Shown here one piece after another: positions 1-64,000 of a stretch of DNA of 64,000 nt. Under the pieces are notes generated by a model that searched no databases, was not told the DNA's origin, and saw only the letters and a list, made by a program, of their open reading frames with translations. Within the stretch, counting starts at the first letter, position 1. The number at the start of each line of letters is the position of its first letter. The position numbers and the translations under genes were made by a program. The stretch is from Candidatus Dormiibacterota bacterium (GTDB lineage: Bacteria > Chloroflexota > Dormibacteria > DASZGP01). The stretch covers positions 19,455-83,454 of the forward strand of contig JBARRR010000061.1 of NCBI GenBank assembly GCA_049644325.1, given 5' to 3'.

Positions 1-408
1 CAGGCTGAGGCGCTCGACCAGATGCTGGAGGCGGAGGGAGCCCCGCTGGACCGCGTCATCTTCCTCAACGTGCCCGAGGACACGCTGGAGAAACGGCTCG
101 GAGGCAGGTGGACCTGTCCCTGCTGCGGCCGGGTCTACAGCAGTGCTGTACCCGAGGCCAAGAAGGGCTACTGCGACGACGACACCACCGTCGAGCTGGT
201 CCAGCGGGAGGACGACAAGCCGGAAGCCGTCAAGAACCGCATCCGGGTCTACCACGAGGAGACCCTGCCGGTGCTGGACTACTACCGCACGCAGGGCAGG
301 GTGCTGGAGATCAACGGCGACCAGTCCCCGGATGAAATTCGCGATGAGCTCTTCCGGCGCCTGGAGGACGGGGGAGAGGACTCCTCGCCGGAGAAGCGAT
401 CCGCATGA
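1..408 (+). CDS. adk: adenylate kinase, C-terminal part (5' end outside window)
   Basis: Frame 1 is open from nt 1; CPCCGRVY...C..D zinc-lid motif and conserved Adk C-terminus. Confidence 0.9.
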   Translation, partial: QAEALDQMLEAEGAPLDRVIFLNVPEDTLEKRLGGRWTCPCCGRVYSSAVPEAKKGYCDDDTTVELVQREDDKPEAVKNRIRVYHEETLPVLDYYRTQGRVLEINGDQSPDEIRDELFRRLEDGGEDSSPEKRSA

Positions 409-1151
409 TCACAGTCAAGTCGGAATCCGAGCTGAATTTGATGCGGGAGGCGGGCAAGCTGCTCGCCGATGCCCTGGGACAGCTGGCCGAGGCCTGCCGG
501 CCCGGCGTGACCACCAACGACATCGACCAGCAGGCGGACGCCATTATCCGCGGACATGGCGCGATCCCTGGCTTCCTGGGATACAACGGCTTCCCCAAGA
601 GCCTGTGCATCTCGGTCAACGAGGAGGTCGTCCACGGCATCCCCGGGGAACGGGTGATCGAGGACGGCGACATAGTGTCGTTGGACTGTGGCCTGATCTA
701 CAAGGGTCTCTGGGCAGACTCCGGCCGCACCGTCATGGTCGGCGAGGTGGAGCCCGAGGCCAAGCGCCTGGTCGAGGTCACCGGCCGGTCGCTGGAACGG
801 GGGATCGAGCAGGCGGTCGCGGGCAACCGGGTCGGCGACATCTCGGCCGCGGTGCAGAAGGAGGTGGAAGCCGCCGGTTTCAGCGTCGTGCGCAACTTCG
901 TCGGCCACGGCATCGGCCGCAACATGCACGAGGATCCCCAGGTGCCCAACTTCGGGGTCCCCGGCACCGGTCCGCTGCTTCGCCCCGGCTACGCGCTGGC
1001 GATCGAGCCGATGGTCAACCAGGGGACCCATGAGGTCCAGATGCTCGAGGACCACTGGACCATCATCACGGCGGACCACAAGCTCTCCGCCTACTTCGAG
1101 CACACCGTGCTGATCACCGACGACGGGCCAATTGTGGCTACGGCGGCATGA
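405..1151 (+). CDS. map: type I methionine aminopeptidase
   Basis: 248 aa; MetAP motifs (HGIPG, metal-binding D/H/E residues); ATGA overlap with adk stop. Confidence 0.9.
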   Translation: MITVKSESELNLMREAGKLLADALGQLAEACRPGVTTNDIDQQADAIIRGHGAIPGFLGYNGFPKSLCISVNEEVVHGIPGERVIEDGDIVSLDCGLIYKGLWADSGRTVMVGEVEPEAKRLVEVTGRSLERGIEQAVAGNRVGDISAAVQKEVEAAGFSVVRNFVGHGIGRNMHEDPQVPNFGVPGTGPLLRPGYALAIEPMVNQGTHEVQMLEDHWTIITADHKLSAYFEHTVLITDDGPIVATAA

Positions 1152-1244
1152 GCTCCAAGACCCGGTTCGGGCGCCCGGCTTTTGAGTTCAGCCCGAACTC
1201 GCGATATACTCTCAATTCGACCTCTTCCCGCGATGGCTTGCGCC

Positions 1245-1463
1245 ATGGCGGATGAGGAGAGGGTTGTGGTCTTCGGCACGATCGTGGAACCGCTGCCCAA
1301 TGCTCTTTTTCGAGTCGCCCTCGAGAACGGACACAAGATCCTGGCCCACGGCTCAGGGCGAGTTCGCAGCCATCACCTGCGGCTCCTTGCCGGGGACCGG
1401 GTGAAGATCGAGGTGGCTCCCACCGACCCCACCCGGGGCCGGATCGTGGACCGCCTCAAATAG
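1245..1463 (+). CDS. infA: translation initiation factor IF-1
   Basis: 72 aa from ATG 1245 ([41 protein letters not shown]...); S1-like IF-1 sequence. The longer ORF from 1182 is probably leader. Confidence 0.85.
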
Positions 1464-1498
1464 AACTCAAATAGACAAGAGAGAACCAAGAAAAACCC

Positions 1499-1615
1499 GT
1501 GAAAGTCAGAGCTTCGGTCAAGCGGATGTGCAAGGACTGCAAGGTCATCAAGCGCCACGGCGTGGTGCGGGTGATCTGCAGCAAGGACCCCAAGCACAAG
1601 CAGGTGCAAGGGTGA
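1499..1615 (+). CDS. rpmJ: 50S ribosomal protein L36
   Basis: GTG start; [38 protein letters not shown]; 38 aa with zinc ribbon. Below the ORF-track length cutoff. Confidence 0.8.
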
Positions 1616-1639
1616 TCCGCGCCCGCCTGGAGAACCAGC

Positions 1640-2017
1640 TTGGCTAGGATCGCCGGCGTCGACATCCCTCGCGACAAGCGGGTGGTGGTGGCCCTGACCT
1701 ACATCTTCGGCATCGGGCCGACGACGGCGGGCCGCGTGGTCCAGATCGCCAACGTCAACCCCGACAAGCGGGTCAAGGACCTACCCGACGAGGAGGTCGC
1801 CCGCCTGCGCGAGGTCATCGACAAGCAGCTCAAGGTCGAGGGCGAGCTTCGCCGCGAGGTGGCGCTCAACATCAAGCGCCTGATCGAGATCGGGACATAC
1901 CGGGGCCTGCGTCATCGCCGGGGGCTCCCGGTGCGCGGCCAGCGCACCCGCACCAACGCCCGGAGCCGCCGCGGGCCGAAGCGAACCGTCGGCGTGCGGC
2001 GTAAGAAGGGTAAGTAA
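1640..2017 (+). CDS. rpsM: 30S ribosomal protein S13
   Basis: TTG start; [26 protein letters not shown]... canonical S13. Confidence 0.9.
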
Positions 2018-2023
2018 GCAGCA

Positions 2024-2419
2024 GTGACCAAGAAGAAAAAAGTAGTTCGCACTCGCCGTCGCGAGCGCAAGAACATCGCCATCGGCCAGGCGCACATCCA
2101 GTCGACGTTCAACAACACGATCATCTCGATCACCGACGTCGAGGGGCACGTGATCGCCTGGGGTTCCGCCGGCAGCCAGGGCTTCAAGGGCTCGCGCAAG
2201 AGCACGCCCTTCGCCGCCCAGGTGACGGCCGAGGCCACTGCCCGCAAGGCGATGGAGCACGGCATGAAGACCGTCGACATCTACGTCAAGGGCCCGGGCT
2301 CGGGCCGCGAGGCCGCCATCCGGTCACTGCAGGCCGCCGGGCTGGAGGTCACTGCCATCAGCGATGTCACCCCGGTGCCGCACAACGGCTGCCGGCCGCC
2401 GAAGCGGAGGAGGGTCTGA
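2024..2419 (+). CDS. rpsK: 30S ribosomal protein S11
   Basis: 131 aa; canonical S11 sequence. Confidence 0.9.
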
Positions 2420-3045
2420 TGTCGGGCAAGACCGGCGACGCCGTCTGCCGCCTCTGCCGCCGCGAGGGCGAGAAGCTCTACCTCAAGGGCCAGAAGTGCT
2501 ACGTCAAGTGCACATTGGAGCGCCGTCCCTACCCGCCGGGCCAGCACGGCCAGGCGCGGCGGCGCAAGGTGTCCGACTTTGGCATCCAGCTGCGCGCCAA
2601 GCAGCGGGCCCGCCGCATCTACGGCATCCAGGAAACCCAGTTCCACAACTACTACGAGGACGCCGCCCGGCGTAAGGGCGAGACCGGCCTGGAGCTGCTG
2701 CGGCGGCTCGAGCTCCGGCTTGACAACGTCGTCTACCGCGCCGGCTTTGGCGCCTCACGGGCGGAAGCCCGACAGCTGGTGACGCACCGTCATTTCGCCG
2801 TGAACGGGCGCATCGCCAACGTACCCAGCATCCACCTCCGCGTCGGCGACGTCGTCGCCGTCCGCGAGGGGAGCCGGGGGATCGAGCCGATCGAGCGCTC
2901 CCAGGAGATGCTCAACAATCGGCCGTTGCCCGGCTGGCTCGAGTCGGCAGGCGAACTCTCCGCCAAGGTCGCCGCCGACCCACCACGCGACGAGATGGAG
3001 CCTCTCATCGAAGAGCACCTGATCGTCGAGTTCTACTCCAGATGA
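2419..3045 (+). CDS. rpsD: 30S ribosomal protein S4
   Basis: 208 aa; N-terminal zinc motif CRLCRREGEKLYLKGQKC; S4 domain. Confidence 0.9.
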   Translation: MSGKTGDAVCRLCRREGEKLYLKGQKCYVKCTLERRPYPPGQHGQARRRKVSDFGIQLRAKQRARRIYGIQETQFHNYYEDAARRKGETGLELLRRLELRLDNVVYRAGFGASRAEARQLVTHRHFAVNGRIANVPSIHLRVGDVVAVREGSRGIEPIERSQEMLNNRPLPGWLESAGELSAKVAADPPRDEMEPLIEEHLIVEFYSR

Positions 3046-3083
3046 CCGTGACTTTTGAAACCCATAAGCCCGAGGAGGTCCCC

Positions 3084-4079
3084 ATGTCGATGACCATCAG
3101 TGATAGCCCGCCCGCACCCGCGCCCCAAGTAAACAGCGCGCCTGCGGTCAAGGTCGTGGAGACCACCGAGGATTACGGCAAGTTCGAGATTGAGCCGCTG
3201 GAGCCTGGTTTCGGCACCACCCTGGGCAACTCCCTGCGGCGGGTGCTGCTCTCCAGCCTTCCCGGCGCCGCGGTCACCTCGGTGTCGATCGACGGCGTCG
3301 CCCACGAGTTCTCCAGCATCCCCCACGTCCGCGAGGACGTGACCGAGATCCTGCTCAACCTCAAGGGGTTGAACCTGATCTCCCACACCGACGAGCCGGT
3401 GCGCCTGGTCCTCGAGGTCAAGGGCCCCAAGGATGTCAAGGCGGAGGACATCCGGACCCCCAGCGACGTCGAGATCGTCAACCCCGATCTCTACATCATG
3501 GCGATCGACGACAAGTCGACCACCGTCCGGGCCGAGCTGGTCGTGGAGCGGGGCAAGGGCTACGTCCCCGCCGACCGCAACAAGAAGGAGGATCAGCCGA
3601 TTGGCGTGATCCCGATCGACGCCATCTTCAGCCCGGTGGTCAAGGCCAACTTCCTGGTCGAGAAAACCCGCGTTGGCCAGGACACCGACTGGGACAAGCT
3701 GATCCTCGAGGTCTGGACGGACAAGACGCTCAAGCCCGAGGACGCTGTCAGCCAGGCGGCCCAGATCTTCACCCGTCACCTCGACCTCTTCTCCCGCTTT
3801 GGCGAGAGCATCCTGGCGGCGCCGGAGCCCGGCGCCCCGGCCTCGGGGCCGGCGTCCGGCCTGGCCGACGTGCCGGTCGAGGAGCTGGAGCTCTCGGTCC
3901 GCGCACTCAACTGCCTCAAGGCCAACGACATCACCAAGGTCGGCCAGCTGCTGAGCAAGCGTGAGGACGAGCTCCTCAGCCTGCGCAACTTCGGCAAGAA
4001 GTCGCTCGACGAGATCAAGGAGAAGCTGGTCGAGCGCGGCTTTGTGCCGGCGGAAGAGATCGACCAGGCGTTCTCGTAG
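3084..4079 (+). CDS. rpoA: DNA-directed RNA polymerase subunit alpha
   Basis: FEIEPLEPGFGTTLGNSLRRVLLSS alpha-NTD motif and C-terminal alpha-CTD. Strong SD (GAGGAGG) 6 nt upstream of ATG 3084. An alternative ATG at 3042 overlaps the rpsD stop as ATGA. Confidence 0.88.
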   Translation: MSMTISDSPPAPAPQVNSAPAVKVVETTEDYGKFEIEPLEPGFGTTLGNSLRRVLLSSLPGAAVTSVSIDGVAHEFSSIPHVREDVTEILLNLKGLNLISHTDEPVRLVLEVKGPKDVKAEDIRTPSDVEIVNPDLYIMAIDDKSTTVRAELVVERGKGYVPADRNKKEDQPIGVIPIDAIFSPVVKANFLVEKTRVGQDTDWDKLILEVWTDKTLKPEDAVSQAAQIFTRHLDLFSRFGESILAAPEPGAPASGPASGLADVPVEELELSVRALNCLKANDITKVGQLLSKREDELLSLRNFGKKSLDEIKEKLVERGFVPAEEIDQAFS

Positions 4080-4108
4080 TCGATCGGTAGGACCGGGGTC
4101 ATCAGGCG

Positions 4109-4462
4109 ATGCGACACAACAAGTCCGGGCGTAAGTTCGGCCGCACGTCCGCACATCGCCAGTCGATGACCAACAACCAGATCACGTCGCTGCTCCGAGC
4201 AGGGCGGATCGAGACCACCGAGGCCAAGGCCAAGGAGCTGCGACGCTGGGTGGAGCGGGTGATCACCACGGCCAAGGCCGATGACCTCGCCGCCCGCCGC
4301 GCCGTGATCAAGCACGTCACCGATCCGGATGTGACCGACCGTCTCTTCACCAACCTGATGCCCCGCCTCAAGGAGCGTCCCGGCGGCTACACCCGCATCA
4401 TCCGCAAAGGGCCCCGGCACGGCGATGGGGCGCCCATGGTCCTCATCGAGCTGGTGGATTGA
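4109..4462 (+). CDS. rplQ: 50S ribosomal protein L17
   Basis: 117 aa; MRHNKSGRKFGRTSAHR... canonical L17. Confidence 0.9.
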   Translation: MRHNKSGRKFGRTSAHRQSMTNNQITSLLRAGRIETTEAKAKELRRWVERVITTAKADDLAARRAVIKHVTDPDVTDRLFTNLMPRLKERPGGYTRIIRKGPRHGDGAPMVLIELVD

Positions 4463-4472
4463 CGTGGCCAAC

Positions 4473-5183
4473 ATGCGCCTGGTCCTCGAATACGACGGCA
4501 CCGACTTCCACGGGTGGCAGGCGCAGCCGGCTGGCCGCACCGTGGCGGGTGAGCTGAGCCGGGCCATCGCCACCATCACCGGCGAGTCGCCCCGCCTGAT
4601 CGCGGCCGGGCGGACCGACGCCGGCGCCCACTCGCTGGGCCAGACCGTGAACTTCGAGCTGGAGCGCGATATCGCTCCCGGGCGGCTGATGGCCGGGCTC
4701 AACGCAGTGCTCCCCGCGGACGTCGCCGTCGTTGACGCCGATATCGCGCCCCAGGGCTTCCACGCCCGCTTCTCAGCCCGGCGGCGCCGCTATCGCTATG
4801 TCGTCGAGAACCGTGAGGCACGCTCGACTGTGCTTCGCAACCACGCCTGGCAAGTCAAGAGCCCGCTCGACGTCGAAGCCATGCGCCAGGCCGCGGGCCG
4901 GCTCACCGGCCGCCGCGACCTCAGCGCCTTCGGCAAGGACCCGGCGGGGCGCAATACTGTCCGCACCCTCGATGCCGTCGACGTGACGCCGCTGGCCGCC
5001 GGTGGGGTTGGCGCCCTGATCGCCTTCGACCTCAGCGCCGACGCCTTCCTATACGGCATGGTCCGGCGCATCGTCGGCTTCCTGGTCGAGGTGGGCAGCG
5101 GCCGCCGCTCGGCTGATGACGTCGCTGCCGGTGCTCGCGTGGCCCCCGCCCGTGGCCTCTACCAGTTGGCGGTTGAGTACTGA
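4473..5183 (+). CDS. truA: tRNA pseudouridine(38-40) synthase
   Basis: MRLVLEYDGTDFHGWQAQ...RTDAGAH catalytic Asp motif. Start may instead be GTG 4464. Confidence 0.85.
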   Translation: MRLVLEYDGTDFHGWQAQPAGRTVAGELSRAIATITGESPRLIAAGRTDAGAHSLGQTVNFELERDIAPGRLMAGLNAVLPADVAVVDADIAPQGFHARFSARRRRYRYVVENREARSTVLRNHAWQVKSPLDVEAMRQAAGRLTGRRDLSAFGKDPAGRNTVRTLDAVDVTPLAAGGVGALIAFDLSADAFLYGMVRRIVGFLVEVGSGRRSADDVAAGARVAPARGLYQLAVEY

Positions 5184-5650
5184 TGATCACCAAGACCTAC
5201 ACCCCCAGGGAGTCCGACCTCAAGCCCCGGTGGTACGTGGTCGACGCCGACGGGCAGACCCTCGGCCGGCTGGCCAGCAACATCGCCAAGATCCTCAAGG
5301 GCAAGCACAACCCGGGCTATGCACCACACGTCAACACCGGCGACTTCGTGGTCGTGGTCAACGCCGCCAAGGTACACGTCACCGGCAGCAAGCGCACCAC
5401 CAAGACCTATGAGCGCTATTCGGGCTACCCCAGCGGCCGTCGCACCCGCACCTTCGAGGAGCAGATGGCGCGCCGTCCCGAGGAGCCACTGCGCGACGCG
5501 GTCAAGGGCATGCTGCAGCACAACACCCTCGGCGAGCAGATGCTGAAGCGTCTCAAGATCTACGCCGGCGCCGAGCACGAGCAGAGTGCCCAGCAGCCCC
5601 AGCGCATCCGCTTCACCCCCAAAGGAGAGATTGAGCGAATTGGCGATTGA
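5183..5650 (+). CDS. rplM: 50S ribosomal protein L13
   Basis: 155 aa; canonical L13; 1-nt overlap with truA stop (TGATG). Confidence 0.9.
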
Positions 5651-6035
5651 CACCCCGATCCTCGCCGTGGGCCGTCGCAAGGAGTCGGTCGCGCGCGTCC
5701 GCCTGACATCCGGCGAGGGCGCCATCACCGTCAACGACAAGGAGATGCGCCAGTACTTCCTGCGCCGCGTCCTGCAGCAGGCCGTGATGGCGCCGCTGAA
5801 GACGCTCGACGCCACCCAGCGCTACGACATCGCCATCCGGGTGGCGGGCGGCGGGGTCACGGGCCAGGCCGGCGCGGCCGTCCAGGGCATCGCCCGGGCG
5901 CTGATCCAGGCCGAGCCGGAACGTCGGGGCGAGCTCAAGAGTGAGGGCTACCTGACCCGCGATGCCCGCGCCAAGGAGCGCAAGAAGCCGGGGCTGAAGA
6001 AGGCCCGGAAGGCGCCGCAGTACACCAAACGCTGA
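5640..6035 (+). CDS. rpsI: 30S ribosomal protein S9
   Basis: C-terminal ...[14 protein letters not shown] and [15 protein letters not shown] start after an AAGGAG SD. The longer ORF from 5586 overlaps rplM. Confidence 0.85.
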
Positions 6036-6073
6036 GTTCGAACGCGACCGCGGTCCCGGCGGTCGCTCTGCTG

Positions 6074-6577
6074 GTGACCATCCTTGCATCGTGCCAGGTC
6101 GGTCCCTTCGGCCAGGCGACCCCAACACCCTCAGCAAGCCCCACGCCCCTGGCCAACACCGGCATCCCGGCTTCCGACCCCGACGGGCCGCGCAAGGTCG
6201 CGGAGCGGCTCTTTCCCGACGGCGGCAAGGCCTGCGGCAAGCCCTCCGCCGACGTCTCGCTCTGGGACTACACCGGGTGCCCCGCGACCACCATCCTCAT
6301 CGCGCGACTGAATAAGCATCCCATCCCGTATGCCGAGCAGCTATGTCGCTGCGCCAAGCCCTACGGCACGCGGGTGTTCGTGACCACGCTCACCACTGAC
6401 GGGGCCGTGGTGCGGGCCAACCTCGGCATCGACGCCACCACCCAGATGCTCGACATCGCGATCGATAAGTCCAGTGGCAGCTGGGCGGCGGCGGACGTCA
6501 CCTGCGCATCCCGTGGCACCTCCACCTCGATCTTTTCGGACGCGCCAACGCTCTGCTATGCGCCGGGTGGATCGTGA
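6074..6577 (+). CDS. putative lipoprotein (lipobox LASC); start unresolved
   Basis: L-A-S-C lipobox at residues 4-7 of the GTG-6074 ORF. The in-frame upstream stretch (AVPAVALLVTILASC) is hydrophobic but has no canonical start. Thr/Pro-rich linker follows. Confidence 0.45.
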   Translation: MTILASCQVGPFGQATPTPSASPTPLANTGIPASDPDGPRKVAERLFPDGGKACGKPSADVSLWDYTGCPATTILIARLNKHPIPYAEQLCRCAKPYGTRVFVTTLTTDGAVVRANLGIDATTQMLDIAIDKSSGSWAAADVTCASRGTSTSIFSDAPTLCYAPGGS

Positions 6578-6648
6578 GCTGCTCTGCAACGCAAAAGGGA
6601 TCAGCGTGACCTGGCGGGGGATCCGGCACCGCTGACTAGCATGGATCG

Positions 6649-6840
6649 ATGCGCGCGCTAGTCGTGGTCCCGAGCGCCCTGATGATCCTTGTCGGCGGCG
6701 TGTTCACCGGCCAGGGCTTCGGCTACATCCCGGGCAGCTTCATGACCGGCAGCCTGTTCTGGGGGATCACCGGGTTGGTGCTGGTCGTGGGCGGGCTCGC
6801 CCTGCTCGTCTTCGCCGCGCGCCGTGGCTCGCCCGACTGA
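6649..6840 (+). CDS. small membrane protein (two predicted TM helices)
   Basis: 63 aa ORF, hydrophobic, Gly-rich. Confidence 0.4.
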   Translation: MRALVVVPSALMILVGGVFTGQGFGYIPGSFMTGSLFWGITGLVLVVGGLALLVFAARRGSPD

Positions 6841-6880
6841 GGCGTTCTACGGCGGGGGTGGTCACCTTTAGAATCGAGTC

Positions 6881-7801
6881 ATGTATTCGGCGCTAGCGGC
6901 GCGCGACCTGCTCTCCATCGGCGATCTCAGCAAAGATGACATCGAGGCTGTCCTCGACTATGCCGTCGAGCTCAAACAGATACCCGAGGGGCCCCGGCCG
7001 CTGGCCGGCAAGAACCTGGGCCTGATCTTCCAGCGGCCCAGCAATCGCACCCGGGTCTCGTTCGAGGTCGCCATCGACCAGCTCGGCGGGCACCCTATCC
7101 CGATCTTCAGCCACGAGATCCAGCTCGGCGAGCGGGAGTCTGTGGCCGACATCGCCCGGATCCTGGATCGCTACCTGGACGGCATCATCGCCCGCCTCTA
7201 CAACCAACCCGACCTCGAGGACATCGCTGCCAACGCCAACGCGCCGGTCATCAACGCCATGACCGATGCCGAGCACCCCTGCCAGGTTCTCGCCGACCTG
7301 CTCACGGTTCGGGAGCGCTTCGGTGACGGCGCCCGGGTCACCTACATCGGCGACGGCAACAACGTCTGCAACTCCTGGATCCTGGCCGCGGCGATCCTTG
7401 GCCTCGACCTGCGCCTGGTCATCCCGGAGGGCTACGAGCCCAAGCCCAAGGTGCGCAAACGGGCCCTGGCGATCGGCGGAAAGGAGGTGGAGACCACCCC
7501 GCTCAACACCGCGCTGGCCGACACCGATGTGATCTACACCGACGTCTGGAGCAGCATGGGCCAGGAGCACGAGTCCGAGCGCCGCCGGCGCGACTTCGCT
7601 GAGTACCAGGTCAACGCCGAGTTGCTGCGCATGGCGCCGCCCAGCGCCCGCGTAATGCACTGCCTGCCGGCGCACCGCGGCGAGGAGATCACCGACGAGG
7701 TCATCGACGGCCCCCAGTCGATCGTGTTCGACCAGGCAGAGAACCGGCTCCACGTTCAGAAGGCGCTGCTGGGGCTGATCTTCGCGCCCCTGGTGGGTTA
7801 G
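6881..7801 (+). CDS. argF: ornithine carbamoyltransferase
   Basis: S-N-R-T-R carbamoyl-phosphate motif and HCLPA motif (OTCase rather than ATCase HPLP); 306 aa. Confidence 0.85.
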   Translation: MYSALAARDLLSIGDLSKDDIEAVLDYAVELKQIPEGPRPLAGKNLGLIFQRPSNRTRVSFEVAIDQLGGHPIPIFSHEIQLGERESVADIARILDRYLDGIIARLYNQPDLEDIAANANAPVINAMTDAEHPCQVLADLLTVRERFGDGARVTYIGDGNNVCNSWILAAAILGLDLRLVIPEGYEPKPKVRKRALAIGGKEVETTPLNTALADTDVIYTDVWSSMGQEHESERRRRDFAEYQVNAELLRMAPPSARVMHCLPAHRGEEITDEVIDGPQSIVFDQAENRLHVQKALLGLIFAPLVG

Positions 7802-7806
7802 CCGGG

Positions 7807-8763
7807 ATGCTGCAGACCGCCTTTCGCGATTTTCTCGTTTTCCTCCAGGGGAGGGAGTGGTGGCGGGACCTCCTCGACCTGGCGGTGGTCACCTTCCTTG
7901 CCTACCGTGTCCTGCTCCTGATCCGGGGAACGCGCGCGGTTCAGCTGATGGCCGGGCTCGGGGTGCTGGCCCTCGTGGGGCTGGCGGCCAATGCGCTGCA
8001 CCTACAGCTGACCTCGTACATCTTCGGCAACCTGGCCCCGGCGCTCCTCATCGGCGTCGTCATCCTCTTCCAGCCCGAGCTGCGCCGCGCCCTCGACCGC
8101 GTCGGGCGGGTCGGCTTCCTGGGCCGCCCGCTGGCGCACTACAGCCTGCAGCTGCTGGGGCGGCTGGTCGACCAGGTCGTCCACGGCACAATCCGCCTCT
8201 CAGAGCGGCGGGTCGGCGCCATCATCGTCTTTGAGCGTGGCGTGGGCATCGAGAATTATGCCCTGACCGGCGTCCGCCTCAACGCGGAGGTGACCGCGGA
8301 GCTGCTGGAGGCGATCTTCTTCCCACGCTCGCCCCTGCATGATGGCGCCGTTATCATCCGGGGCAACCAGGTGGTCGCTGCCGGGTGCCTGCTGCCGATG
8401 AACGAAGAGGTCGTCACCTCCGGCCGCATCGGCACTCGCCACCGCGCCGCGCTCAGCCTCTCGATGGAGTCCGACGCGACCATCATCGTGGTGTCGGAGG
8501 AGACGGGCAAGATATCCCTGGTGCAGGACGGCAACCTGCGCAAGGTGGAGTCCGAGAGCCTGCGCCAGATCCTGCACAACGTGCTGGTGCCGAGCGAGAC
8601 GCCCCTGATGCCACGCCTGCTCCGTCGGCGCCGGCCGGTGGAGCCAGGCGAGAAGCCCGTTGTCGTAACGGAGGTCAAGGGCTCACCCGGGCCTGAGGAG
8701 GCAGAAGAGCAGGCGCGGCCGGCATCGCCCGCGCCGGCCCCGCCCAGCGAAGTCACCCCTTGA
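7807..8763 (+). CDS. cdaA: diadenylate cyclase CdaA (DAC domain) with Pro/Ala-rich C-terminal tail
   Basis: Three N-terminal TM helices plus DAC-domain motifs (HDGAVIIRG...; RHRAALSLS; TIIVVSEETG). Confidence 0.85.
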   Translation: MLQTAFRDFLVFLQGREWWRDLLDLAVVTFLAYRVLLLIRGTRAVQLMAGLGVLALVGLAANALHLQLTSYIFGNLAPALLIGVVILFQPELRRALDRVGRVGFLGRPLAHYSLQLLGRLVDQVVHGTIRLSERRVGAIIVFERGVGIENYALTGVRLNAEVTAELLEAIFFPRSPLHDGAVIIRGNQVVAAGCLLPMNEEVVTSGRIGTRHRAALSLSMESDATIIVVSEETGKISLVQDGNLRKVESESLRQILHNVLVPSETPLMPRLLRRRRPVEPGEKPVVVTEVKGSPGPEEAEEQARPASPAPAPPSEVTP

Positions 8764-9719
8764 CCATCTTCACCCGCAACTGGCGGTTCAAGGTCCTGGC
8801 CATCTTCGTGGCCCTTTCGACGTGGTCGGTGGTGGCCTACGCCAACAACCCGCCGGACTCGCAGGCGGTTAACGGCCTGGTCGTCGAGCACGGGCCGCCA
8901 CCAACTGGGCTGGTGCTCCTCAAGGAGCCGGACACCGTCAGCGTCACCATCTCCAGCCTCAGGGACCGGCTGTCGGCGTTCAAGCGCGAGAGCCTTCACA
9001 CCTCCATCGACCTGTCCGGGGCGCGCAGCGGGCACAACCTGCTGCGGGTCAAGATCGACAACTCCGACAAGAACATCAACGTGCTGGGCGCCGAGCCGGC
9101 GGTGCTTGACGTCGAGCTAGACCAACTGGTCAGCGTCGAGCGGAAGGTCGAGGTCCGGACCCGGGGCACGCCGGCATCCTGCTGCCAGGCCCACGATGCC
9201 GCCGCCAACCCGGCGACGGTCACTCTGCGCGGGCCGCAGAGCCAGCTTCAGAACGCTGTTGCCTTCGTGAGCGTGGACGTCGACGGCAAGCAGGCGCAGG
9301 TGGCCGAGACCGATACCGTCCAGGTGGAGACGGCGGACCGCAAGTCGTTGCCGCAGGTCTCAGTCAGCCCCTCGCAGGTGGCCGCAACCGTGCCCATCGA
9401 CCTGACCAAGGTGCAGCGAACGGTGCCGTTGCACACCGACTTCACCGGGGCGTTGCCGGCGGGCTACCGGATCACCCGGATCGACTACACGCCGGTGGTG
9501 GTCGAGATCGAGGGGGACCCCGGCTCCACCAGTGGGATCACCGAGCTCAGCACCGACCCGATCAGCCTCTCCGGCGTCACCGCGGATATCGTCCAGAACG
9601 TGAACCTGCGGCCGCCCAAGGGCGCCACGGTGCTGACCAAGGGGAACTTCAACATCCACGTCTTCATCGAGAAGGACACCCGGGTGCAGCCGACCCCGTT
9701 GCCCTCAAGCAGCCCCTGA
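8760..9719 (+). CDS. cdaR: CdaR/YbbR-like regulator of CdaA
   Basis: N-terminal TM anchor then YbbR-like repeats; directly downstream of cdaA with a 4-nt overlap. Confidence 0.7.
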   Translation: MTIFTRNWRFKVLAIFVALSTWSVVAYANNPPDSQAVNGLVVEHGPPPTGLVLLKEPDTVSVTISSLRDRLSAFKRESLHTSIDLSGARSGHNLLRVKIDNSDKNINVLGAEPAVLDVELDQLVSVERKVEVRTRGTPASCCQAHDAAANPATVTLRGPQSQLQNAVAFVSVDVDGKQAQVAETDTVQVETADRKSLPQVSVSPSQVAATVPIDLTKVQRTVPLHTDFTGALPAGYRITRIDYTPVVVEIEGDPGSTSGITELSTDPISLSGVTADIVQNVNLRPPKGATVLTKGNFNIHVFIEKDTRVQPTPLPSSSP

Positions 9720-9733
9720 TAGGCTGATCGCGA

Positions 9734-11569
9734 ATGTGCGGCATCATCGGCTACCTTGGCGAGAAGGAAGCCGCCCCCATCATCGTCGATACGCTCCGGC
9801 GCCTCGAATACCGCGGCTACGACTCAGCGGGTATCGCCGTGCTGCCCCGATCCGGGGAGAAGCCCAGGGTGATCAAGACCGCGGGCAAGGTCGCCGACCT
9901 CGACAAGGAGCTCGCCGCCCAGCCCCAGCTTGAGGGCTCCCTCGGGATCGGCCACACCCGCTGGGCCACGCACGGCAAACCCAGCACCCTCAACGCCCAC
10001 CCGCACTGGGATTGCGACGAGAAGATCATGGTGATCCACAACGGCATCATCGAGAACTTCGCTGAGCTCAAGCGTGAGCTGGAGGCAAAGGGGCACAAGT
10101 TCCGCACCCAGACCGACACCGAGGTCGTGCCCCACCTGATCGAAGAGCACTACAAAGGTGACCTGCTGGAGGCATCGCGACAGGCCATCAGCCGGCTGCA
10201 GGGCGCCTACTCACTGGTGATCTTCTCGCGCGACGACCCCGGGCTCCTGATCGGAGCCCGCCTCAATGCCCCCCTGATGGTCGGGCTGGGCCACAAGGAG
10301 TGGTTCATCTGCTCGGACCTGACCGGGATCATCCCCTACACCAAGAAGGCATTGGTGCTCGGGGAGGGCCAGATGGTGGCGATCACCAAGCTGGGCCCGG
10401 TGGTCACTGACATCAGCGGCGCTGACGTCAAGCCCAAGGTGATACGCGTCACCTGGGACGTGGCCCAGGCCCAGAAGAGCGGCTACCCCCACTACATGCT
10501 CAAGGAGATCAACGAGGACGCCGAGGCGGTGCGCAACGCCTTGCGCGGCTATATGGACAACGAGGGCAGCGTCAATTTCCCCGAGTTCGACCTCACCGAC
10601 CGCCAGTTGCTCAACTTCGACCGGGTGGTGATGGTGGGGGCGGGCAGCTCGCTCAACGCCGCCCACATCGGCAAGTACCTGGTCGAAGACCTGGCCCGCC
10701 TGCCGGTGGACATCGAGTCGGCCTCCGAGTTCCGCTACCGCCACCCGCTACTCGACAAGAAGCTGCTGCTGGTGGCGCTGTCGCAGTCGGGCGAAACCGC
10801 CGACACCCTCGCCGCCATACGCGAGGCGCGTCGCCTGGGCGCCACCGTGGTGAGCATCTGCAACGTTGTCGGCAGCTCCATGACGATGGAGTCGGACGGC
10901 GTCATCTACATGCACTCGGGCCCTGAGATCGGGGTCTGCTCCTCGAAGACCTTTGTGGGCCACGTCACCGCCCTCATCCTGCTGGCGATCCGGCTGGCGG
11001 CGGTGCGGCACAGCATTCCCCCGGAGCGGCTGGCGGAGCTGACGCGCAACCTCCACGAGCTGCCGGAGGCGGTTGAGGAGGTGCTCAGGCATTCCCGCCA
11101 TATCCGGTCGGTGGCCAAGAAGTACGCCGACAGCCCCAACTTCATGTACATCGGCCGTGGCATCAACTCGCCGATGGCTTTCGAGGGCGCGCTCAAGATC
11201 AAAGAGATCTCATACCTGCATGCCGAGGGCTACGCCGCCGGCGAGCTCAAGCACGGCCCCATCGCCCTCCTCGACGAGAACTTCCCGGTGCTCGCCATCG
11301 CCACCGGTTCCTCGATGCTGGACAAGATGGTCAGCAACATCCAGGAGGTGGCGGCTCGGGGCGCCCCCGTCGTCGCCATCGTGACCAAGACCGACCGTCG
11401 CCTTGCAGGGCTGGTGGGCGACTACATCACCGTCCCCGAGGTCGATGAGGTCCTGTCGCCGATCGTGAACGCCTGCGCCCTCCAGCTCTTCGCCTACTTC
11501 GTGGCGGTGGAGCGGGGCACCGACGTCGACCAACCCCGTAATCTGGCTAAATCCGTCACGGTGGAATAG
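9734..11569 (+). CDS. glmS: glutamine--fructose-6-phosphate aminotransferase
   Basis: MCGIIGY N-terminal nucleophile; two SIS domains; 611 aa. Confidence 0.95.
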   Translation: MCGIIGYLGEKEAAPIIVDTLRRLEYRGYDSAGIAVLPRSGEKPRVIKTAGKVADLDKELAAQPQLEGSLGIGHTRWATHGKPSTLNAHPHWDCDEKIMVIHNGIIENFAELKRELEAKGHKFRTQTDTEVVPHLIEEHYKGDLLEASRQAISRLQGAYSLVIFSRDDPGLLIGARLNAPLMVGLGHKEWFICSDLTGIIPYTKKALVLGEGQMVAITKLGPVVTDISGADVKPKVIRVTWDVAQAQKSGYPHYMLKEINEDAEAVRNALRGYMDNEGSVNFPEFDLTDRQLLNFDRVVMVGAGSSLNAAHIGKYLVEDLARLPVDIESASEFRYRHPLLDKKLLLVALSQSGETADTLAAIREARRLGATVVSICNVVGSSMTMESDGVIYMHSGPEIGVCSSKTFVGHVTALILLAIRLAAVRHSIPPERLAELTRNLHELPEAVEEVLRHSRHIRSVAKKYADSPNFMYIGRGINSPMAFEGALKIKEISYLHAEGYAAGELKHGPIALLDENFPVLAIATGSSMLDKMVSNIQEVAARGAPVVAIVTKTDRRLAGLVGDYITVPEVDEVLSPIVNACALQLFAYFVAVERGTDVDQPRNLAKSVTVE

Positions 11570-11596
11570 GCTTCAGCAACCAACCTTGGGGCTGAG

Positions 11597-12856
11597 ATGA
11601 AGCTCGGAATCGACGTCGTGCCCGTTGAGCGTATCCGCGCCGCAATCGACCGGTTCGGCGAGCGCTTCCTTAAACGGATCTACACGCCCGCGGAGCTGGC
11701 CTACACCCAGGGCGACGCCGAGAAGCTGGCGGGGCGATGGGCGGCCAAGGAGGCGGTGCTGAAGGCGCTGGGCGGTCGTGGGCGTTTCCCGCGGATGTCG
11801 CTGGTCGAGGTTCTGCCCGGGCGGCGGGGCGCCCCCGAGGTCCGCCTGACGCGCGAGCCCACTCCTGACATCGCGGTCAGCATCACCCACGACGGCGGTG
11901 TGGCGATGGCGATCGCGGCCATCACCGAGCCCGAGGTCGACGTCATCGGCTCTGCCGAGCTGCCGGACGACCTGCAGCTGCCGGACCGTCCGGAGGACGC
12001 CCACAAGGGCACCTTTGGCGAGGTCGTGGTCGTCGCCGGGTCACTCGGGTACACGGGGGCGGCCTACCTGACCGCCAACGCCGCGGCTCGCGCCGGCGCC
12101 GGCTACGTGCGGCTGCTGGCGGCGGAGTCGATCTACCCGATCCTCGCCATCAAGTGCACCGAGGTCGTGGTGACGCAGGTGCCCGAGGTCGGCCAGGGCG
12201 TGCTTGGGCACGCCGGGATGGAGCCGATCCTGCGCTTCTGCCGCGGCGGTGACGCCTGCATCATCGGACCCGGGCTCGGGCGCGAGTACTCGACCCGGCG
12301 CATGGTGCTCGACCTCCTATCCCAGATCAGCACCCCGGCGGTTGTCGATGCCGACGCCCTCAACGCCCTGGCCAGCCAGCCCAAGCAGATCGGCCGAATG
12401 CGCCGACGGCTGGTGCTGACCCCGCATCCGACAGAGATGGCGCGTCTCACCGGCTTGACCGTGGAGGCGATCCAGGCGGACCGCATCGGGGTGGCAGGAC
12501 GGTTCGCCAAGGAGTGGGGCCAGGTGGTGGTGCTCAAGGGCGCGGGCACGGTGATCGCCGACCCCGATGGTCGGATCCACGTCAATTCCCATAAGAACCC
12601 GGCGCTGGCAACCGCCGGCACCGGTGATGTCCTCGCCGGCATCATCGGCGGTTTCCTGGCCCAGGGGCTGGAGCCCTTCCCGGCGGCGGTTGCGGGGGTC
12701 TACGTCCACGGCGCAGCCGGCGAGGAGATCGCCGCCAAGATGGGGGACACCGGGGCGCTGGCCTCCGACCTCCTGCCCCTGATCCCGGGGGTCATCCGCC
12801 GCAGCCGGCTGGTGCAGCAGTGGCGTGCCCAGCTGGCGGCGATGCGGAAGCAGTGA
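11597..12856 (+). CDS. acpS: fusion protein: holo-ACP synthase (AcpS) N-domain + NAD(P)H-hydrate dehydratase (YjeF_C/Nnr) C-domain
   Basis: N-terminal ~120 aa MKLGIDVVPVERI...AAKEAVLKALG is AcpS-like. The rest (GTFGEVVVVAGSLGYTGAAYL..., GDVLAGIIGGFLAQG) is the YjeF C-terminal carbohydrate-kinase-like domain. Single uninterrupted ORF. Confidence 0.8.
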   Translation: MKLGIDVVPVERIRAAIDRFGERFLKRIYTPAELAYTQGDAEKLAGRWAAKEAVLKALGGRGRFPRMSLVEVLPGRRGAPEVRLTREPTPDIAVSITHDGGVAMAIAAITEPEVDVIGSAELPDDLQLPDRPEDAHKGTFGEVVVVAGSLGYTGAAYLTANAAARAGAGYVRLLAAESIYPILAIKCTEVVVTQVPEVGQGVLGHAGMEPILRFCRGGDACIIGPGLGREYSTRRMVLDLLSQISTPAVVDADALNALASQPKQIGRMRRRLVLTPHPTEMARLTGLTVEAIQADRIGVAGRFAKEWGQVVVLKGAGTVIADPDGRIHVNSHKNPALATAGTGDVLAGIIGGFLAQGLEPFPAAVAGVYVHGAAGEEIAAKMGDTGALASDLLPLIPGVIRRSRLVQQWRAQLAAMRKQ

Positions 12857-14004
12857 GCGGCGCCCAGGGACAAGCGTCGGCGCGCTGGGCTGAGGTCGAC
12901 CTCGACGCCATCGGCCACAACGTCCGCCAGCTGAAGGCGGCTCTCGACAGCGGCGTCCTGCTGGCGGCGGTGGTCAAGGCCGACGGCTACGGCCACGGCG
13001 CCGTCCCGGTTGCGGGCGCCGCGCTGGCCGCCGGCGCCGAGTGGCTGGCGGTGGCCACGGTGCCGGAGGCACTCGAGCTGCGCGCCGCCGGCATCACCGC
13101 CCCGGTCCTCAACCTGGGCGCCACCCTGGAGGCCGAGGCCGACGCTGCTGTCGCCGCTGACCTCCGCTGCAGCGTCTGGGAGCCGGCAGCCATCGATATC
13201 CTGGAGCGCGCCGCCGCCGCGGCCGGGCGCCCGGCAAAGGTTCACTTCCAGCTCGACACCGGGATGGTGCGGCTGGGCGCCGACCCCAATGTGGCCGTCG
13301 AGCTGGGGCTTCGCATCCAGGCCTCGCCCGACCTCGAGCTCGAGGGTCTTTTCACGCACATGGCGGAGGCCGAGGAGCCCACCGACCGCAGCGCCAAGCA
13401 GCTCTCGGTGTTCCTGGCGGCGGTGACGCGGCTGGCCTACGAGGGTGTCTCGGTGCCAATCCTGCACGCGGCCAACTCGGCCGCAGCGCTCAGCTACCCC
13501 GATGCCCGCCTGGGAATGGTCCGCTGCGGGCTCCCCGTATATGGCTACTCACCCCTGGCCGGGCCGTCCGGGCTGGAGCTGCGCCCGGCACTTAGCTGGA
13601 AGGCGCGGGTGCTGCAGACATACGACCTCCGCACGGGTGACCGGATCGGCTACGGCGGGACCTTCGAGGCGTCGGCGCCGGCCCGGAGCGCCACCGTCAG
13701 CGTCGGCTACGCCGACGGTTACCCGCGCAGCCTTTCCAACCGCGGCGAGCTGTTGGTGCGGGGCCGGCGGGCCCCGGTTGTGGGCCGGGTGAGCATGGAC
13801 TTCCTCAGCGTCGACGTCAGTGACATCGACGGCGTCGAGGTCGGCGATGAGGTCGTGGTCATCGGGCGCCAGGGCGATGAGGTGATCACCGCCGCCGACG
13901 TCGCCAATACACTTGGCACGATTCCGTACGAGGTCCTCACCAACATCGGGCGCCGGGTGGTGCGACAGCAGGTCCCCCAGGGCGCGCCTCTGGCCCGTGG
14001 CTGA
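12853..14004 (+). CDS. alr: alanine racemase
   Basis: VVKADGYGHG PLP-lysine motif. GTG start overlaps the upstream stop as GTGA. Confidence 0.85.
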   Translation: MSGAQGQASARWAEVDLDAIGHNVRQLKAALDSGVLLAAVVKADGYGHGAVPVAGAALAAGAEWLAVATVPEALELRAAGITAPVLNLGATLEAEADAAVAADLRCSVWEPAAIDILERAAAAAGRPAKVHFQLDTGMVRLGADPNVAVELGLRIQASPDLELEGLFTHMAEAEEPTDRSAKQLSVFLAAVTRLAYEGVSVPILHAANSAAALSYPDARLGMVRCGLPVYGYSPLAGPSGLELRPALSWKARVLQTYDLRTGDRIGYGGTFEASAPARSATVSVGYADGYPRSLSNRGELLVRGRRAPVVGRVSMDFLSVDVSDIDGVEVGDEVVVIGRQGDEVITAADVANTLGTIPYEVLTNIGRRVVRQQVPQGAPLARG

Positions 14005-14767
14005 GAAGCCCCGGCGCCACGCGGGCCGCCTGACGGTCACCGGGAGGGAGATCCCCACGGCTGACAAGCGGCTGCTGGAGCGGCCGTCGGTCGACTTCAC
14101 CCACACCGACGCCTGGCGGACGCTTCGCATCCAGGCCGAGTTCGTCGAGGGCTTCGACGCCCTCGCCAGGCTCGGCCCCGCGGTCGGCGTCTTCGGCTCC
14201 GCCCGGCTGCCCCAGGGCCATCCCACCTGCCGGGCGGCGCGCCGCCTTGGCCGCGAGCTGGCCCGCGAGGGGATCGCGGTGATTACCGGCGGCGGCCCGG
14301 GGGTGATGGAGGCGGTCAACCGTGGGGCCTTCGAATCCGGCGGCGTCTCCGTGGGCTGCAACATCGAGCTGCCCCTGGAGCAGAAGCTGAACCCGTACGT
14401 CAACCTGGGCATCGAGTTCCGTTACTTCTTCGTCCGCAAGACGATGTTCGTCAAGTACGCCTCGGCCTTTGTTATCTTCCCGGGGGGATTGGGGACCATG
14501 GACGAGCTCTTCGAGGCCACCACCCTGGTGCAGACAGGCAAGGTCGAGCACTTCCCGGTGATCCTTTACGACTCCGCTTACTGGCGGGGGCTGCTGCGGT
14601 GGCTCAAGACCACAGCTCTGGCCCAGGGAACGATCTGGCAGCGGGACCTCGACCTGCTGACGATCTGCGATGACGTCGACGAGGTGGTGGCGAGGATCAA
14701 ACAGGAAGGCGCCGATATGAAGGCCGGGCAGGAGGCCGCGGCCCCGTCGACGCCCCTGCAGGGGTGA
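13997..14767 (+). CDS. LOG family protein (TIGR00730; cytokinin riboside 5'-monophosphate phosphoribohydrolase-like)
   Basis: GGGPGVMEA and PGGxGTxDE motifs. The longer ORF from 13913 overlaps alr; GTG 13997 chosen. Confidence 0.7.
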   Translation: MAEKPRRHAGRLTVTGREIPTADKRLLERPSVDFTHTDAWRTLRIQAEFVEGFDALARLGPAVGVFGSARLPQGHPTCRAARRLGRELAREGIAVITGGGPGVMEAVNRGAFESGGVSVGCNIELPLEQKLNPYVNLGIEFRYFFVRKTMFVKYASAFVIFPGGLGTMDELFEATTLVQTGKVEHFPVILYDSAYWRGLLRWLKTTALAQGTIWQRDLDLLTICDDVDEVVARIKQEGADMKAGQEAAAPSTPLQG

Positions 14768-15651
14768 GTGCCGAGGCGCCCAGGTCCGTCCGCGACCTTG
14801 CCGAGAGGCGCCAGGGGGCTCGGATCGCGCGCGACTTCGCCCTCGCCGACAGCCTGCGCGACGAAATCGCGGCGGCGGGGTGGAAGGTCGTGGACGGCCC
14901 CGCCGGCTTCGAACTCGAGAGCCTGGCCGAGGCGGTGGAGAGCTATCCCACGGTGGCTGCCGTCCCCAGCCTCGCGGGTGAGCCGGACCGCTGCCAGCAC
15001 AGCCTCTGCGTCGCCGTGCACGGGTGGCCAGCCGACGTGCGCCGTCTCCTGGCCGCCTGCCTCAGCCCCGCGACCGAGGTGGTGGCTGTCGACGCCGCCG
15101 GCGCCGGCCTGGCACCGTCGGACATCGTCCCCGAGGATGGCGCCGGTGCGGGGGTGACCGTGGTGCGGGTCGAGGAGGCGATCGGCCATGCCGACGCCTG
15201 GAACGTGGCAGCACGCCGCGCGCGCGGGCGGATCCTGGTCTTCGTCGAACCGAGCCTTGAATTTGGAGCAGATGTACTCGAGGCGCTCGCCGCCGCTCTC
15301 GACGACGGCGAGGTTGGCCTGGTTGGCCCCTTCGGCCTCAGCACCGACAACATGCGTGATTTCGAAGCCGCCGCCGGGCCCGATGTCGACGCCCTGGAGT
15401 ACCTGCTGGGAATGCGGCGCGAGGACGTTGGGCGGGCTGGGGAGATGGACCGCCGCTTCCGCTTCTACCGAAACCTCGACATCGACTTCAGCTACCAGGT
15501 TCGGGCGGCCGGCCTGGCCGTGCGGCGGGTGGACAGCGGCGACATCGCGCGGCATATCCACCGGGTTTGGGAATCGACGCCGGAGGACGAGCGCGAGCGG
15601 CTCAGTCGCAAGAACTTCAACCGGTTCCTGGATCGGTGGGCACGGTCCTGA
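14764..15651 (+). CDS. hypothetical protein; N-terminus resembles the CysRS C-terminal anticodon-binding extension, central region GT-A-like
   Basis: GTGA overlap with the LOG gene; coding-like codon usage; no confident family call. Confidence 0.55.
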   Translation: MSAEAPRSVRDLAERRQGARIARDFALADSLRDEIAAAGWKVVDGPAGFELESLAEAVESYPTVAAVPSLAGEPDRCQHSLCVAVHGWPADVRRLLAACLSPATEVVAVDAAGAGLAPSDIVPEDGAGAGVTVVRVEEAIGHADAWNVAARRARGRILVFVEPSLEFGADVLEALAAALDDGEVGLVGPFGLSTDNMRDFEAAAGPDVDALEYLLGMRREDVGRAGEMDRRFRFYRNLDIDFSYQVRAAGLAVRRVDSGDIARHIHRVWESTPEDERERLSRKNFNRFLDRWARS

Positions 15652-16810
15652 CCGCAGCCTCCAGCCGGAACATGGCCTCGGCGTCGTCGAGGCTGACCTC
15701 CAGCAGCTGGGCGATCCGCCGCAGGCGGTAGATCACGCTCTGCCGGTGCCGGTGGACGGCGGCGGCGGTGGCCGAAACCGAGCGATTGCTGGCGACATAG
15801 GCCCGCAGGGTTTCGAGCAGCGCCGGGTGGCCGTCGAGCCGGCCGAGGAGCGCCTCCCGGCTCCGCGCCAGCGCCTCGGGGTTCGAGCGCATCGCGGCAT
15901 AGGCGTAGACGTGGGGCAGGCTGAAGACGCGGGGCGACTCGGCGCCAAGCCCCAGCTCCGCCGCCACGCGTGCGGCCGCCGCCGCCTCCTCCACCGCCCG
16001 TCCCAGGGGCACGTCCTCGCCGGCGGTGGCGATGCCGAAGACCACGGCGGGCGTGGCGGCGCAGTCGGCGAGCTGCGCCGGCAGGGGCTCGCGCGCCATC
16101 AGCCAAACCGCCAACCCCTGCCGCTGGCCGGCGACGGCGCTAGGAAAGCGGGTGCGCATGAGGCCCGCTGTGGTGTCTGCCGACCGCAGCGCCGCCGCCT
16201 CGTCGGCTTCACCGATGGCCACCGCCAGTGCCACTCGGGGCTGCTCCCGTCCGGGCGGGCCCGGGGCGCCTTCACCACGGCCGGAGATCAGGTCCTCGAA
16301 GAGCGCCGACTCGCTGAAGGCGTGGGCCCTGGCGATCTCCTCGGCCTGGCGCGCATAGGCCTCGGCGATGCGGGAGCTGAGCTGGTCGATGTACTCGAAG
16401 ACCTGGCCCGCCAGGGGTAGCAGGGCCTCGGGTCGGACCTCAGGGTCGTCAAGGCCCACCTTGAGGGTTTCGTCCCAGCCTACCCGGGCGCCGATGCGCA
16501 GGGCGTGGAGCAGGGGTTCCAGCGGCTCGCCCACCACCGCCACGTTGCGGGCGATCCCCTGGACGACGCGGACGTCCCGGTCCGCGGGCGGGCTCCCGGT
16601 CTCGAGGATGCGGACGAAGAGGCGGGTGGCAAGGCGGCAGCGTTGCAGCACCGCATGGCGGTAGAGCTCGGGGTTAGCGGCATAGCGCGGGACCTCGTCG
16701 AGGATGGCGGCCTCCATCTGGCGCGCCATCGCCGGGGTCGATGCCCGGAGCCGCTCCAGCGCGGTTTGAGGAAGGGCGGCCGCCCGGGGCCTGAGGTTCA
16801 GGGATTCCAC
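15617..16810 (-). CDS. PucR/CdaR-family transcriptional regulator
   Basis: C-terminal PucR HTH (LLETLRAYVASNRSVSATAAAVHRHRQSVIYRLRRIAQLL). Confidence 0.7.
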   Translation of the reverse strand: MESLNLRPRAAALPQTALERLRASTPAMARQMEAAILDEVPRYAANPELYRHAVLQRCRLATRLFVRILETGSPPADRDVRVVQGIARNVAVVGEPLEPLLHALRIGARVGWDETLKVGLDDPEVRPEALLPLAGQVFEYIDQLSSRIAEAYARQAEEIARAHAFSESALFEDLISGRGEGAPGPPGREQPRVALAVAIGEADEAAALRSADTTAGLMRTRFPSAVAGQRQGLAVWLMAREPLPAQLADCAATPAVVFGIATAGEDVPLGRAVEEAAAAARVAAELGLGAESPRVFSLPHVYAYAAMRSNPEALARSREALLGRLDGHPALLETLRAYVASNRSVSATAAAVHRHRQSVIYRLRRIAQLLEVSLDDAEAMFRLEAAVRTVPTDPGTG

Positions 16811-16902
16811 GACGGGATCATATACAAATGTATGAAGAAGCGGCCTAATGTTTCTGCGTAGAGGCGCGTCAGCTATTCGGTTTGTCCTAATAGACTGGCC
16901 TC

Positions 16903-17745
16903 ATGAGCGACGAAATGCTGTACGAGAAGCACTTCGAGCGGATGGAGCGGAATCGCTGGATGCTGTCCCGGGACGTTCCCTGGGAGCAGCTGCAGCCCGA
17001 GCTCCTGCCCGACGGGCTTGTCAACGACCTGCGCTATGTCTGCCTGACCGAGCTCTCGGCGCTGTATGCGACCGAGATGTTCATCCGCGACTTCTACGAC
17101 GACATCGACTTCTGCGCCTTCGTCTCGATCTGGTTCTACGAAGAGATGAAGCACTTCCTGACGATGAAGAAGTACATCAACAAGTGCGGGGTGCACCTGC
17201 CCGACCTCGACACCGAGCTGCCCAAGCTGCGGCTCAGCTTCGATCCCGGACCGGCGGTGCAGACCATGACGATGCACTTCATCGGCGAGCACCGGCTGGC
17301 GCTCTGGTACAACAACTTCGCCGATTCGTTCCAGGAGCCCGTGATCAAGAAGATCTTCCGGATCCTGGCCACCGACGAGCTCCGCCACGGCGCGGTTTAC
17401 ATGACCTACCTCAATAAGGCCGCCAAGAAGGACGAAGACGTCCTGCGCGAGGTCCTGATGATGTCGCTGTGGATGCTGCGCTCCAGCTCAGACAAGCCCA
17501 AGCACCCCACGACCATCACCAAGCCATCGGTCCTGGACATGCTCGAGGACCCCGACTACCTGGTTCGGATGATCAACACCTACACCCCGCTCGACAAGTA
17601 CGACGAGTCGGAGATGAAGGAGACCGTCTTCGCCAACCTGACCAAGTTCGCGGGCCGGAGCATCAGCTCTGAGCGCGAGCTCCTCCACGTCCTACGCGAC
17701 CTCAAGGAGCCGGACAAGGAAATGGTCGGGGCCCGCCCGCTCTAA
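16903..17745 (+). CDS. acyl-ACP desaturase-like diiron (ferritin-like) protein, DesA1/DesA2-like
   Basis: EEMKH and DELRHG diiron-carboxylate motifs; lower-GC gene; divergent from the PucR regulator. Confidence 0.75.
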   Translation: MSDEMLYEKHFERMERNRWMLSRDVPWEQLQPELLPDGLVNDLRYVCLTELSALYATEMFIRDFYDDIDFCAFVSIWFYEEMKHFLTMKKYINKCGVHLPDLDTELPKLRLSFDPGPAVQTMTMHFIGEHRLALWYNNFADSFQEPVIKKIFRILATDELRHGAVYMTYLNKAAKKDEDVLREVLMMSLWMLRSSSDKPKHPTTITKPSVLDMLEDPDYLVRMINTYTPLDKYDESEMKETVFANLTKFAGRSISSERELLHVLRDLKEPDKEMVGARPL

Positions 17746-17773
17746 ACCCGAATCGGGCGGGCCCGCGCCTGGA

Positions 17774-19195
17774 CTAGGCCGGGGGCGGTTCCTCGGCGTA
17801 GTGGGGTGGCGGCGCCGGTGGCGGTATGTCAGGCGCCGCAGGGGTGAACGGCAGGGGATAGGGATCGATGGTCGCGGGGGCCGGCGGGGTGCCCGGCTCG
17901 GGGCTGTAGATCTCCCGGTCCTCTTCGGCCGTGGGCGTGGCAGGCGGCGGGGCATACGCGACCGGGGGAAGGTCGGTCATAGGCCTTGGCACGTAGGGCT
18001 GGGCTTCGAACGCCTGCGGCGGCACGGGGTCGATTGGCGGTGGCACGATCGCAGGTGTGGGGGCCGCGGCGAGTGGGACCGGTGCCGTCGGTTGGGGCGC
18101 CGGGGCGGGCCCAGTCTGAGGCACCGGGAACGCCGGCGGCGAAACCGGTGGCGGGGTTGGCGTCACTGGCGCCGGGGCGACCGGGGTCGCCGGGCCGGTT
18201 TCGGCGGGCGCTGCTGTGGCCGGCGAAGCCGCAGCGGGGGGCTCAGGCGCTGAGCCAGCCGGTGCCTCGGACGCAGCCGCCAGGGCCACCACCGCGCCAG
18301 TGCCTGTAGCTGCCGCGCCCGCGCCGGCGGCCACCGCGCCCGCGCCGGCCTCCATCGTGCCGCCAACGGCACGTGGGTTGGCGCCGGGAACGTCCGGTTC
18401 GGCTGTGGGCATGGCGTCGGTTGGTGCCGCTGGGGTGATCATCGCCGCCGCGTTGGCCTCGACCTTGTCGGGGTCGAGGTACTGGATCACCAGCGTTCCC
18501 GCCAGCCGGTCATGAAGAGCCCGCTTGGTCTTGCTCCCGGCGACCAGCGCGGCGTCGAGCAGGGCGAAGCCAAAGAGCACGAACAGGGCGATCGCGAACA
18601 CCAGGGGAATGTTGATGAGCAGGATCAGAACCGCATACGCGGAGAAGGAGAACAGCCACCGCAGGAGAGCCCGGCCAAAGCCGATGGGGCCGCCCTTGGC
18701 GTTGACGATGTGGAGGTTGAACAGCCGCATCAGCGGGGTGGCGCCGAGGATCGCCATCGAGCCGACGAAGTAGAGCAGCGTAACCAGCACCAGGGTCAAT
18801 GTCAGGTACAGGAGCTGGACGACCTGGCTCTCGATCAGGCTCCGGGCGGGGTTGCTGGGATCGATGTGGGTGGGAGTCAGGGTCGCAATCCAGATGAAGA
18901 CGACCACCGTCAGGATCACCAGGAGGAGGACCGAGTCAAGCAGCAGGGCTACCAGCCGTACCCAGAAGCCTGCGGGCTGCGCGATCTTGACAGGCGCCGC
19001 CGTGCTGACGGCGGTTGCGGAGCTGCTGCCGGCGACTAGCATCCCTGGCCGCTGCGGCAGCGCATATCCACACTTTCCACAGCGCACTTCGGCGCCGCTG
19101 TTGGCCCACCCGCAACGGCGGCACTGGATCTGCCAGGACTGAACTTGGCTCATGGCGCCATTCTGGCCTAGACAAGGGGCCAGGGGAACGACCAT
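17774..19195 (-). CDS. RDD-family membrane protein with N-terminal zinc ribbon and long Pro/Ala-rich C-terminal tail
   Basis: CRRCGW...CGKCGY zinc ribbon, then an RDD domain, then a ~250-aa PAPxP low-complexity tail. True start may be ATG 19153 (MSQVQ). Confidence 0.6.
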   Translation of the reverse strand: MVVPLAPCLGQNGAMSQVQSWQIQCRRCGWANSGAEVRCGKCGYALPQRPGMLVAGSSSATAVSTAAPVKIAQPAGFWVRLVALLLDSVLLLVILTVVVFIWIATLTPTHIDPSNPARSLIESQVVQLLYLTLTLVLVTLLYFVGSMAILGATPLMRLFNLHIVNAKGGPIGFGRALLRWLFSFSAYAVLILLINIPLVFAIALFVLFGFALLDAALVAGSKTKRALHDRLAGTLVIQYLDPDKVEANAAAMITPAAPTDAMPTAEPDVPGANPRAVGGTMEAGAGAVAAGAGAAATGTGAVVALAAASEAPAGSAPEPPAAASPATAAPAETGPATPVAPAPVTPTPPPVSPPAFPVPQTGPAPAPQPTAPVPLAAAPTPAIVPPPIDPVPPQAFEAQPYVPRPMTDLPPVAYAPPPATPTAEEDREIYSPEPGTPPAPATIDPYPLPFTPAAPDIPPPAPPPHYAEEPPPA

Positions 19196-19863
19196 GAGCT
19201 GTCTGGGTGAGGAAAGACACCAGGCTGTTGCAATGCCTTTGCGCGGCGTTGCAAAGCCTCCACTTCATCCTGCTGCAGGACCTCGTCCAACTCGCGTCGG
19301 AGAGGGTCGTCCGCGGCTTTGAGACGCTTGGCCAGCCCGCCGATCGCCGCCCGTTCCCTCGATGGCAGCGGTTCACCTGCGAAGTCCCAGATCACCGTGC
19401 GCAGCTTGGGCTCGACGTTGAAGGTCAGCCCGTTGTCGATTGCCCAGACGTGGCCCCCGTCGCCGAGCAGGCAATGGCCGCCCTTGCGGTCGGCGTTGTT
19501 GGTGAGGATGTCGAAGACCGCCAGACGCTGGAACGTCGCACGGTGGCCCTCGAGAAGCGTGAAGTAGTGCTGCTCCGGGTCATGGTCGACGAACAGCTGC
19601 AGAGAGCCGGGCCCCAGGGGAAGATCGTCACGGGCGATGGTGAGCGGCACAAAGCCCCAGCCCAGGGCGGCGTCGACAAGATGGGCGGCGACCTCGCGCC
19701 GGTACAGCGTCTCTTCAGGGAAGTCATACAGCGGGCGTTCCCCGGCCACTGGTTTGTAGACGGCAGGGGTCTCGCCCTGGTCGTCGCAGCAGCGCGTCAG
19801 GAAGGTCCGGTTGCTGGAGTAGGGAAGGCGGCCCACGACCTCGACCTGCCCGGCTCGCAACAA
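19168..19863 (-). CDS. SCO1664-family protein (TIGR03843, PI3/4-kinase-like fold)
   Basis: Conserved actinobacterial family that sits 3' of DUF3090. The long ORF reaches 20043 but overlaps DUF3090; a TTG start just after the DUF3090 stop was chosen. Confidence 0.55.
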   Translation of the reverse strand: MLRAGQVEVVGRLPYSSNRTFLTRCCDDQGETPAVYKPVAGERPLYDFPEETLYRREVAAHLVDAALGWGFVPLTIARDDLPLGPGSLQLFVDHDPEQHYFTLLEGHRATFQRLAVFDILTNNADRKGGHCLLGDGGHVWAIDNGLTFNVEPKLRTVIWDFAGEPLPSRERAAIGGLAKRLKAADDPLRRELDEVLQQDEVEALQRRAKALQQPGVFPHPDSSWSFPWPLV

Positions 19864-19892
19864 GGCTTCGCGCCGGGCCGCGCCCCGGGCGC

Positions 19893-20396
19893 CTAGAAGA
19901 CCGGGCTCTTCCCGTTCTTGCGGGGGCACAGGTGGCCCTCGGGGTCCATCGGCAGCCCGCAGATGGGGCAGAGCGGCCGGCCCCTGGCGACCAGCTCGAG
20001 GCCGCGCGCGGAGAGCGCCAGCGCCTGCTCGGGCCGCATCCAAACCCGGGCGGTGGCCACCGCGTCCTCCTCAGCATCTTCGTCCTCGGGAGCCTCCTGG
20101 GCGACGAGCACAATCATCTTGCGGTCGTCGTCGACGCCCAGACCCAGCTGGGCCGCGCGCCAGTCCGGCTCGACCGGCTCCTGGAGCTCGGCGGGCTCCT
20201 CCTCGGGACCCAGCTCCTGGCCCTGGAGCATCTCCACCGCGCGCTCCGCCAGCGCCTGCACCTGGACCTTCTCCACCAGCATCGTCAGGGTGCGGTACAT
20301 CGACCGAGCCTGGATGTAGAAGGCGCGCTGGCCGGGCGGACCGACGGTGCCCACCGCCACGCTCTCGGCGGGGTCGATCTCGATGTCTTCGGCCAT
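19893..20396 (-). CDS. DUF3090 family protein
   Basis: 167 aa; acidic central region; C-terminal CPICGLPMDPEGHLCPRKNG zinc-ribbon-like motif typical of DUF3090. Confidence 0.7.
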   Translation of the reverse strand: MAEDIEIDPAESVAVGTVGPPGQRAFYIQARSMYRTLTMLVEKVQVQALAERAVEMLQGQELGPEEEPAELQEPVEPDWRAAQLGLGVDDDRKMIVLVAQEAPEDEDAEEDAVATARVWMRPEQALALSARGLELVARGRPLCPICGLPMDPEGHLCPRKNGKSPVF

Positions 20397-20399
20397 GGC

Positions 20400-21041
20400 C
20401 TAATTCTGCCCGGACCGGCCCTTGCGCCGGGGCAGGAGCTCGGCCAGCCCGCCAACTTCGTTGACGCACACCAGGCCCGGCCCGCCGGGGGTCAGAACCA
20501 GCGCCGAAACCGCGGCGGGGGCGACGTGGAGGCGCTGGAAAAGGTCGAGGTGGACGCCGATGAAATGGGCCAGGGCCGCCTTGATCACGTCTCCGTGGGA
20601 GAAGGCGGCCACGGTCTCCCTGGGGTGGGCCTCGGCCAGCTCGTCGATGCAGCCGACGATCCGGGCCTGGACCTCCCGCAGCGCCTCGCCACCCGGGAAG
20701 CGGGCGTCCGCCGGCCGCTGCTGAACCCGCTTCCAGAGGTCGGTCTTACGCAGGGCCTTGAACTCCTGGCCGGTCCACTGACCGTAGTCGCACTCGTTGA
20801 GGCGGGCATCGGTCTGGATCTTGAGGCCGCGGCCCTTGGCCAGCGGCGCGGCGGTCTCCCTGGCGCGCTCCAACGGGCTGGAGTAGAGGCGGTCGATTGG
20901 GACGCCCTCCAATCGCCCCACCAGGCGCTGGGCCTGGGCCTTGCCGGCGTCGCTCAGGTGGACGCCAGGGGTCCGGCCGACCAGCTGTTTGGCGGTCAGC
21001 CCGGTGGTGCCGTGGCGGATCAGCAGGAGCAGCATCGCCAA
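20400..21041 (-). CDS. histidine phosphatase family protein (MSMEG_4193-type phosphomutase)
   Basis: LIRHGTT (RHG catalytic motif); 213 aa; first gene of the triad. Confidence 0.75.
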   Translation of the reverse strand: MAMLLLLIRHGTTGLTAKQLVGRTPGVHLSDAGKAQAQRLVGRLEGVPIDRLYSSPLERARETAAPLAKGRGLKIQTDARLNECDYGQWTGQEFKALRKTDLWKRVQQRPADARFPGGEALREVQARIVGCIDELAEAHPRETVAAFSHGDVIKAALAHFIGVHLDLFQRLHVAPAAVSALVLTPGGPGLVCVNEVGGLAELLPRRKGRSGQN

Positions 21042-21185
21042 AGGCTACCGGCCAGTCACAGCAGCGTTACCGACCCGACACCAAAGTCATGGGAAAGGTG
21101 GTAACACTGCTATCACCCCCGGAATACACCGGCAGCGGTCGGGATTGAAGGGTTTGTATCCCTCGAAGGTATTCAAAAAGAAGAG

Positions 21186-21404
21186 ATGGATGAGTCAATT
21201 ATTCAGTTCAGGGATCAACACGCTCTCCTGCTGACCGAGATCCGCAAGCTGCAGCAAGCAGCCGACGACAGCCAGGCCTCGCGCCAGCGCGAGTTGAACA
21301 GCATCCTCAAGGTGGTGGCACGCAACTACCTGCGCGAGTACGTGGATCCCGAGGTCACCGAGGACCAGCTCAGCGACTGGCTAACCCGGCTAGAGGCCGC
21401 CTAG
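21186..21404 (+). CDS. small hypothetical protein (72 aa)
   Basis: ORF after a low-GC intergenic region; no family recognised. Confidence 0.3.
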   Translation: MDESIIQFRDQHALLLTEIRKLQQAADDSQASRQRELNSILKVVARNYLREYVDPEVTEDQLSDWLTRLEAA

Positions 21405-21445
21405 CTCTCGGGGGCCCTGCGCGGCCCCGGCCCTAGACTCTGCGG

Positions 21446-21745
21446 GTGGCAACCGAAGAGCCCGGCCCACCGGGTCGCGCAACATACCCGAGCGGCCGGC
21501 CCAAGCTGACCCGGGCGGAGCAGCGCTACAACTACGGCGTGGCCATCGCCGCGGTAGCGGTGGTGGTGGTCCTGATCGTGGTCTCACCCAGGATCACCAT
21601 CGATGGCCTGGACATCCCCGTCTTCATCACCGCGGTGCTGGTCTTCGCATTCCTTTTCGGACTCGGCCAGATGGCGATCGGCCTAACCCGGCGGCGGCGG
21701 TACCTGCGCTCGCTGGACCCCCCGGATCGACGGGAGAGCGACTAG
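21446..21745 (+). CDS. small membrane protein (2 TM)
   Basis: GTG-start ORF; hydrophobic core VAIAAVAVVVVLIVV ... VLVFAFLFGLG. Confidence 0.35.
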   Translation: MATEEPGPPGRATYPSGRPKLTRAEQRYNYGVAIAAVAVVVVLIVVSPRITIDGLDIPVFITAVLVFAFLFGLGQMAIGLTRRRRYLRSLDPPDRRESD

Positions 21746-21879
21746 GCTTTAGGTTTCGCAGCGAACTCGGCGGGTATAACCTCTCCGAACCTGTGGATGG
21801 GCGTAATCCGCCGTCTTGCGGTTCAAAATTTGACACTGAGAACAGGCATCCTGAGATCAGGAAGGAGTAACTGGAAAAC

Positions 21880-23787
21880 ATGGCCAAGGCAGTCGGAATA
21901 GACCTCGGCACCACCAACAGCGTCGTTGCGACGATGGAGGGGGGCGAGGCCGTAGTAATCCCCAACGCGGAAGGCGGTAGGACAACGCCTTCGGTTGTCG
22001 CCTTCACCAAGAGCGGTGAGCGGCTGGTGGGCACCCTTGCCCGTCGCCAGGCCGCGGTCAACCCGGAGAACACCATCTACTCGATCAAGCGTTTCATGGG
22101 CCGCCGCTACCCGGAGGTCGAGGAGGAGCGCAAGATCGTCCCCTACAAGGTCGTCGCGGGCAAGGACGAGCGCGTCGAGATCGAGGTTGCCGGGGAGACC
22201 TACACCCCCGAGCAGATCTCGGCGATGATCCTGCAGAAGCTCAAGACCGATGCTGAGGCCTACCTCGGCCAGCCGGTCAAGGACGCGGTGGTCACGGTGC
22301 CGGCGTACTTCAACGACGCCCAGCGCCAGGCCACCAAGAATGCCGGCGAGATCGCCGGCCTGAATGTCGTCCGGATCATCAACGAGCCCACCGCGGCCGC
22401 TCTGGCCTACGGGCTGGACAAGAAGACCAACGAGAAGATCCTGGTCTGGGACCTCGGTGGTGGGACCTTCGACGTGTCCATCCTCGAGGTGGGCGACGGC
22501 GTCTTCGAGGTCAAGGCGACCAACGGCGATACCCACCTCGGTGGTGACGACTACGACCGTCGCATCGTCGACTGGATCGCCGACGAGTTCAAGAAGGACC
22601 AGGGCATCGACCTGCGCCAGGATCGCCAGGCCCTGCAGCGCCTGACGGAGGCGGCCGAGAAGGCCAAGATCGAGCTCAGTTCGCGGTTGGAGACCGATAT
22701 CAACCTGCCCTTTATCACCGCCGTCGACGGCGTGCCCAAGCATCTCGACATGAAGCTCTCGCGAGCCAAGTTCGAGCAGCTGACGACCGACCTCACCGAC
22801 CGCACCAAGGGCCCGTTCCAGGCCGCCCTCAAGGACGCTGGGATGAAGCCCAATGAGATCGACGAGGTCATCCTCGTCGGTGGCTCGACGCGGATGCCCG
22901 TGATCCAGGAGCTGGTCAAGAGCCTGGTCGGAAAAGAGCCGCACCGCGGCGTCAACCCCGACGAGGTTGTGGCCATGGGTGCCGCCATCCAGGCCGGCGT
23001 TCTCCAGGGCGACGTCAAGGACGTCCTGCTGCTGGACGTGACCCCGCTCAGCCTCGGCATCATGACCGAGGGGTCGGTCAACACGCCGATGATCCCGCGC
23101 AACACCACCATTCCCACGAGCAAGACCGAGACGTTCTCGACCGCTTCTGACAACCAGAACAGCGTTGAGATCGTGGTCCTGCAGGGAGAGCGGCCGATGG
23201 CCAAGGACAACCGCGAGCTGGGCAAGTTCAAGCTCGACGGCATCCCGCCGGCGCCCCGTGGCGTGCCTCAGATCGAGGTCACGTTCGACACCGACGCCAA
23301 CGGCATCCTCAATGTCCACGCCAAGGACCGCGCCACCGGCAAGGAACAGAAGGTGACCATCACCGGCTCGACCACCCTCGACAAGACCGAGGTCGAGAAG
23401 ATGGTGAAGGAGGCCGAGGTCAACGCCGCCGAGGACGAGCGCCGTCGCGGCGAGATCGAGGCCCACAACCAGCTGGACGGGTTGATCTACCAGGTCGAGA
23501 AGTTCATGCGCGAGAGTGGCGACAAGGTCCCGACCGAGCTTCGCTCCGAGGTGGAGGGCAAGCTGCCCGCCGCCAAGGAGGCGCTGGAGAGCAACGACAA
23601 GGACCGGATGGAAACGGCCTTCCGGGAGCTGTCCGAGGCCTACCAGAAGGTCGGCACCGCCATGTACGAGCAGCAGGGCGCCCCATCCGCCGAGGGGTCC
23701 TCCGATGGAGCCGCCGACGGGACGCCTTCCGAGGATGGCACCAAGCCTGAAGGCGACGTGGTCGACGCGGAGTTCAAGGAAGTCTAG
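21880..23787 (+). CDS. dnaK: molecular chaperone DnaK (Hsp70)
   Basis: [17 protein letters not shown]...; 635 aa; SD AAGGAG 12 nt upstream. Confidence 0.95.
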
Positions 23788-23800
23788 GGCAGCACAAGAA

Positions 23801-23832
23801 GGCCGGGGCCGTCATGGCCCCGGCCTTTTTTA
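23801..23832 (+). terminator. rho-independent terminator after dnaK
   Basis: GGCCGGGGCC-gtcat-GGCCCCGGCC followed by TTTTTTATT. Confidence 0.7.
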
Positions 23833-23922
23833 TTGGGGCGGCCCTCCGTCGCGGCTGTCACCGAGACCGGCGGCGACATAGCGGTTTGCCCTGCCACGCC
23901 GACGGGTACAAACTCTTGGGAC

Positions 23923-26550
<2,628 letters not shown>

Positions 26551-26578
26551 CCGCCTGGCCGGGGCTTAGGCTAGGGCG

Positions 26579-27352
26579 ATGCCCGGCCTGGTCACGCTGA
26601 CAACTGATTTCGGCAGGCGCGACCCATACGTGGCCGCGCTCGAGGCCGCGGTGCTCAAGGTGGCGCCGGACACCCGCGTGGTCCACATCAGCCATGACGT
26701 CCCCCGCGGCGACATCGTCACCGGCGCCTACCTGCTGGAGTACGCCAGTCGCGTGTTCGCGGAGGGCACCCGGCAGAGCCCTGTGCACCTGGGCGTTGTC
26801 GATCCCGGAGTTGGGTCAAACCGGCGCATGCTGGCGGTGGACTGCGCCGGCTTCTTCCTCGTCGGCCCGGACAATGGCCTGCTGCGTCGGGCGCTCCGCG
26901 GGCGCACCATCACCACAGTCGTGCTGCCCGCGACGGCCGATGCAGCGCCGACCTTCCAGTCGCGCGACATCATGGCGCCGGCGGCGGCGCGGCTGGCTGG
27001 AGGGGAGGGGGTGGCCTCCCTCGGCACTCCCACCCAAGTCGATATCGACCCTCCGGCACCGGGGCTGCCCGACCATGGCCCGGTGACCACCACCGTGGCC
27101 CACGTGGACGGCTTCGGCACCGTGGTCGTTGATGTCAGGTGCCCCGCCGTGCTGCCGGTGAACATGCTGCGCGTTGGGGGTCGGGAAATCTCGCTGGCAA
27201 GGACGTTCAGCGACGTGCCCAGCGGCCGGCTGGTGGCGTACCGCGGATCGATTGGCTACCTCGAGGTCGCGGTGCGCGACGGCAGCGCCGCTTCGGAGCT
27301 GGGCCTCAACCCCGGAGACAGGCTCGCGATCGAGGTCGTCGGGGGCCGTTAA
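26579..27352 (+). CDS. SAM hydroxide adenosyltransferase (DUF62 / SalL-FlA-like SAM hydrolase)
   Basis: N-terminal VTLTTDFG..DPYVA motif characteristic of DUF62. Confidence 0.7.
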   Translation: MPGLVTLTTDFGRRDPYVAALEAAVLKVAPDTRVVHISHDVPRGDIVTGAYLLEYASRVFAEGTRQSPVHLGVVDPGVGSNRRMLAVDCAGFFLVGPDNGLLRRALRGRTITTVVLPATADAAPTFQSRDIMAPAAARLAGGEGVASLGTPTQVDIDPPAPGLPDHGPVTTTVAHVDGFGTVVVDVRCPAVLPVNMLRVGGREISLARTFSDVPSGRLVAYRGSIGYLEVAVRDGSAASELGLNPGDRLAIEVVGGR

Positions 27353-27400
27353 ACAAATCAGCGGTGGGTCGAATGCCCACCGCTGACCAAGGCGACTTCG

Positions 27401-27595
27401 CTACGTACCTAGGCCGCTGGTGATGTCGCTGAACACGTTGACCACCTGGTTGCCCAGGATGATGAGGACGACGATGACTACGACAGCGATAAGGACAAGG
27501 ATCAAGGCGTATTCGACCATTCCCTGCCCAGCCTCGCTGTCACGATCGAAGAGACGGCTGATCCGCCCCGACAGACGTGACACTAACGTCATGAT
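27401..27595 (-). CDS. Flp-family type IVb pilin
   Basis: 64 aa from ATG 27595; Flp motif GQGMVEYALILVLIAVVVI. Low-GC gene with no tad genes nearby. Confidence 0.6.
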   Translation of the reverse strand: MMTLVSRLSGRISRLFDRDSEAGQGMVEYALILVLIAVVVIVVLIILGNQVVNVFSDITSGLGT

Positions 27596-27762
27596 GCCTC
27601 CATTTGATAAGAACATTGCGGTAATGTAACGACACTCCAAGGAGTTCCTTGTCGGTCTCCTGTCGCAGTGCAGTGACAGGGAGGAAAACTCTTGTGTGTC
27701 AGGCACCCGCGGGCAGCCGGTTCAATTGAACGGCTTTGCACGACTGACCCGGGCCGGGGTCG

Positions 27763-28320
27763 TCAGGTAGCGGCGAAGACCAGCGAGTAGCCCTGGCCAG
27801 GGCGGTTCAGGACCTGGCAAGGCACGTCCAACCGTTTGAGGATCTTGCGCAACCGCTGGACGTAATTCCGGACCTCCTCAGGGTATAGAGCCGGGTCCGC
27901 CCAGGCCTGGGCGAGGATCTGCGGGGCGCTGAAGTAGCGATGAGGGTGGTTGAGCAGGAACGCGAGCAGCTGGTACTCCCGCCGCGTCAGCGCGGCCTCC
28001 CGACCCTGGTGTCGGAGGACGCGCCCTTCGGGGTCGATCCACAATCCCTGCAGCTCCCAGACGCGCTGGTACCACAGCTCGAGGCGCTCCAGGTATCCCT
28101 CCATCTGGTTCTCGATGATGGCAAGGTCGGTCGCTGCCGCCTGCTGCGCCGGTGGAGGGAGTTTCTGGATGTCGCGCTCGACCCTCTTCAGGAGCCCACG
28201 CTTGAACTGCAGGAGGTCGGCGTAGACGCTCAGCCAGTGCCGCGCGTCCTCCCAGTGCTGGGTCGTGAGGTCTTCCCCTTCGAGGGGAACGGACAGTTTG
28301 CGCTCAGTTTGCTTGGCCAT
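27763..28320 (-). CDS. transcriptional regulator with C-terminal OmpR/PhoB-type winged helix (no receiver domain)
   Basis: C-terminal LTRREYQLLAFLLNHP...QILAQAW...GYSL trans_reg_C signature; N-domain unassigned. Confidence 0.55.
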   Translation of the reverse strand: MAKQTERKLSVPLEGEDLTTQHWEDARHWLSVYADLLQFKRGLLKRVERDIQKLPPPAQQAAATDLAIIENQMEGYLERLELWYQRVWELQGLWIDPEGRVLRHQGREAALTRREYQLLAFLLNHPHRYFSAPQILAQAWADPALYPEEVRNYVQRLRKILKRLDVPCQVLNRPGQGYSLVFAAT

Positions 28321-28390
28321 GGCCTCCTATCGCGATCAGGCCCAATTCTAGAAGGGCACCACCCACGTACGGAACACCTCGCCATTCTTA

Positions 28391-28768
28391 TTGCTGAGGT
28401 TGTTATGGCTTGGCAGTTATTACGATGGAGTGACTCTTCACGAGAAAGCTCCCCTTCGGCCGGAGTTGGCCGCCGCGATCCGAGGTGCCGACCCCGACCA
28501 GACCATGGACGGCGAAGCCGACATGGGCACCGCCTCCCTTGAGGAAGCCCTGTTCTGGGTCGGCGTTTACCGCGAGATCCTGGCCATGGAGGAGAAGGTG
28601 ATGGACAGGGTCCGGCAGCTGATGTCCGCGCAATCGCCGCTGGTTCGGAAAGAGGTCGAGCTGACCAATGTGCCGGTGATCGCGTCCCAGGTTTCCAGGT
28701 TCCGGCATCGGCATGACCACTGGAAGCTGAAGGTCAGCGAGTTGCAGGGCTTGGATGGGGCGGCCTAG
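28391..28768 (+). CDS. hypothetical protein
   Basis: ORF only; lower GC. Confidence 0.3.
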   Translation: MLRLLWLGSYYDGVTLHEKAPLRPELAAAIRGADPDQTMDGEADMGTASLEEALFWVGVYREILAMEEKVMDRVRQLMSAQSPLVRKEVELTNVPVIASQVSRFRHRHDHWKLKVSELQGLDGAA

Positions 28769-28805
28769 CGGCATCGCATCCCACCAGCGTGCGGAGGTAG
28801 GCAGA

Positions 28806-29138
28806 GTGCAAGAAACCCACCGCGTAAAGCGGGCCCTCGACAAGATGAGCCATACCCGCGGAGCCGAGGCCGGCGATAAGCCGAAGGCTGAGAAAGGTCG
28901 GGCCCAGGAGTTCCCTCACCACGAGCACTTGGAGCTGACCCATGTACACGGGCATTCGCACGTTACCCATTACCGCGAGCCGGGTGAACGGGATGAGTGG
29001 TCTCACCTCACCACGACCCACGAGCACGAGCACAATCATCCACGGCTCACCCACATGCACGTGCCCCACGAGGAGCTCCAGCTCGAGCATGTGCACGAGG
29101 CTCACCACCATGACCATGGGGAGTCTCCGGGGCACTGA
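28806..29138 (+). CDS. histidine-rich protein (HxH/HEH repeats), putative metal-binding
   Basis: GTG 28806 with GGAGG SD 8 nt upstream; about 25% His (LTHVHGHSHVTH, THEHEHNHPRLTHMHVPHEE, HEAHHHDHG). Confidence 0.45.
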   Translation: MQETHRVKRALDKMSHTRGAEAGDKPKAEKGRAQEFPHHEHLELTHVHGHSHVTHYREPGERDEWSHLTTTHEHEHNHPRLTHMHVPHEELQLEHVHEAHHHDHGESPGH

Positions 29139-29165
29139 GCCCCCGCTGCTACCCTCTGGCTTGGT

Positions 29166-29238
29166 GCCGACGTAGCTCAGGGGTAGAGCAACGGTTTCGT
29201 AAACCGTCGGTCGGGAGTTCGAATCTCCCCGTCGGCTT
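29166..29238 (+). tRNA. tRNA-Thr (anticodon CGU)
   Basis: Acceptor stem GCCGACG/CGTCGGC; D-arm TAGCTCAGGGGTAGAGC; anticodon stem ACGGT/ACCGT with loop TTCGTAA; T-arm GGGAGTTCGAATCTCCC. Confidence 0.85.
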
Positions 29239-29361
29239 CCATTCCCGCTGAGCCAGAATGTCGAGAACAGGGTCCCTCGATCGACGTCCCCAATGCAGGT
29301 CCCAATTGGGCCGAGAGAAAAGAGGCGCCACGGCTGGCGCCATTGGAGAAGGAGCGTAGAT

Positions 29362-29754
29362 ATGTTCAAGCCGCAAGCGGCATTCAGTGGTTTTTCGGTC
29401 AACGACCTGGCCAAGGCCAAGGAGTTCTACCAGGGAACCCTTGGCGTGCAGGTCGAAGAGGAAGGCGAAGGCATGGGGATAAGGATTCATCTGCCCGGCG
29501 GTGGCACGGTGTTCGTCTACGACAAGCCCGACCACCAACCAGCCTCCTTCACCATCCTCAACTTCGTTGTCGACGACATCGACGGCGCCGTCGATGAGCT
29601 GACAGGTCGAGGCGTGCAATTCGAGCACTATGACAATGGGGCCAAGACCGATGACAAAGGCATCGCCCGGGGCAGGTCACAGAACATGGGCCCCGACATC
29701 GCCTGGTTCAAGGATCCCGCCGGCAATTTCCTCTCGGTGCTCCAGGACAGCTGA
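29362..29754 (+). CDS. VOC family protein (glyoxalase/bleomycin-resistance fold)
   Basis: ATG 29362 with GGAGAAGGAG SD; small beta-alpha-beta-beta-beta protein. Confidence 0.6.
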
Positions 29755-29774
29755 CCATAGCCGTCTCGAGCCTG

Positions 29775-30896
29775 TCAGGCGATCGCTAGTGTGAAGCGCA
29801 TGGTGGTGCCCGACCCCGGCTGACTAGCGGCCTCGATGGCGCCGCCGTGCGCGACGACAAGGTCGCGGGCGATGGCGAGGCCGAGCCCTGACCCCGACGA
29901 CGAGGATCCCTTGACGAACCGTTCGAAGATGTCGGGCAGCAGCTCTGGCGCAATGCCGTCTCCGCTGTCGCGGACCGATACCTCGAGGACGTCGCCCGAG
30001 CGCTTGACGGCCGCGTCCACCGAGCCGCCTGAGGGCGTGTGTCGGATCGCATTGCTGATGAGGTTGGAGACCACCGACTGAATCCGCGCGGGGTCCGCCT
30101 GCACCAGGGGGAGGTCCGGCTGCAGGTCCGCGGTCACGCGCACGCCCGCGCCTTCGGCCGCCCCGGCGAACAACGCCAGTGTCTCGTTCACCAGCAGACC
30201 GACGTCGACGGGCTCCCGCCTCAAGGTGAGGCCCCCCGCGTCCGCCAGCGCCAGGGTGCGGAGGTCCTCGATCAGGCCCTCCAGGGTCCGCGCCGCCTCG
30301 AGCACCGGCGCCACGTGTTCGGGGTCACCAGGGTATACGCCGTCGACGATACCCTCCGCCCGGCCGCGGATCACCGACAGCGGCGTGCGCAGCTCGTGCG
30401 TCACGTCGGCCAGGAAGGTCCGCCGCCGGGTGTCGGTCGCCTCCAGCTGCTCCGCCATTTCGTTGAAGGCGCGCGCCACGGTTCGCACCTCGCGGGGCCC
30501 GCGCTCCCGGACGCGGACCGTGAGATCGCCGGCCTCGATCTGGCTGGCGGCATCGACCAGGTCGCCGACGGGGCGGGTGAAGCGCCGGACCATCCGCCCG
30601 CCGCTGCTGAACGCAATGACCACCAGCACCAGCAGGGCCAGCGACGCCAGGCGCACAACCGTGGCCGCACCTGTGACGCCGAGGACGTTGGCCACGAGCC
30701 AGGCCGCCAGCACCACGGCGCCGGTGATGGCGAAGAAGAAGCCGGCCAGCCACAATGCCACGCGGCGCATGAACCGCCGGCCAGGACGGCGTCCCCAACC
30801 CCGCATGCCCTGTCGCCAGGAACCACTTGGGGGCCACGCCTCGTTCTCCGGCCACCAGGGCGGCCGTCGGTCCGCCTGTGGCCGACGGTGGCTCAT
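29775..30896 (-). CDS. sensor histidine kinase (2 TM, HAMP, HisKA, HATPase_c)
   Basis: H-box LADVTHELRTPL and an N/G1/G2 ATP-lid; overlaps the response-regulator gene by 4 nt. Confidence 0.8.
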   Translation of the reverse strand: MSHRRPQADRRPPWWPENEAWPPSGSWRQGMRGWGRRPGRRFMRRVALWLAGFFFAITGAVVLAAWLVANVLGVTGAATVVRLASLALLVLVVIAFSSGGRMVRRFTRPVGDLVDAASQIEAGDLTVRVRERGPREVRTVARAFNEMAEQLEATDTRRRTFLADVTHELRTPLSVIRGRAEGIVDGVYPGDPEHVAPVLEAARTLEGLIEDLRTLALADAGGLTLRREPVDVGLLVNETLALFAGAAEGAGVRVTADLQPDLPLVQADPARIQSVVSNLISNAIRHTPSGGSVDAAVKRSGDVLEVSVRDSGDGIAPELLPDIFERFVKGSSSSGSGLGLAIARDLVVAHGGAIEAASQPGSGTTMRFTLAIA

Positions 30897-31582
30897 TCTC
30901 GGTGGCCGGCGAAGCGATAGCCGACGCCGTAGACAGTCTGGAGGTAACGCGGCGAGCCGGGCTCCGGCTCCAGCTTGCGGCGAATGTTCTTGACATGAGC
31001 GTCGATGGCGCGTTCGTAGGACTCGAAAGCCACCCCGTGCACGGCGTCGAGCAACTGGGCTCGCGTGAAGACCCGTCCCGGCTCGCGGGCCAATGCCGCC
31101 AGCAGCTGGAACTCGGTCGGGGTCAACTCAACCCGGCGGCCGCCTATCCGCGCCTCCATCCGGGGCAGGTCAAGCTCGATGTCGTCACCCACTCGGAGCA
31201 CAGGCGGCCCTGTTGCCGCGACCTCGGCCCGGCGGAGAACGGCGCGGACCCTGGCCACCAGCTCCTTGGGGCTGAACGGCTTGGTCATGTAGTCGTCGGC
31301 GCCGAGCTCCAAGCCGACCAGCTTGTCCGACTCGTCGCTACGAGCGGTGAGCATGATGATCGGCACCGGGTTGTCCTTTCGGAGAGCTCGGGTGACCTCG
31401 AGACCGTCGAGCCCGGGCAAGCCAAGGTCGAGGACCACGAGATCGGGGCGACCGGCGGTCACCGCCCTTACGGCGCCCCGCCCATCCGTCGCCTCCAGCA
31501 CCGAGAAACCGACCGCCTCGAGGTGATCCCGCACCAGTCGGACTATCTCCGGTTCATCGTCGACGACGAGGATGGTGGCCAT
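30893..31582 (-). CDS. OmpR-family response regulator
   Basis: Receiver (ILVVDDEP...D...LDLGLPG) plus trans_reg_C. Confidence 0.85.
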   Translation of the reverse strand: MATILVVDDEPEIVRLVRDHLEAVGFSVLEATDGRGAVRAVTAGRPDLVVLDLGLPGLDGLEVTRALRKDNPVPIIMLTARSDESDKLVGLELGADDYMTKPFSPKELVARVRAVLRRAEVAATGPPVLRVGDDIELDLPRMEARIGGRRVELTPTEFQLLAALAREPGRVFTRAQLLDAVHGVAFESYERAIDAHVKNIRRKLEPEPGSPRYLQTVYGVGYRFAGHRE

Positions 31583-31647
31583 GGCGTGATGGTAGAGCCC
31601 AAAACGGGCCGGAGACGAATCGGTCCCCGGCCCGTTGCGGTTGGCGC

Positions 31648-32061
31648 TCAGGTCACCGGTGGCTTATCGGCGCCCTCGCCGGCACCGGGCTCAGCGGTCG
31701 CGGTCCCGTGGGCCTTGTCGTGCCAGGACTTCAGCTTCTCCTCGATCACCGGCGGGACGTCCCAATCGCGGTTGCCCCCGGGACCGTGGCTACGGCCCCC
31801 AGGCCCGTGGCTATGGCCACTCCAGCCGCGACCGCCCCAGTAGCCGCCCCATCTCCTGCGCCGGAAGACCAGCAGCAGAAGGAATATGAGGAACAGCAGC
31901 GGGAAGAAGCCGAAGCCGAAACCTCCCCTCTCGACAATCACGGTTCCGTTGCCCGAGCTGGCCACGTTGGCGGCCAGGCCGGCACTGTATGCGAACCAGG
32001 CGACCAAACCGACGATTAGGCCGGTGAGCCCCACCCAGATCAATCCGAATCCTCTACGCAT
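31648..32061 (-). CDS. membrane protein with Gly/Trp-rich repeats, upstream of the two-component system
   Basis: ATG 32061 with AGGAGG SD 8 nt upstream; two TM helices and GGYWGGRGWSGHSHGPGGRSHGPGG. Confidence 0.5.
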   Translation of the reverse strand: MRRGFGLIWVGLTGLIVGLVAWFAYSAGLAANVASSGNGTVIVERGGFGFGFFPLLFLIFLLLLVFRRRRWGGYWGGRGWSGHSHGPGGRSHGPGGNRDWDVPPVIEEKLKSWHDKAHGTATAEPGAGEGADKPPVT

Positions 32062-32177
32062 CAGAGATGCCTCCTTGTAGGTGAAAACCAATGACCCCAG
32101 CGTCGGACGGACCTGTGAATTGGGTGTGAAGGCCCGGTGCAGGGATTGTGATGGCCGGCGCTATCGCCGACTAAGGA

Positions 32178-32364
32178 TCAGAGCCAGTCGATCCGGCGAA
32201 ACAGGATGTAGAGGCTGACGCACGCGATTAGCAGCAGGGCCGCGGAGGCGACCACACCCCAGCTTTCCTGGTAACCGGGGAAGGGCACGTTCATCCCGTA
32301 GTAGCCGGCGATCAGGGCAGGCACCGCGATGATCGCCGCCCAGCTGCTGACCTTAAACCCGGGT
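32178..32364 (-). pseudogene. corA magnesium transporter 3'-terminal remnant (GMN motif), no 5' part
   Basis: Minus-strand translation ...ALIAGYYGMNVPFPGYQESWGVVASAALLLIACVSLYILFRRIDWL* is a CorA TM1-GMN-TM2 C-terminus. An in-frame stop lies immediately upstream. Confidence 0.5.
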
Positions 32365-32437
32365 CAGAACTGGGTGGTCGGCCATCTGGGGAATCGTAAT
32401 CTGAGGCGACACGCGCTACCCGGCAGCGGGTCGACGA

Positions 32438-33283
32438 TTAGGTGCTGACCGAGCTCCCGCAGGTGGCGTCGCCGGAGATGTGCAGCTTGAGCCCGGTGCT
32501 CTGCTCGGTGACGTCGCCGTTCCAGTGGCCGCCGGTGGTGCTGGCCGTGCCGCTGGAAGGATCCATGTTGATGTAGAAGTGGCTGTTATTGGCGATGGTG
32601 ATGCCCATCCAATAGACGCTCACGATGAACAGATCGGGCTTGCCACCGACCTGCGCAAGGGCCGTCACCCCCACGCTATTGCCCTGAGGCAGGGTGGTGC
32701 ACTGCACCCGGGCGGAGGTCAGCTGGCCGCTGAGGGTTCCGCCGGAGGCGGTCCCGGTGACCGTGAGGGACGCGCTCCCAGGCTGCTGGTTGGCGCAGTC
32801 GACCGTCATCGCTAGAGAGGTCACCGCCCCGATGGTGCCGGGATGGGCGGCCGCGGCCTTGTCCTCGGTGAGGGTCGAGTCGACCTTGGCGCCCTGGGCC
32901 GCGTCGAAACCGGAGACCCCGCTTCCGTTGAACTCACGTTGCGCGTAGGTGGCCCCAGACCCGGTGGCGGCCCTGACGTTGACCGACTGCGCCTGGATCG
33001 AGATCACCAGCGTCATGCCGTTTGCCGGCTGGCCCGCTATTTGCCCGAACATCCGGATCGCCGACCCGTTCACCCGTGGCTCGTTGCACGACACGGAGGA
33101 GAACTTGATATTGCCGGCGACGGCGGCGTCGCCCTTGGTGGTCCCGCTTGCCGTCGGCGGACCCGAGGGGGTGGGGGAGCTGGTGGCTGCGGGGGTGCCG
33201 CCGCCTGTTGACGAGCTGCCGCAGGCCGCCACGGCCACGACCAGGAGGGCAGAGGCGGCAATCTGCCGCTTCACCAGGTCCAC
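32438..33283 (-). CDS. lipoprotein (lipobox VAAC) of unknown function
   Basis: Signal peptide plus LVVAVAACG lipobox and a Ser/Thr/Gly-rich linker. Confidence 0.6.
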   Translation of the reverse strand: MDLVKRQIAASALLVVAVAACGSSSTGGGTPAATSSPTPSGPPTASGTTKGDAAVAGNIKFSSVSCNEPRVNGSAIRMFGQIAGQPANGMTLVISIQAQSVNVRAATGSGATYAQREFNGSGVSGFDAAQGAKVDSTLTEDKAAAAHPGTIGAVTSLAMTVDCANQQPGSASLTVTGTASGGTLSGQLTSARVQCTTLPQGNSVGVTALAQVGGKPDLFIVSVYWMGITIANNSHFYINMDPSSGTASTTGGHWNGDVTEQSTGLKLHISGDATCGSSVST

Positions 33284-33370
33284 CCTTCCCGAGGCATGAG
33301 GCGACTGTCCGTGCGGCCGTGGACAGTGTCAAGTTAATAGTTGTGTGCGCCCCTGCCCGCGGGAAGCGGA

Positions 33371-34609
33371 TCAGGGATAGATGCCGCGCACCGTGGTGGC
33401 GTTGGCCACCTTCTCGACGGCGATGCTGTACGCCGCCTGTCGCAGGGTTGTGAGTTGCTCGCCGGCGACCGTATCGACATAGTCGAAGGCCCGTCGCATC
33501 AGGCCTTCCAGCCGCTGGTTGACGTCCGCCTCCTCCCAGAAGAACGCCTGCAGCGCCTGCACCCACTCGAAGTAGGAGACGACGACACCGCCGGCGTTGG
33601 CCAGGATGTCGGGGACGACCATGACGCCGCGCTCGCGCAGGACGAGGTCCGCATCGGGCACCGTGGGGCCGTTGGCCCCCTCCACGACAACCGTGCACCT
33701 CATTTCCTGCGCCACCTCGGCGGTGATCTGCCCCTCAAGGGCCGCCGGCACGAGCATGGTGCAGTCAGCCGTTAGCAGCTCCTGGTTGCTGATCGGGGTG
33801 GCGTTCGGGTATTCGGTGATCGAGCCGGTCCGGGCCAGGTGGTCACCGAGGTCCTTCATATCGAAGCCGTCCGGGTTCCAGATCGCGCCGTGGACGTCGC
33901 TGATGCCGGCGATCCTGGCCCCGGCTTCCGCCAGGAGGAGGGCCGAGACCCAGCCCACGTTGCCGCAACCCTGGACCGCGACCGTGGCGTCGCCGGGAGC
34001 AATCCCCAGTTTGCTCAGCGCCTTGAGGGCGATCGTGGTGACCCCGCGGCCGGTGGCCTCCTGCCGGCCCAGCGAACCCCCGATGTGCACAGGCTTCCCC
34101 GTAATCACAGCGGGCATGGAGTAGCCGGCGTGCATGCTGAGGGTGTCCATGAACCACGCCATGGTCTGGGCGTTGGTGCCGACGTCGGGCGCCGGGATGT
34201 CGCTGTGCTGATCGACGAAGATGGCAACCTCGGTGGCGAACCGGCGGGTCAGCTTCTCCAGCTCCCGTACGGACATCTTGCCCGGTTCGCAGGCGACCCC
34301 TCCCTTGGCGCCACCGAAGGGGATGTCCAGCAACGCCGTCTTCCAGCTCATCCACATCGACAGCGCCCGGACCTCGTCGAGGTCGACCGACGGATGGTAT
34401 CGGAGACCGCCCTTGGCCGGACCGCGGGTGATGTTGTGCTGGACGCGATAGCCGCTGAACACCCGCACCCTGCCGTTGTCCATCTTCACCGGGAAGTTGA
34501 CCACCAGCTCCCGCTGCGGGACCCTCAAGACCGCGCGCAGCGATGGGTCAAGACCCATCGCCTCGGCCGCCTCATCGAACTGCCGCTGAGCCACCTGCCA
34601 AGCGTTCAT
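33371..34609 (-). CDS. gdhA: Glu/Leu/Phe/Val dehydrogenase (glutamate dehydrogenase)
   Basis: GGAKGG motif and NAD(P) Rossmann GxGNVG; start at MNAWQ (ATG 34609). The N-extension to 34801 is discounted. Confidence 0.85.
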   Translation of the reverse strand: MNAWQVAQRQFDEAAEAMGLDPSLRAVLRVPQRELVVNFPVKMDNGRVRVFSGYRVQHNITRGPAKGGLRYHPSVDLDEVRALSMWMSWKTALLDIPFGGAKGGVACEPGKMSVRELEKLTRRFATEVAIFVDQHSDIPAPDVGTNAQTMAWFMDTLSMHAGYSMPAVITGKPVHIGGSLGRQEATGRGVTTIALKALSKLGIAPGDATVAVQGCGNVGWVSALLLAEAGARIAGISDVHGAIWNPDGFDMKDLGDHLARTGSITEYPNATPISNQELLTADCTMLVPAALEGQITAEVAQEMRCTVVVEGANGPTVPDADLVLRERGVMVVPDILANAGGVVVSYFEWVQALQAFFWEEADVNQRLEGLMRRAFDYVDTVAGEQLTTLRQAAYSIAVEKVANATTVRGIYP

Positions 34610-34671
34610 CGCCCCGGTAATGTAACTCCGCCGCCGTACGCCGTTGCAGCCGCGGGCACTAGGATCGAGCC

Positions 34672-35538
34672 ATGAAGGTGGGCGCCCTGTTTCCGCAGAC
34701 CGAAAGCTCGCCGGATCCAGGCGCGATCCGGGAGTTCGTGCAGGCGGTGGAATCCATGGGCTACGCACACGTGCTCTTCTACGACCACGTGCTTGGGGCA
34801 TCCCCCGAGCGGCCTGGCGGTTGGCGTGGGCGGCCCTACACGGACAAGGACCCCTTCCACGAGGTGCTGGTCACCTTCGGCTACCTTGCGGCGGTGACCA
34901 CACAGATCGAGCTCGTCACCGGCGTCCTTGTGCTCCCGCAGCGGCAGACCGCCCTGGTGGCCAAGCAGGCGGCGGAGGTGGACCTGCTCGCTGGCGGACG
35001 GTTGCGCCTGGGCGTGGGGCTTGGTTGGAACCAGGTCGAGTACGAGGGTCTGGGGATGGACTTCCATACCCGTGGCCGGCGCATCGAGGAGCAGGTCGAG
35101 GTAATGCGGCTTCTCTGGAGCCAGCCGGTGGTCGACTTCAAGGGGGAGTTCCACACCATATCTTCGGCCGGCATCAACCCGATGCCGGGCAGGATGATCC
35201 CCGTCTGGATGGGGGGCACGGCGGCGGCGGCCAAGGTGCGGATAGCCCGGGTGGCGGACGGCTGGATCGTTAACACGCCGACGGAGCAGGATCCCCTCGC
35301 GGCGGTGGTCGAGATGAAGGAACTGGTCGCCGCCGCCGGCCGAAGCCCCAAAGATTTCGGCATCGATATCCGGCTCTCCCTGAGCCATGGGATCGAGGAC
35401 GTCGCGGGTCAGATTCCGGAATGGCACGAGCTGGGCGTCTCCCACGCCACGATCAACACCATGCGCGCCGGCCTCCGCTGGCCCGATGGCCACATCGACG
35501 CCCTGCGGCTGTTCGCCGCGGCCTACCGGGAGGACTAG
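34672..35538 (+). CDS. LLM-class F420-dependent oxidoreductase (luciferase-like)
   Basis: TIM-barrel LLM signature typical of the F420-dependent subgroup. Confidence 0.7.
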   Translation: MKVGALFPQTESSPDPGAIREFVQAVESMGYAHVLFYDHVLGASPERPGGWRGRPYTDKDPFHEVLVTFGYLAAVTTQIELVTGVLVLPQRQTALVAKQAAEVDLLAGGRLRLGVGLGWNQVEYEGLGMDFHTRGRRIEEQVEVMRLLWSQPVVDFKGEFHTISSAGINPMPGRMIPVWMGGTAAAAKVRIARVADGWIVNTPTEQDPLAAVVEMKELVAAAGRSPKDFGIDIRLSLSHGIEDVAGQIPEWHELGVSHATINTMRAGLRWPDGHIDALRLFAAAYRED

Positions 35539-35587
35539 GCCGACTCGGCGCTTCGTACCATGCGGCCCTGAATGACGACAAACTGAA

Positions 35588-36970
35588 ATGGCCAGGCCTG
35601 CTGCCTTGGAGGCCGGCATCCTAACCGAGCTGAAGTCGATCCTCGGGCGGCACCTCGTGACCGACGCCGATGTCGTCGCCAGCTACTCCCAGGACCGGGC
35701 CACCTTCCTGACGCCCGGGGTTGCGGCGGTGGTGGCGATGCCATCATCCACCGAAGAGGTGTCAGCCGTGGTGGCCATCTGCGCCAGGGACGGAGTGCCG
35801 GTGGTCCCCCGGGGGGCCGGCAGTGGCCTGGCCGGCGGCGCCAACGCCGTCGACGGCTGCGTGGTGCTGTCGACGCACCGGATGAACCGCGTAATCGAGA
35901 TCGACCCCAACAACCTCATCGCCGTGGTCCAACCGGGCGTCATCAACGCCGACGTCAAGAAGGCCGCCGGCGAGTACGGCCTGGAGTACCCGCCCGACCC
36001 CTCGAGCTTCGAGTTCTGCAGCATCGGGGGCAACATCGCGACCAATGCCGGCGGTCTCTGCTGCGTCCGTTACGGCGTCACCCGCGACTATGTCCTCGGC
36101 CTAGAGGTGGTGCTCGGCGACGGCAGCGTGCTCCGCACCGGGAGGCGGACCCTGAAGGGAGTGGCCGGGTACGACCTGACGGCCCTGATCGTCGGCTCCG
36201 AGGGCACCCTGGGAGTGGTCACCGAGGCGACGTTGCGCCTGCGGCCCAAATCGCATGTGCCGTCGACCCTGGTCGCCTTCTTCGGCTCGGTGCACGATGC
36301 CGGCGCCGCGGTGGCCGCCGTCCGCCGCACCCTGGTGCCGTCGCTGCTGGAGCTGATGGACCAGCGCACGGTGCGGGCGGTGGAGGAATGGAAGCACCTC
36401 GGGCTCGATACCGGCGCCGCGGCGATGGTGCTGGCCCAGTCCGACACCGGCAGCGAATCCCCCGCGGACGTGGCCCGGATGGTGGAGCTCTGCGAGGCCG
36501 AGGGGGCTACTGGCGTGGTCGGTGCTCGTGACGAGTTCGAGTCGCGGATGCTGGTGCAGGCGCGGCGACTTGCGATTCCCGCCATCGAGCGACGGGGCAG
36601 CTGGCTCCTCAACGATGTCGGCGTGCCCTGTGCCCGAGTTCCGGACCTGGTGGTGCGCGTTGAGGAGATCGCCGCCGCCACCAGGATCGAGACGTTCACA
36701 TTCGGCCACGCCGGCGACGGCAACATGCACCCCACCATGGTCTTCGACCCCACCGACCCCAGCGCCCGGGACCGTACCCAGCAGGCCCATGACGAGATCG
36801 TCGACGCCGCCCTCAACCTTGGCGGCACGATCACCGGTGAGCACGGTGTGGGCACCCTGAAGCGCAGCCACCTGGCGCGCGAGCTGGGTGCCGGTAGCAT
36901 CGACCTCTTCCGCAAGATCAAGGAGAGCTTCGATCCCGTCGGGATCCTCAATCCTGGGAAGGCGTTCTAG
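35588..36970 (+). CDS. FAD-linked oxidase (GlcD / D-lactate dehydrogenase-like)
   Basis: FAD_binding_4 domain (PRGAGSGLAGGA) plus FAD-oxidase C domain. Confidence 0.8.
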   Translation: MARPAALEAGILTELKSILGRHLVTDADVVASYSQDRATFLTPGVAAVVAMPSSTEEVSAVVAICARDGVPVVPRGAGSGLAGGANAVDGCVVLSTHRMNRVIEIDPNNLIAVVQPGVINADVKKAAGEYGLEYPPDPSSFEFCSIGGNIATNAGGLCCVRYGVTRDYVLGLEVVLGDGSVLRTGRRTLKGVAGYDLTALIVGSEGTLGVVTEATLRLRPKSHVPSTLVAFFGSVHDAGAAVAAVRRTLVPSLLELMDQRTVRAVEEWKHLGLDTGAAAMVLAQSDTGSESPADVARMVELCEAEGATGVVGARDEFESRMLVQARRLAIPAIERRGSWLLNDVGVPCARVPDLVVRVEEIAAATRIETFTFGHAGDGNMHPTMVFDPTDPSARDRTQQAHDEIVDAALNLGGTITGEHGVGTLKRSHLARELGAGSIDLFRKIKESFDPVGILNPGKAF

Positions 36971-36976
36971 CCAGCC

Positions 36977-37144
36977 TCAGGGGTCGCGTGGACCTCCAGC
37001 GCCCGCGGCAACGATGAGAGTTATGTCGAGCACGAACAGCGCGATCGCAAGATCGTTGAAGACCGGCGCCAGGGCCAGCGTCGGCAGCAGCTGGTAGAGG
37101 GACCAGAAGATGAAGGCGGCGCTCAGCAGGCCGGCCTTGAGCAT
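36977..37144 (-). CDS. small hydrophobic protein (start uncertain)
   Basis: Only the hydrophobic C-terminal part of a long antisense ORF looks coding. The plus-strand N-extension of kdpE is low complexity. Confidence 0.25.
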   Translation of the reverse strand: MLKAGLLSAAFIFWSLYQLLPTLALAPVFNDLAIALFVLDITLIVAAGAGGPRDP

Positions 37145-37441
37145 CTCAATTGGCGGTGGCCGGCGGACGGCGTGGTAGACGAGGTTGGCCACCGCGATCA
37201 ACGCCAGCGGGACCGCCGAGACGATGCTGTGCTCGCTGTGCGACGTGAACCCAGTGGCCAGGTCCAGCCCTACCAGGGCAACGCCCCCGGCGATGGCCAG
37301 CAGCGCCAGTACTCGCCCGGTCCAAATCCCCAGGCCAGCATTGGGCTGAGCGCCATCGTCAGGTTGCACGGTGCTGTCGAGAATAATGACGGCGACGCGA
37401 TTTGCGGTTCCCAAGGCCGGGCCAGCAACTACGCTTGGTCG

Positions 37442-38146
37442 GTGACCGCAGGTGATTCTGCTGCCGTGCTGATCGTCGAGGACGACCGGCCGCTGCGGGA
37501 GACCATCAGCAGCGCGGTCAGCGATGCAGGCTATGCCGTCACCGCCGTAGCCGACGGCATCCAGGGCACCCAGGCGCTTCGCGCCGGCGGGTTCGACGTC
37601 GTGCTCCTCGACATCGGACTGCCCTTCGTTGACGGCTGGACGGTGCTGCGGACGCTCGAGGGTCAGCCGATCCCCTCGGTGATCGTGATCAGCGCCCGGG
37701 GAGACGAGCAGGACAAGGTCCGCGCCCTCGACATGGGCGCCGATGATTACCTGGCCAAGCCGTTCGGCGCCGACGAGCTCCTGGCACGGCTGCGCGCGGT
37801 CCTGCGGCGGTCGAAGCCTGAGCTGACTCCCAATCGCATGGCGCGAGAGGGCGACGTGGTCGTGGACCTGGGCAGTGGCGGGGTGCTGCGCGCCGGCAAG
37901 GAGGTCCGGCTCTCGCCAACGGAATACGTGCTGCTGGCGGAGCTCGCCCGGCACCAGCACGAGGTTCTCGACTACCGCACGCTGCTGCAGCGCGTCTGGG
38001 GACCTTCGTATGCCGACGAGCGCAACTACCTGCGCACCTTCGTCCAGCGACTGCGGGTCAAGCTCGAGGTCGATCCCGCCCAGCCCAGGGTGATCACGAC
38101 CGTTTCGGGGCGTGGCTACCGTTTCGGGGGACCGCCCGAGATCTAG
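37442..38146 (+). CDS. kdpE: KdpE-like OmpR-family response regulator
   Basis: Receiver (VLIVEDD...D...LLDIGLP) plus trans_reg_C; GTG 37442 chosen, and the ORF-track N-extension from 37172 is discounted. Confidence 0.75.
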   Translation: MTAGDSAAVLIVEDDRPLRETISSAVSDAGYAVTAVADGIQGTQALRAGGFDVVLLDIGLPFVDGWTVLRTLEGQPIPSVIVISARGDEQDKVRALDMGADDYLAKPFGADELLARLRAVLRRSKPELTPNRMAREGDVVVDLGSGGVLRAGKEVRLSPTEYVLLAELARHQHEVLDYRTLLQRVWGPSYADERNYLRTFVQRLRVKLEVDPAQPRVITTVSGRGYRFGGPPEI

Positions 38147-38219
38147 TCCACTACGGGTGGTGGTGGCACTCGAACGCCCGGCAAGTCGTTGACGGGTCGT
38201 TGATCGTGCCGGTTCTACG

Positions 38220-38627
38220 TTGGTATACGTGGACCGGCTTCACTTCATTCCAAGGCGGGACTTCGAGCAGCACCGAACCGTCCTGAGCGTCTTCTCGGGA
38301 GTCGAGACCGCGCGCGCCGCGCTGGCCGACGTCGTCGACACCCGCCGTATCCAGGTCCTGCGCGCCGACATTCTGCGGCCGGGGCGTCCCGACATCGGCG
38401 CGATCTCCGACTTGCTTGACCCAGACGAGCGCGACTGGCCTCGCTACCATGTTGCCCGCGGCCTCACCGTCCTGGTGCTGGACGTACCATCGGCGCACGC
38501 CTGGATCGCGACGCGGTTCCTTGTCGAGGTTGCCCGCAGTCCGCGCACGCTGATGCTGGCGCCGCGGCCCGGCCGCAGCGAGCTCGAGGTCCGCACCAAC
38601 TGGAAGGTGCCGTATGCAACCGCTTGA
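38220..38627 (+). CDS. hypothetical protein upstream of kdpF
   Basis: Coding-like GC3; no family. Confidence 0.4.
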   Translation: MVYVDRLHFIPRRDFEQHRTVLSVFSGVETARAALADVVDTRRIQVLRADILRPGRPDIGAISDLLDPDERDWPRYHVARGLTVLVLDVPSAHAWIATRFLVEVARSPRTLMLAPRPGRSELEVRTNWKVPYATA

Positions 38628-38703
38628 GTTAGCCGTTATTGGGCTGTTCTTCCTGTTCATCATCGTCAGCCTGCTCTACATAAAGGGGCTCGAGAAGATC
38701 TGA
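38614..38703 (+). CDS. 29-aa hydrophobic micro-protein (MQPLELAVIGLFFLFIIVSLLYIKGLEKI), KdpF-like
   Basis: ATG 38614; single TM; stop overlaps the kdpF start as ATGA; below the ORF-track cutoff. Confidence 0.4.
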   Translation: MQPLELAVIGLFFLFIIVSLLYIKGLEKI

Positions 38704-38801
38704 TGAGCTTGCCGCCAACGGACTTCCTGGTCACCGGGATCATCGCCCTTCTCCTGACGCTCTACCTGCTCATCGCGCTTTTGTTCCCGGAGCGGTTCTA
38801 G
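38703..38801 (+). CDS. kdpF: K+-transporting ATPase subunit F
   Basis: 32 aa MSLPPTDFLVTGIIALLLTLYLLIALLFPERF. Ends with the KdpF signature ALLxPExF. TAGTG overlap with the kdpA GTG start. Confidence 0.65.
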   Translation: MSLPPTDFLVTGIIALLLTLYLLIALLFPERF

Positions 38802-40528
38802 TGTTCCAGGTCGTCCTGGGGCTGGTCGTGACGTTCGTTCTGCTGGGCGTCGCCGCCTACTTCCTGGGCATCTACATGGAGAGGGTCTTCACCGGCAAGC
38901 CGACCTTCCTGCATTTCCTGCTGCACCCGGTTGAGCGCCTGCTGCTCTTCCTCATCGGCGTCAAAAAGGATGCCGAGCAGACCTGGGTCCAGTACCTGGT
39001 CTCGATGCTGATCGTGACCGCCGGCGGCATGGTGCTGACCTACACTGTGCTGCGGCTGCAGGACAAATTCCCCCTGAACCCGCAGGGGTTCGGCCCGGTA
39101 CCGCCGGACCTGGCCTTTAGCACAACCGTCAGTTTCGCCACCAACACTAACTGGCAGAACTACGGCGGCGAGACGACCATGAGTTACTTCAGCCAGATGG
39201 TGGCCCTGGTCTACCACCAGTTCCTGTCGGCGGCCACCGGTATTGCCCTGGCGATCGCCCTGGTGAGGGCCCTCGCCCGCCGCAGCACCAGCACCATCGG
39301 TAACTTCTACGTCGACGGCGTTCGCTGCATCCTCTACGTCCTGTTGCCGATCTCGTTTGTCGGAGCGATCTTCCTGGTGTCCCAGGGCTCGATCCAGAAC
39401 TTCAGTCCCTACACCGCGGTGACCACCCTCGAGGGCGCCACTCAGACAATCGCCCAGGGCCCGGTCGCCTCGATGGAGACCATCAAGGATCTCGGCACCA
39501 ACGGCGGCGGCTTCTTCAATGCCAACGCCGCCCACCCCTTCGAGGATCCCAACGCCATCACCGCCTATTTCCTGTTTGGCCTGATGCTGGTTATCGCGTT
39601 CGGTCTAACCGTTACCTTCGGCCGCATGGTGGGTAACGTAAAGCAGGGCATCGCGGTGGCCGCGGCGATGGCCATCATCCTCATTGGTGGTGCGAGCTTC
39701 GCCGCCTACCAGGAGCAGCATGGCAACCCCGCGCTGACCGCCGTGGGCGTTACCCAGGCCCGGACCGATGGGCAGGCGGGCGGGAACATGGAGGGCAAGC
39801 GCACCGACCTCGGCCCGGTCTTCTCCTCGTTCTACGCAGCGGGCACGACCGGCACCAGCACTGGCTCGGTGGTGGCCTCCCACGACAGCCTCACCCCCCT
39901 TGGCGGAATGGTTCCTCTGACGCTGATCAAGCTCGGCGAGATCACCCCCGGCGGGGTCGGCTCCGGCCTCTACGGGATGTTGACCTTCGCCATCCTTGCT
40001 GTATTCATAGCCGGTCTGATGGTAGGGCGCACTCCCGAATACCTGGGCAAGAAGATCGAGGCTCGCGACGTCAAGTACGCGTCGCTGGCGATCCTGATCC
40101 TGCCCGCCTCGATCCTCGGCTTCGCTGCGATTTCAGTTGTGGTGCCTGGGGGCCTCGCCGGCATCACCAACCCGGGGGCCCACGGACTAACCCAGGTGCT
40201 CTACGCCTTCGCATCCAATACCGGCAATAACGGCAGTGCCTTCGCCGGCCTCCTGGGCAACACCGTCTACTACAACACCACCATGGCCGCGGCCGAGTGG
40301 CTGGGCCGCTTCATCTTCGTTATCCCGGTGCTTGCCCTGGCAGGGAACCTGGCCCGCAAGAAGATCGTCCCCGCCAGCGCCGGCACCTTTCCGACTGACA
40401 CGCCCCTCTTCACCGGCTTGCTCATCGGTGTGATCTTGATCGTCGGGGCTCTCACTTTCTTCCCGGCGCTGGCGCTCGGTCCGATTCTCGAGCACCTGCA
40501 GCTCTACGCCGGCCAGCTGGCCCACTAG
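38801..40528 (+). CDS. kdpA: K+-transporting ATPase subunit A
   Basis: 575 aa polytopic protein; canonical KdpA. Confidence 0.9.
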
Positions 40529-40545
40529 GAGGGACGTCGCACACA

Positions 40546-42606
40546 ATGAGCTCGTCCCTAAGCACCAACCCCCCCGCCCGCCGGCGACGCAAGAGCAGCC
40601 TGACGGACAGGTCGATCATCGTCCCGGCGCTCTGGGCGTCGGTCAAGAAGCTGGACCCCCGCTGGCAGCTGCGCAACCCGGTCATGTTCGTGGTCGAGGT
40701 CGGCGCCGTTATCTCCACGTATGCCTGGATCACCAGCTTCAGCAACCACGGAGACACCCTGTTCGTCGGCCAGATAGCAATCTGGCTGTGGTTCACGGTC
40801 CTGTTCGCGAACTTCGCCGAAGCAATGGCCGAAGGCCGGGGCAAGGCCCAGGCGGCGGCGTTGCGCAAAACCCGCACCGACACCATCGCCCGCAAGCTGG
40901 TCGATGGCGTCGAGCAGAAGGTTTCGGCCCCCGAGCTGCGCAAGGGTGACATCGTCGTAGCTGAGACGGGCGATGTGATCCCCAGCGACGGCACCGTCAT
41001 CGAGGGAATTGCATCGGTCGACGAGTCGGCCATTACGGGGGAGTCGGCCCCGGTCATCCGCGAAGCCGGCGGCGATCGCAGCTCCGTCACTGGGGGCACC
41101 CGGGTGCTGTCCGATCGCATCGTCATCGAGATCACCCAAAATCCAGGTGAGACCTTTCTCGACCGCATGATCACGCTGGTTGAGAGCGCCGCCCGCCAGA
41201 AGACGCCGAACGAGATCGCGCTCAACATCCTGCTAGCGGTACTGACGATCATCTTCATGTTCGCGGTTGTGACGCTGCAGCCGTTCGCGCTCTACAGCGG
41301 CACATCGGTGGCCATCGTCGTACTGATCTCTTTGCTGGTCTGCCTCATCCCCACGACCATTGGCGGGCTGCTCTCTGCCATTGGCATCGCCGGTATTGAT
41401 CGCCTTCTGCAGAAGAACGTCCTGGCAATGTCGGGCCGCGCGGTCGAAGCCGCCGGCGATGTGGACACCCTGCTGCTGGACAAGACCGGCACGATCACTC
41501 TTGGCAACCGCCAGGCTACTGAGTTCATCCCCGCGCCCGGGGTTGAGTCGAGCCGCCTGGTCAGCAGCGCGGAGCTGGCCAGCCTCGCCGACGAAACGCC
41601 CGAGGGCCGCTCCATCGTGTCCTTGGCCCAGCGGCTTGGCTCCAAGGAGTCCGAGCATGGCCACGACGTCGTCTTCATCGCCTTCAGCGCCAGCACTCGG
41701 ATGAGTGGGATCGACCGCGGCGATTCCAGCATCCGGAAGGGCGCCGCCGACGCGGTGGCCAGCTGGTGCGACCCGGAGGGTCACAACGGTCTGCCGAAGG
41801 AGGTCAAGGAGCAGGTTGACGCTATCGCCCGCACGGGCGGGACGCCGCTGGTGGTCGCCGAAGACCAGCGTGTGCTCGGCACCATCCATCTCAAGGACAT
41901 CGTCAAGCCCGACATCGCCGATCGTTTCGCCGAGATCCGCCGAATGGGGCTGCGCACCGTCATGATCACCGGCGACAACCCCCTGACCGCCGCGGCCATC
42001 GCCAAGGAGGCCGGCGTAGACGACTTCCTCGCCGAGGCCACCCCGGAGAACAAGCTGGAGCTGATCCGCGAGGAGCAGGCCCAGGGCAAGTTGGTGGCGA
42101 TGACCGGCGACGGCACCAACGATGCCCCTGCATTGGCTCAGGCTGACGTCGGAGTCGCCATGAACAGCGGCACCCAGGCCGCCAAGGAGGCGGGCAACCT
42201 GGTCGACCTCGACAGCGACCCCACCAAGTTGATCGAGATCGTGGAAACGGGCAAGCAGATGCTCATCACCCGTGGCGCCCTGACGACGTTCAGCATCGCC
42301 AACGACGTGGCCAAGTACTTTGCCATAATTCCCGCGATCTTTGCTGGCGCCTTCCCCGTACTGAGCGCCCTCAACGTGATGGGCCTTACCAACCCCAACA
42401 GCGCGGTACTTTCGGCGGTGATCTTCAACGCCCTGATCATCGTTGCCTTGATCCCGCTCGCTTTGCGCGGTGTCAAGTTCCGGCCCATCGGCGCCGCCCC
42501 GCTGTTGCGCCGCAACCTGCTGATCTACGGCGTGGGCGGGATCGTCATTCCCTTCATCGGCATCAAGGCGATCGACATCATCGTCAGCGCCGTTCACCTG
42601 GCTTAG
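40546..42606 (+). CDS. kdpB: K+-transporting ATPase subunit B (P-type ATPase)
   Basis: DKTGT phosphorylation motif, TGDN and [10 protein letters not shown]. Confidence 0.95.
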
Positions 42607-42614
42607 GAGTCGAG

Positions 42615-43220
42615 ATGGTCAGAGCAATCCCCCGCGACCTCATCACCACCCTCCGGTTCACGATTGTCTTCGTAGTCATCTGCTGCTTCGCGTATACCTT
42701 CGCGGTGACCGGTGTGGCCCAGCTGATATTCCCCAGCCAGGCCAATGGCAGCATCGTCAGCCACGGTGGCCAGCAGGTCGGCTCCAAGCTCATTGGGCAG
42801 AACTTCACCGACCCCAAGTACTTCCACGGGCGGCAGTCGGCCACCGTCGACGCCAACGCCAGCCCGCTGCCGTACAACGCCCAGGCGTCCGGCGGCAGCA
42901 ACCTTGCGCCGACCAACCAGGCGCTTATCGACCGCGTTAAGGCCTCCGTCGACGACATCAAGAAGAACGAGCCCGGGCTTAAGGGCGATGTTCCCGTCGA
43001 CCTGGTCACCGCCGATTTCAGTGGCTTCGACCCCTACATCACGCCGGCCTCAGCCCAACTGCAGGTGGCGCGCATCGCCGCCAACCGCCACCTCGATCCC
43101 GCCAAGGTGCAGAAGGTCGTGGATGCCCACACCGAGGGTCCCCAGCTGGGCGTCCTCGGTGAGAAGCACGTCAACGTTCTCGCCCTCAACCTGGCGCTGG
43201 ACGATGGCGAAGCCAACTAA
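42615..43220 (+). CDS. kdpC: K+-transporting ATPase subunit C
   Basis: 201 aa; N-terminal TM; KdpC family. Confidence 0.85.
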   Translation: MVRAIPRDLITTLRFTIVFVVICCFAYTFAVTGVAQLIFPSQANGSIVSHGGQQVGSKLIGQNFTDPKYFHGRQSATVDANASPLPYNAQASGGSNLAPTNQALIDRVKASVDDIKKNEPGLKGDVPVDLVTADFSGFDPYITPASAQLQVARIAANRHLDPAKVQKVVDAHTEGPQLGVLGEKHVNVLALNLALDDGEAN

Positions 43221-43317
43221 CGGAGACCAGGAACTCCCATCCGTTAGATACGCCGGCAGGCAGCGCCGGGGCGACTTCACCTGCCCCGGCGCCGCCCCGG
43301 TCTAGGCGCGGCGTGCC

Positions 43318-44316
43318 GTGAAGGCCGTCACAGAGCGGCTCCAGCCGGGCGAGTACCTCGACAGCTACCGGATCGTGGACCGCCTCGGCGCCGGCGCGTT
43401 CAGTGAGGTCTACCGCGCCGTCGACGAAGGCGGGCGGGACGTTGTCCTTAAGTGTCCGCACGAGATCGTGCTCGGCGACAGCGGGGCATGGGATCGCTTC
43501 CGGCGCGAGATGAAGATCACCGAGCACCTCGATCATCCCGGGATCCAGCGCTCCCTTGACCCCCACCGGAATCGCAGCCGTCTCTACATGGCGCTGGTGT
43601 ACGTCGATGGCGTGTCTCTGCGCCAGGTGATGCACAACGAGGGTCGGATGTCGCCGGCGCGCGCCGTCGACCTGGTCAGGCAGATCACCGAGGCCATGGT
43701 CTATGCGCATGGCCACCACGTCTTCCATCGTGACCTGAAGCCGGACAACGTACTGGTCACGCCCGATGGGCGCACGGTGGTGACCGATTTCGGCATCGCC
43801 CTGATGGAGGGCGCCAAACGGCTCACCTTCCGGTTCCTGACCGCGGAGATGGGAACGCCCGACTACATGGCGCCGGAGCAGGTCCAGGGCAAGCGGGGCG
43901 ATGCCCGGACCGACGTCTACGCCATCGGCGTGATGCTGTACGAGATGGTGGCGGGGAAGGTGCCATGGCGGGGCAAGGACTCGTTTGCGACGATGAGCCA
44001 GAAGCTGATCGGTCCGCCGGCGGACCTGCACGCCGCGGCGCCCCGAGTTCCCATGGGCCTGGTCGGGATCGTGCACAAGGCGGTGCGCCGTGACCCCGAG
44101 GAGCGCTATCAGACCACGGCTGAGCTGCTCGCGGACCTGGATCGCTGGGAGTCGATCGACCCGGCCACCTACGTTTTTGCCGATGAGAAAAAGCTCAAGG
44201 CCAGCTCCCAGGCCGGCCTGATGATCCTGGTGGCGAGCATTAGTGTCGGCTTCCTGCTGCTTACCGTCGGCGCCGCGGTGGCCTACCACTTCCTGGTTGT
44301 TGCGCCCAAAGGCTGA
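43318..44316 (+). CDS. Ser/Thr protein kinase with C-terminal TM anchor
   Basis: Hanks motifs: GAGAFSEVYRA...VLK; HRDLKPDN; DFG; TPDYMAPE. GTG start. Confidence 0.8.
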   Translation: MKAVTERLQPGEYLDSYRIVDRLGAGAFSEVYRAVDEGGRDVVLKCPHEIVLGDSGAWDRFRREMKITEHLDHPGIQRSLDPHRNRSRLYMALVYVDGVSLRQVMHNEGRMSPARAVDLVRQITEAMVYAHGHHVFHRDLKPDNVLVTPDGRTVVTDFGIALMEGAKRLTFRFLTAEMGTPDYMAPEQVQGKRGDARTDVYAIGVMLYEMVAGKVPWRGKDSFATMSQKLIGPPADLHAAAPRVPMGLVGIVHKAVRRDPEERYQTTAELLADLDRWESIDPATYVFADEKKLKASSQAGLMILVASISVGFLLLTVGAAVAYHFLVVAPKG

Positions 44317-44411
44317 CCGCCGGCTGGAATCGTGCGGGGCGTTCATGCGCCATCAACAAGGCCGGTTGATCGTTGACGCCACGTTGATGGAGTCGGTCGC
44401 AGGATGGTTAT

Positions 44412-44756
44412 ATGGAGATTCAGACCCGGTCGATAGTCGGGGTTTTCATGAGCCACGACGAAGTCGAGCACGCCCGGCGCAGGCTACGCGCGACCCCCAT
44501 CCTGCTGCTTCGCTCCGAGGTGGTGGAGTCCGTGAGTATCGGCAAGCATGTCCTCGGGACGCTGATGCCGCAACTGGAGGCGGACTACATGCTCAAGCAG
44601 CTGGAAAAAGGGCGTACCCTGTTCGCAATCCAGGTTCCCGCGGAAGACGGCATGTCGGCCTTCAGGTTCATGACCGACGTGGCCGGCAGCCGCGAGACGA
44701 CCGCCCTGTGGGGCCGCAGCGAACGGGTGGTGCGGATCGTCACCAGCCCCGTCTGA
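44412..44756 (+). CDS. hypothetical protein (114 aa)
   Basis: ORF between the STPK and the KdpD-N gene. Confidence 0.4.
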   Translation: MEIQTRSIVGVFMSHDEVEHARRRLRATPILLLRSEVVESVSIGKHVLGTLMPQLEADYMLKQLEKGRTLFAIQVPAEDGMSAFRFMTDVAGSRETTALWGRSERVVRIVTSPV

Positions 44757-44824
44757 CGGCCAGCTACCTCTCCTCGAGTGGTCGCCCTGATGGGGACGAC
44801 CCTAGGCTGGTCTAACCTCTGCTT

Positions 44825-47017
44825 ATGGCTCAGACACGCGCGGAATCGGGCCTGGTCGGGCAGGAAGCATCCTCAACCGGCGATCGCCGCGGTTACCTCA
44901 AGGTCTACATGGGAGCCGCGCCCGGGGGCGGCAAGACCTACGCAATGCTCCGTGAGGGCCATCGCCTTCGGCAGCAGGGGCACGACGTGGTCATCGGGCT
45001 CGTAGAGACTTATAACCGGCCCCGCACGGTCGAGGCAATCGGCGACCTGGAGACGGTGCCGCGCAAGGGATTCGAGTACAAGGGCACCATGCTCGAGGAT
45101 ATGGACCTCGATGCCGTCCTGGCCCGGCGGCCCGAGGTAGCCCTGGTCGACGAGCTGGCTCACACCAACACTCCTGGCATGAAAAACGAGAAGCGCTGGC
45201 AGGACGTGGAGGAACTCCGTGGCGCCGGCATCGACGTGATCACCACTGTCAACGTCCAGCACGTCGAGAGTGTCAAGGATGTGGTGGAGCGCATCACCGG
45301 TATCGTGGTGCGGGAGACGGTCCCTGACGCTGTCCTCGACCGGGCCGATGAGATCCAGTTCATCGACATCTCACCCGAGGCGCTGCGCAAACGTATGCAG
45401 CACGGCAACATATACGGCAAGGACCGCGTGGAAACCGCGCTGTCCAACTTCTTCCGGCCGGGCAACCTGGCGGCACTGCGTGAGATCGGGCTTCGCCTTG
45501 TGGCGGAGAGCATGGCCCGCAGCAGTGGCGTCCACGAGGCGCCGGAGGACGTGATGGTGGCGATCTCGGGGGCGCCCAGCTCTGAGCTATTGATGCGCCG
45601 CGGGGTGCGCCTCGCCCGCAGGCGGGGAGGCGTTTGCATGGTGGTCCTGGTGGCGCGTCCGGACCAGCGCATCGACGTGGCCCAGTATTCTGCGGTGGCG
45701 GACCGGCTGGGGTGCTCGTTCGCGGTCATCCGCGGTGGTGACGTCGCAGCGGAGATCGCCCGCGCTGCCCACGAGGCCAACATGTCCCACCTGGTCCTGG
45801 GCGAGTCGCTGGGCACCGAGGGACTGGGCCGCTGGAAGAAGACGCTGGTCGACCGCGTGATCGACGCTCTCCCCGACGTCGACATCCACGTTGTCGCCCG
45901 CATGGAGGCGGCGCCCGAGGACGACCATCAGCGTCCTGACCCGGACCGACTGATCAAGCGCCAGCGAACGGGACCACGCGCCAACGCCCACATGCGTGTG
46001 TATATGGGGTACGCCGCCGGGTGTGGCACCACCACGACAATGCTCAACGAGGCCCGTCGCCGGCAGTCGCGCGGTACCGACGTGGTGGTGGCCGTCGCCT
46101 CCGTCCAGTCAAGGACGGCCTTGAGCGGGCTGGAGGTGATCGGCGGCCATGACGCGGTCGGACCTACGATGTTGGATGTCGACGCGGCGCTGGCGCGCAA
46201 CCCTGAGGTGGTCGCCGTCGACGACCTCGCCGGGGTGGACACCGATGGCTCGAGGCGCTACCAGTCGGCGACGCGCCTGGTGGCGGCCGGCATAACCGTG
46301 CTGGGGACCCTTCACCTGACCGACCTGGATAGCGTGCGGTCGCGTTTCGCAGACGTGCTTGGCCACCGCAGCCAGGGCCCGCCGGTTAATGATGAGGTGC
46401 TTCGGTTTGCCGAGGAGCTGGAGCTTGTTGACGTCACCCCCGCGACACTTTTGGAACGCCTCAAGAATGGCGAGATCTTCCCGCCGGCGGAGGCGGCTCG
46501 GGCAATGCAGGCCGAATTCCGGCCTCAAGCGCTAGCGGCGCTCCGAGAGATGGCGTTCCGGGTCATTGCCGAGCACACCGACCGGCAGCTGCTGGCCTAC
46601 ATGCGCGAGCGCAACGTGGCCATCCCCTGGGAGGCGCGGGTCCGCATGGTGGCGGCGATCCCGCCGCGGCCGGGGATGACAGATCGCATCCGGCGTGCGG
46701 CCCGCATGGCAGAGGCGCTCGAGGCGCAGTTCACCGTCGTGACGGTGCGCACCCGGCGGCTGTCCGATGAGCACCAGCAGGCGCTCGGAGAATACGCCCA
46801 CCTGGTCCACCAACTGAGCGGTGAGTACGTCACCCTCTACGGTTCCAACGTCGCCGAGGTCCTGGCCAACTACGTGCGCGAGACCCTCAGCACCGAGGTG
46901 GTGGTCGGCCACCGGCTGCAGCGCTGGACCCCATGGGACACCACCAGCAACCTGATCCGCCTTCTCAGTGACGTCAACATCCACCTCCTGCGCGCCGAGT
47001 CAGGCGCCAGGTCTTAG
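44825..47017 (+). CDS. tandem-duplicated KdpD sensor N-terminal domain + USP protein (no kinase domains)
   Basis: Two repeats of KdpD_N (Walker-like GAAPGGGKTY / GYAAGCGTTT) each followed by a USP-like domain; 730 aa. Confidence 0.8.
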   Translation: MAQTRAESGLVGQEASSTGDRRGYLKVYMGAAPGGGKTYAMLREGHRLRQQGHDVVIGLVETYNRPRTVEAIGDLETVPRKGFEYKGTMLEDMDLDAVLARRPEVALVDELAHTNTPGMKNEKRWQDVEELRGAGIDVITTVNVQHVESVKDVVERITGIVVRETVPDAVLDRADEIQFIDISPEALRKRMQHGNIYGKDRVETALSNFFRPGNLAALREIGLRLVAESMARSSGVHEAPEDVMVAISGAPSSELLMRRGVRLARRRGGVCMVVLVARPDQRIDVAQYSAVADRLGCSFAVIRGGDVAAEIARAAHEANMSHLVLGESLGTEGLGRWKKTLVDRVIDALPDVDIHVVARMEAAPEDDHQRPDPDRLIKRQRTGPRANAHMRVYMGYAAGCGTTTTMLNEARRRQSRGTDVVVAVASVQSRTALSGLEVIGGHDAVGPTMLDVDAALARNPEVVAVDDLAGVDTDGSRRYQSATRLVAAGITVLGTLHLTDLDSVRSRFADVLGHRSQGPPVNDEVLRFAEELELVDVTPATLLERLKNGEIFPPAEAARAMQAEFRPQALAALREMAFRVIAEHTDRQLLAYMRERNVAIPWEARVRMVAAIPPRPGMTDRIRRAARMAEALEAQFTVVTVRTRRLSDEHQQALGEYAHLVHQLSGEYVTLYGSNVAEVLANYVRETLSTEVVVGHRLQRWTPWDTTSNLIRLLSDVNIHLLRAESGARS

Positions 47018-48177
47018 ACCTTCGGCAGCGTAAAGCGGAAACTGGCACCGGGCCCGGGCCGGTCTTCCAGCTCGATGCTGCCGGCGTGCGCCTCGACCAG
47101 GCCGCGGACGATGGCGAGGCCGAGCCCCGAGCTCTGGCCGGCGTCGAGGTCGCTCTCCCTGGGGGTGCGGACGAAGCGGTCGAAGAGGTGGGCACGGTAG
47201 GCCTCAGGGACTCCAGGACCAGCGTCGACCACCCGAACCACGACCATGCCCTCCTGCTCCTCGGCGTCGGCGAGGACCTCGATGGAGGCGGCCGGCGGGC
47301 TGTAGCGGTCGGCGTTGCCCAGCAGGTTGTCGAGGACCTGGCTCAGCCGGGTCCAGTCGGCCAGGACCATGACGTCGTGGTCCGACTCACCCCATTCCAC
47401 GGTGCGCTCGGGGGCGTGAGACTTGAGGCGCTCGGCGGCGGCGACGACGGCGTCGGCCAGGCGGGTGGGCTCGAGGTCGAGCTGCAGGGCGTTGCTCTCG
47501 ATGCGGGCCAGGTCGAGGGTGTCGGTGACCAGCTTGTTGAGGCGGCGTGACTCGGCGGCGATTGTCTCCAGCCGTTCACGCGCGGCGGGGGAGAGCTCGT
47601 CCTTCTGGAGCAGGTCGGTGCTCGCGGTCAGGATCGTGGAAAGGGGGGTGCGCAGGTCATGGGAGACGTTGGCCATGATCTCGCGCTGGGCTTGCTCGCT
47701 CTCCTGCAGCGCCCGGACCTGCTGCTCAGTGCGCGCCAGCCGCAGCTCGAACTGGGCGGCTTCGGCCTGCTCGCGGTTGAGGCGAAGGAGCTCGTCGTTG
47801 GCGTCGCCGAGCTGGCGGGTGAGCGCCTCTGCCCGGAGCAGCGCTCGGCGCCTCACGGTCGCCAGCGCGCCCACCACCCCGGCGGTGGTGAAGAAGACCA
47901 CCAGGATGAGAAGGTCCTGGTCACTGGAGATGGTGAAGGTGTGAAGGGGCTGGACGAAGTAGTAGTCGACCAGTAGGAAGCTGACCGCCGCGGCCAGGAG
48001 CGAGGGCCAGAGACCGCGCAGCACCGCGATCACCGCGACCACGCCCATGTAGAGGAAGACGTAGGTGAGGCCCTGGGTGCCGACGGTGACCAGGATGGCG
48101 GTCAGGGCCACCGGCGCCGCCACCGCCAGGGCCACGACGCTGGTGTTGATCAGGCGATCGCGCGTGCCGGGCGACAT
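47014..48177 (-). CDS. sensor histidine kinase, KdpD C-terminal-half-like (4-TM DUF4118-like domain, HisKA, HATPase_c)
   Basis: Four TM helices, coiled coil, H-box VSHDLRTPL and an ATP lid; convergent with the KdpD-N gene with a 4-nt overlap. Confidence 0.8.
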   Translation of the reverse strand: MSPGTRDRLINTSVVALAVAAPVALTAILVTVGTQGLTYVFLYMGVVAVIAVLRGLWPSLLAAAVSFLLVDYYFVQPLHTFTISSDQDLLILVVFFTTAGVVGALATVRRRALLRAEALTRQLGDANDELLRLNREQAEAAQFELRLARTEQQVRALQESEQAQREIMANVSHDLRTPLSTILTASTDLLQKDELSPAARERLETIAAESRRLNKLVTDTLDLARIESNALQLDLEPTRLADAVVAAAERLKSHAPERTVEWGESDHDVMVLADWTRLSQVLDNLLGNADRYSPPAASIEVLADAEEQEGMVVVRVVDAGPGVPEAYRAHLFDRFVRTPRESDLDAGQSSGLGLAIVRGLVEAHAGSIELEDRPGPGASFRFTLPKV

Positions 48178-48203
48178 GGCCTAATGTTGCCGCCTTTTCG
48201 GCG

Positions 48204-48647
48204 TCAGGCTATCGCCAGGCTGCGCTCCGACTCTGCCGAGGTCACCTCACTGGCCAACTCGATCCAGGCCACCGCGGCTGTGCTGCCGATGGTGGCTCCC
48301 ATCACCGCCGCTTGCTTCAGGCCCTCGCCGGTGAGTCCAGCCCAGGCGAGGGCGGCGACGTCGACCGCATCGACCGCCGTGTTCAGCCGGTAGCAAAGCA
48401 GCCGCTGCTCGGGTCCCTGGTCGCGGGCCATCAAGGTCCAGGCGCCCAGCACGATATTGCGGATGCCGAACATGCGCGCGACCAGCCGCAGCGAGGCGTT
48501 GTCCTGGTTGTCGGGAACGCCAAAGAGCCGCCTGGCGAGCGCGGGGATCATGAGCGTGCTGCCCACCACCAGCCTGAGGGTCCCGATCCGAGTGGCGCGC
48601 TCGCGCTCGCTGTGGGTGCGGAGCAGGACCGGGGAGAGGTTCGCCAT
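48204..48647 (-). CDS. hypothetical membrane protein
   Basis: 147 aa ORF upstream of the kinase on the same strand. Confidence 0.4.
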   Translation of the reverse strand: MANLSPVLLRTHSERERATRIGTLRLVVGSTLMIPALARRLFGVPDNQDNASLRLVARMFGIRNIVLGAWTLMARDQGPEQRLLCYRLNTAVDAVDVAALAWAGLTGEGLKQAAVMGATIGSTAAVAWIELASEVTSAESERSLAIA

Positions 48648-48835
48648 CCGCGAACTATAGGCCGTTCCCGGTAGGTACCGGTTCGGTGGCCGGGCGACCG
48701 CGACCCGAGGTCGAGCCGCGCCAGATGGCCCGCCCCGCCCGGCGACAGGTCGGCCATCAGCTTGGCGCCAATTCTCCCAGCAAGTTCTGAGGGTCCTCTG
48801 GGACCCCTCTTAGTCGCCGAAGGGATCCTCGGTTC

Positions 48836-49345
48836 ATGGCTTACGACGATCTCAGCCCACGGGCTCGCACCGTCGACAACGTCATCCCCGGTGGCGCTGC
48901 TCCCTCGGTAATCGGCCAGGCGCGCAGCTTTGTGGCCATTGGCGTGCTCAGCACCCTGGCCTACTTCGCCCTGTTCGGGCTCCTGCGCGCCCCGCTGACC
49001 CCGGGGGTCGCCAACGGGGTGGCCCTCGCCCTGACGACCGTGGGCAATACCGCCGCCAACCGTCGCTTCACCTTCGCCGTCCGGGGCCGTGGCAGCCAGC
49101 TCCAGGACCACTCGGCGGGGATCCTGGCCTTCGCCGTCGCCCTTGGCATTACCACTGGCGCCCTGGCTCTCCTCACCGTGACCGACCCCTCGGCGCCGGC
49201 GCTGGTCGGCGCCGTGGTGCTGGTTGCCGCCAACCTCCTGGCGACCGCGGCCCGCTTCGCTGTGCTTCGCGCCGCCATCACGCGGAGGGCCGAGAATCGC
49301 CGGCGCCCGGAGGATGGCGGCCGGCTCTCCGAGGTGGCCTCGTGA
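48836..49345 (+). CDS. GtrA-family membrane protein
   Basis: Four TM helices; GtrA signature TVGNTAANRRFTF. Confidence 0.65.
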   Translation: MAYDDLSPRARTVDNVIPGGAAPSVIGQARSFVAIGVLSTLAYFALFGLLRAPLTPGVANGVALALTTVGNTAANRRFTFAVRGRGSQLQDHSAGILAFAVALGITTGALALLTVTDPSAPALVGAVVLVAANLLATAARFAVLRAAITRRAENRRRPEDGGRLSEVAS

Positions 49346-50190
49346 CCAGGGTTTCCCGCGTCGTCGTCCTCGTGTTGGCGGTGGTCGCCGGTGTTGCCCT
49401 GGGCACGTCGGCCGACGTCTTCTATTCCGCCATCCGGCAAGGCCCGATCGCCATCTCAACCGGCGCGGCGCCGGCGGGCAAGCGCGGGTCTGGCCAGGCG
49501 GCCGTTCCCGGGCAGCTCGACGCCGCCACGGTTGCGGCCCAGGTCAACCCGGCCGTGGTCGACATTTACACGACCCTGGCTGGGGGTAGCGCCGCCGGCA
49601 CCGGCATGGTGATCAGCTCGTCCGGCGAGGTCCTGACCAATAACCACGTTGTTGAGGGCGCCACCACGATCTCGGTTCAGGTCGTGGGCACCGGCCGGAC
49701 GTACAGCGCTGCCGTTGTCGGCACCGATAAGGCCGATGACGTCGCCGTGATCCAGCTGCGCGGCGCCGCCAGCCTCAAGACCATCACGGTCGGCGACTCC
49801 TCCAAGGTCTCCGTGGGCGATGCGGTTTTGGCGATTGGCAATGCCCTGGGCCGGGGTGGTGTGCCGCTGGCCAGCCCGGGCGTTGTCGCTGGTCTGAACC
49901 AGACCATCACCGCCGACGATGGCAGCGGCAACGCCGAGACGCTAAGCAGCTTGATCCAGGTGCGGGCCCTGATCCAGCCCGGCGACTCGGGCGGTCCCCT
50001 TGTGGATGCCGGCGGCAATGTGATCGGGATGGACACGGCCGCGCAAATCGGTCGTGGCAGGCGGCAGAGCACTGCCAGCAACAACGGCTACGCCATTCCC
50101 ATCAGCACCGCCATGGCCATCGCCAGGCAGATCGAGGCCGGCGGCACCATCACCGCGGGCGCGCCGGTGACCTCGATGGCGGCGGCATGA
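49342..50190 (+). CDS. trypsin-like S1 serine protease (no PDZ domain)
   Basis: Catalytic triad context TNNHVV, ...D..., GDSGGPL; N-terminal TM/signal. Confidence 0.7.
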   Translation: MTRVSRVVVLVLAVVAGVALGTSADVFYSAIRQGPIAISTGAAPAGKRGSGQAAVPGQLDAATVAAQVNPAVVDIYTTLAGGSAAGTGMVISSSGEVLTNNHVVEGATTISVQVVGTGRTYSAAVVGTDKADDVAVIQLRGAASLKTITVGDSSKVSVGDAVLAIGNALGRGGVPLASPGVVAGLNQTITADDGSGNAETLSSLIQVRALIQPGDSGGPLVDAGGNVIGMDTAAQIGRGRRQSTASNNGYAIPISTAMAIARQIEAGGTITAGAPVTSMAAA

Positions 50191-52289
50191 GCGCTCCACG
50201 CGAAGGGTCAGGCGCACCGCTGGCGTCGGTGGCCCAGCTGGAGCGGGGTGCCGGCATTGGCGCCGCACCCGCCTGGGTGCGGCTCCCACGGCTGGAGACG
50301 CTGTGGCGGGGGCGGGCCGAGGATGCGCCGTGGGTCAGGCCCGGCCTACTGGGCCTGCTGGGCGCGACCGCGCTGCTCTATCTCTGGAACCTTGGTGCCT
50401 CGGGCTGGGCTAACGGCTTCTACTCGGCCGCGGTCCAGGCCGGCAGCACCAGCTGGTCCGCCTTTTTCTTCGGGTCCTTCGACGCCTCCAACTTCATAAC
50501 CGTGGACAAGGCGCCGGGGGCGCTCTGGCTGATCGACCTGTCGGTTCGCGTCTTCGGCCTCAGCACTTGGAGCATCCTCGTGCCGGAGGCGCTGGCGGGC
50601 GTCGGCACGGTCGCCCTGGTGTACGCCACCGTGCGGCGCTGGTCCGCGCCGGCGGCCGGGCTGCTGGCGGGCGCGGTGGTCGCCCTCACGCCGGTGGGGG
50701 CGCTGATGTTCCGCTTCAACAACCCTGACGCGCTCCTGGTCCTGGTGCTCACCGCCGCCGCCTACTCCACGGTGCGTGCCCTGGAGGCTGGCAAGACCGG
50801 CTGGCTGGTGCTGGCAGCGACCCTGGTCGGCTACGGCTTCCTGGTCAAGATGCTGCAGGCATACCTGGTGATGCCTGCGATCGTCCTGGTTTTCCTCGTG
50901 GCCGCGCCGATCTCGCTACGACGACGCCTCGCAAGCCTGGTCGCGGCCGGCCTGGCGCTGCTGGTGTCCTCTGGTTGGTGGGTGGCGATCGTCGAGCTGA
51001 TACCTGCCGCCAACCGCCCTTACATCGGTGGCTCGCAGGACAACACCGTGCTCAACCTGGTGTTCGGCTACAACGGCATAGGTCGCCTCACCGGCAACGA
51101 GACGGGCAGCGTCGGCGGCAACGGTCCGGTCGGGTCGATGTGGGGCCCAACCGGCTGGGACCGGCTCTTCCTGCCCAACTTCGGCGGCGACATCTCCTGG
51201 CTGATCCCGGCCGCAGTGGTGCTGCTGGTCGCAGGGCTGTGGCTGACCCGGCGGGCGCCGCGCACTGATCGCACCCGGGCGGCGCTGCTGCTGTGGGGCG
51301 GATGGCTGCTGGTAACCGGCCTGGTCTTCAGCTTTGCCAGCGGAATCATCCACCCCTACTACACGGTTGCGCTGGCGCCCCCCATCGGCGCCATCATCGG
51401 CATCGGCGCAACCATGCTTTGGAGCCGGCGTTCGCGGCTGCCGTGGCGGCTGCTCCTGGCCGCCTTGGTGGCGGGAACGGTGGTGTGGTCGTTCACGCTG
51501 CTCTCCCGCAGCCCCAACTGGTACCCGATGCTGCGCGTAGCCGTCCTGCTCGCCGGCCTCGCCGCCGCCGCCGGGTTGGCCCTGGTGGCACATCTGCCAG
51601 GCCGGGTTAGCGCCGCCGTGGCGGTGGTCGCCTTGTGCGCCGCGCTGGCCGGCCCCGCCGCCTACACGCTCGAGACAGTGCTCGTGGCTCACGGTGGCGC
51701 CATCCCGTCTGCGGGTCCAGCGGTTGCTGGTGGCCAGGGGGGTCCCGGTGGCCGACCGGGCGGACCGCCACCGGGCGCGGTCAATAGCCAGGTCCCCGGC
51801 GGACCTCCACCCGGCGTTGGAGCCTTTGCGGTAGGCGGTCCTCGCGGCGGACTCGCGCCTGGCATTTCGGCGAACCAGGGTGGCGGCCCCGGAGGCAGCT
51901 CGGCCGGCAGCCTGCTGGACAGCAGCAAGCCGGGCAGCGCAGTTGTCAGCCTGCTGAGCGCCGACTCCGGCAGCTACAAGTGGATCGCGGCTGTGGTCGG
52001 CGCCAACTCAGCGGCGGGCTACCAGTTGGCGACCAATGACCCCGTGATGGCGATTGGCGGCTTCAACGGCACCGACCCGACGCCGTCGCTGGCGGCGTTC
52101 CAGGCGGCCGTTAACGCGCACCAGGTTCACTACTTCATCGCCGGCGGCCGTGGCGGACCAGGTGGGGGACCGCAGGGCGGGCAGTCGTCGCAGTCCTCGG
52201 CCATCACCAGCTGGGTGGAGAGCCACTACAGTCCGACCACCGTCGATGGCGTGACGCTCTATGACTTGACGGCGAACCCCAGCGGTTGA
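50187..52289 (+). CDS. GT-C glycosyltransferase (family 39 / PMT_2-like mannosyltransferase) with Gly/Pro-rich C-terminal region
   Basis: Polytopic N-terminal half with DE-containing first loop; 700 aa. Confidence 0.7.
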   Translation: MSAPREGSGAPLASVAQLERGAGIGAAPAWVRLPRLETLWRGRAEDAPWVRPGLLGLLGATALLYLWNLGASGWANGFYSAAVQAGSTSWSAFFFGSFDASNFITVDKAPGALWLIDLSVRVFGLSTWSILVPEALAGVGTVALVYATVRRWSAPAAGLLAGAVVALTPVGALMFRFNNPDALLVLVLTAAAYSTVRALEAGKTGWLVLAATLVGYGFLVKMLQAYLVMPAIVLVFLVAAPISLRRRLASLVAAGLALLVSSGWWVAIVELIPAANRPYIGGSQDNTVLNLVFGYNGIGRLTGNETGSVGGNGPVGSMWGPTGWDRLFLPNFGGDISWLIPAAVVLLVAGLWLTRRAPRTDRTRAALLLWGGWLLVTGLVFSFASGIIHPYYTVALAPPIGAIIGIGATMLWSRRSRLPWRLLLAALVAGTVVWSFTLLSRSPNWYPMLRVAVLLAGLAAAAGLALVAHLPGRVSAAVAVVALCAALAGPAAYTLETVLVAHGGAIPSAGPAVAGGQGGPGGRPGGPPPGAVNSQVPGGPPPGVGAFAVGGPRGGLAPGISANQGGGPGGSSAGSLLDSSKPGSAVVSLLSADSGSYKWIAAVVGANSAAGYQLATNDPVMAIGGFNGTDPTPSLAAFQAAVNAHQVHYFIAGGRGGPGGGPQGGQSSQSSAITSWVESHYSPTTVDGVTLYDLTANPSG

Positions 52290-52314
52290 CGCCGCCGGCC
52301 GTCCCGAGGACCCG

Positions 52315-52599
52315 CTAGGCGCTTAGCTTCGCCACCAGCTCGCGGGCGTAATAGTCCTCCCAAGGCTCCCCCGGGGATTTCTCGGCGTACTCCTTGCCCA
52401 GCCGCACCAGGTGGTAGACGAGCTCGCTCCTGACGGGGGCCTTGCCGAGCACGGTGGGCAGCTCCGACAGGTTGATCAGCCAGTCGGCGTACCAGGAAGC
52501 CCAGTCGGGATCGTCGCCGTCCGCGATGCGCCACACAGCGTGGTGCAGCTTGCCCGCCTCGCGGACCAGGTCTCTCACGGCTTGCACCTGCTCGTCCAA
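52315..52599 (-). CDS. hypothetical protein (94 aa)
   Basis: ORF only. Confidence 0.35.
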   Translation of the reverse strand: MDEQVQAVRDLVREAGKLHHAVWRIADGDDPDWASWYADWLINLSELPTVLGKAPVRSELVYHLVRLGKEYAEKSPGEPWEDYYARELVAKLSA

Positions 52600-52693
52600 A
52601 CTTGCTCCTCCCAGCGTGCGGCTTGGTATACAGACCCCGCGACCGGAATGCTATTCCCCTGGCTGGCAAACCGTGGTGCCACGGCCCGGTGGA

Positions 52694-53866
52694 CTAGGCG
52701 GTTCGCTCCTGGGCCGGGTCGGGCAGCCAGACTCGCACGCGGGTGCCTTCGCCCTCGGCGCTCTGCACCTCGCACCAGCCCCCCATCATCTCGGCGCGCT
52801 CACTCATGGCCAGCAAGCCCAGGCTGTCCGGCCGCCGGCGGGCATCGACCGCAAAGCCCTTGCCGTCGTCACGGACGGTGAGCAGGGAGCCGCCCCAGCG
52901 GCTGTCCAGGGAGACGTCGACCCGGCTCGCGCCGGCGTGCTTGCGGACGTTGACCAGTGCCTCCTGGGCGATGCGGAACAGCTGGGTCCGTCGCTCCAGC
53001 GACGGCTCGGCCGCGAGCCGATCATGGAGGCGGTAGTGGACGCCGGCGTCGTCCCGCATCCGCTCCAGGTAGCCGCGCAAGGCGGCGGCTACGCCCTCGC
53101 GGTCGAGCACCGGGGGCCGCAGGTTGAAGAGTAGGTGGCGCAGCCGGGTCGCCGCCAGCTCGACGGTGCCCTGCAGCTCGTCCATCGCCTCCTGGGTGCC
53201 CTGGTCATGCGTGCGCTGGCGGACCCGCGCCAGCCGCAGGGAGATGGCTCCCATCACCTGGAGGGAGTCATCGTGCATATCGGCGGCGATCCGACGGCGC
53301 TCCTCCTCCTGGGCGGAGACGAGTCGATCGATCAGGTGGCGGCGGGCGTGGCCCATGGCCGCGAGCTCCTCGCCGGCAAGAACCTGCTCGGTGATGTCGC
53401 GGAGCGAGACCACGGCGCCGGTTACCTTGCCGGAGGCGTCCCGCAGGGGTGCGGCGTTGCAGGAGAGGTGGATCCTGGTGCCGTCGGGGCGTAGGAAGCT
53501 GAGTTGGATGCCGTAGACGGGTCGGTTCTGCTGCATCGCCATCAGTGAGGGGCGGTTGGTGGCACCCGCCGGCTTGCCGTCGCGGCCAAGCGACTCCTTG
53601 GTCAGGTCGATGATCGCCCGGCCGATCATGGCCTGCCGGGAAACCCCCAGGATTCGCTCGGCCTCCCGGTTGGCAAACCGCACCAGGCTCTTGCGGTCGA
53701 GGATGCAGATGCCTTCAGCGACGGTCTCGACAACAGAGCCCAGGATCAGGTTGAGGTCTGAGTTGAGAACAGCCGCTTCCAGGGAGAAGTCGGTGCTGCG
53801 CCGCCCGCCCCCGGTCTGACGGCGGCTGGCCGTGCGTCGAGGATCGCGGCGTTCAACGCGAGGCAT
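52694..53866 (-). CDS. PAS-domain sensor histidine kinase (HisKA_3 / NarL-partner type), orphan
   Basis: PAS domain, then HDDSLQVMGAISLRL (HisKA_3) and HATPase_c; no adjacent response regulator. Confidence 0.75.
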   Translation of the reverse strand: MPRVERRDPRRTASRRQTGGGRRSTDFSLEAAVLNSDLNLILGSVVETVAEGICILDRKSLVRFANREAERILGVSRQAMIGRAIIDLTKESLGRDGKPAGATNRPSLMAMQQNRPVYGIQLSFLRPDGTRIHLSCNAAPLRDASGKVTGAVVSLRDITEQVLAGEELAAMGHARRHLIDRLVSAQEEERRRIAADMHDDSLQVMGAISLRLARVRQRTHDQGTQEAMDELQGTVELAATRLRHLLFNLRPPVLDREGVAAALRGYLERMRDDAGVHYRLHDRLAAEPSLERRTQLFRIAQEALVNVRKHAGASRVDVSLDSRWGGSLLTVRDDGKGFAVDARRRPDSLGLLAMSERAEMMGGWCEVQSAEGEGTRVRVWLPDPAQERTA

Positions 53867-53993
53867 GAGGAGATTGTCCTTTTGCGAGTTGGGGCGTAGT
53901 TCGATGCATTGGTGTGTGTTACAGCCTTGGGACCGTCGGCGACCACGCGGGGGAACGCCCTCACGACGCGGTCCTGGCGCAGTTTCCGCTGGT

Positions 53994-54017
53994 GCCAGGG
54001 CGGTGGGTTCGATGACC
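53994..54017 (-). terminator. candidate hairpin downstream of the GMC oxidoreductase gene
   Basis: GCGGTGGGT-tcgatg-ACCCACCGC 9-bp stem; no U-tract. Confidence 0.3.
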
Positions 54018-54170
54018 CACCGCCCCGGCCCGCCCCGCCAGTTGCCCCTAACCCCATCAACCGACGAGACGGTTACACATATGACGCGTACATCCCCGGT
54101 AACTTGCGGGGACGTGTTCCCCCATGTTCAGGGGGGGATGGCGAGGCGGCGGCGACCGGGCCGCCGCCGG

Positions 54171-56210
54171 TCAGCTCAAGTTGGGCTTGGCCGGGGGTGC
54201 CTGTCGTCGCCGGCGCGGGCGTCGGGCCACGCCCGCGGCTGCCGCGGCCGCTCCGCCCAGCGCCGCCGCCGCGAACCCCGCATTTCCGCCGGGTGAGGTG
54301 TTGGGGAGAGACCCCACAGCCGTGCTGCCGGGTTCCCGGCTAAGCAAGTTCGCGCCATTCTCGACGATGCAGCTGGCGACCCAGTGGGCCAGGGCTTCGA
54401 TGGTGTGGGTGGGGTTGTAGCCTCCGGCCGTGGGGAACAGTGACCCGTCGGCGACGAAGAGGTTGGGTATCTCCCAGAACTGGCCGCAGCGGTTGACGAC
54501 CGAGGTCGTGGGGTCGGTGCCCATGCGCATGGTGCCGTGCTGGTGGACGACGTAGCGAGGGCCGACGGCATAGCTGGTCAGCGGCGTGGTGGTGGTCAGC
54601 GTCACCCCGCTGGCGCCGATCGCGCTCAGCATCGCATCCCCGATACCCTTCAGCTGGGCTGCGATGTAGGCGCCGACGATGCTGTCGTTGGCATGGTTGA
54701 AGTAGGTGATCCGCGCTACCGGCTGGCCGTACACGTCCTTGACGCTGGGGTCGAGGTCGACCCGGTTGGCCGCCACCGGCAGGTCTTCGCAGACGGTGGC
54801 GATGAAGGCCTCGGTGTTGTAGCCGGAGGCCATCGCCTGGAGCAGGGTGCTGCCGACGGGCAGCGGCAGGTTGAACGGCAGCGGGAGTTTGGCGGGGACG
54901 GTCGCCGAGCCCCAGATCCCGACTGGGGAGAAGTTGTTGCCCCCGCCCTGGTTGAAGCCGGGCGGCTTCATCAGCGCGGTTGCGAACGAGATGGGACCAC
55001 CGGAGCCGAAGGGGTAGCCGGGCGAGTTGCCGCTGGTGCTGATCACCCCCGCCCGGGGGAATATGGGATTGCCAGGGACGTTCAGGGCGCTGAGGTCCTG
55101 GAAGTCGTCGATGCTGATGGTGTTCCAGGCGCCCCTGTAGGTGTCCCAGCCGTGGGTGCCGTCGGTGATGGCGACCACGGCCGCGGGGTTGTGATGGGTG
55201 GTGAGGTTGCGTCCCACCATGTCGCTCAGGTTGTTGCCCAGACCGTTGGGATGCTGGGGGTTGGCGCTGAGGAGCGCCAGGCGGGGGGTGTCGATGGTGG
55301 AGCAGGCCAGGACGATGACCTGGGCCGCCTGCTCCTGGATGTTGAAGTCCTTGTCGAGATAGATGACCGATTTGGCCCGGCCGTCGGGTCGGGTCAGGAC
55401 CTGCAGGGCGCAGCACTCGGGCCGGATCTCGAGGTTGCCCGTCGCCAGGGCGCGCCGCAGCACCGTGACCGAGGTGGACGCCTTGGCCCCGTTGGGGCAG
55501 CCCCAGCCGTTGCAGAAGCCGCAGTTGACACAGGCGTGGCGACCCTGGAAGCCCTCGACGGTGTTGATGGCGCAGGGGGTGGGGTAGGGGTGGTAATTGA
55601 GGCTGCCGGCGGTGCCCTGGCGGAAGGCGATGGCCTCGTAGCGCTGCGCAACCGGGGGCAGCGGGTAGGGCTTGGAGTAGTGCAGCCCGAACTGCCCGGC
55701 CAGGGCGTTGGCAGGGGGCTGTTCGGCCTCGCCGGGGTAACCGTGGGGCGGTGGAAACCCAGGTGCCAGCCCCGCGATGCCGACGGCCTGTTCGACGGCC
55801 GTGTAATGAGGCTCCAGCTCGTCATAGGTCATCGGCCAGTCCGTCAGCGTTGACCCCGGAGGCACGCCGTAGAGAGACTTCAGCCGGAATTGGTCGGGAA
55901 TGAAGCGGAATGACGCGGCGCCATAGTGGAAGGTGCCACCGCCGACGCAGCGGGAGAGAGGGGAGGCGTGGTTGACTTGGGCCGGCTGCAAGGAGTTGGT
56001 TCGGAAGGTGCGCGGCTCGATACGGATGTCCTGGGTGTAGAAGTCGCGGTAGCCGAATTTGACGTCGTCGTTGCTGAAGGCGCTCTCGGTCAGCCAGGGG
56101 CCCTTCTCCAGGACCACGACCTTGAAGCCCGCCTCGGCCAGGACCCACGCGGCGATACCGCCGCCGGCGCCGGACCCGACGATCAGGATTTCAGTTTCGG
56201 GCAGGCTCAT
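54171..56210 (-). CDS. GMC-family FAD oxidoreductase large subunit with C-terminal cell-surface sorting-like signal
   Basis: N-terminal GSGAGGG FAD Rossmann; no signal peptide. C-terminus is ...SLPNTSPGG + 20-aa hydrophobic stretch + RRPRRRRQ. Confidence 0.8.
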   Translation of the reverse strand: MSLPETEILIVGSGAGGGIAAWVLAEAGFKVVVLEKGPWLTESAFSNDDVKFGYRDFYTQDIRIEPRTFRTNSLQPAQVNHASPLSRCVGGGTFHYGAASFRFIPDQFRLKSLYGVPPGSTLTDWPMTYDELEPHYTAVEQAVGIAGLAPGFPPPHGYPGEAEQPPANALAGQFGLHYSKPYPLPPVAQRYEAIAFRQGTAGSLNYHPYPTPCAINTVEGFQGRHACVNCGFCNGWGCPNGAKASTSVTVLRRALATGNLEIRPECCALQVLTRPDGRAKSVIYLDKDFNIQEQAAQVIVLACSTIDTPRLALLSANPQHPNGLGNNLSDMVGRNLTTHHNPAAVVAITDGTHGWDTYRGAWNTISIDDFQDLSALNVPGNPIFPRAGVISTSGNSPGYPFGSGGPISFATALMKPPGFNQGGGNNFSPVGIWGSATVPAKLPLPFNLPLPVGSTLLQAMASGYNTEAFIATVCEDLPVAANRVDLDPSVKDVYGQPVARITYFNHANDSIVGAYIAAQLKGIGDAMLSAIGASGVTLTTTTPLTSYAVGPRYVVHQHGTMRMGTDPTTSVVNRCGQFWEIPNLFVADGSLFPTAGGYNPTHTIEALAHWVASCIVENGANLLSREPGSTAVGSLPNTSPGGNAGFAAAALGGAAAAAAGVARRPRRRRQAPPAKPNLS

Positions 56211-56222
56211 CGCAGCCGCCGC

Positions 56223-57053
56223 CTACTGGGTGACCGTCTTGGTGCGGTCGAACTTTGTGGTCATGTCCTTGGCCGTCCAGCCCTGCCCTGGGCCCGGGCC
56301 GCCGCTGTTGATGTAGGAGGGGCCGGTGAAGTCGATCATGTCCCAGTAGACGTAGCCCTGGTTGCCGCCATAGGCGGGGTCGCCAAAGCAGGCCTGGGCG
56401 AGGTGGTCGAGGAAGGTCAGAAAGAAGGGCTGCCCATCCTCGCCTCTGCCGTTGTAGGCGCTGACCTCGCTGAGCTGCTGGGCCCGCAGGATGGGCTCGC
56501 GCAGCGGCGCTGCAGCAGCGGCGCTGAAGTCTCCACCGGCGGCGGTGTCGAGCGCGGCGACTCCATTTACATAAAGGGCCTGCAGCCGCTCCAACTCCGA
56601 CGGCCAGGCGTAGGGCCGCGTGGCCCGGGGGACGTCGCCATACCACCCGATGCGCTTGACCGTCCACAGGGGCACCTGTCCGGCTGCGGGAAAGACGGTC
56701 GCGCTGACGCCGGGGGGCAGCTTGACGTAGGGCGGCCGCTTCGCCCCGGCGGCATAGATCAGGCTGCCATCGAGCAGGTTCTGGACGAAGTCGACGGCGC
56801 CGGTGTCGCCGGCGCCCTGGACTGTCATCAGCGTCCCCCGCCGAGTCATGACCTGGCCGCCCGGGATGACGGTGTTGGCGGCCGCCACCAGGACGGCGCG
56901 CTGGTGTACCGATAAGACGAACGAAGAGGCCACGAAGGCCCGGACTGCGCGCATCCGGATTGCTGACGGAAGGGCTGCCGCGGTCGCTGTGGCGGCGCAG
57001 AGCGCCAGGAACCGGCGGCGGCTGAGCTGGAGCGGCGACGCTTCGCGGGTCAC
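56223..57053 (-). CDS. gluconate 2-dehydrogenase subunit-3-like Tat-signal small subunit
   Basis: Twin-arginine motif SRRRFLALCAATATAAALPSA after GTG 57053. The long N-extension to 57293 is discounted. Confidence 0.6.
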   Translation of the reverse strand: MTREASPLQLSRRRFLALCAATATAAALPSAIRMRAVRAFVASSFVLSVHQRAVLVAAANTVIPGGQVMTRRGTLMTVQGAGDTGAVDFVQNLLDGSLIYAAGAKRPPYVKLPPGVSATVFPAAGQVPLWTVKRIGWYGDVPRATRPYAWPSELERLQALYVNGVAALDTAAGGDFSAAAAAPLREPILRAQQLSEVSAYNGRGEDGQPFFLTFLDHLAQACFGDPAYGGNQGYVYWDMIDFTGPSYINSGGPGPGQGWTAKDMTTKFDRTKTVTQ

Positions 57054-58195
57054 TCGTCCGGGGCGCGTCGACGCAACGCCAGCAGGGCTGCTATCAACGC
57101 GGTGACTCCGCCCGCCGCCTGGGCCCAGCCCGGCGCCGCGCTGGAGGTGTTGGGGAGGGCCCCACCCGACGCGTCGCCGGCACCGCTTGCGCCAGCGGCC
57201 GCCGGAGCTGGGCTCGCGCTCGCGGTGGCGGCCCCGACCTGGTACGTGGACGAGAAGGCGGTGTGTCCGACTGGCGGGATCTCGCAGGCGCACCCGTACG
57301 AGTAGTCGGTATCGGGGGCCAGGTCGCCGATGCCGCGGTAGCCCACCGAGTACCAGACCGGCAGCCCCGCGGCGCCGCCGAGGTTGAGGTCGAAATAGGC
57401 GCCGTGGACCCAGTGGTAGGGCACCCCGACGCCGTCGCCGGCGAGGTAGGCCGGACCGTTGAAGTAGCGGCCCTCGAAGGGGAAGTGGTGGAAGATCGAG
57501 GCGTCGCCCTCCAGCTCCATGGCGTGCTCATCGAACTGCGCCAGGGCGGGGAGGCAGTCCGACCCCGGGGCGGTGTTGAGGAGGGCGGACTTATCAGCGC
57601 AGAGGTTCTTGACGTTGGGGCTGTGGCCGTTGAAGGGCATCGTCGGGGTGAAGTCGGAGCCGGCGTTGAAGCGCGCCGCCCAGTGTCCGTCGGCCCCGGG
57701 GCTGGTGGCGTTGCCCGCGGGGATGGCGGAGTAGTCGACCAGGACTCGGCGGCATCCAGCGCAGAGGGCGTCGAAGTCCGTGGACAGGTACCGTAGCTGA
57801 CAGTAGTGGCTGCCGGTGAACGGCGAGTTGTCGCCGGGCGGTGGTCCTGGCGCCGGCGATGGTAGGGCGTTGACCTCGGTCGATGCCGGGATGGGAGGCG
57901 GCGGGTGGGCCGCCTCGCCGCCACAGACGCCGACGCCCGCCGGCGGGGGCGCATCCTCGGGGTCGGCGGCGTAGTCACTGATGGGCACTGGCTGCACCAG
58001 CGCCGGCTGGTAGCTCTGCCAGCTGCTGGTGACGTCAACCAGGGGCCCGAGGGCGGCGACGCAGATGGGCAGCGCCACGGTATCGCATGGGTTGTTGGAG
58101 GCGGCGCCGGCCTCGGAGCTGGCCGGCGCGGTGAGCGCGGCCGCCAGCAGGGCAATACCCCCAAGCATGGATCCCCGCCGCAATCCTCGTGTCAT
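57050..58195 (-). CDS. secreted Cys/His-rich protein with C-terminal LPNTS sorting-like signal
   Basis: Signal peptide MTRGLRRGSMLGGIALLAAALTAPASS from ATG 58195 (SD GGAGTGGGAG). C-terminus is ...ALPNTSSAAPG + TM + RRRAPDE. Confidence 0.55.
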   Translation of the reverse strand: MTRGLRRGSMLGGIALLAAALTAPASSEAGAASNNPCDTVALPICVAALGPLVDVTSSWQSYQPALVQPVPISDYAADPEDAPPPAGVGVCGGEAAHPPPPIPASTEVNALPSPAPGPPPGDNSPFTGSHYCQLRYLSTDFDALCAGCRRVLVDYSAIPAGNATSPGADGHWAARFNAGSDFTPTMPFNGHSPNVKNLCADKSALLNTAPGSDCLPALAQFDEHAMELEGDASIFHHFPFEGRYFNGPAYLAGDGVGVPYHWVHGAYFDLNLGGAAGLPVWYSVGYRGIGDLAPDTDYSYGCACEIPPVGHTAFSSTYQVGAATASASPAPAAAGASGAGDASGGALPNTSSAAPGWAQAAGGVTALIAALLALRRRAPDE

Positions 58196-58257
58196 CTCCC
58201 ACTCCACATCGAATGTGGCCCGCGCCCTAGCATACAGGCGCCCGAGACGCCGGCGTC

Positions 58258-59001
58258 TTACGCCTTCTCGACCACCAGGCTGAATCGCGATTTGAACCGC
58301 TGCATGGCCAGCAGTACGGGCGCCCCCAATCCCAGGACCATGGCCGCGTTGCCGGCGGCCCGAAACGTATCCCAGACCAGGGACGTGGTGACGTAGTACC
58401 GGCCGAAGCGGCCCAGGGCTACCAGCGGCGCCAGTCCCGGCGTCCAGCCGATGTCGGGCGCGCTCCGGAAGAAGCTCCAATCCCAGACGTCGAGGATGAC
58501 GCCGTAGGCGTACCCCAGGATGACGCCGACCGCCGCCAGGGACAGGAGCCGCGCCCGCGGCGAGAACCCCGCCGTGGCCCGCCCGGCCACCCCCGCCAGC
58601 ATCCCGGTCCAGCCGACGCCAAACATCTCGTACGGCAGCCAGGGGCCGACTCCGCCGGTGACCAGCGCCGAGGTCAGCAGCGCCAGGGAGCCGGCCAAAA
58701 AGCCGAACGCGGGCCCAAAGACGTACCCCGCGCACAGCACCAGGAAGAAGATCGGGCTGAAGCCGGCCAGCCCGGTGACCAGGGCCAGCCGCAGGGCGGC
58801 ATCGAGGGCGGCGAACACCGCCAGCAGGGCCAGCCGTCGGTTGTCCAGCTCGTGGGTGCCGATGCCGATGAGGAGGATGGCGAGAACCACGCCGAGACCC
58901 AGGGCCAGCGCCGGCGACTCCGGGGGCAGGCCGAGGCCGAGGAAGGGCCAGGCGAAGATGGCGATGCCGGCCAGCGAGATCATCGGCAGTCTCATAGACA
59001 C
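58258..59001 (-). CDS. ECF transporter substrate-specific (S) component
   Basis: Six-TM, 247 aa protein encoded right after the ECF A/T genes. Confidence 0.6.
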   Translation of the reverse strand: MSMRLPMISLAGIAIFAWPFLGLGLPPESPALALGLGVVLAILLIGIGTHELDNRRLALLAVFAALDAALRLALVTGLAGFSPIFFLVLCAGYVFGPAFGFLAGSLALLTSALVTGGVGPWLPYEMFGVGWTGMLAGVAGRATAGFSPRARLLSLAAVGVILGYAYGVILDVWDWSFFRSAPDIGWTPGLAPLVALGRFGRYYVTTSLVWDTFRAAGNAAMVLGLGAPVLLAMQRFKSRFSLVVEKA

Positions 59002-60611
59002 GCCATCACCCCCTCCACGCTGACCGGACCGCCCGGGTAGAGGCGGGCGATGTCGGTCGCGCCCGGTTGCCCTGAGGCCAGGGCTTGCTCAGGTGGTCCG
59101 CCATCGACGGCACGACCGCGGTCAAGGCGGATGACGCGGTCCGCCAGGTCGGCGGCCAGCTCGGAATCGTGGGTCGCCAGGACAACCGAAGACCCCGCGG
59201 TTCGCAGCTGCCGGACGAGGGCAGCCAGGGCTTCCCGGGCGCTGCCGTCCATGCCCCGGGTGGGCTCGTCGAGCAACGCCAGCTTCGGGCTGCCGGCGAG
59301 GATGGCGGCGATGGCGGCGCGCTGGCGTTCACCACCGCTGAGGTCGCGAGGATAGCGGCTGGCAAGGGCGCTGAGGCCGAGCGCGCCCAGGATGGCGTCG
59401 CCCCGGGCCCGGGCTTCAGCCCCACGGAAGCCCGCCCGCAAGAGGGTGAAATCGAGCTCGGCACGGACCGTCGGGTGGTGGAGGAGGGCGGTGGGGTCCT
59501 GGGGCAGGTACGAGACCCGGCCCCGCTCGCCCAGTTCGCGGTCGACCGATCCCGCCGCTGGGGGGTGCAGACCGGCCAGCGCTCGAAGCAGGGTGGTCTT
59601 GCCGCTGCCGTTGTCACCCATCAGGACCACGACCTCACCGGCATGCCCGGCCAGGGACGCGCCTTCAAGCACCACCTGGTCGTCATGCCGGACGGATAGG
59701 TCCTGGACCTCCCATACCACGGTGCCCCCTGCCGTCGGTGTGCGCCTCGGTGCTCGCGCCAGCACGGGAGCTACAGACATTGCCTCCGCGATGGTCAGGG
59801 GTGGCGGTCGCCAGCCCAGCCGGCGTCCCAGCTCGACCACCTGGGGCGGATGGGTCAGCTGTGGTGCCAGTGAGCGGGGCGGCCCGATGGCCCGAACCGC
59901 CCCGGAGTCCATCAGGACCATGTGGTCGGCCGCCGGGAGTAGGCGGCTGAGACGGTGCTCGGTCACCGCCAGGCTGGCGCCCCCTGCAGCCAGCTCGAGG
60001 ACGGCGTTGAGGAAGGCCGCCGCCCCAGATGGGTCGAGCTGGCTGGTGGGCTCGTCCAGGGCCAGGATCGCCGGCCGCATCGCCAGCGCCGATGCCAGCG
60101 CGACCCGCTGTCGCTCGCCGCCGCTCAGGGTTGCGATGGCGCGCCGGCGCAGCTGGGTTATCCCAAGCGCCGCCAGCACCTCATCAACGCGCGCGCCGAT
60201 CTCCGCTCTCGGGAGCCCCAGGTTCTCCGGCCCGAAGGCGACCTCACGCTCAACCGTTCCGTAGACGAACTGGCTCTCCGGGTCCTGGAAGACAAACCCC
60301 ACGTTGCGGGCCAGGTGACGGGTCCGGGCGGTGAGCACGGAACTGCCGCAGACCACGGCGTCGCCCCGTATGCGCCCACCGTGGAAGTGAGGGATGAGCC
60401 CGTTGAGGACCCGCAACAGCGACGACTTGCCGCTGCCGCTGTCGCCGGCGACGATGGTCAGCCCTGGCTCGAGATCGACGTTGATCCCCGCCAGGGCTGG
60501 GACCTGGCCGTCGGCGTAGTGGTAGGTCAGGTCCTGGAAGCTGGCGATTGCCGCGGGCCGCGGCGACGACGCCAGGACCTCGGGAACGGGACGGGGCAGC
60601 GTCTCAGTCAT
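58992..60611 (-). CDS. ecfA: ECF transporter fused tandem ATPase (EcfA-EcfA')
   Basis: Two ABC cassettes (GDSGSGKSS and GDNGSGKTT Walker A; two LSGGERQR signatures). Confidence 0.85.
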   Translation of the reverse strand: MTETLPRPVPEVLASSPRPAAIASFQDLTYHYADGQVPALAGINVDLEPGLTIVAGDSGSGKSSLLRVLNGLIPHFHGGRIRGDAVVCGSSVLTARTRHLARNVGFVFQDPESQFVYGTVEREVAFGPENLGLPRAEIGARVDEVLAALGITQLRRRAIATLSGGERQRVALASALAMRPAILALDEPTSQLDPSGAAAFLNAVLELAAGGASLAVTEHRLSRLLPAADHMVLMDSGAVRAIGPPRSLAPQLTHPPQVVELGRRLGWRPPPLTIAEAMSVAPVLARAPRRTPTAGGTVVWEVQDLSVRHDDQVVLEGASLAGHAGEVVVLMGDNGSGKTTLLRALAGLHPPAAGSVDRELGERGRVSYLPQDPTALLHHPTVRAELDFTLLRAGFRGAEARARGDAILGALGLSALASRYPRDLSGGERQRAAIAAILAGSPKLALLDEPTRGMDGSAREALAALVRQLRTAGSSVVLATHDSELAADLADRVIRLDRGRAVDGGPPEQALASGQPGATDIARLYPGGPVSVEGVMACL

Positions 60612-61431
60612 GGCGTGGCACCAGCATCGGCGTGAGCAGCAGAAGGACGCCGGCCAGGGCCAGCGGGTTGACCAGGGGGACGGTGGGTACGGGGTATGGG
60701 TACCAGTCGGCCACCAGGCCGGTTACCCGGGCGGCGATGAAAACAAGCGTCGCGGCGGCTGCGGTCAGAACCACCATCAGGTCGCCCGTGCGCCACGGCT
60801 CCGGCATCCAGCGGGTGCGGTGGCCGGAGCCGAAGGCGCGCGCCTCCATCGCCTCCGCCAGCTGGATCGAGCTCTCCATCGACGTCAGCACCAGCGGCAC
60901 CAGCACCTCGGCGTACGACCGCGGACCTCGCGGCCGCCAGCCGCGCACGCTCTGGGCATCGCGGATGGCGCCGTAGCTGCGGCCGATACCCGGCACCATG
61001 TTCAGCGCCGCCGCGATGGTTGCGCCGGCGCGCTCCAGGGAGCGGGGCAGGGCGTCGACCACCTGGTGTGGGTCGACAACCAGTGATAGCGGCGCCGCCG
61101 CCAGGGCGGCGGCCGAGAGGCCGATGCCGCTGGCCAGGCCGAAGACCGCCGACTCCAGGGTCACCGGCCCGGCGAGCCCGGGGACCTGGTGGGGGATGAC
61201 GAAGAGCACATGGGCCCCGGCGTGGCTCAGGAGCATGCTCACGCCAACCGCCACGACCGTGGCGAAAAGGAGGATGCGGAGCAGCCCTCCGAGCTGTCGC
61301 CCCGGCCGCTTACGAGCGACCATGAAGTTGATCGCCAGCAGGATCACCAGCGCCCGGTAAACGGGGTGGTTGGCCACCAGGACGATGGTCAACGCCGCCG
61401 CCGACCAGGCCGCCACCGCCCGTGGGTTCAA
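60604..61431 (-). CDS. ecfT: ECF transporter transmembrane (T) component (CbiQ family)
   Basis: Polytopic; coupling-helix motif AMEARAFG. Confidence 0.75.
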   Translation of the reverse strand: MNPRAVAAWSAAALTIVLVANHPVYRALVILLAINFMVARKRPGRQLGGLLRILLFATVVAVGVSMLLSHAGAHVLFVIPHQVPGLAGPVTLESAVFGLASGIGLSAAALAAAPLSLVVDPHQVVDALPRSLERAGATIAAALNMVPGIGRSYGAIRDAQSVRGWRPRGPRSYAEVLVPLVLTSMESSIQLAEAMEARAFGSGHRTRWMPEPWRTGDLMVVLTAAAATLVFIAARVTGLVADWYPYPVPTVPLVNPLALAGVLLLLTPMLVPRHD

Positions 61432-62189
61432 CGCCGGAGCCTCGGCAGCAACAGCTGGATCACCAATAGCGCGACCAGGCCGATCGCCGTGGCGGCCGCC
61501 GCCCCGATCCCGACCAGGTTCGAGGTGTTGGTTGCCAGGGCCGGAAGCGGGCCGGCGCTGGGTGCTGGTGAAGCGCCCCCGCCGAGCGCCACCTCACCGG
61601 GGTTGGGGCTGGTGGAGCTCGGGTCGGGTGAGCTCTCGGGACTGGGCTGGCCCGCGGTCGCCGGTCCCGCAGCTGACCGCGCGCTCGCGCCGGCCCCCGG
61701 GTTCGCTCCGCTCGAGCCTCCTCCAGCGCTGCCACCGCTGTCCGCCGCCGCGCTGGCTGGCGGTGGCGCTGCCGGTGGGCAGTCAGCCGGCGGGGGAGGT
61801 GGGCCGCCGGCCTGGGGGACGAAGGAGAAGCCCTCGGCCTCGTGGTCGTGGAAGGCGATCCCGTCAATCCCCTTGTGGGCGAAAGCCCACGAGCCCCCGC
61901 ACGGCGAGATCCATATCGACCAGTAGCTGGATTGCTTGAGGCAATCCGGGGGGTAGCTGCTGGGCTCGTTGTCGACCTGGCAGACGGTGTCGCCGTAGTT
62001 TGGGTCGGAGGAGAAGCCGTGTTCGATCCCGGACGCGGTCAGCAGCTCCTTGCCGCCGATGGTGTCGCCCGAGAAGCCGACGCACGCCGTGAAGGCCCGG
62101 CCGTCGCCGTGGCGGACCATCACGGTGGCGTGGTGCGCCGCCGACTGGTTGACGCAGGCCGGTGGGGCGGCGGCGGCTGGAGGCGACAT
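61428..62189 (-). CDS. secreted protein with Gly/Pro/Ser linker and C-terminal sorting-like signal (DUF4430-like beta domain suspected)
   Basis: ATGA overlap with ecfT; C-terminus ...LPALATNTSN + TM + PRLRR. N-terminus/start uncertain. Confidence 0.5.
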   Translation of the reverse strand: MSPPAAAAPPACVNQSAAHHATVMVRHGDGRAFTACVGFSGDTIGGKELLTASGIEHGFSSDPNYGDTVCQVDNEPSSYPPDCLKQSSYWSIWISPCGGSWAFAHKGIDGIAFHDHEAEGFSFVPQAGGPPPPPADCPPAAPPPASAAADSGGSAGGGSSGANPGAGASARSAAGPATAGQPSPESSPDPSSTSPNPGEVALGGGASPAPSAGPLPALATNTSNLVGIGAAAATAIGLVALLVIQLLLPRLRR

Positions 62190-62263
62190 CCCTCCATAAA
62201 GGAGGAGCGCGGTGGCGCCCAGGCCGGCGCAGAGGCCGGCCCGGACAACGGCGCGAGGCGGTC

Positions 62264-63502
62264 TCAGCCCTGGCGTCGGGGCACACCCATGGCGAGGGCG
62301 GACGCCAGCACCAGGAGGACTGCGATCGTCAGCGCAACGACCCCTCGCGGGTCAGCCTGCGGGCCCGGGTGGCCGGCGGCCGGCAGCGCTGGCGCCGGTG
62401 AGGCCGCCTCCAGCGCACCAGAAGCGACCGGGCAGCCTGCCGCGGGTACCACCACGCCGGCCGTGGGAGCGTTGATCGGCAGCGCCTTGCCGACCAGCGC
62501 GGGCGGCACCTGGCTGGTGGTGAAGGTGTCCGGCAAGGGGGTGGAGAACCCGCCGCCGGCGTCCTCCATCGAGAGCAGGTTGCCCAGCGGCGAGTTGCCT
62601 GAGACCTGCCAATTCGAGACCGCCTGGCCGGTGGCGGCCAGCGCTGCGAGTACCAGCGCGTCCGAATCCGCGTCGCTGGCGGTGCCGAAGGCCGAAGGCG
62701 CCTGGAACGGGAACCCGCCGTCGGTGTTCTGCTGTGTGTGGAGCCAGGCCAGGGCGGCGGTGTTGCGGCTGTTGTCGCCGGCGGCAGTAAGGGCCTGGAG
62801 GGCCACCGCGGTTGAGTTGGTGTCGCCCTGGGCGGCGTTGCTGACGGCGGCGCTGCTCCAACCCTTGAAGGTGAAGCCGGTGGCCTGGGTGTCGGGCGTC
62901 ACGCCCTGGTTCTCGAGCCCCTTGAGCCAGGTGACCGCCGCCGCCGGGGCCGTGCCCCCGGTTGCCTTGACGGCGAGGATCGCCAGAGCCTGGGCGAAGG
63001 TGCTGCCATCGCCGTAGGAGCCGGTCGCGACGCCGGTGGAATGGTAGAAGCCGGCGGGCGTGGCTGACTGGTCGCTGGTCAGCTTGGTCAGGAGGTCCTG
63101 GCCTCCGAAGCCGTGGTAGTCGAACTTCCCGGCCGGGGTGTTACCAGCCGCCAGGGCGAGGAGCAGCTTGGCGGTCTTGCCCGCGTCGGCCGCGGCGCCA
63201 GGGGCCTGGGCGGCCAGGTAGTCGTAGAGGCCCTGGCCACCGGTCTTATGGACGGTATTGGGGTCAATCCCGATGGCTGCGGCGCCCACGGCAAAGTCCA
63301 TGCTGGCACCGGGATTGCCGAAGCCTCCGGCGCTGCTCATGTCAAGTGAGCCATCCGTCTTCTGGTTGGCGGCCAGGTACTGGACGGCGCGGGTGGCGGG
63401 GTCGCAGGCAGCGCTGGCGACAAGCGGTGGGGTGAGTGCCAGGCCGCCGAGGGCGGTGGTGACGGCCAGTGTCGCGCTGGCCATGCGGAGGGTCGTCTTC
63501 AT
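62264..63502 (-). CDS. secreted alpha/alpha-toroid protein (prenyltransferase/squalene-oxidase repeats) with C-terminal sorting-like signal
   Basis: Signal peptide ...LVASA/AC; repeats with Q-x-x-D-G-[GS]-[FL] (AANQKTDGSL, HTQQNTDGGFPFQ, MEDAGGGFS). C-terminus ...ALPAAGHPG + TM + PRRQG. Confidence 0.65.
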   Translation of the reverse strand: MKTTLRMASATLAVTTALGGLALTPPLVASAACDPATRAVQYLAANQKTDGSLDMSSAGGFGNPGASMDFAVGAAAIGIDPNTVHKTGGQGLYDYLAAQAPGAAADAGKTAKLLLALAAGNTPAGKFDYHGFGGQDLLTKLTSDQSATPAGFYHSTGVATGSYGDGSTFAQALAILAVKATGGTAPAAAVTWLKGLENQGVTPDTQATGFTFKGWSSAAVSNAAQGDTNSTAVALQALTAAGDNSRNTAALAWLHTQQNTDGGFPFQAPSAFGTASDADSDALVLAALAATGQAVSNWQVSGNSPLGNLLSMEDAGGGFSTPLPDTFTTSQVPPALVGKALPINAPTAGVVVPAAGCPVASGALEAASPAPALPAAGHPGPQADPRGVVALTIAVLLVLASALAMGVPRRQG

Positions 63503-63596
63503 TTTTGTCTCCCAGCGGCGGGCTCACCCCGCGCCGAAAGACCGCTGCCGCTGAAGGCCGTCGTTCCCGTTTTCGCGCGGGGGTTCACGTCTACCG

Positions 63597-63752
63597 CCCC
63601 GTCAGGTCTCCTGGCTCACGGATCCCGACGACCGGTCGCCTTCCCAGGACCTGGGTCCCAGTGGCTGGATGACCGGCCGTTCCCCGTTCACAGTTGCGCG
63701 ACAGCGCCGGATTCGCACCGGCTTCCCTTGGCAAAACGGCTACCCAATGATA
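63597..63752 (-). promoter_or_regulatory. cobalamin (B12) riboswitch in the 5' leader of the 62264..63502 operon
   Basis: Minus-strand RNA reads ...AAGGGAAGCCGGUGCGAAUCCGGCGCUGUCGCGCAACUGUGAACGGGGAACGGCCGGUCAUCCAGCCACUGGGACCCAGGUCCUGGGAAGGCG... This matches the RF00174 core (GGGAA..GGUG..AAUCC..GCUG..CGCAACUGU) and the B12 box GCCACUG. Confidence 0.85.
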
Positions 63753-63829
63753 GTCCCGCCAGGAGTGCGTAGGTCCGGGCGAAGCTTGGTCCGCAGTACG
63801 ATTTCGACGACCACACGGAGGATTGGCGA

Positions 63830-64000
63830 ATGACCGAAGTCGCATCTAAGCAGGCCGCCGGCGTGAACCGACGGGACCGTTTGTTCATCGGCGGCTTGTG
63901 GGTCGAACCGGCCGGGTCGGGGACCCTGGACGTGGTCAACTCATCGACCGAGGCCGTCCTCGCGACCATCCCGGAGGGCACCCCGCTGGACGCCGACCGT
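63830..64000 (+). CDS. aldehyde dehydrogenase family protein (N-terminal part, continues past the window end)
   Basis: ATG 63830 with GGAGGA SD; MTEVASKQAAGVNRRDRLFIGGLWVEPAGSGTLDVVNSSTEAVLATIPEG is a typical ALDH N-terminus. Confidence 0.6.
   Translation, partial: MTEVASKQAAGVNRRDRLFIGGLWVEPAGSGTLDVVNSSTEAVLATIPEGTPLDADR

Follow-up and report, generated by a model that had tools for sequence, protein, structure and literature searches.

The gene downstream of kdpFABC in a Dormibacterota MAG, which belongs to an uncultured soil phylum, encodes a soluble protein in which two KdpD_N+USP modules follow one another on a single chain and TM and DHpCA parts are lacking; the first module has intact serine-kinase motifs, and the second is a conserved copy without the Walker A Lys. 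From the domain identities, motif states, conservation and synteny observed here we infer every activity and ligand that is discussed, as well as the role of module 2, and the explanation that we consider probable as a whole is that of a split KdpD in which module 1 would be a pump-inhibiting serine kinase and module 2 its non-catalytic partner, with transcription under the control of a separate histidine kinase (HK) and response regulator (RR). The system is a known one in a lineage-specific variant, not a new kind.

Results

Gene order at the kdp locus

Within the window, the stretch of 64,000 nucleotides that was analysed, the genes follow one another in the order kdpE-like RR, kdpF, A, B and C, a Hanks-type kinase, a 114-aa ORF, the tandem gene and a convergent HK (Table 1). 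The two open reading frames at the center of the original prediction, the 730-aa tandem gene and the 387-aa HK gene, were confirmed together with the overlap between their 3' ends: the tandem gene stops with TAG at 47015-47017 on the plus strand and the HK gene with TAA, which is seen as TTA at 47014-16 on the plus strand, so that the two frames share 4 nt. Since the genes converge, they cannot have a common transcript, as had been predicted. No terminators or promoters were found at the convergent junction (a terminator-like count of 5 versus 4.0 in shuffles, and no sigma-70-like sites), a null result that is uninformative in a high-GC non-model phylum.

The GTG start taken for the RR gene, at 37442, agrees with the 234-aa gene call in the related locus L004, whose equivalent of the 32-aa kdpF matches PF09604 (Potass_KdpF). 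KdpB shares 74-93% identity with its counterparts in related loci, and its translation keeps TGES within the predicted substrate motif, ...AITGESAPV.... The Hanks-type kinase gene is inserted between kdpC and the tandem gene and, among 85 loci, occurs only here and in a 93%-identical relative (L004-L006); the 114-aa ORF that follows it gave no Pfam or NCBIfam match. The DUF4267-like gene is conserved in a close relative only.

Table 1. Features of the kdp locus and of the cdaA-cdaR pair, in coordinates of the window.
Feature	Position	Strand	Basis or remark
OmpR-type response regulator, candidate KdpE	37442..38146	+	Pfam Response_reg + Trans_reg_C
kdpF (32 aa)	38703..38801	+	small hydrophobic ORF immediately 5' of kdpA
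kdpA	38801..40528	+	Pfam KdpA, 744 bits
kdpB, P-type ATPase subunit	40546..42606	+	TGES motif with phospho-acceptor Ser
kdpC	42615..43220	+	Pfam KdpC, 237.7 bits
Hanks-type Ser/Thr protein kinase, C-terminal hydrophobic segment	43318..44316	+	Pfam Pkinase, 161.9 bits
114-aa ORF	44412..44756	+	GC3 0.85; 79% conserved in L004-L006
Tandem gene, 730 aa, two KdpD_N+USP modules	44825-47017	+	ORF and domain searches
Module 1 (aa 1-369), canonical KdpD_N + USP	44825..45931	+	intact catalytic motifs
Module 2 (aa 370-730), KdpD_N-like with degenerate P-loop + USP-like, predicted pseudo-kinase	45932..47017	+	
Membrane histidine kinase, 387 aa, KdpD C-terminal half without GAF	47014..48177	-	DUF4118, HisKA, HATPase_c
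DUF4267-like small membrane protein, immediately upstream of HK	48204..48647	-	Pfam DUF4267, 22.7 bits, below cut-off
cdaA	7807-8763		about 35 kb from kdp, beside glmS
cdaR	8760-9719		about 35 kb from kdp, beside glmS

Two KdpD_N+USP modules in one chain

The tandem protein matches Pfam PF02702 (KdpD) with 465 bits in two stretches, and module 2 alone (aa 370-730) matches it with 158.7 bits, from position 3 to position 209 of a profile of 210. Each module also aligns end to end with the 365-aa short KdpD of Deinococcus geothermalis (Q1J2K3; KdpD_N+USP), aa 14-360 with 243 bits and aa 370-725 with 122 bits, whereas that protein is a single module. These matches bear out the original description of a split KdpD with two KdpD_N+USP modules in a soluble chain. 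The NCBIfam model KdpD_non_kinase (NF038185; KdpD-like non-kinase potassium sensor), which describes a single 373-residue module, gives 491 bits summed over the two stretches, below its cut-off of 550 bits; by sequence, the tandem protein is a relative of this family with a doubled architecture and not a strict member. Homologues at present bear the labels 'sensor histidine kinase KdpD' or 'hypothetical protein', neither of which is right for the tandem proteins.

The domain search that had been suggested as a check supported KdpD_N in both modules, but for the USP part the outcome was mixed: Pfam Usp (PF00582) matches module 1 weakly (28.8 bits against a cut-off of 24, with no single stretch passing) and does not match module 2. 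An AF2 model of the tandem protein (pLDDT 79.5) predicts the secondary structure (beta-alpha)4-beta for both USP regions and folds both modules alike, while its inter-module geometry is unusable because of a pTM of 0.43. Foldseek with the full-length model returned 2R8R at TM 0.94 and 7JI4 at TM 0.80, the latter a whole-model match in which the aligned module is not specified. We tentatively assign the USP identity of module 2 on the grounds of its homology to module 1, the (beta-alpha)4-beta pattern and the match to 7JI4.

At the protein level the two modules are 30% identical and homologous over their whole length, and no DNA repeat between the halves exceeds 38 nt at 74% identity, which is the level of chance matches. 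Homologues of the same length as the 730-aa protein make up more than 120 clusters. The repeats are thus not the assembly artefact that was held out as a way for the original prediction to fail.

An intact module and a degenerate copy

As an atypical serine kinase, KdpD_N shuts the pump by phosphorylating KdpB on Ser162 (Silberberg et al., 2024; PMC11018627). No more than the isolated domain is required for this phosphorylation, which proceeds via Walker A and B, and in Escherichia coli KdpD it is abolished by the triple Walker A mutation G36A/K37A/T38C and by each of the single mutations D109A and E110A (PMC11018627). Module 1 has a Walker A motif GAAPGGGKT (G-x5-GKT), a Walker B motif VDELAH and an Arg-containing segment LRKRMQHGNIY, in which LRKRM aligns with KdpD R190. 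These motifs are invariant or nearly so across 121 homologues, with KT present in 70 and DE in 72 of 74 related loci. Module 1 matches PDB 2R8R in sequence with an E of 1e-60 and is under purifying selection (dN/dS 0.07). It is most likely, to judge from its motifs, an active atypical serine kinase. The term 'sensor-only' used in the original prediction is no longer apt, both in view of what is now known of KdpD_N and because module 1 keeps every catalytic motif.

Nor are the two modules the equivalents that they had been taken for. In module 2, the Walker A motif reads GYAAGCGTTT, with Thr in place of the Lys, and the Walker B motif VDDLAG, with Asp in place of the Glu; the LAH part of DELAH is missing as well. 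The Walker A Lys is absent from every one of the 65 GTDB loci that were parsed, where Thr or Ala stands instead, and none of the eight most frequent variants in an alignment of 121 metagenomic homologues has it. The pocket residues Gly, Gly, Thr and Asp are nevertheless invariant in the aligned homologues, in which DELNG is the majority form of Walker B. A regular-expression count of 'DD' at this position in 72 GTDB loci was discarded since it conflicts with the aligned majority; it had probably picked up a neighboring DD.

Module 2 is likewise under purifying selection (dN/dS 0.12). Of 80 related GTDB loci, 59 have it fused to module 1 and 21 have it in an adjacent gene of its own, and the stand-alone proteins are of full length and group with the fused module 2. 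Dormibacterota module 2 forms a clade of its own in a tree of modules that is indicative only, being a distance-based neighbor-joining (NJ) tree with no support values. The sequences point to an old, diverged copy, without the Walker A Lys and, in this lineage, without the catalytic Glu, that has been kept by selection. What looks new is narrower than the architecture itself: the loss of this Lys in a module under purifying selection, the separate clade and the separate gene in 21/80 loci.

The histidine kinase, the response regulator and the pump

The HK half proved to consist, as predicted, of DUF4118 (aa 16-113), HisKA (163-228) and HATPase_c (274-386). No GAF was found in it, and a helical linker of 50 aa joins TM4 to DHp. 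The H-box is present (SHDLRTP), and the same GAF-less architecture is seen in L001-L005. Its best NCBIfam match is KdpD PRK10490 (NF007793) at 163.5 bits, far from the cut-off of 1123 bits and close to the 159 bits of PnpS, and it is on DUF4118 and conserved synteny that the HK is assigned to the Kdp system. For the RR, the best NCBIfam match is KdpE PRK10529 (NF007820) at 177 bits, below the cut-off of 325 bits, with MtrA at 173.8 bits; L001, L002 and L004 likewise have an RR gene immediately before kdpF.

The original prediction paired the tandem protein with the HK, as a possible regulator in trans; synteny points to the pump instead. The tandem gene lies 3' of kdpC, within 400 bp, in 61 of 64 related loci, whereas a convergent HK is adjacent to it in 25 of 68. 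In 37 of the 68 there is no HK beside the tandem gene, and the link between HK and kdp is therefore lineage-dependent. Because of this difference, we regard the pump, and not the HK, as the primary genomic partner of the tandem gene, as far as gene neighborhoods indicate.

c-di-AMP as a candidate ligand

The proposal that the USP domains are c-di-AMP receptors did not find support. The consensus for c-di-AMP-binding KdpD USP domains of the Staphylococcus aureus type is (A/G/C)-x-S-x-S-x2-N ... (Y/F) (PMC8214093). Module 1, scored by alignment to 7JI4 through the family profile, matches two of the five positions of what is a Firmicute consensus (A242 and S244 are kept; S246 is replaced by Ala, N249 by Ser and Y271 by Leu), and module 2 (AAIPPRPG) matches about one of five, by eye in an alignment anchored on D. 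geothermalis. However, the rule is not decisive: the D. geothermalis short KdpD phosphorylates KdpB, and 1 mM c-di-AMP stimulates that activity (PMC11018627), although this protein fails the rule too. Neither its USP loop (VAVAAEGTA) nor the loop here (VAISGAPSS) fits the Firmicute motif, so that ligand specificity is not transferable by sequence.

The cdaA-cdaR pair is present in the window, as had been noted, but to tie it to kdp by proximity was rejected in view of its distance and its place beside glmS (Table 1); it is a distant housekeeping cluster. An Rfam search of the window at the gathering threshold detected no ydaO c-di-AMP riboswitch upstream of kdp. The only Rfam matches in the window are a cobalamin riboswitch and a tRNA. 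With the motif only partly present and cdaA-cdaR far away, c-di-AMP is to be viewed as a hypothetical ligand, a candidate only.

Discussion

Both the split and the doubling, which the original prediction presented as unusual, are catalogued classes in other phyla. The 'KdpD domain, Usp domain x2' class comprises 86 species, recorded in Bacillota, Cyanobacteriota and Nitrospirota only, of which 78 lack KdpE and all 86 have a diadenylate cyclase (PMC11018627). Its members, such as Alicyclobacillus acidocaldarius Q6KBY6 and Gloeobacter kilaueensis U5QMZ5, resemble the protein described here in being soluble, about 750 aa long and limited to two KdpD_N+USP modules, without a kinase core, and in having a diadenylate cyclase in the genome; in A. 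acidocaldarius the gene also comes after those of the pump, and the two-component system is separate. The resemblance stops at module 2, which lacks the Lys here, whereas the Bacillota and Gloeobacter x2 proteins (P0127, P0128, F8IKB2) have G-x5-GKT in both modules, mostly with DELAH, and in most x2 representatives it is the C-terminal module that is the more canonical one. Furthermore, the N and C modules of Sporolactobacillus x2 are sisters in the NJ tree, in contrast to the separate Dormibacterota clade, and the locus described here includes both an RR and an HK where x2 species mostly have no KdpE. The tree, indicative as it is, gives no sign of common descent, and the x2 duplications appear to be independent of that in Dormibacterota.

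Split KdpD, with KdpD_N/Usp and HK on different chains (the class 'KdpD domain, Usp domain + TM, GAF, DHpCA domain'), is known from 140 species with KdpE (PMC11018627), many of them Acidobacteriota and Chloroflexota, with Anabaena and Deinococcus radiodurans as further examples. There, as here, the serine-kinase and HK chains are separate and the serine-kinase chain remains in the kdp operon, but in those species the KdpD_N+USP module is single and the HK includes a GAF, in place of a doubled module and a GAF-less HK. A class with TM and DHpCA but without GAF is not in the list of Silberberg et al. (2024). KdpD of E. coli shares KdpD_N, USP, the DUF4118 TM, DHp and CA, as well as the same pump target, and differs in being one polypeptide with a GAF and a single N-terminal module. 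Beyond the 2024 catalogue, we found no literature on Dormibacterota KdpD and no functional work on x2 proteins.

In the explanation that we favor, the tandem gene, downstream of kdpFABC and on the same strand, would probably be co-transcribed with the pump genes. When K+ is replete, module 1 would phosphorylate the Ser of TGES in KdpB and so turn the pump off. Module 2 would most likely serve module 1 as a non-catalytic regulatory or scaffolding partner, the two forming a kinase-pseudokinase tandem, and the signal might be a nucleotide bound at a USP domain or at the degenerate P-loop. Transcription of the operon would be controlled separately, by the convergent GAF-less HK and the KdpE-like RR encoded upstream of kdpF. 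The operon's extra Hanks kinase could be an alternative phosphorylator of KdpB or of the tandem protein. It is tempting to speculate further, although we hold this step only tentatively, that the KdpD family has here a kinase-pseudokinase tandem in which module 2, an ancient paralogue with a conserved P-loop devoid of Lys, whether fused or encoded by an adjacent gene, acts as a dedicated allosteric regulator that senses a nucleotide or serves as an adaptor for KdpB or the GAF-less HK, and in this way gates module 1 and replaces the K+-sensing TM/GAF input.

It seems doubtful that the tandem protein is instead a pure sensor without enzymatic output, which would bind c-di-AMP, ATP or K+ and regulate the convergent HK in trans in the manner of a detached KdpD input domain. 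It is true that many species with KdpE have KdpD_N/Usp and HK on separate chains, that the HK is convergent and adjacent in some of the related loci (25/68), and that this HK, as it has no GAF, may need an input from outside; Heermann and Jung, moreover, are said to have found that the N-terminal domain of E. coli can act in trans on truncated KdpD. However, module 1 keeps all the serine-kinase catalytic residues, for which a sensor would have no need, and the tandem gene tracks kdpC far better than it does the HK. That most of the x2 species have no KdpE altogether, and that the c-di-AMP motif is only partly present, argue in the same direction. The sensor and serine-kinase roles are, in any case, not mutually exclusive.

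The conservation of module 2 might be read as a sign that both modules are enzymes, the second one directing its variant P-loop (Gly-x-Gly-Thr-Thr) to another target or another nucleotide. In favor of this, module 2 never varies in its P-loop glycines, its Thr or the Asp of Walker B, it is under purifying selection, and the x2 proteins of Bacillota and Gloeobacter seem to have two catalytically competent modules. Yet module 2 is without the corresponding Lys in every relative, without the Glu in this lineage and without LAH, and mutations at Walker A, D109 or E110 are enough to abolish KdpB phosphorylation by E. coli KdpD, all of which makes a second active kinase quite improbable. Most improbable of all is that the duplication arises from assembly or gene calling, or that module 2 is the decaying remnant of a pseudogene. 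The 21 of 80 loci in which the modules lie in different frames could resemble frameshifts, but this reading is refuted by the low identity of the halves, the absence of a DNA repeat, the occurrence of the same architecture in independent assemblies (the more than 120 protein clusters and 59 GTDB loci, contigs over 1 Mb included) and a dN/dS of 0.12 for module 2, whose stand-alone versions are complete and group with the fused ones.

Kdp serves bacteria as a high-affinity K+ pump for emergencies, and its shut-off by serine phosphorylation of KdpB was explained only in 2024. An uncultured soil phylum appears to keep the predicted shut-off kinase joined to a copy of itself that is both conserved and catalytically crippled, and to leave transcription control to a stripped-down HK. 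How such a kinase might be gated without TM/GAF is a question that was raised by Silberberg et al. and has been answered for one single-module Deinococcus protein only (PMC11018627). If module 2 is indeed a regulator, the Dormibacterota tandem would be a natural system for the gating of the serine kinase without the K+-sensing TM/GAF.

Architecture of the tandem protein and its convergent kinase

The original prediction that KdpD is split in this window (G+C ~68%) into a 730-aa plus-strand protein with two KdpD_N+USP modules and a GAF-less minus-strand kinase half was confirmed. The 730-aa protein is matched in two stretches by Pfam KdpD (PF02702; 465 bits) and by the NCBIfam family 'KdpD-like non-kinase potassium sensor' (491 bits, under the 550-bit cut-off), and its second half by itself scores 158.7 bits over PF02702 profile positions 3-209 of 210. 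Residues 14-360 and 370-725 each align end to end with the short KdpD of Deinococcus geothermalis (365 aa, KdpD_N+USP), at 243 and 122 bits, respectively. As the halves are only 30% identical in protein sequence and no meaningful DNA repeat was found between the corresponding parts of the gene, the tandem is, to judge from its sequence, an old duplication, and an assembly artefact generating identical DNA is ruled out. An AlphaFold2 model built from 51 homologues (mean pLDDT 79.5) has the same secondary-structure pattern in both halves, including a (beta-alpha)4-beta USP-like unit, and resembles both the crystal structure of a KdpD N-terminal region (2R8R; TM 0.94) and the c-di-AMP-bound USP domain of S. 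aureus KdpD (7JI4; TM 0.80); with a pTM of 0.43, it does not give the placement of the modules relative to each other.

In the convergent 387-aa protein, DUF4118 (residues 16-113), in which four hydrophobic segments are discernible by eye, is joined by a helical linker of 50 residues to HisKA (residues 163-228, H-box SHDLRTP), and HATPase_c (residues 274-386) follows; no GAF domain was found in it. Its top NCBIfam match is KdpD (163.5 bits, far under the cut-off). As predicted, the two reading frames share 4 nt at their stop-codon ends.

Features of the window discussed in the text
Feature	Position	Strand	Remarks
cdaA	7807-8763	+	order cdaA, cdaR, glmS in 7807-11569
cdaR (YbbR)	8760-9719	+	directly 5' of glmS
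OmpR-type response regulator	37442-38146	+	NCBIfam best match KdpE, 177 bits, under cut-off
135-aa ORF	38220-38627	+	between KdpE-like regulator and kdpF; no family match
29-aa ORF	38614-38703	+	second tiny hydrophobic ORF, MQPLELAVIGLFFLFIIVSLLYIKGLEKI; immediately ahead of kdpF
kdpF	38703-38801	+
kdpA		+	after kdpF
kdpB		+	after kdpA; has ...AITGESAPV...
kdpC		+	after kdpB
Hanks-type Ser/Thr kinase	43318-44316	+	C-terminal hydrophobic segment; between kdpC and tandem gene
114-aa ORF	44412-44756	+	no family match; just ahead of tandem gene
Tandem gene	44825-47017	+	730 aa; stop TAG at 47015-47017
Convergent kinase	47014-48177	-	387 aa; stop TAA, TTA at 47014-47016 on the plus strand
Cluster	58258-63502	-	412-aa protein, CbiQ-like and ABC ATPase components, ECF substrate-specific component
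Cobalamin riboswitch	63584-63755	-	100 bits; upstream of the minus-strand cluster

Conservation and synteny

The plus-strand order is response regulator, 135-aa ORF, kdpF, kdpA, kdpB, kdpC, Hanks-type kinase, 114-aa ORF and tandem gene. The 135-aa ORF is kept as a 132-aa gene in L004, a locus of the relative whose tandem protein, from a 'Candidatus Dormibacteraeota bacterium' MAG, is the top match at 93% identity. The 29-aa ORF, which has a 30-aa counterpart at the same position in locus L002, may encode an additional KdpF-like peptide. Among 85 loci, the Hanks-type kinase and the 114-aa ORF are confined to the window and the 93% relative; a kinase of a second type in this operon is curious, given that serine phosphorylation already serves to regulate KdpB.

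In a search of 5.8 billion clustered proteins, the tandem protein matched at least 120 clusters (700-762 aa; 92-100% query coverage, 56-93% identity). On long contigs the order is kdpF-A-B-C, then the tandem gene, then a DUF4118-HisKA-HATPase kinase in convergent orientation, with a response regulator upstream in L001, L002 and L004 and none in L003. Searching GTDB species representatives with a module 2 profile gave 146 relatives, of which the best 80 were examined. Nearly all are labelled Dormibacterota, together with some evidently mislabelled MAGs: seven loci (L007, L010, L016, L022, L029, L036 and L078) have typical Dormibacterota kdp synteny under other NCBI titles (e.g. Candidatus Solibacter, Angelobacter, Nitrosotalea, Micrarchaeaceae archaeon), and these names are probably wrong. 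Module 1 lies immediately 5' of module 2 in essentially all of the 80 loci, within a single ORF in 59 and as neighbouring separate genes in 21. Within this set, kdpC is found no more than 400 bp upstream in 61 of the 64 loci with sufficient upstream reach; of the 68 with enough sequence downstream, 25 have the convergent kinase within 300 bp, six have it at a greater distance and 37 have none within 6 kb.

Some Dormibacterota genomes carry two tandem loci: L014+L045 (both on CAWJVN010000001.1), L015+L041, L054+L085 and L036+L078. L041, L045 and L085 are second loci without adjacent kdpC or true kdpB; in the last pair L078 is kdp-linked and L036 ends at a contig edge. N-terminal extensions precede a window-type tandem, with module 2 lacking the Lys, in P0135 (1161 aa, Streptosporangiaceae MAG; ABC_tran ATPase plus AAA_assoc_C domain) and in the ~1240-1280 aa ORFs of L083 and L085, and kdpB and kdpC were not found near these three.

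Divergence of the two modules

In an alignment of 121 homologues, G-x5-GKT, DELAH and the LRKRMxHGNIY segment are nearly unchanged in module 1, whereas module 2 has G-x-G-T-T-T, or A-T, where module 1 has G-K-T. Among the GTDB loci, 70 of 74 copies of module 1 have K-T as the Walker A pair, and Lys is never part of it in module 2 (TT 46, AT 15, other non-Lys 4; 14 unparsed). In the window's module 2, DD replaces the catalytic DE and the following LAH is missing. Yet module 2 is not decaying: its P-loop glycines, Thr and Walker B Asp show no variation across 51 sequences, and its dN/dS against the 93% relative is 0.12 (module 1, 0.07). Synonymous divergence from L006 of that relative is ~0.55-0.73 in module 1, 0.16 in the USP region of module 2 and 0.195 in the convergent kinase; this drop across 45932-48177 could mark a recombination boundary or synonymous-site constraint under overlapping convergent transcripts.

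Neighbour-joining analysis of the modules groups all C-terminal modules of the window type with the stand-alone module-2 proteins P0152, P0158, P0159 and P0173 in one clade, apart from every other KdpD_N+USP module. Representatives of other tandems, among them Sporolactobacillus P0127, Gloeobacter kilaueensis P0128 (U5QMZ5), P0132, P0134 and P0139, retain GKT in each of their two modules and, for the most part, DELAH too; the second module of an Alicyclobacillus tandem protein begins GAAPGVGKTYRML. In most of these proteins the copy closer to the canonical form is the C-terminal one, and the two Sporolactobacillus modules are each other's nearest relatives. On these grounds the Dormibacterota tandem appears to stem from an independent, older duplication, with its second copy turning into a pseudo-kinase, although the tree is distance-based and carries no support values, so that independence is indicated rather than proven.

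Discussion

An atypical serine kinase, the N-terminal domain of KdpD uses its Walker A and B motifs to phosphorylate Ser162 in the TGES motif of KdpB; the isolated domain suffices, and activity is abolished by the Walker A triple mutant G36A/K37A/T38C and by either single Walker B mutant, D109A or E110A (Silberberg et al., 2024; PMC11018627). The survey of 5495 species in the same paper lists a split 'KdpD/Usp + TM/GAF/DHpCA' class (140 species) and a 'KdpD domain, Usp domain x2' class (86 species: 80 Bacillota, Alicyclobacillus acidocaldarius among them, as well as 2 Gloeobacter and 4 Nitrospirota), the latter in a table and drawing only, without discussion. A diadenylate cyclase is present in all 86, whereas KdpE is missing from 78. 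For Alicyclobacillus, Anabaena and Deinococcus radiodurans, the authors further noted that the chain with the serine kinase remains within the kdp operon, with expression under a separate two-component system. Thus both the split and the duplication are already in print, as are the c-di-AMP idea and the operon logic.

In the mechanism proposed here, the tandem protein is probably made together with the pump: module 1 would phosphorylate KdpB, whereupon K+ uptake would stop, module 2 would regulate or position module 1 as its non-catalytic partner, and transcription would be set by the membrane kinase and the KdpE-like regulator. The original prediction suggested that the tandem protein regulates the kinase in trans, which may coexist with pump control. 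Of the two readings this is the less favoured, since the tandem gene tracks the pump genes far more faithfully than the kinase and most species of the x2 class lack KdpE. The original interpretation as a whole has partial support but has been overtaken by the 2024 work.

As to the ligand, c-di-AMP is a reasonable candidate. The predicted cdaA-cdaR pair is present but lies ~35 kb from the tandem gene, beside glmS (cdaR and glmS are not separated by a glmM, and a short way upstream there is an ornithine/aspartate carbamoyltransferase), and the window contains no c-di-AMP riboswitch. Against the consensus of c-di-AMP-binding KdpD USP domains, (A/G/C)-x-S-x-S-x2-N...(Y/F), module 1, aligned by profile with the S. 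aureus domain, has A-I-S-G-A-P-S-S and a Leu at the Tyr271 position (2/5 positions; in most relatives the third position is Ser), and module 2, AAIPPRPG, fits ~1/5 by eye in a D. geothermalis-anchored alignment. However, the D. geothermalis protein, VAVAAEGTA, is a still poorer fit and is nevertheless stimulated by 1 mM c-di-AMP (Silberberg et al., 2024), so the consensus rule cannot decide binding.

Neither Dormibacterota nor a GAF-less TM-DHp-CA kinase appears in the phylum table and listed classes, respectively, of that survey. Overall, a known system is seen here in a lineage-specific variant, set apart by its putative pseudo-kinase second module, its GAF-less kinase and its new phylum.

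Follow-up and report, generated by a model that had tools for sequence, protein, structure and literature searches.

The window, by which we mean the whole 64 kb stretch of DNA analysed, contains four genes on the minus strand whose products all end in a hydrophobic stretch followed by a basic tail (Table 1). The positions and C-terminal sequences reported for them by the first-pass annotation were correct. Elsewhere among the likely genes of the window, such an ending was found only on small membrane proteins and on the S component of an ECF transporter, whose genes (58258..61431, minus strand) sit between the tail-bearing genes. The C-termini read ...GSLPNTSPGGNAG-FAAAALGGAAAAAAGVA-RRPRRRRQAPPAKPNLS in a GMC flavoprotein, ...GGALPNTSSAAPG-WAQAAGGVTALIAALLAL-RRRAPDE in an uncharacterised secreted protein (hereafter the partner protein), ...LPALATNTSN-LVGIGAAAATAIGLVALLVIQLLL-PRLRR in a SCO2322-like protein and ...ALPAAGHPGPQADPR-GVVALTIAVLLVLASALAMGVP-RRQG in a SCO2321-like protein. 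The window is part of the chromosome of an uncultured Candidatus Dormibacterota bacterium: the closest genome contig belongs to a Ca. Dormiibacterota MAG (95% identity), and an identical stretch of 253 aa is annotated in a Ca. Dormiibacterota MAG at NCBI. Related loci are designated L001, L002 and so on.

Table 1. Genes and C-terminal elements at the locus (window positions).
Feature	Position	Strand	Basis or details
PMT_2/YkcB-type (family-39-like) glycosyltransferase	50187-52289		
GMC-family FAD oxidoreductase, large subunit, 679 aa	54171..56210	-	Pfam GMC_oxred_N + GMC_oxred_C
GMC flavoprotein tail	54174..54275	-	hydrophobic FAAAALGGAAAAAAGVA 54225-54275, basic RRPRRRRQAPPAKPNLS 54174-54224
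LPNTS pentapeptide of GMC flavoprotein	54294..54308	-	orthologue comparison
Gluconate_2-dh3 small subunit	56223..57053	-	Pfam PF13618; twin-arginine signal SRRRFLAL, motif at 57006-57023
Partner protein, 381 aa	57050..58195	-	N-terminal signal peptide (MTRGLRRGSMLGGIALLAAALTAPASS), beta-rich domain, putative C-terminal sorting signal
LPNTS of partner protein	57143..57157	-	spacer SAAPG, hydrophobic WAQAAGGVTALIAALLAL 57074-57127, tail RRRAPDE 57053-57073
ECF S component	58258-59001	-	Pfam ECF_trnsprt
ECF duplicated ATPase	58992-60611	-	Pfam ABC_tran x2; NCBIfam ECF_ATPase
ECF T component	60604-61431	-	Pfam CbiQ
SCO2322-like secreted protein	61428..62267	-	helix 61446-61517, PRLRR 61431-61445; frame from ATG 61428-62189
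SCO2321-like prenyltransferase/terpene-cyclase-fold surface protein, 412 aa	62264..63502	-	NCBIfam SCO2321_fam 5.8e-18; weak SQHop_cyclase_C
LPAAG pentapeptide	62372..62386	-	spacer HPGPQADPR, hydrophobic stretch 62279-62344, RRQG 62267-62278

The catalytic domain of the GMC flavoprotein stops at residue 608 according to Pfam, and only about 25 residues link it to LPNTS, which is short for a wall-spanning stalk. No signal peptide was found on this protein: its N-terminus, MSLPETEILIVGSGAGGG, leads directly into the FAD-binding GSGAGGG fold, and its ATG lies only 4 codons past an upstream in-frame stop. The flavoprotein had been described as Tat-exported; a twin-arginine signal is indeed present, but on the adjoining Gluconate_2-dh3 subunit. 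The gene of that subunit starts with a GTG that overlaps the stop codon of the gene before it (GTGA), and its RR motif was kept in all nine related loci where the gene was read. In every fully read related locus the partner gene adjoins the Gluconate_2-dh3 and GMC genes. The partner protein matched no Pfam family; Cys and His are invariant in its beta-rich domain, and the closest solved folds to its AF2 model (pLDDT 80) were generic beta-sandwiches only.

A single motif had been proposed for all four C-termini, which overstated the likeness: LPNTS occurs on two of them, LPAAG is a distinct form (LPxAG), and the 'LATNTS' of the third is not conserved. Six-frame translation of the 64 kb gave exactly two occurrences of LPNT[GAS] against 0.17 expected from composition, both located 35-45 residues upstream of a stop codon, so they are not due to chance. 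Among the tail-bearing relatives of the partner protein, 32 of 47 contained L[PA]xT[G/A/S/T], compared with 1.64 expected when the same 33 residues were shuffled. Alignment of 48 partner sequences showed an invariant Pro and a Thr conserved in at least 90%, with the rest of the linker unconserved. In the partner family the residue after Thr was S in 11, A in 10, G in 9 and T in 2, Ser, Ala and Gly being about equal. Across orthologues the position was occupied by LPNTS, LPNTA, LPNTG, LPDTA, LPDTG or LPGTG, that is, LPXT[G/A/S]. GMC orthologues carried LPNTS (L001, L048), LPNTA (L045-L047), LPNTG (L014), LPDTT (L002), LPDTS (L059), LPNTN (L055), TPNTA (L049) and VPNTS (L054). These comparisons show that LPNTS, as found on the GMC flavoprotein and its partner, is a genuine motif kept by selection.

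The tails were compared with sorting-domain models. As an isolated segment, the partner tail scored 19.7 bits on TIGR01167 (cut-off 15.9), and 14.4 bits, below the cut-off, in full-length context. The isolated GMC tail scored 15.4 bits, 0.5 bit short of the cut-off, and that of an LPNTG neighbour in L007 scored 22.5 bits. TIGR01167 (LPXTG_anchor) was also the commonest sorting-domain match in the partner family (8/48), and two relatives are labelled 'LPXTG-motif cell wall-anchored protein' by JGI. On related contigs the same signal was found on unrelated surface-type proteins, namely GH31, a GH5 cellulase, a TED thioester-domain protein, DUF6351 and an 897-aa protein. No sorting-domain model matched the LPAAG tail or the SCO2322-like tail.

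The SCO2321-like protein begins with a signal peptide (…LVASA/ACD) and ends in the LPAAG signal. LPAAG was kept in L001, L045 and L058, LPRAG was found in L055 and four representatives, and the closest relatives as a group have LP[A/R/T/S/E/Q]AG. In more distant family members the same site is LPNTG, LPRTG, LPDTG, LPETG, LAQTG or LPNTS. Sortases normally need Thr at the position where LPAAG has Ala. This protein appears, less certainly, to carry a sortase-type signal; as far as the sequences tell, LPxAG is a second signal type that coexists with LPNT[SAG] in the same genomes.

In each of the three candidate substrates, helix and tail had diverged much more than the body of the protein (19-44% versus 50-83% identity). 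The values were 41-44% for the tail and 74-83% for the body of the GMC flavoprotein, and 19-35% for the helix and 50-74% for the body of the SCO2321-like protein. Such faster evolution is expected of a segment that is discarded. Homologues in diderm phyla moreover lack the GMC tail, as do some close relatives, which indicates a modular element. The opposite pattern was seen in the SCO2322-like protein, where helix and tail were 59-66% identical and the body 39-61% (66% versus 61%; 59% versus 39%).

The probable start of the SCO2322-like protein is a CTG (62267-62265) that overlaps the stop codon of the gene before it (CTGA), since the ATG at 62189 is Leu in L001 and the signal-peptide-like segment upstream of it is conserved. 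'LATNTS' was rejected as a sorting motif: its counterpart is LATSTP in L001 (the 95%-identity relative), LLATGG in P0329 and NPGTGPPTPAG in L045, and the resemblance is by chance. As the helix and PRLRR are at least as well conserved as the body, we read this tail as an ordinary permanent membrane anchor and not a sorting signal. It is the only one of the four tails to which the description of a simple C-terminal membrane anchor applies. The genes here follow the same order as Streptomyces SCO2321/SCO2322 and the ECF genes beside them: prenyltransferase-fold protein, small secreted protein, EcfT, EcfA-A and S component. NCBIfam matches are weak to moderate, with scores far under the family cut-offs (65 versus 300, 15 versus 85), and the tails vary by lineage: LPxAG here, LPXTG/LAXTG elsewhere and a plain helix in many.

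The likely explanation is that the tails of the GMC flavoprotein, of its partner and, with less certainty, of the prenyltransferase-fold protein are cell-wall sorting signals of the sortase type, and that the SCO2322-like protein is held by a membrane anchor. The layout of a sortase substrate, first proposed for all four, was rightly recognised in the two proteins with LPNTS and, arguably, in the one with LPAAG. We infer that each exported protein would be kept in the membrane by its C-terminal helix and basic tail, that a sortase encoded elsewhere in the genome would cut after the fourth residue of the pentapeptide, and that the protein would be passed to a peptidoglycan precursor. The flavoprotein would be exported folded and in complex with the small subunit, which bears the twin-arginine signal; its own tail would come into play afterwards. 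The position following the cleavage site would be relaxed in Candidatus Dormibacterota, with Ser, Ala or Gly after LPNT. LPNTS had been regarded as non-canonical and perhaps as part of a different anchoring system. No such system is needed, since orthologues have LPXT[G/A/S], TIGR01167 is the best sorting-domain match, and the literature already lists LPXTS, LPXTA and LPXAG as variants of the sortase motif. S. pyogenes SrtA takes LPXTS and LPXTA and was crystallised with LPATS (PMC9520033), the S. uberis variants include LPX(A/S)G and LPXTS (PMC2657157), and LPXTA/LPNTA is used by class D sortases (PMC8225981). C-terminal helices of sortase substrates can be integrated by Tat (PMC10924467).

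As had been noted, the window contains no sortase gene: none was detected by a TLxTC regular expression, by phmmer with S. aureus SrtA, by an HMM of 120 sortases or by Pfam on the otherwise unannotated ORFs. Housekeeping sortases are usually unlinked to their substrates, so absence from 64 kb says little. None was found in any related locus either, in about 0.9 Mb in total, of which about 0.5 Mb is Dormibacterota-like; this corresponds to no more than about 10-15% of a genome, and the absence is therefore uninformative. A database search with a sortase consensus gave only Actinomycetota class E enzymes, and none from Dormibacterota, among the best 120 matches listed. We know of no cultured member of the phylum, no characterised sortase and no experiment. 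Dormibacteraeota have been placed with Chloroflexi and CPR in a monoderm clade (bioRxiv 10.1101/2021.05.31.446380).

It is possible, but unlikely, that the tails are permanent anchors that are never cleaved, with LPxT kept for some other purpose, such as capping a helix, forming a hinge or being recognised by a membrane insertase. A permanent anchor is clearly what the SCO2322-like protein has, in which conservation extends to the helix but not to the motif; it would also suit the short linker of the flavoprotein and the failure to locate a sortase in the window and the fetched loci, and tail-anchored redox enzymes that depend on Tat have been described as a class (PMC10924467). However, a hinge would need no invariant Pro and near-invariant Thr two residues apart across such unrelated families as GH5, GH31, TED, GMC and the partner protein, in all three candidates the helix changes much faster than the body, and motif and spacing fit the LPXTG anchor model.

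We consider it improbable that a lineage-specific processing enzyme other than a sortase recognises LPNT[SAG] and LPxAG in Dormibacterota, which would be the different anchoring system first suggested. The lack of a sortase in the Dormibacterota-like sequence, the unusually permissive residue after Thr and the coexisting motif with Ala in its place could be so explained; but that sequence sample is small, orthologues interchange freely with canonical LPXTG, and known sortases already accept LPXTS and LPXTA. Nor did the four window tails match any PEP-CTERM, PGF-CTERM, GlyGly-CTERM or other exosortase, archaeosortase or rhombosortase model. Very improbable, too, is an N-glycosylation sequon beside a membrane anchor: N-T-S fits N-x-S/T, and the glycosyltransferase of Table 1 lies nearby with an adjoining GtrA-like protein, syntenic in L045, but LPNTA, LPNTG, LPDTA and LPGTG of orthologues are not sequons and the conserved residues are Leu, Pro and Thr. 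In a high-GC genome, low-complexity C-termini rich in Ala, Gly and Pro might resemble the motif by chance. This does account for the SCO2322-like 'motif', but it has a negligible probability for LPNTS and LPxAG, being contradicted by the counts in the window and the partner family.

Compared with known systems, the sortase-type signals proposed here share with the LPXTG anchor the pentapeptide, short spacer, hydrophobic stretch of 17-22 residues and Arg-rich tail within the last 35-50 residues. They also share the type of carrier, secreted enzymes and adhesin-like proteins in a monoderm lineage, with tails at or near the model cut-off. They differ in that Gly is not preferred after Thr and that a conserved LPxAG class coexists. 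Class D substrates include LPNTA in Bacillus anthracis BasH/BasI and the LPXTA carbohydrases of Bacillus cellulosilyticus (PMC3617157). Literal LPNTA is likewise among the commonest forms in the present relatives, on glycoside hydrolases such as GH5, but here Gly and Ser interchange with Ala, and the responsible enzyme need not be of class D.

As in gluconate 2-dehydrogenase-type three-subunit enzymes of Gram-negative bacteria, a GMC large subunit lacking a signal peptide adjoins a twin-arginine PF13618 subunit. Those enzymes consist of a GMC flavoprotein, a Tat-signal small subunit and a cytochrome c, and the large subunit hitchhikes on the small one. Here, in contrast, no cytochrome c is present, the third conserved gene encodes a Cys/His-rich beta-sandwich protein, and anchoring would be by C-terminal sorting signals on two subunits. 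The GMC flavoprotein most likely crosses the membrane attached to its Tat-signal small subunit, by the 'hitchhiker' route.

Tat-dependent tail-anchored or sortase substrates of actinobacteria are similar in being folded cofactor proteins with a C-terminal helix, a positive-inside tail, a sorting motif ahead of the helix and a twin-arginine signal in the system (PMC10924467). They differ in that the tail-bearing flavoprotein here has no signal peptide, the signal being on the neighbouring small subunit. That 2024 study from the Palmer laboratory stated that it was unable to look for a hitchhiker class and knew of no example (PMC10924467). With no signal peptide of its own and a twin-arginine signal on the adjoining subunit, the GMC flavoprotein is thus a candidate Tat-hitchhiker sortase substrate, which is a new angle of the present analysis.

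The C-terminal sequences of the four secreted proteins were re-read, and all agreed with the first-pass annotation, which had assigned one tripartite sorting signal to the four. Every protein had a hydrophobic stretch and, after it, a positively charged tail, but the motif was not common to all. A pentapeptide resembling L-P-x-T-G, LPNTS, lay in the last 50 or so residues of the GMC-family flavoprotein and of the uncharacterised partner protein; the prenyltransferase-fold protein carried LPAAG, a variant with Ala replacing Thr, and the SCO2322-like protein had no conserved motif. The genes and other features discussed are listed in the table.

Genes and features in the window and in related loci
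Source	Feature	Position	Strand
Window	SCO2321-like prenyltransferase-fold protein	63502-62264	minus
Window	SCO2322-like protein	62267/62189-61428	minus
Window	EcfT	61431-60604	minus
Window	Duplicated ECF ATPase	60611-58992	minus
Window	S component	59001-58258	minus
Window	Uncharacterised 381-aa partner protein	58195-57050	minus
Window	Gluconate_2-dh3 small subunit	57053-56223	minus
Window	GMC flavoprotein	56210-54171	minus
Window	String of these 8 genes	54171-63502	minus
Window	Overlapping junctions in the string	57050-57053 (GTGA), 58992-59001, 60604-60611, 61428-61431, 62264-62267	
Window	Twin-arginine motif SRRRFLAL of the small subunit	57006-57023	
Window	GtrA-like protein, trypsin-like protease, PMT_2/YkcB-type glycosyltransferase	48836-52289	
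L007	Convergent ORF pair with terminal LPNT[A/G] signals	7482-9913 (same place as L060 8700-11131)	opposite strands
L046	TED (thioester) domain protein, C-terminus MPNTG + helix + basic tail	15693-17054	
L050 and L051	Partner protein and flavoprotein region	6827-11140	
L053	Partner protein and flavoprotein region	10001-13607	
L055 (ENA contig)	Split partner gene and shortened GMC call	9690-10854 and 12517-13710	

In the six-frame translation of the window LPNT[GAS] occurred twice, against 0.17 copies expected from composition, and both copies were located within real genes, 35 and 45 residues ahead of the stop and directly before the hydrophobic run. A search with the partner protein gave 56 relatives, nearly all of them in soil metagenomes or MAGs of Dormibacterota; JGI labels two of these relatives 'LPXTG-motif cell wall-anchored protein'. 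Their tails contained LPNTS, LPNTA, LPNTG, LPDTA, LPDTG, LPDTS, LPGTG, LPATS, LANTG and similar motifs. Among the 47 members having a helix and basic tail, 32 carried L[PA]xT[GAST], whereas shuffling of the same 33 residues predicted 1.64. In an alignment of 48 sequences the Pro of the motif did not vary and conservation of the Thr was 90% or more, while the linker around the motif was unconserved; the residue following Thr was Ser in 11, Ala in 10, Gly in 9 and Thr in 2. The suspicion that the motif merely occurs at background frequency was thus dispelled for both the window and the partner family. The same terminal signal was also present on unrelated proteins of related contigs, namely a GH31 protein, a GH5 cellulase, a TED thioester-domain protein, a DUF6351 protein and an 897-aa protein.

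The commonest sorting-domain model in the partner family was the LPXTG anchor model TIGR01167, matched by 8 of 48 members at E<=1. Isolated tails scored 19.7 bits (partner protein), 15.4 bits (flavoprotein) and 22.5 bits (an LPNTG neighbour) against a cut-off of 15.9 bits, and the full-length partner protein scored 14.4 bits. Isolated tails of the SCO2322-like and prenyltransferase-fold proteins did not match this model. PEP-CTERM, PGF-CTERM, GlyGly-CTERM, MYXO-CTERM and other exosortase, archaeosortase and rhombosortase models gave no match to the four window tails at E<=10; an LPDTA tail in the related locus L046 had sub-threshold IPTL-CTERM and MYXO-CTERM matches that spanned the helix only. 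An N-glycosylation sequon reading of NTS was ruled out by the orthologue sequences.

LPNTS as a motif was not found in the literature, but close variants are established. SrtA of S. pyogenes readily takes LPXTA and LPXTS and has been crystallised with LPATS (PMC9520033), the motif list of the S. uberis sortase includes LPX(A/S)G, LPXAG and LPXTS (PMC2657157), and LPXTA/LPNTA is a motif for class D sortases (PMC8225981). As a predicted sorting motif, LPNTS is a relaxed LPXTG whose variants are already in the literature. What had been described as a non-canonical motif, or possibly another anchoring system, retains a lineage-typical relaxed position five and is otherwise a form of LPXTG. The finding as a whole is real but mostly ordinary: LPXTG-type signals relaxed at the fifth residue in a way typical of the lineage, together with a conserved LPxAG variant and a single plain membrane anchor.

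Two related loci contained further proteins with such tails. TED domains, as encoded in L046, typically belong to Gram-positive adhesins, a further hint that surface proteins of the lineage are anchored to the wall. In L007 two convergent ORFs on opposite strands overlapped by more than 1 kb, and both ended in the signal. One encodes a partner-family protein; part of the other may be a high-GC shadow ORF, because the gene table of L051 lists Gluconate_2-dh3 at the same place.

Searched against the full library, the prenyltransferase-fold protein had 861 relatives. At the corresponding point of the tail the nearest ones carried LPAAG, LPRAG, LPTAG, LPSAG, LPEAG or LPQAG, and remoter ones LPNTG, LPRTG, LPDTG, LPETG, LPVTG, LAQTG or, once, LPNTS; many two-domain relatives had only the helix at the tail. 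In the syntenic cluster LPAAG was kept in L001 (a 95%-identity relative), L045 and L058, and LPRAG was found in L055. Because the orthologues keep LPAAG or LPRAG and remoter relatives have LPXTG-like motifs there, LPAAG is a conserved LPxAG variant in the LPXTG slot. That it serves as a sortase signal is probable but not certain. LPAAG together with sortase was not found in the literature. As background, SasD and SasF of S. aureus carry LPAAG and LPKAG. Signal peptides were seen by inspection on both the prenyltransferase-fold protein and the partner protein.

The alternative that the tails are simply membrane anchors was weighed by comparing the conservation of tail and body. Among relatives of the three candidate substrates, helix and tail were 19-44% identical and the body 50-83%. 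In the SCO2322-like protein the helix and PRLRR end were at least as conserved as the body (66% vs 61% and 59% vs 39%). A conserved helix is expected of a permanent anchor, and a fast-drifting helix and tail of a discarded signal. The motif-like LPALATNTS of the SCO2322-like protein was LPALATSTP in L001 (95% identity), PLLATGGSS in a relative of 57% identity and NPGTGPPTPAG in L045, and sorting-domain models did not match its tail. The anchor explanation therefore holds for this protein, which is predicted to be permanently membrane-anchored and to have no sorting signal, but is improbable for the other three. The homologue search with the SCO2322-like protein returned only 3 matches, as low-complexity words crowded out the candidates.

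The start of the SCO2322-like protein also appears to be misplaced. The annotated ATG (62189) leaves no signal peptide, and the same codon encodes Leu in L001. The in-frame segment upstream is conserved and signal-peptide-like, and in the 57% relative a signal peptide occupies this position. Only one candidate start lies in frame, a CTG that overlaps the upstream stop (CTGA, 62267-62264) and is the likely start codon; in the L045 orthologue a GTG is located one base past the stop.

The statement that the window has no sortase gene was borne out by a TLxTC scan, phmmer with SrtA, an HMM of 120 sortases and Pfam searches on the remaining unknown ORFs. No sortase was found by the TLxTC regular expression in all ORFs of the window and related loci, by phmmer with S. 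aureus SrtA, by the HMM of 120 database sortases run on all ORFs of 51 sources and later of 16 others, or among the Pfam labels of neighbour genes in 11 gene-neighbourhood listings of related loci. A metagenome scan with the partner family gave 16 loci, none with a sortase. Taken by extent, a sortase (PF04203; His-Cys-Arg, TLxTC) was absent from the window and about 0.9 Mb of the loci compared, of which about 0.5 Mb is Dormibacterota-like. The query of the database search for sortases was a hand-made high-GC consensus validated on PDB sortases (E=4e-25); within the best 120 of its 2553 matches, every organism-named one was from Actinomycetota. The literature gave no meaningful link of Dormibacterota with sortase. 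If a genome of 3-4 Mb has one to three sortase genes, none would be expected in about 0.5 Mb even if sortases exist. It is very improbable that the phylum has no sortase and that another enzyme reads the motif. That Ser, Ala and Gly follow Thr about equally often predicts a sortase of naturally broad specificity at that residue, which could interest groups using sortases for protein ligation.

The G+C content of the window was 63-72%. Among public contigs the flavoprotein matched a MAG of Candidatus Dormiibacterota best (95% amino-acid identity), then soil MAGs named 'Chloroflexi bacterium CF_xx' and further Dormibacterota. The SCO2322-like protein was identical to the 253-residue protein WBD38_05220, which an NCBI MAG of Ca. 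Dormiibacterota carries on a contig of 90.6 kb. Dormibacteraeota, Chloroflexi and CPR have been placed in one monoderm clade (bioRxiv 10.1101/2021.05.31.446380). The eight minus-strand genes of the string follow one another with overlapping or almost abutting junctions, and this tight packing indicates that the ECF transporter genes and the dehydrogenase cassette are probably co-transcribed in the lineage of the window; the two are not linked in L046-L054. The SCO2321-like and SCO2322-like proteins did not reach the respective NCBIfam cut-offs (65 vs 300 bits and 15.1 vs 85 bits) and are merely distant relatives of these families. Adjoining the dehydrogenase genes, and likewise in L045, are genes for a GtrA-like protein, a protease and a glycosyltransferase, which may form a surface-glycosylation module.

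Genes for the partner protein, the Gluconate_2-dh3 small subunit and the GMC flavoprotein were found together in every related locus fully read (L045-L051, L053-L055), with or without ECF genes. The flavoprotein tail, xPNT[S/A/G/N] or LPDT[S/T] followed by a helix and Arg, was present in the window, L001, L002, L014, L045-L049, L054, L055 and L059, and missing in L003, L005, L050/L051, L053 and all homologues of diderm phyla. Tail presence thus differs between lineages: the signal is lacking from the L053 partner protein and flavoprotein alike, and in L050 and L051 the partner protein has LPNTA, with a more divergent, oppositely oriented flavoprotein that has none. In L055 the partner gene is broken into two ORFs and the N-terminal half is missing from the GMC call, either through a frameshift in the assembly or because the copy is decaying.

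The partner protein had no Pfam match, and its AF2 model (pLDDT 80, pTM 0.76) showed beta-sandwich domains with invariant Cys and His and no close solved relative. Invariant residues of the family in the window and L045-L055, where it is always encoded beside the small subunit and flavoprotein, include His171, His191, Cys199, Cys214, His237 and His261. We speculate that it takes the place of the cytochrome c subunit of the Gram-negative enzymes.

The flavoprotein had been described as Tat-exported. A Tat signal is present in the system, but on the adjacent small subunit and not on the flavoprotein itself. Wherever its 5' end was readable, in the window and in relatives, the GMC gene begins straight at the FAD-binding fold, and the protein has no N-terminal export signal. 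A twin-arginine motif such as SRRRFLAL was found in the small subunit in 9 of 9 related loci where the gene was read; its gene junctions are GTGA and 12 nt. Six of the first seven flavoprotein residues past the helix are Arg, with none ahead of it, so by the positive-inside rule the enzyme body is predicted to lie outside the cell. In the gluconate, sorbitol and fructose dehydrogenases of Gram-negative bacteria the large subunit is exported as a folded complex via the Tat signal of the small subunit. The simplest route would be passage of a folded complex through Tat on the signal of the small subunit, the flavoprotein's own tail being used afterwards; Tat dependence, cleavage and wall linkage are inferred.

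We tentatively propose, at somewhat less than even probability, that the flavoprotein may be the first natural 'hitchhiker' sortase substrate. It would fold with FAD in the cytoplasm and pass the membrane via Tat while bound to the twin-arginine small subunit; its C-terminal helix would then be released into the membrane, and a sortase of relaxed specificity (LPNT, then S, A or G) would cut it and fix it to the wall. The co-encoded partner protein bears the same signal, and the cassette arrangement is kept in about ten Dormibacterota-type loci. Tat is able to integrate such C-terminal tails, and a 2024 survey described the first natural Tat-dependent sortase substrates (PMC10924467). Those substrates each have their own twin-arginine signal, whereas here the flavoprotein has none and the neighbouring small subunit has one. 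In the same survey, signal-peptide-less passengers were not searchable and none was known beside a Tat substrate (PMC10924467). The conserved three-gene cassette offers concrete, putative candidates for that class.

The motif itself has mainly annotation value. Dormibacterota are an abundant, uncultured soil phylum, and their surface proteomes are under-called by standard LPXTG models because these sit right at the cut-off on such tails. The flavoprotein is the more interesting part: an enzyme that has no export signal of its own, probably hitchhikes through Tat and carries a conserved sorting signal merits specialist attention. In contrast to the Gram-negative FAD dehydrogenases with their cytochrome c membrane anchor, the catalytic subunit here is a candidate for anchoring to wall or membrane, and a monoderm lineage may have replaced the one by the other.
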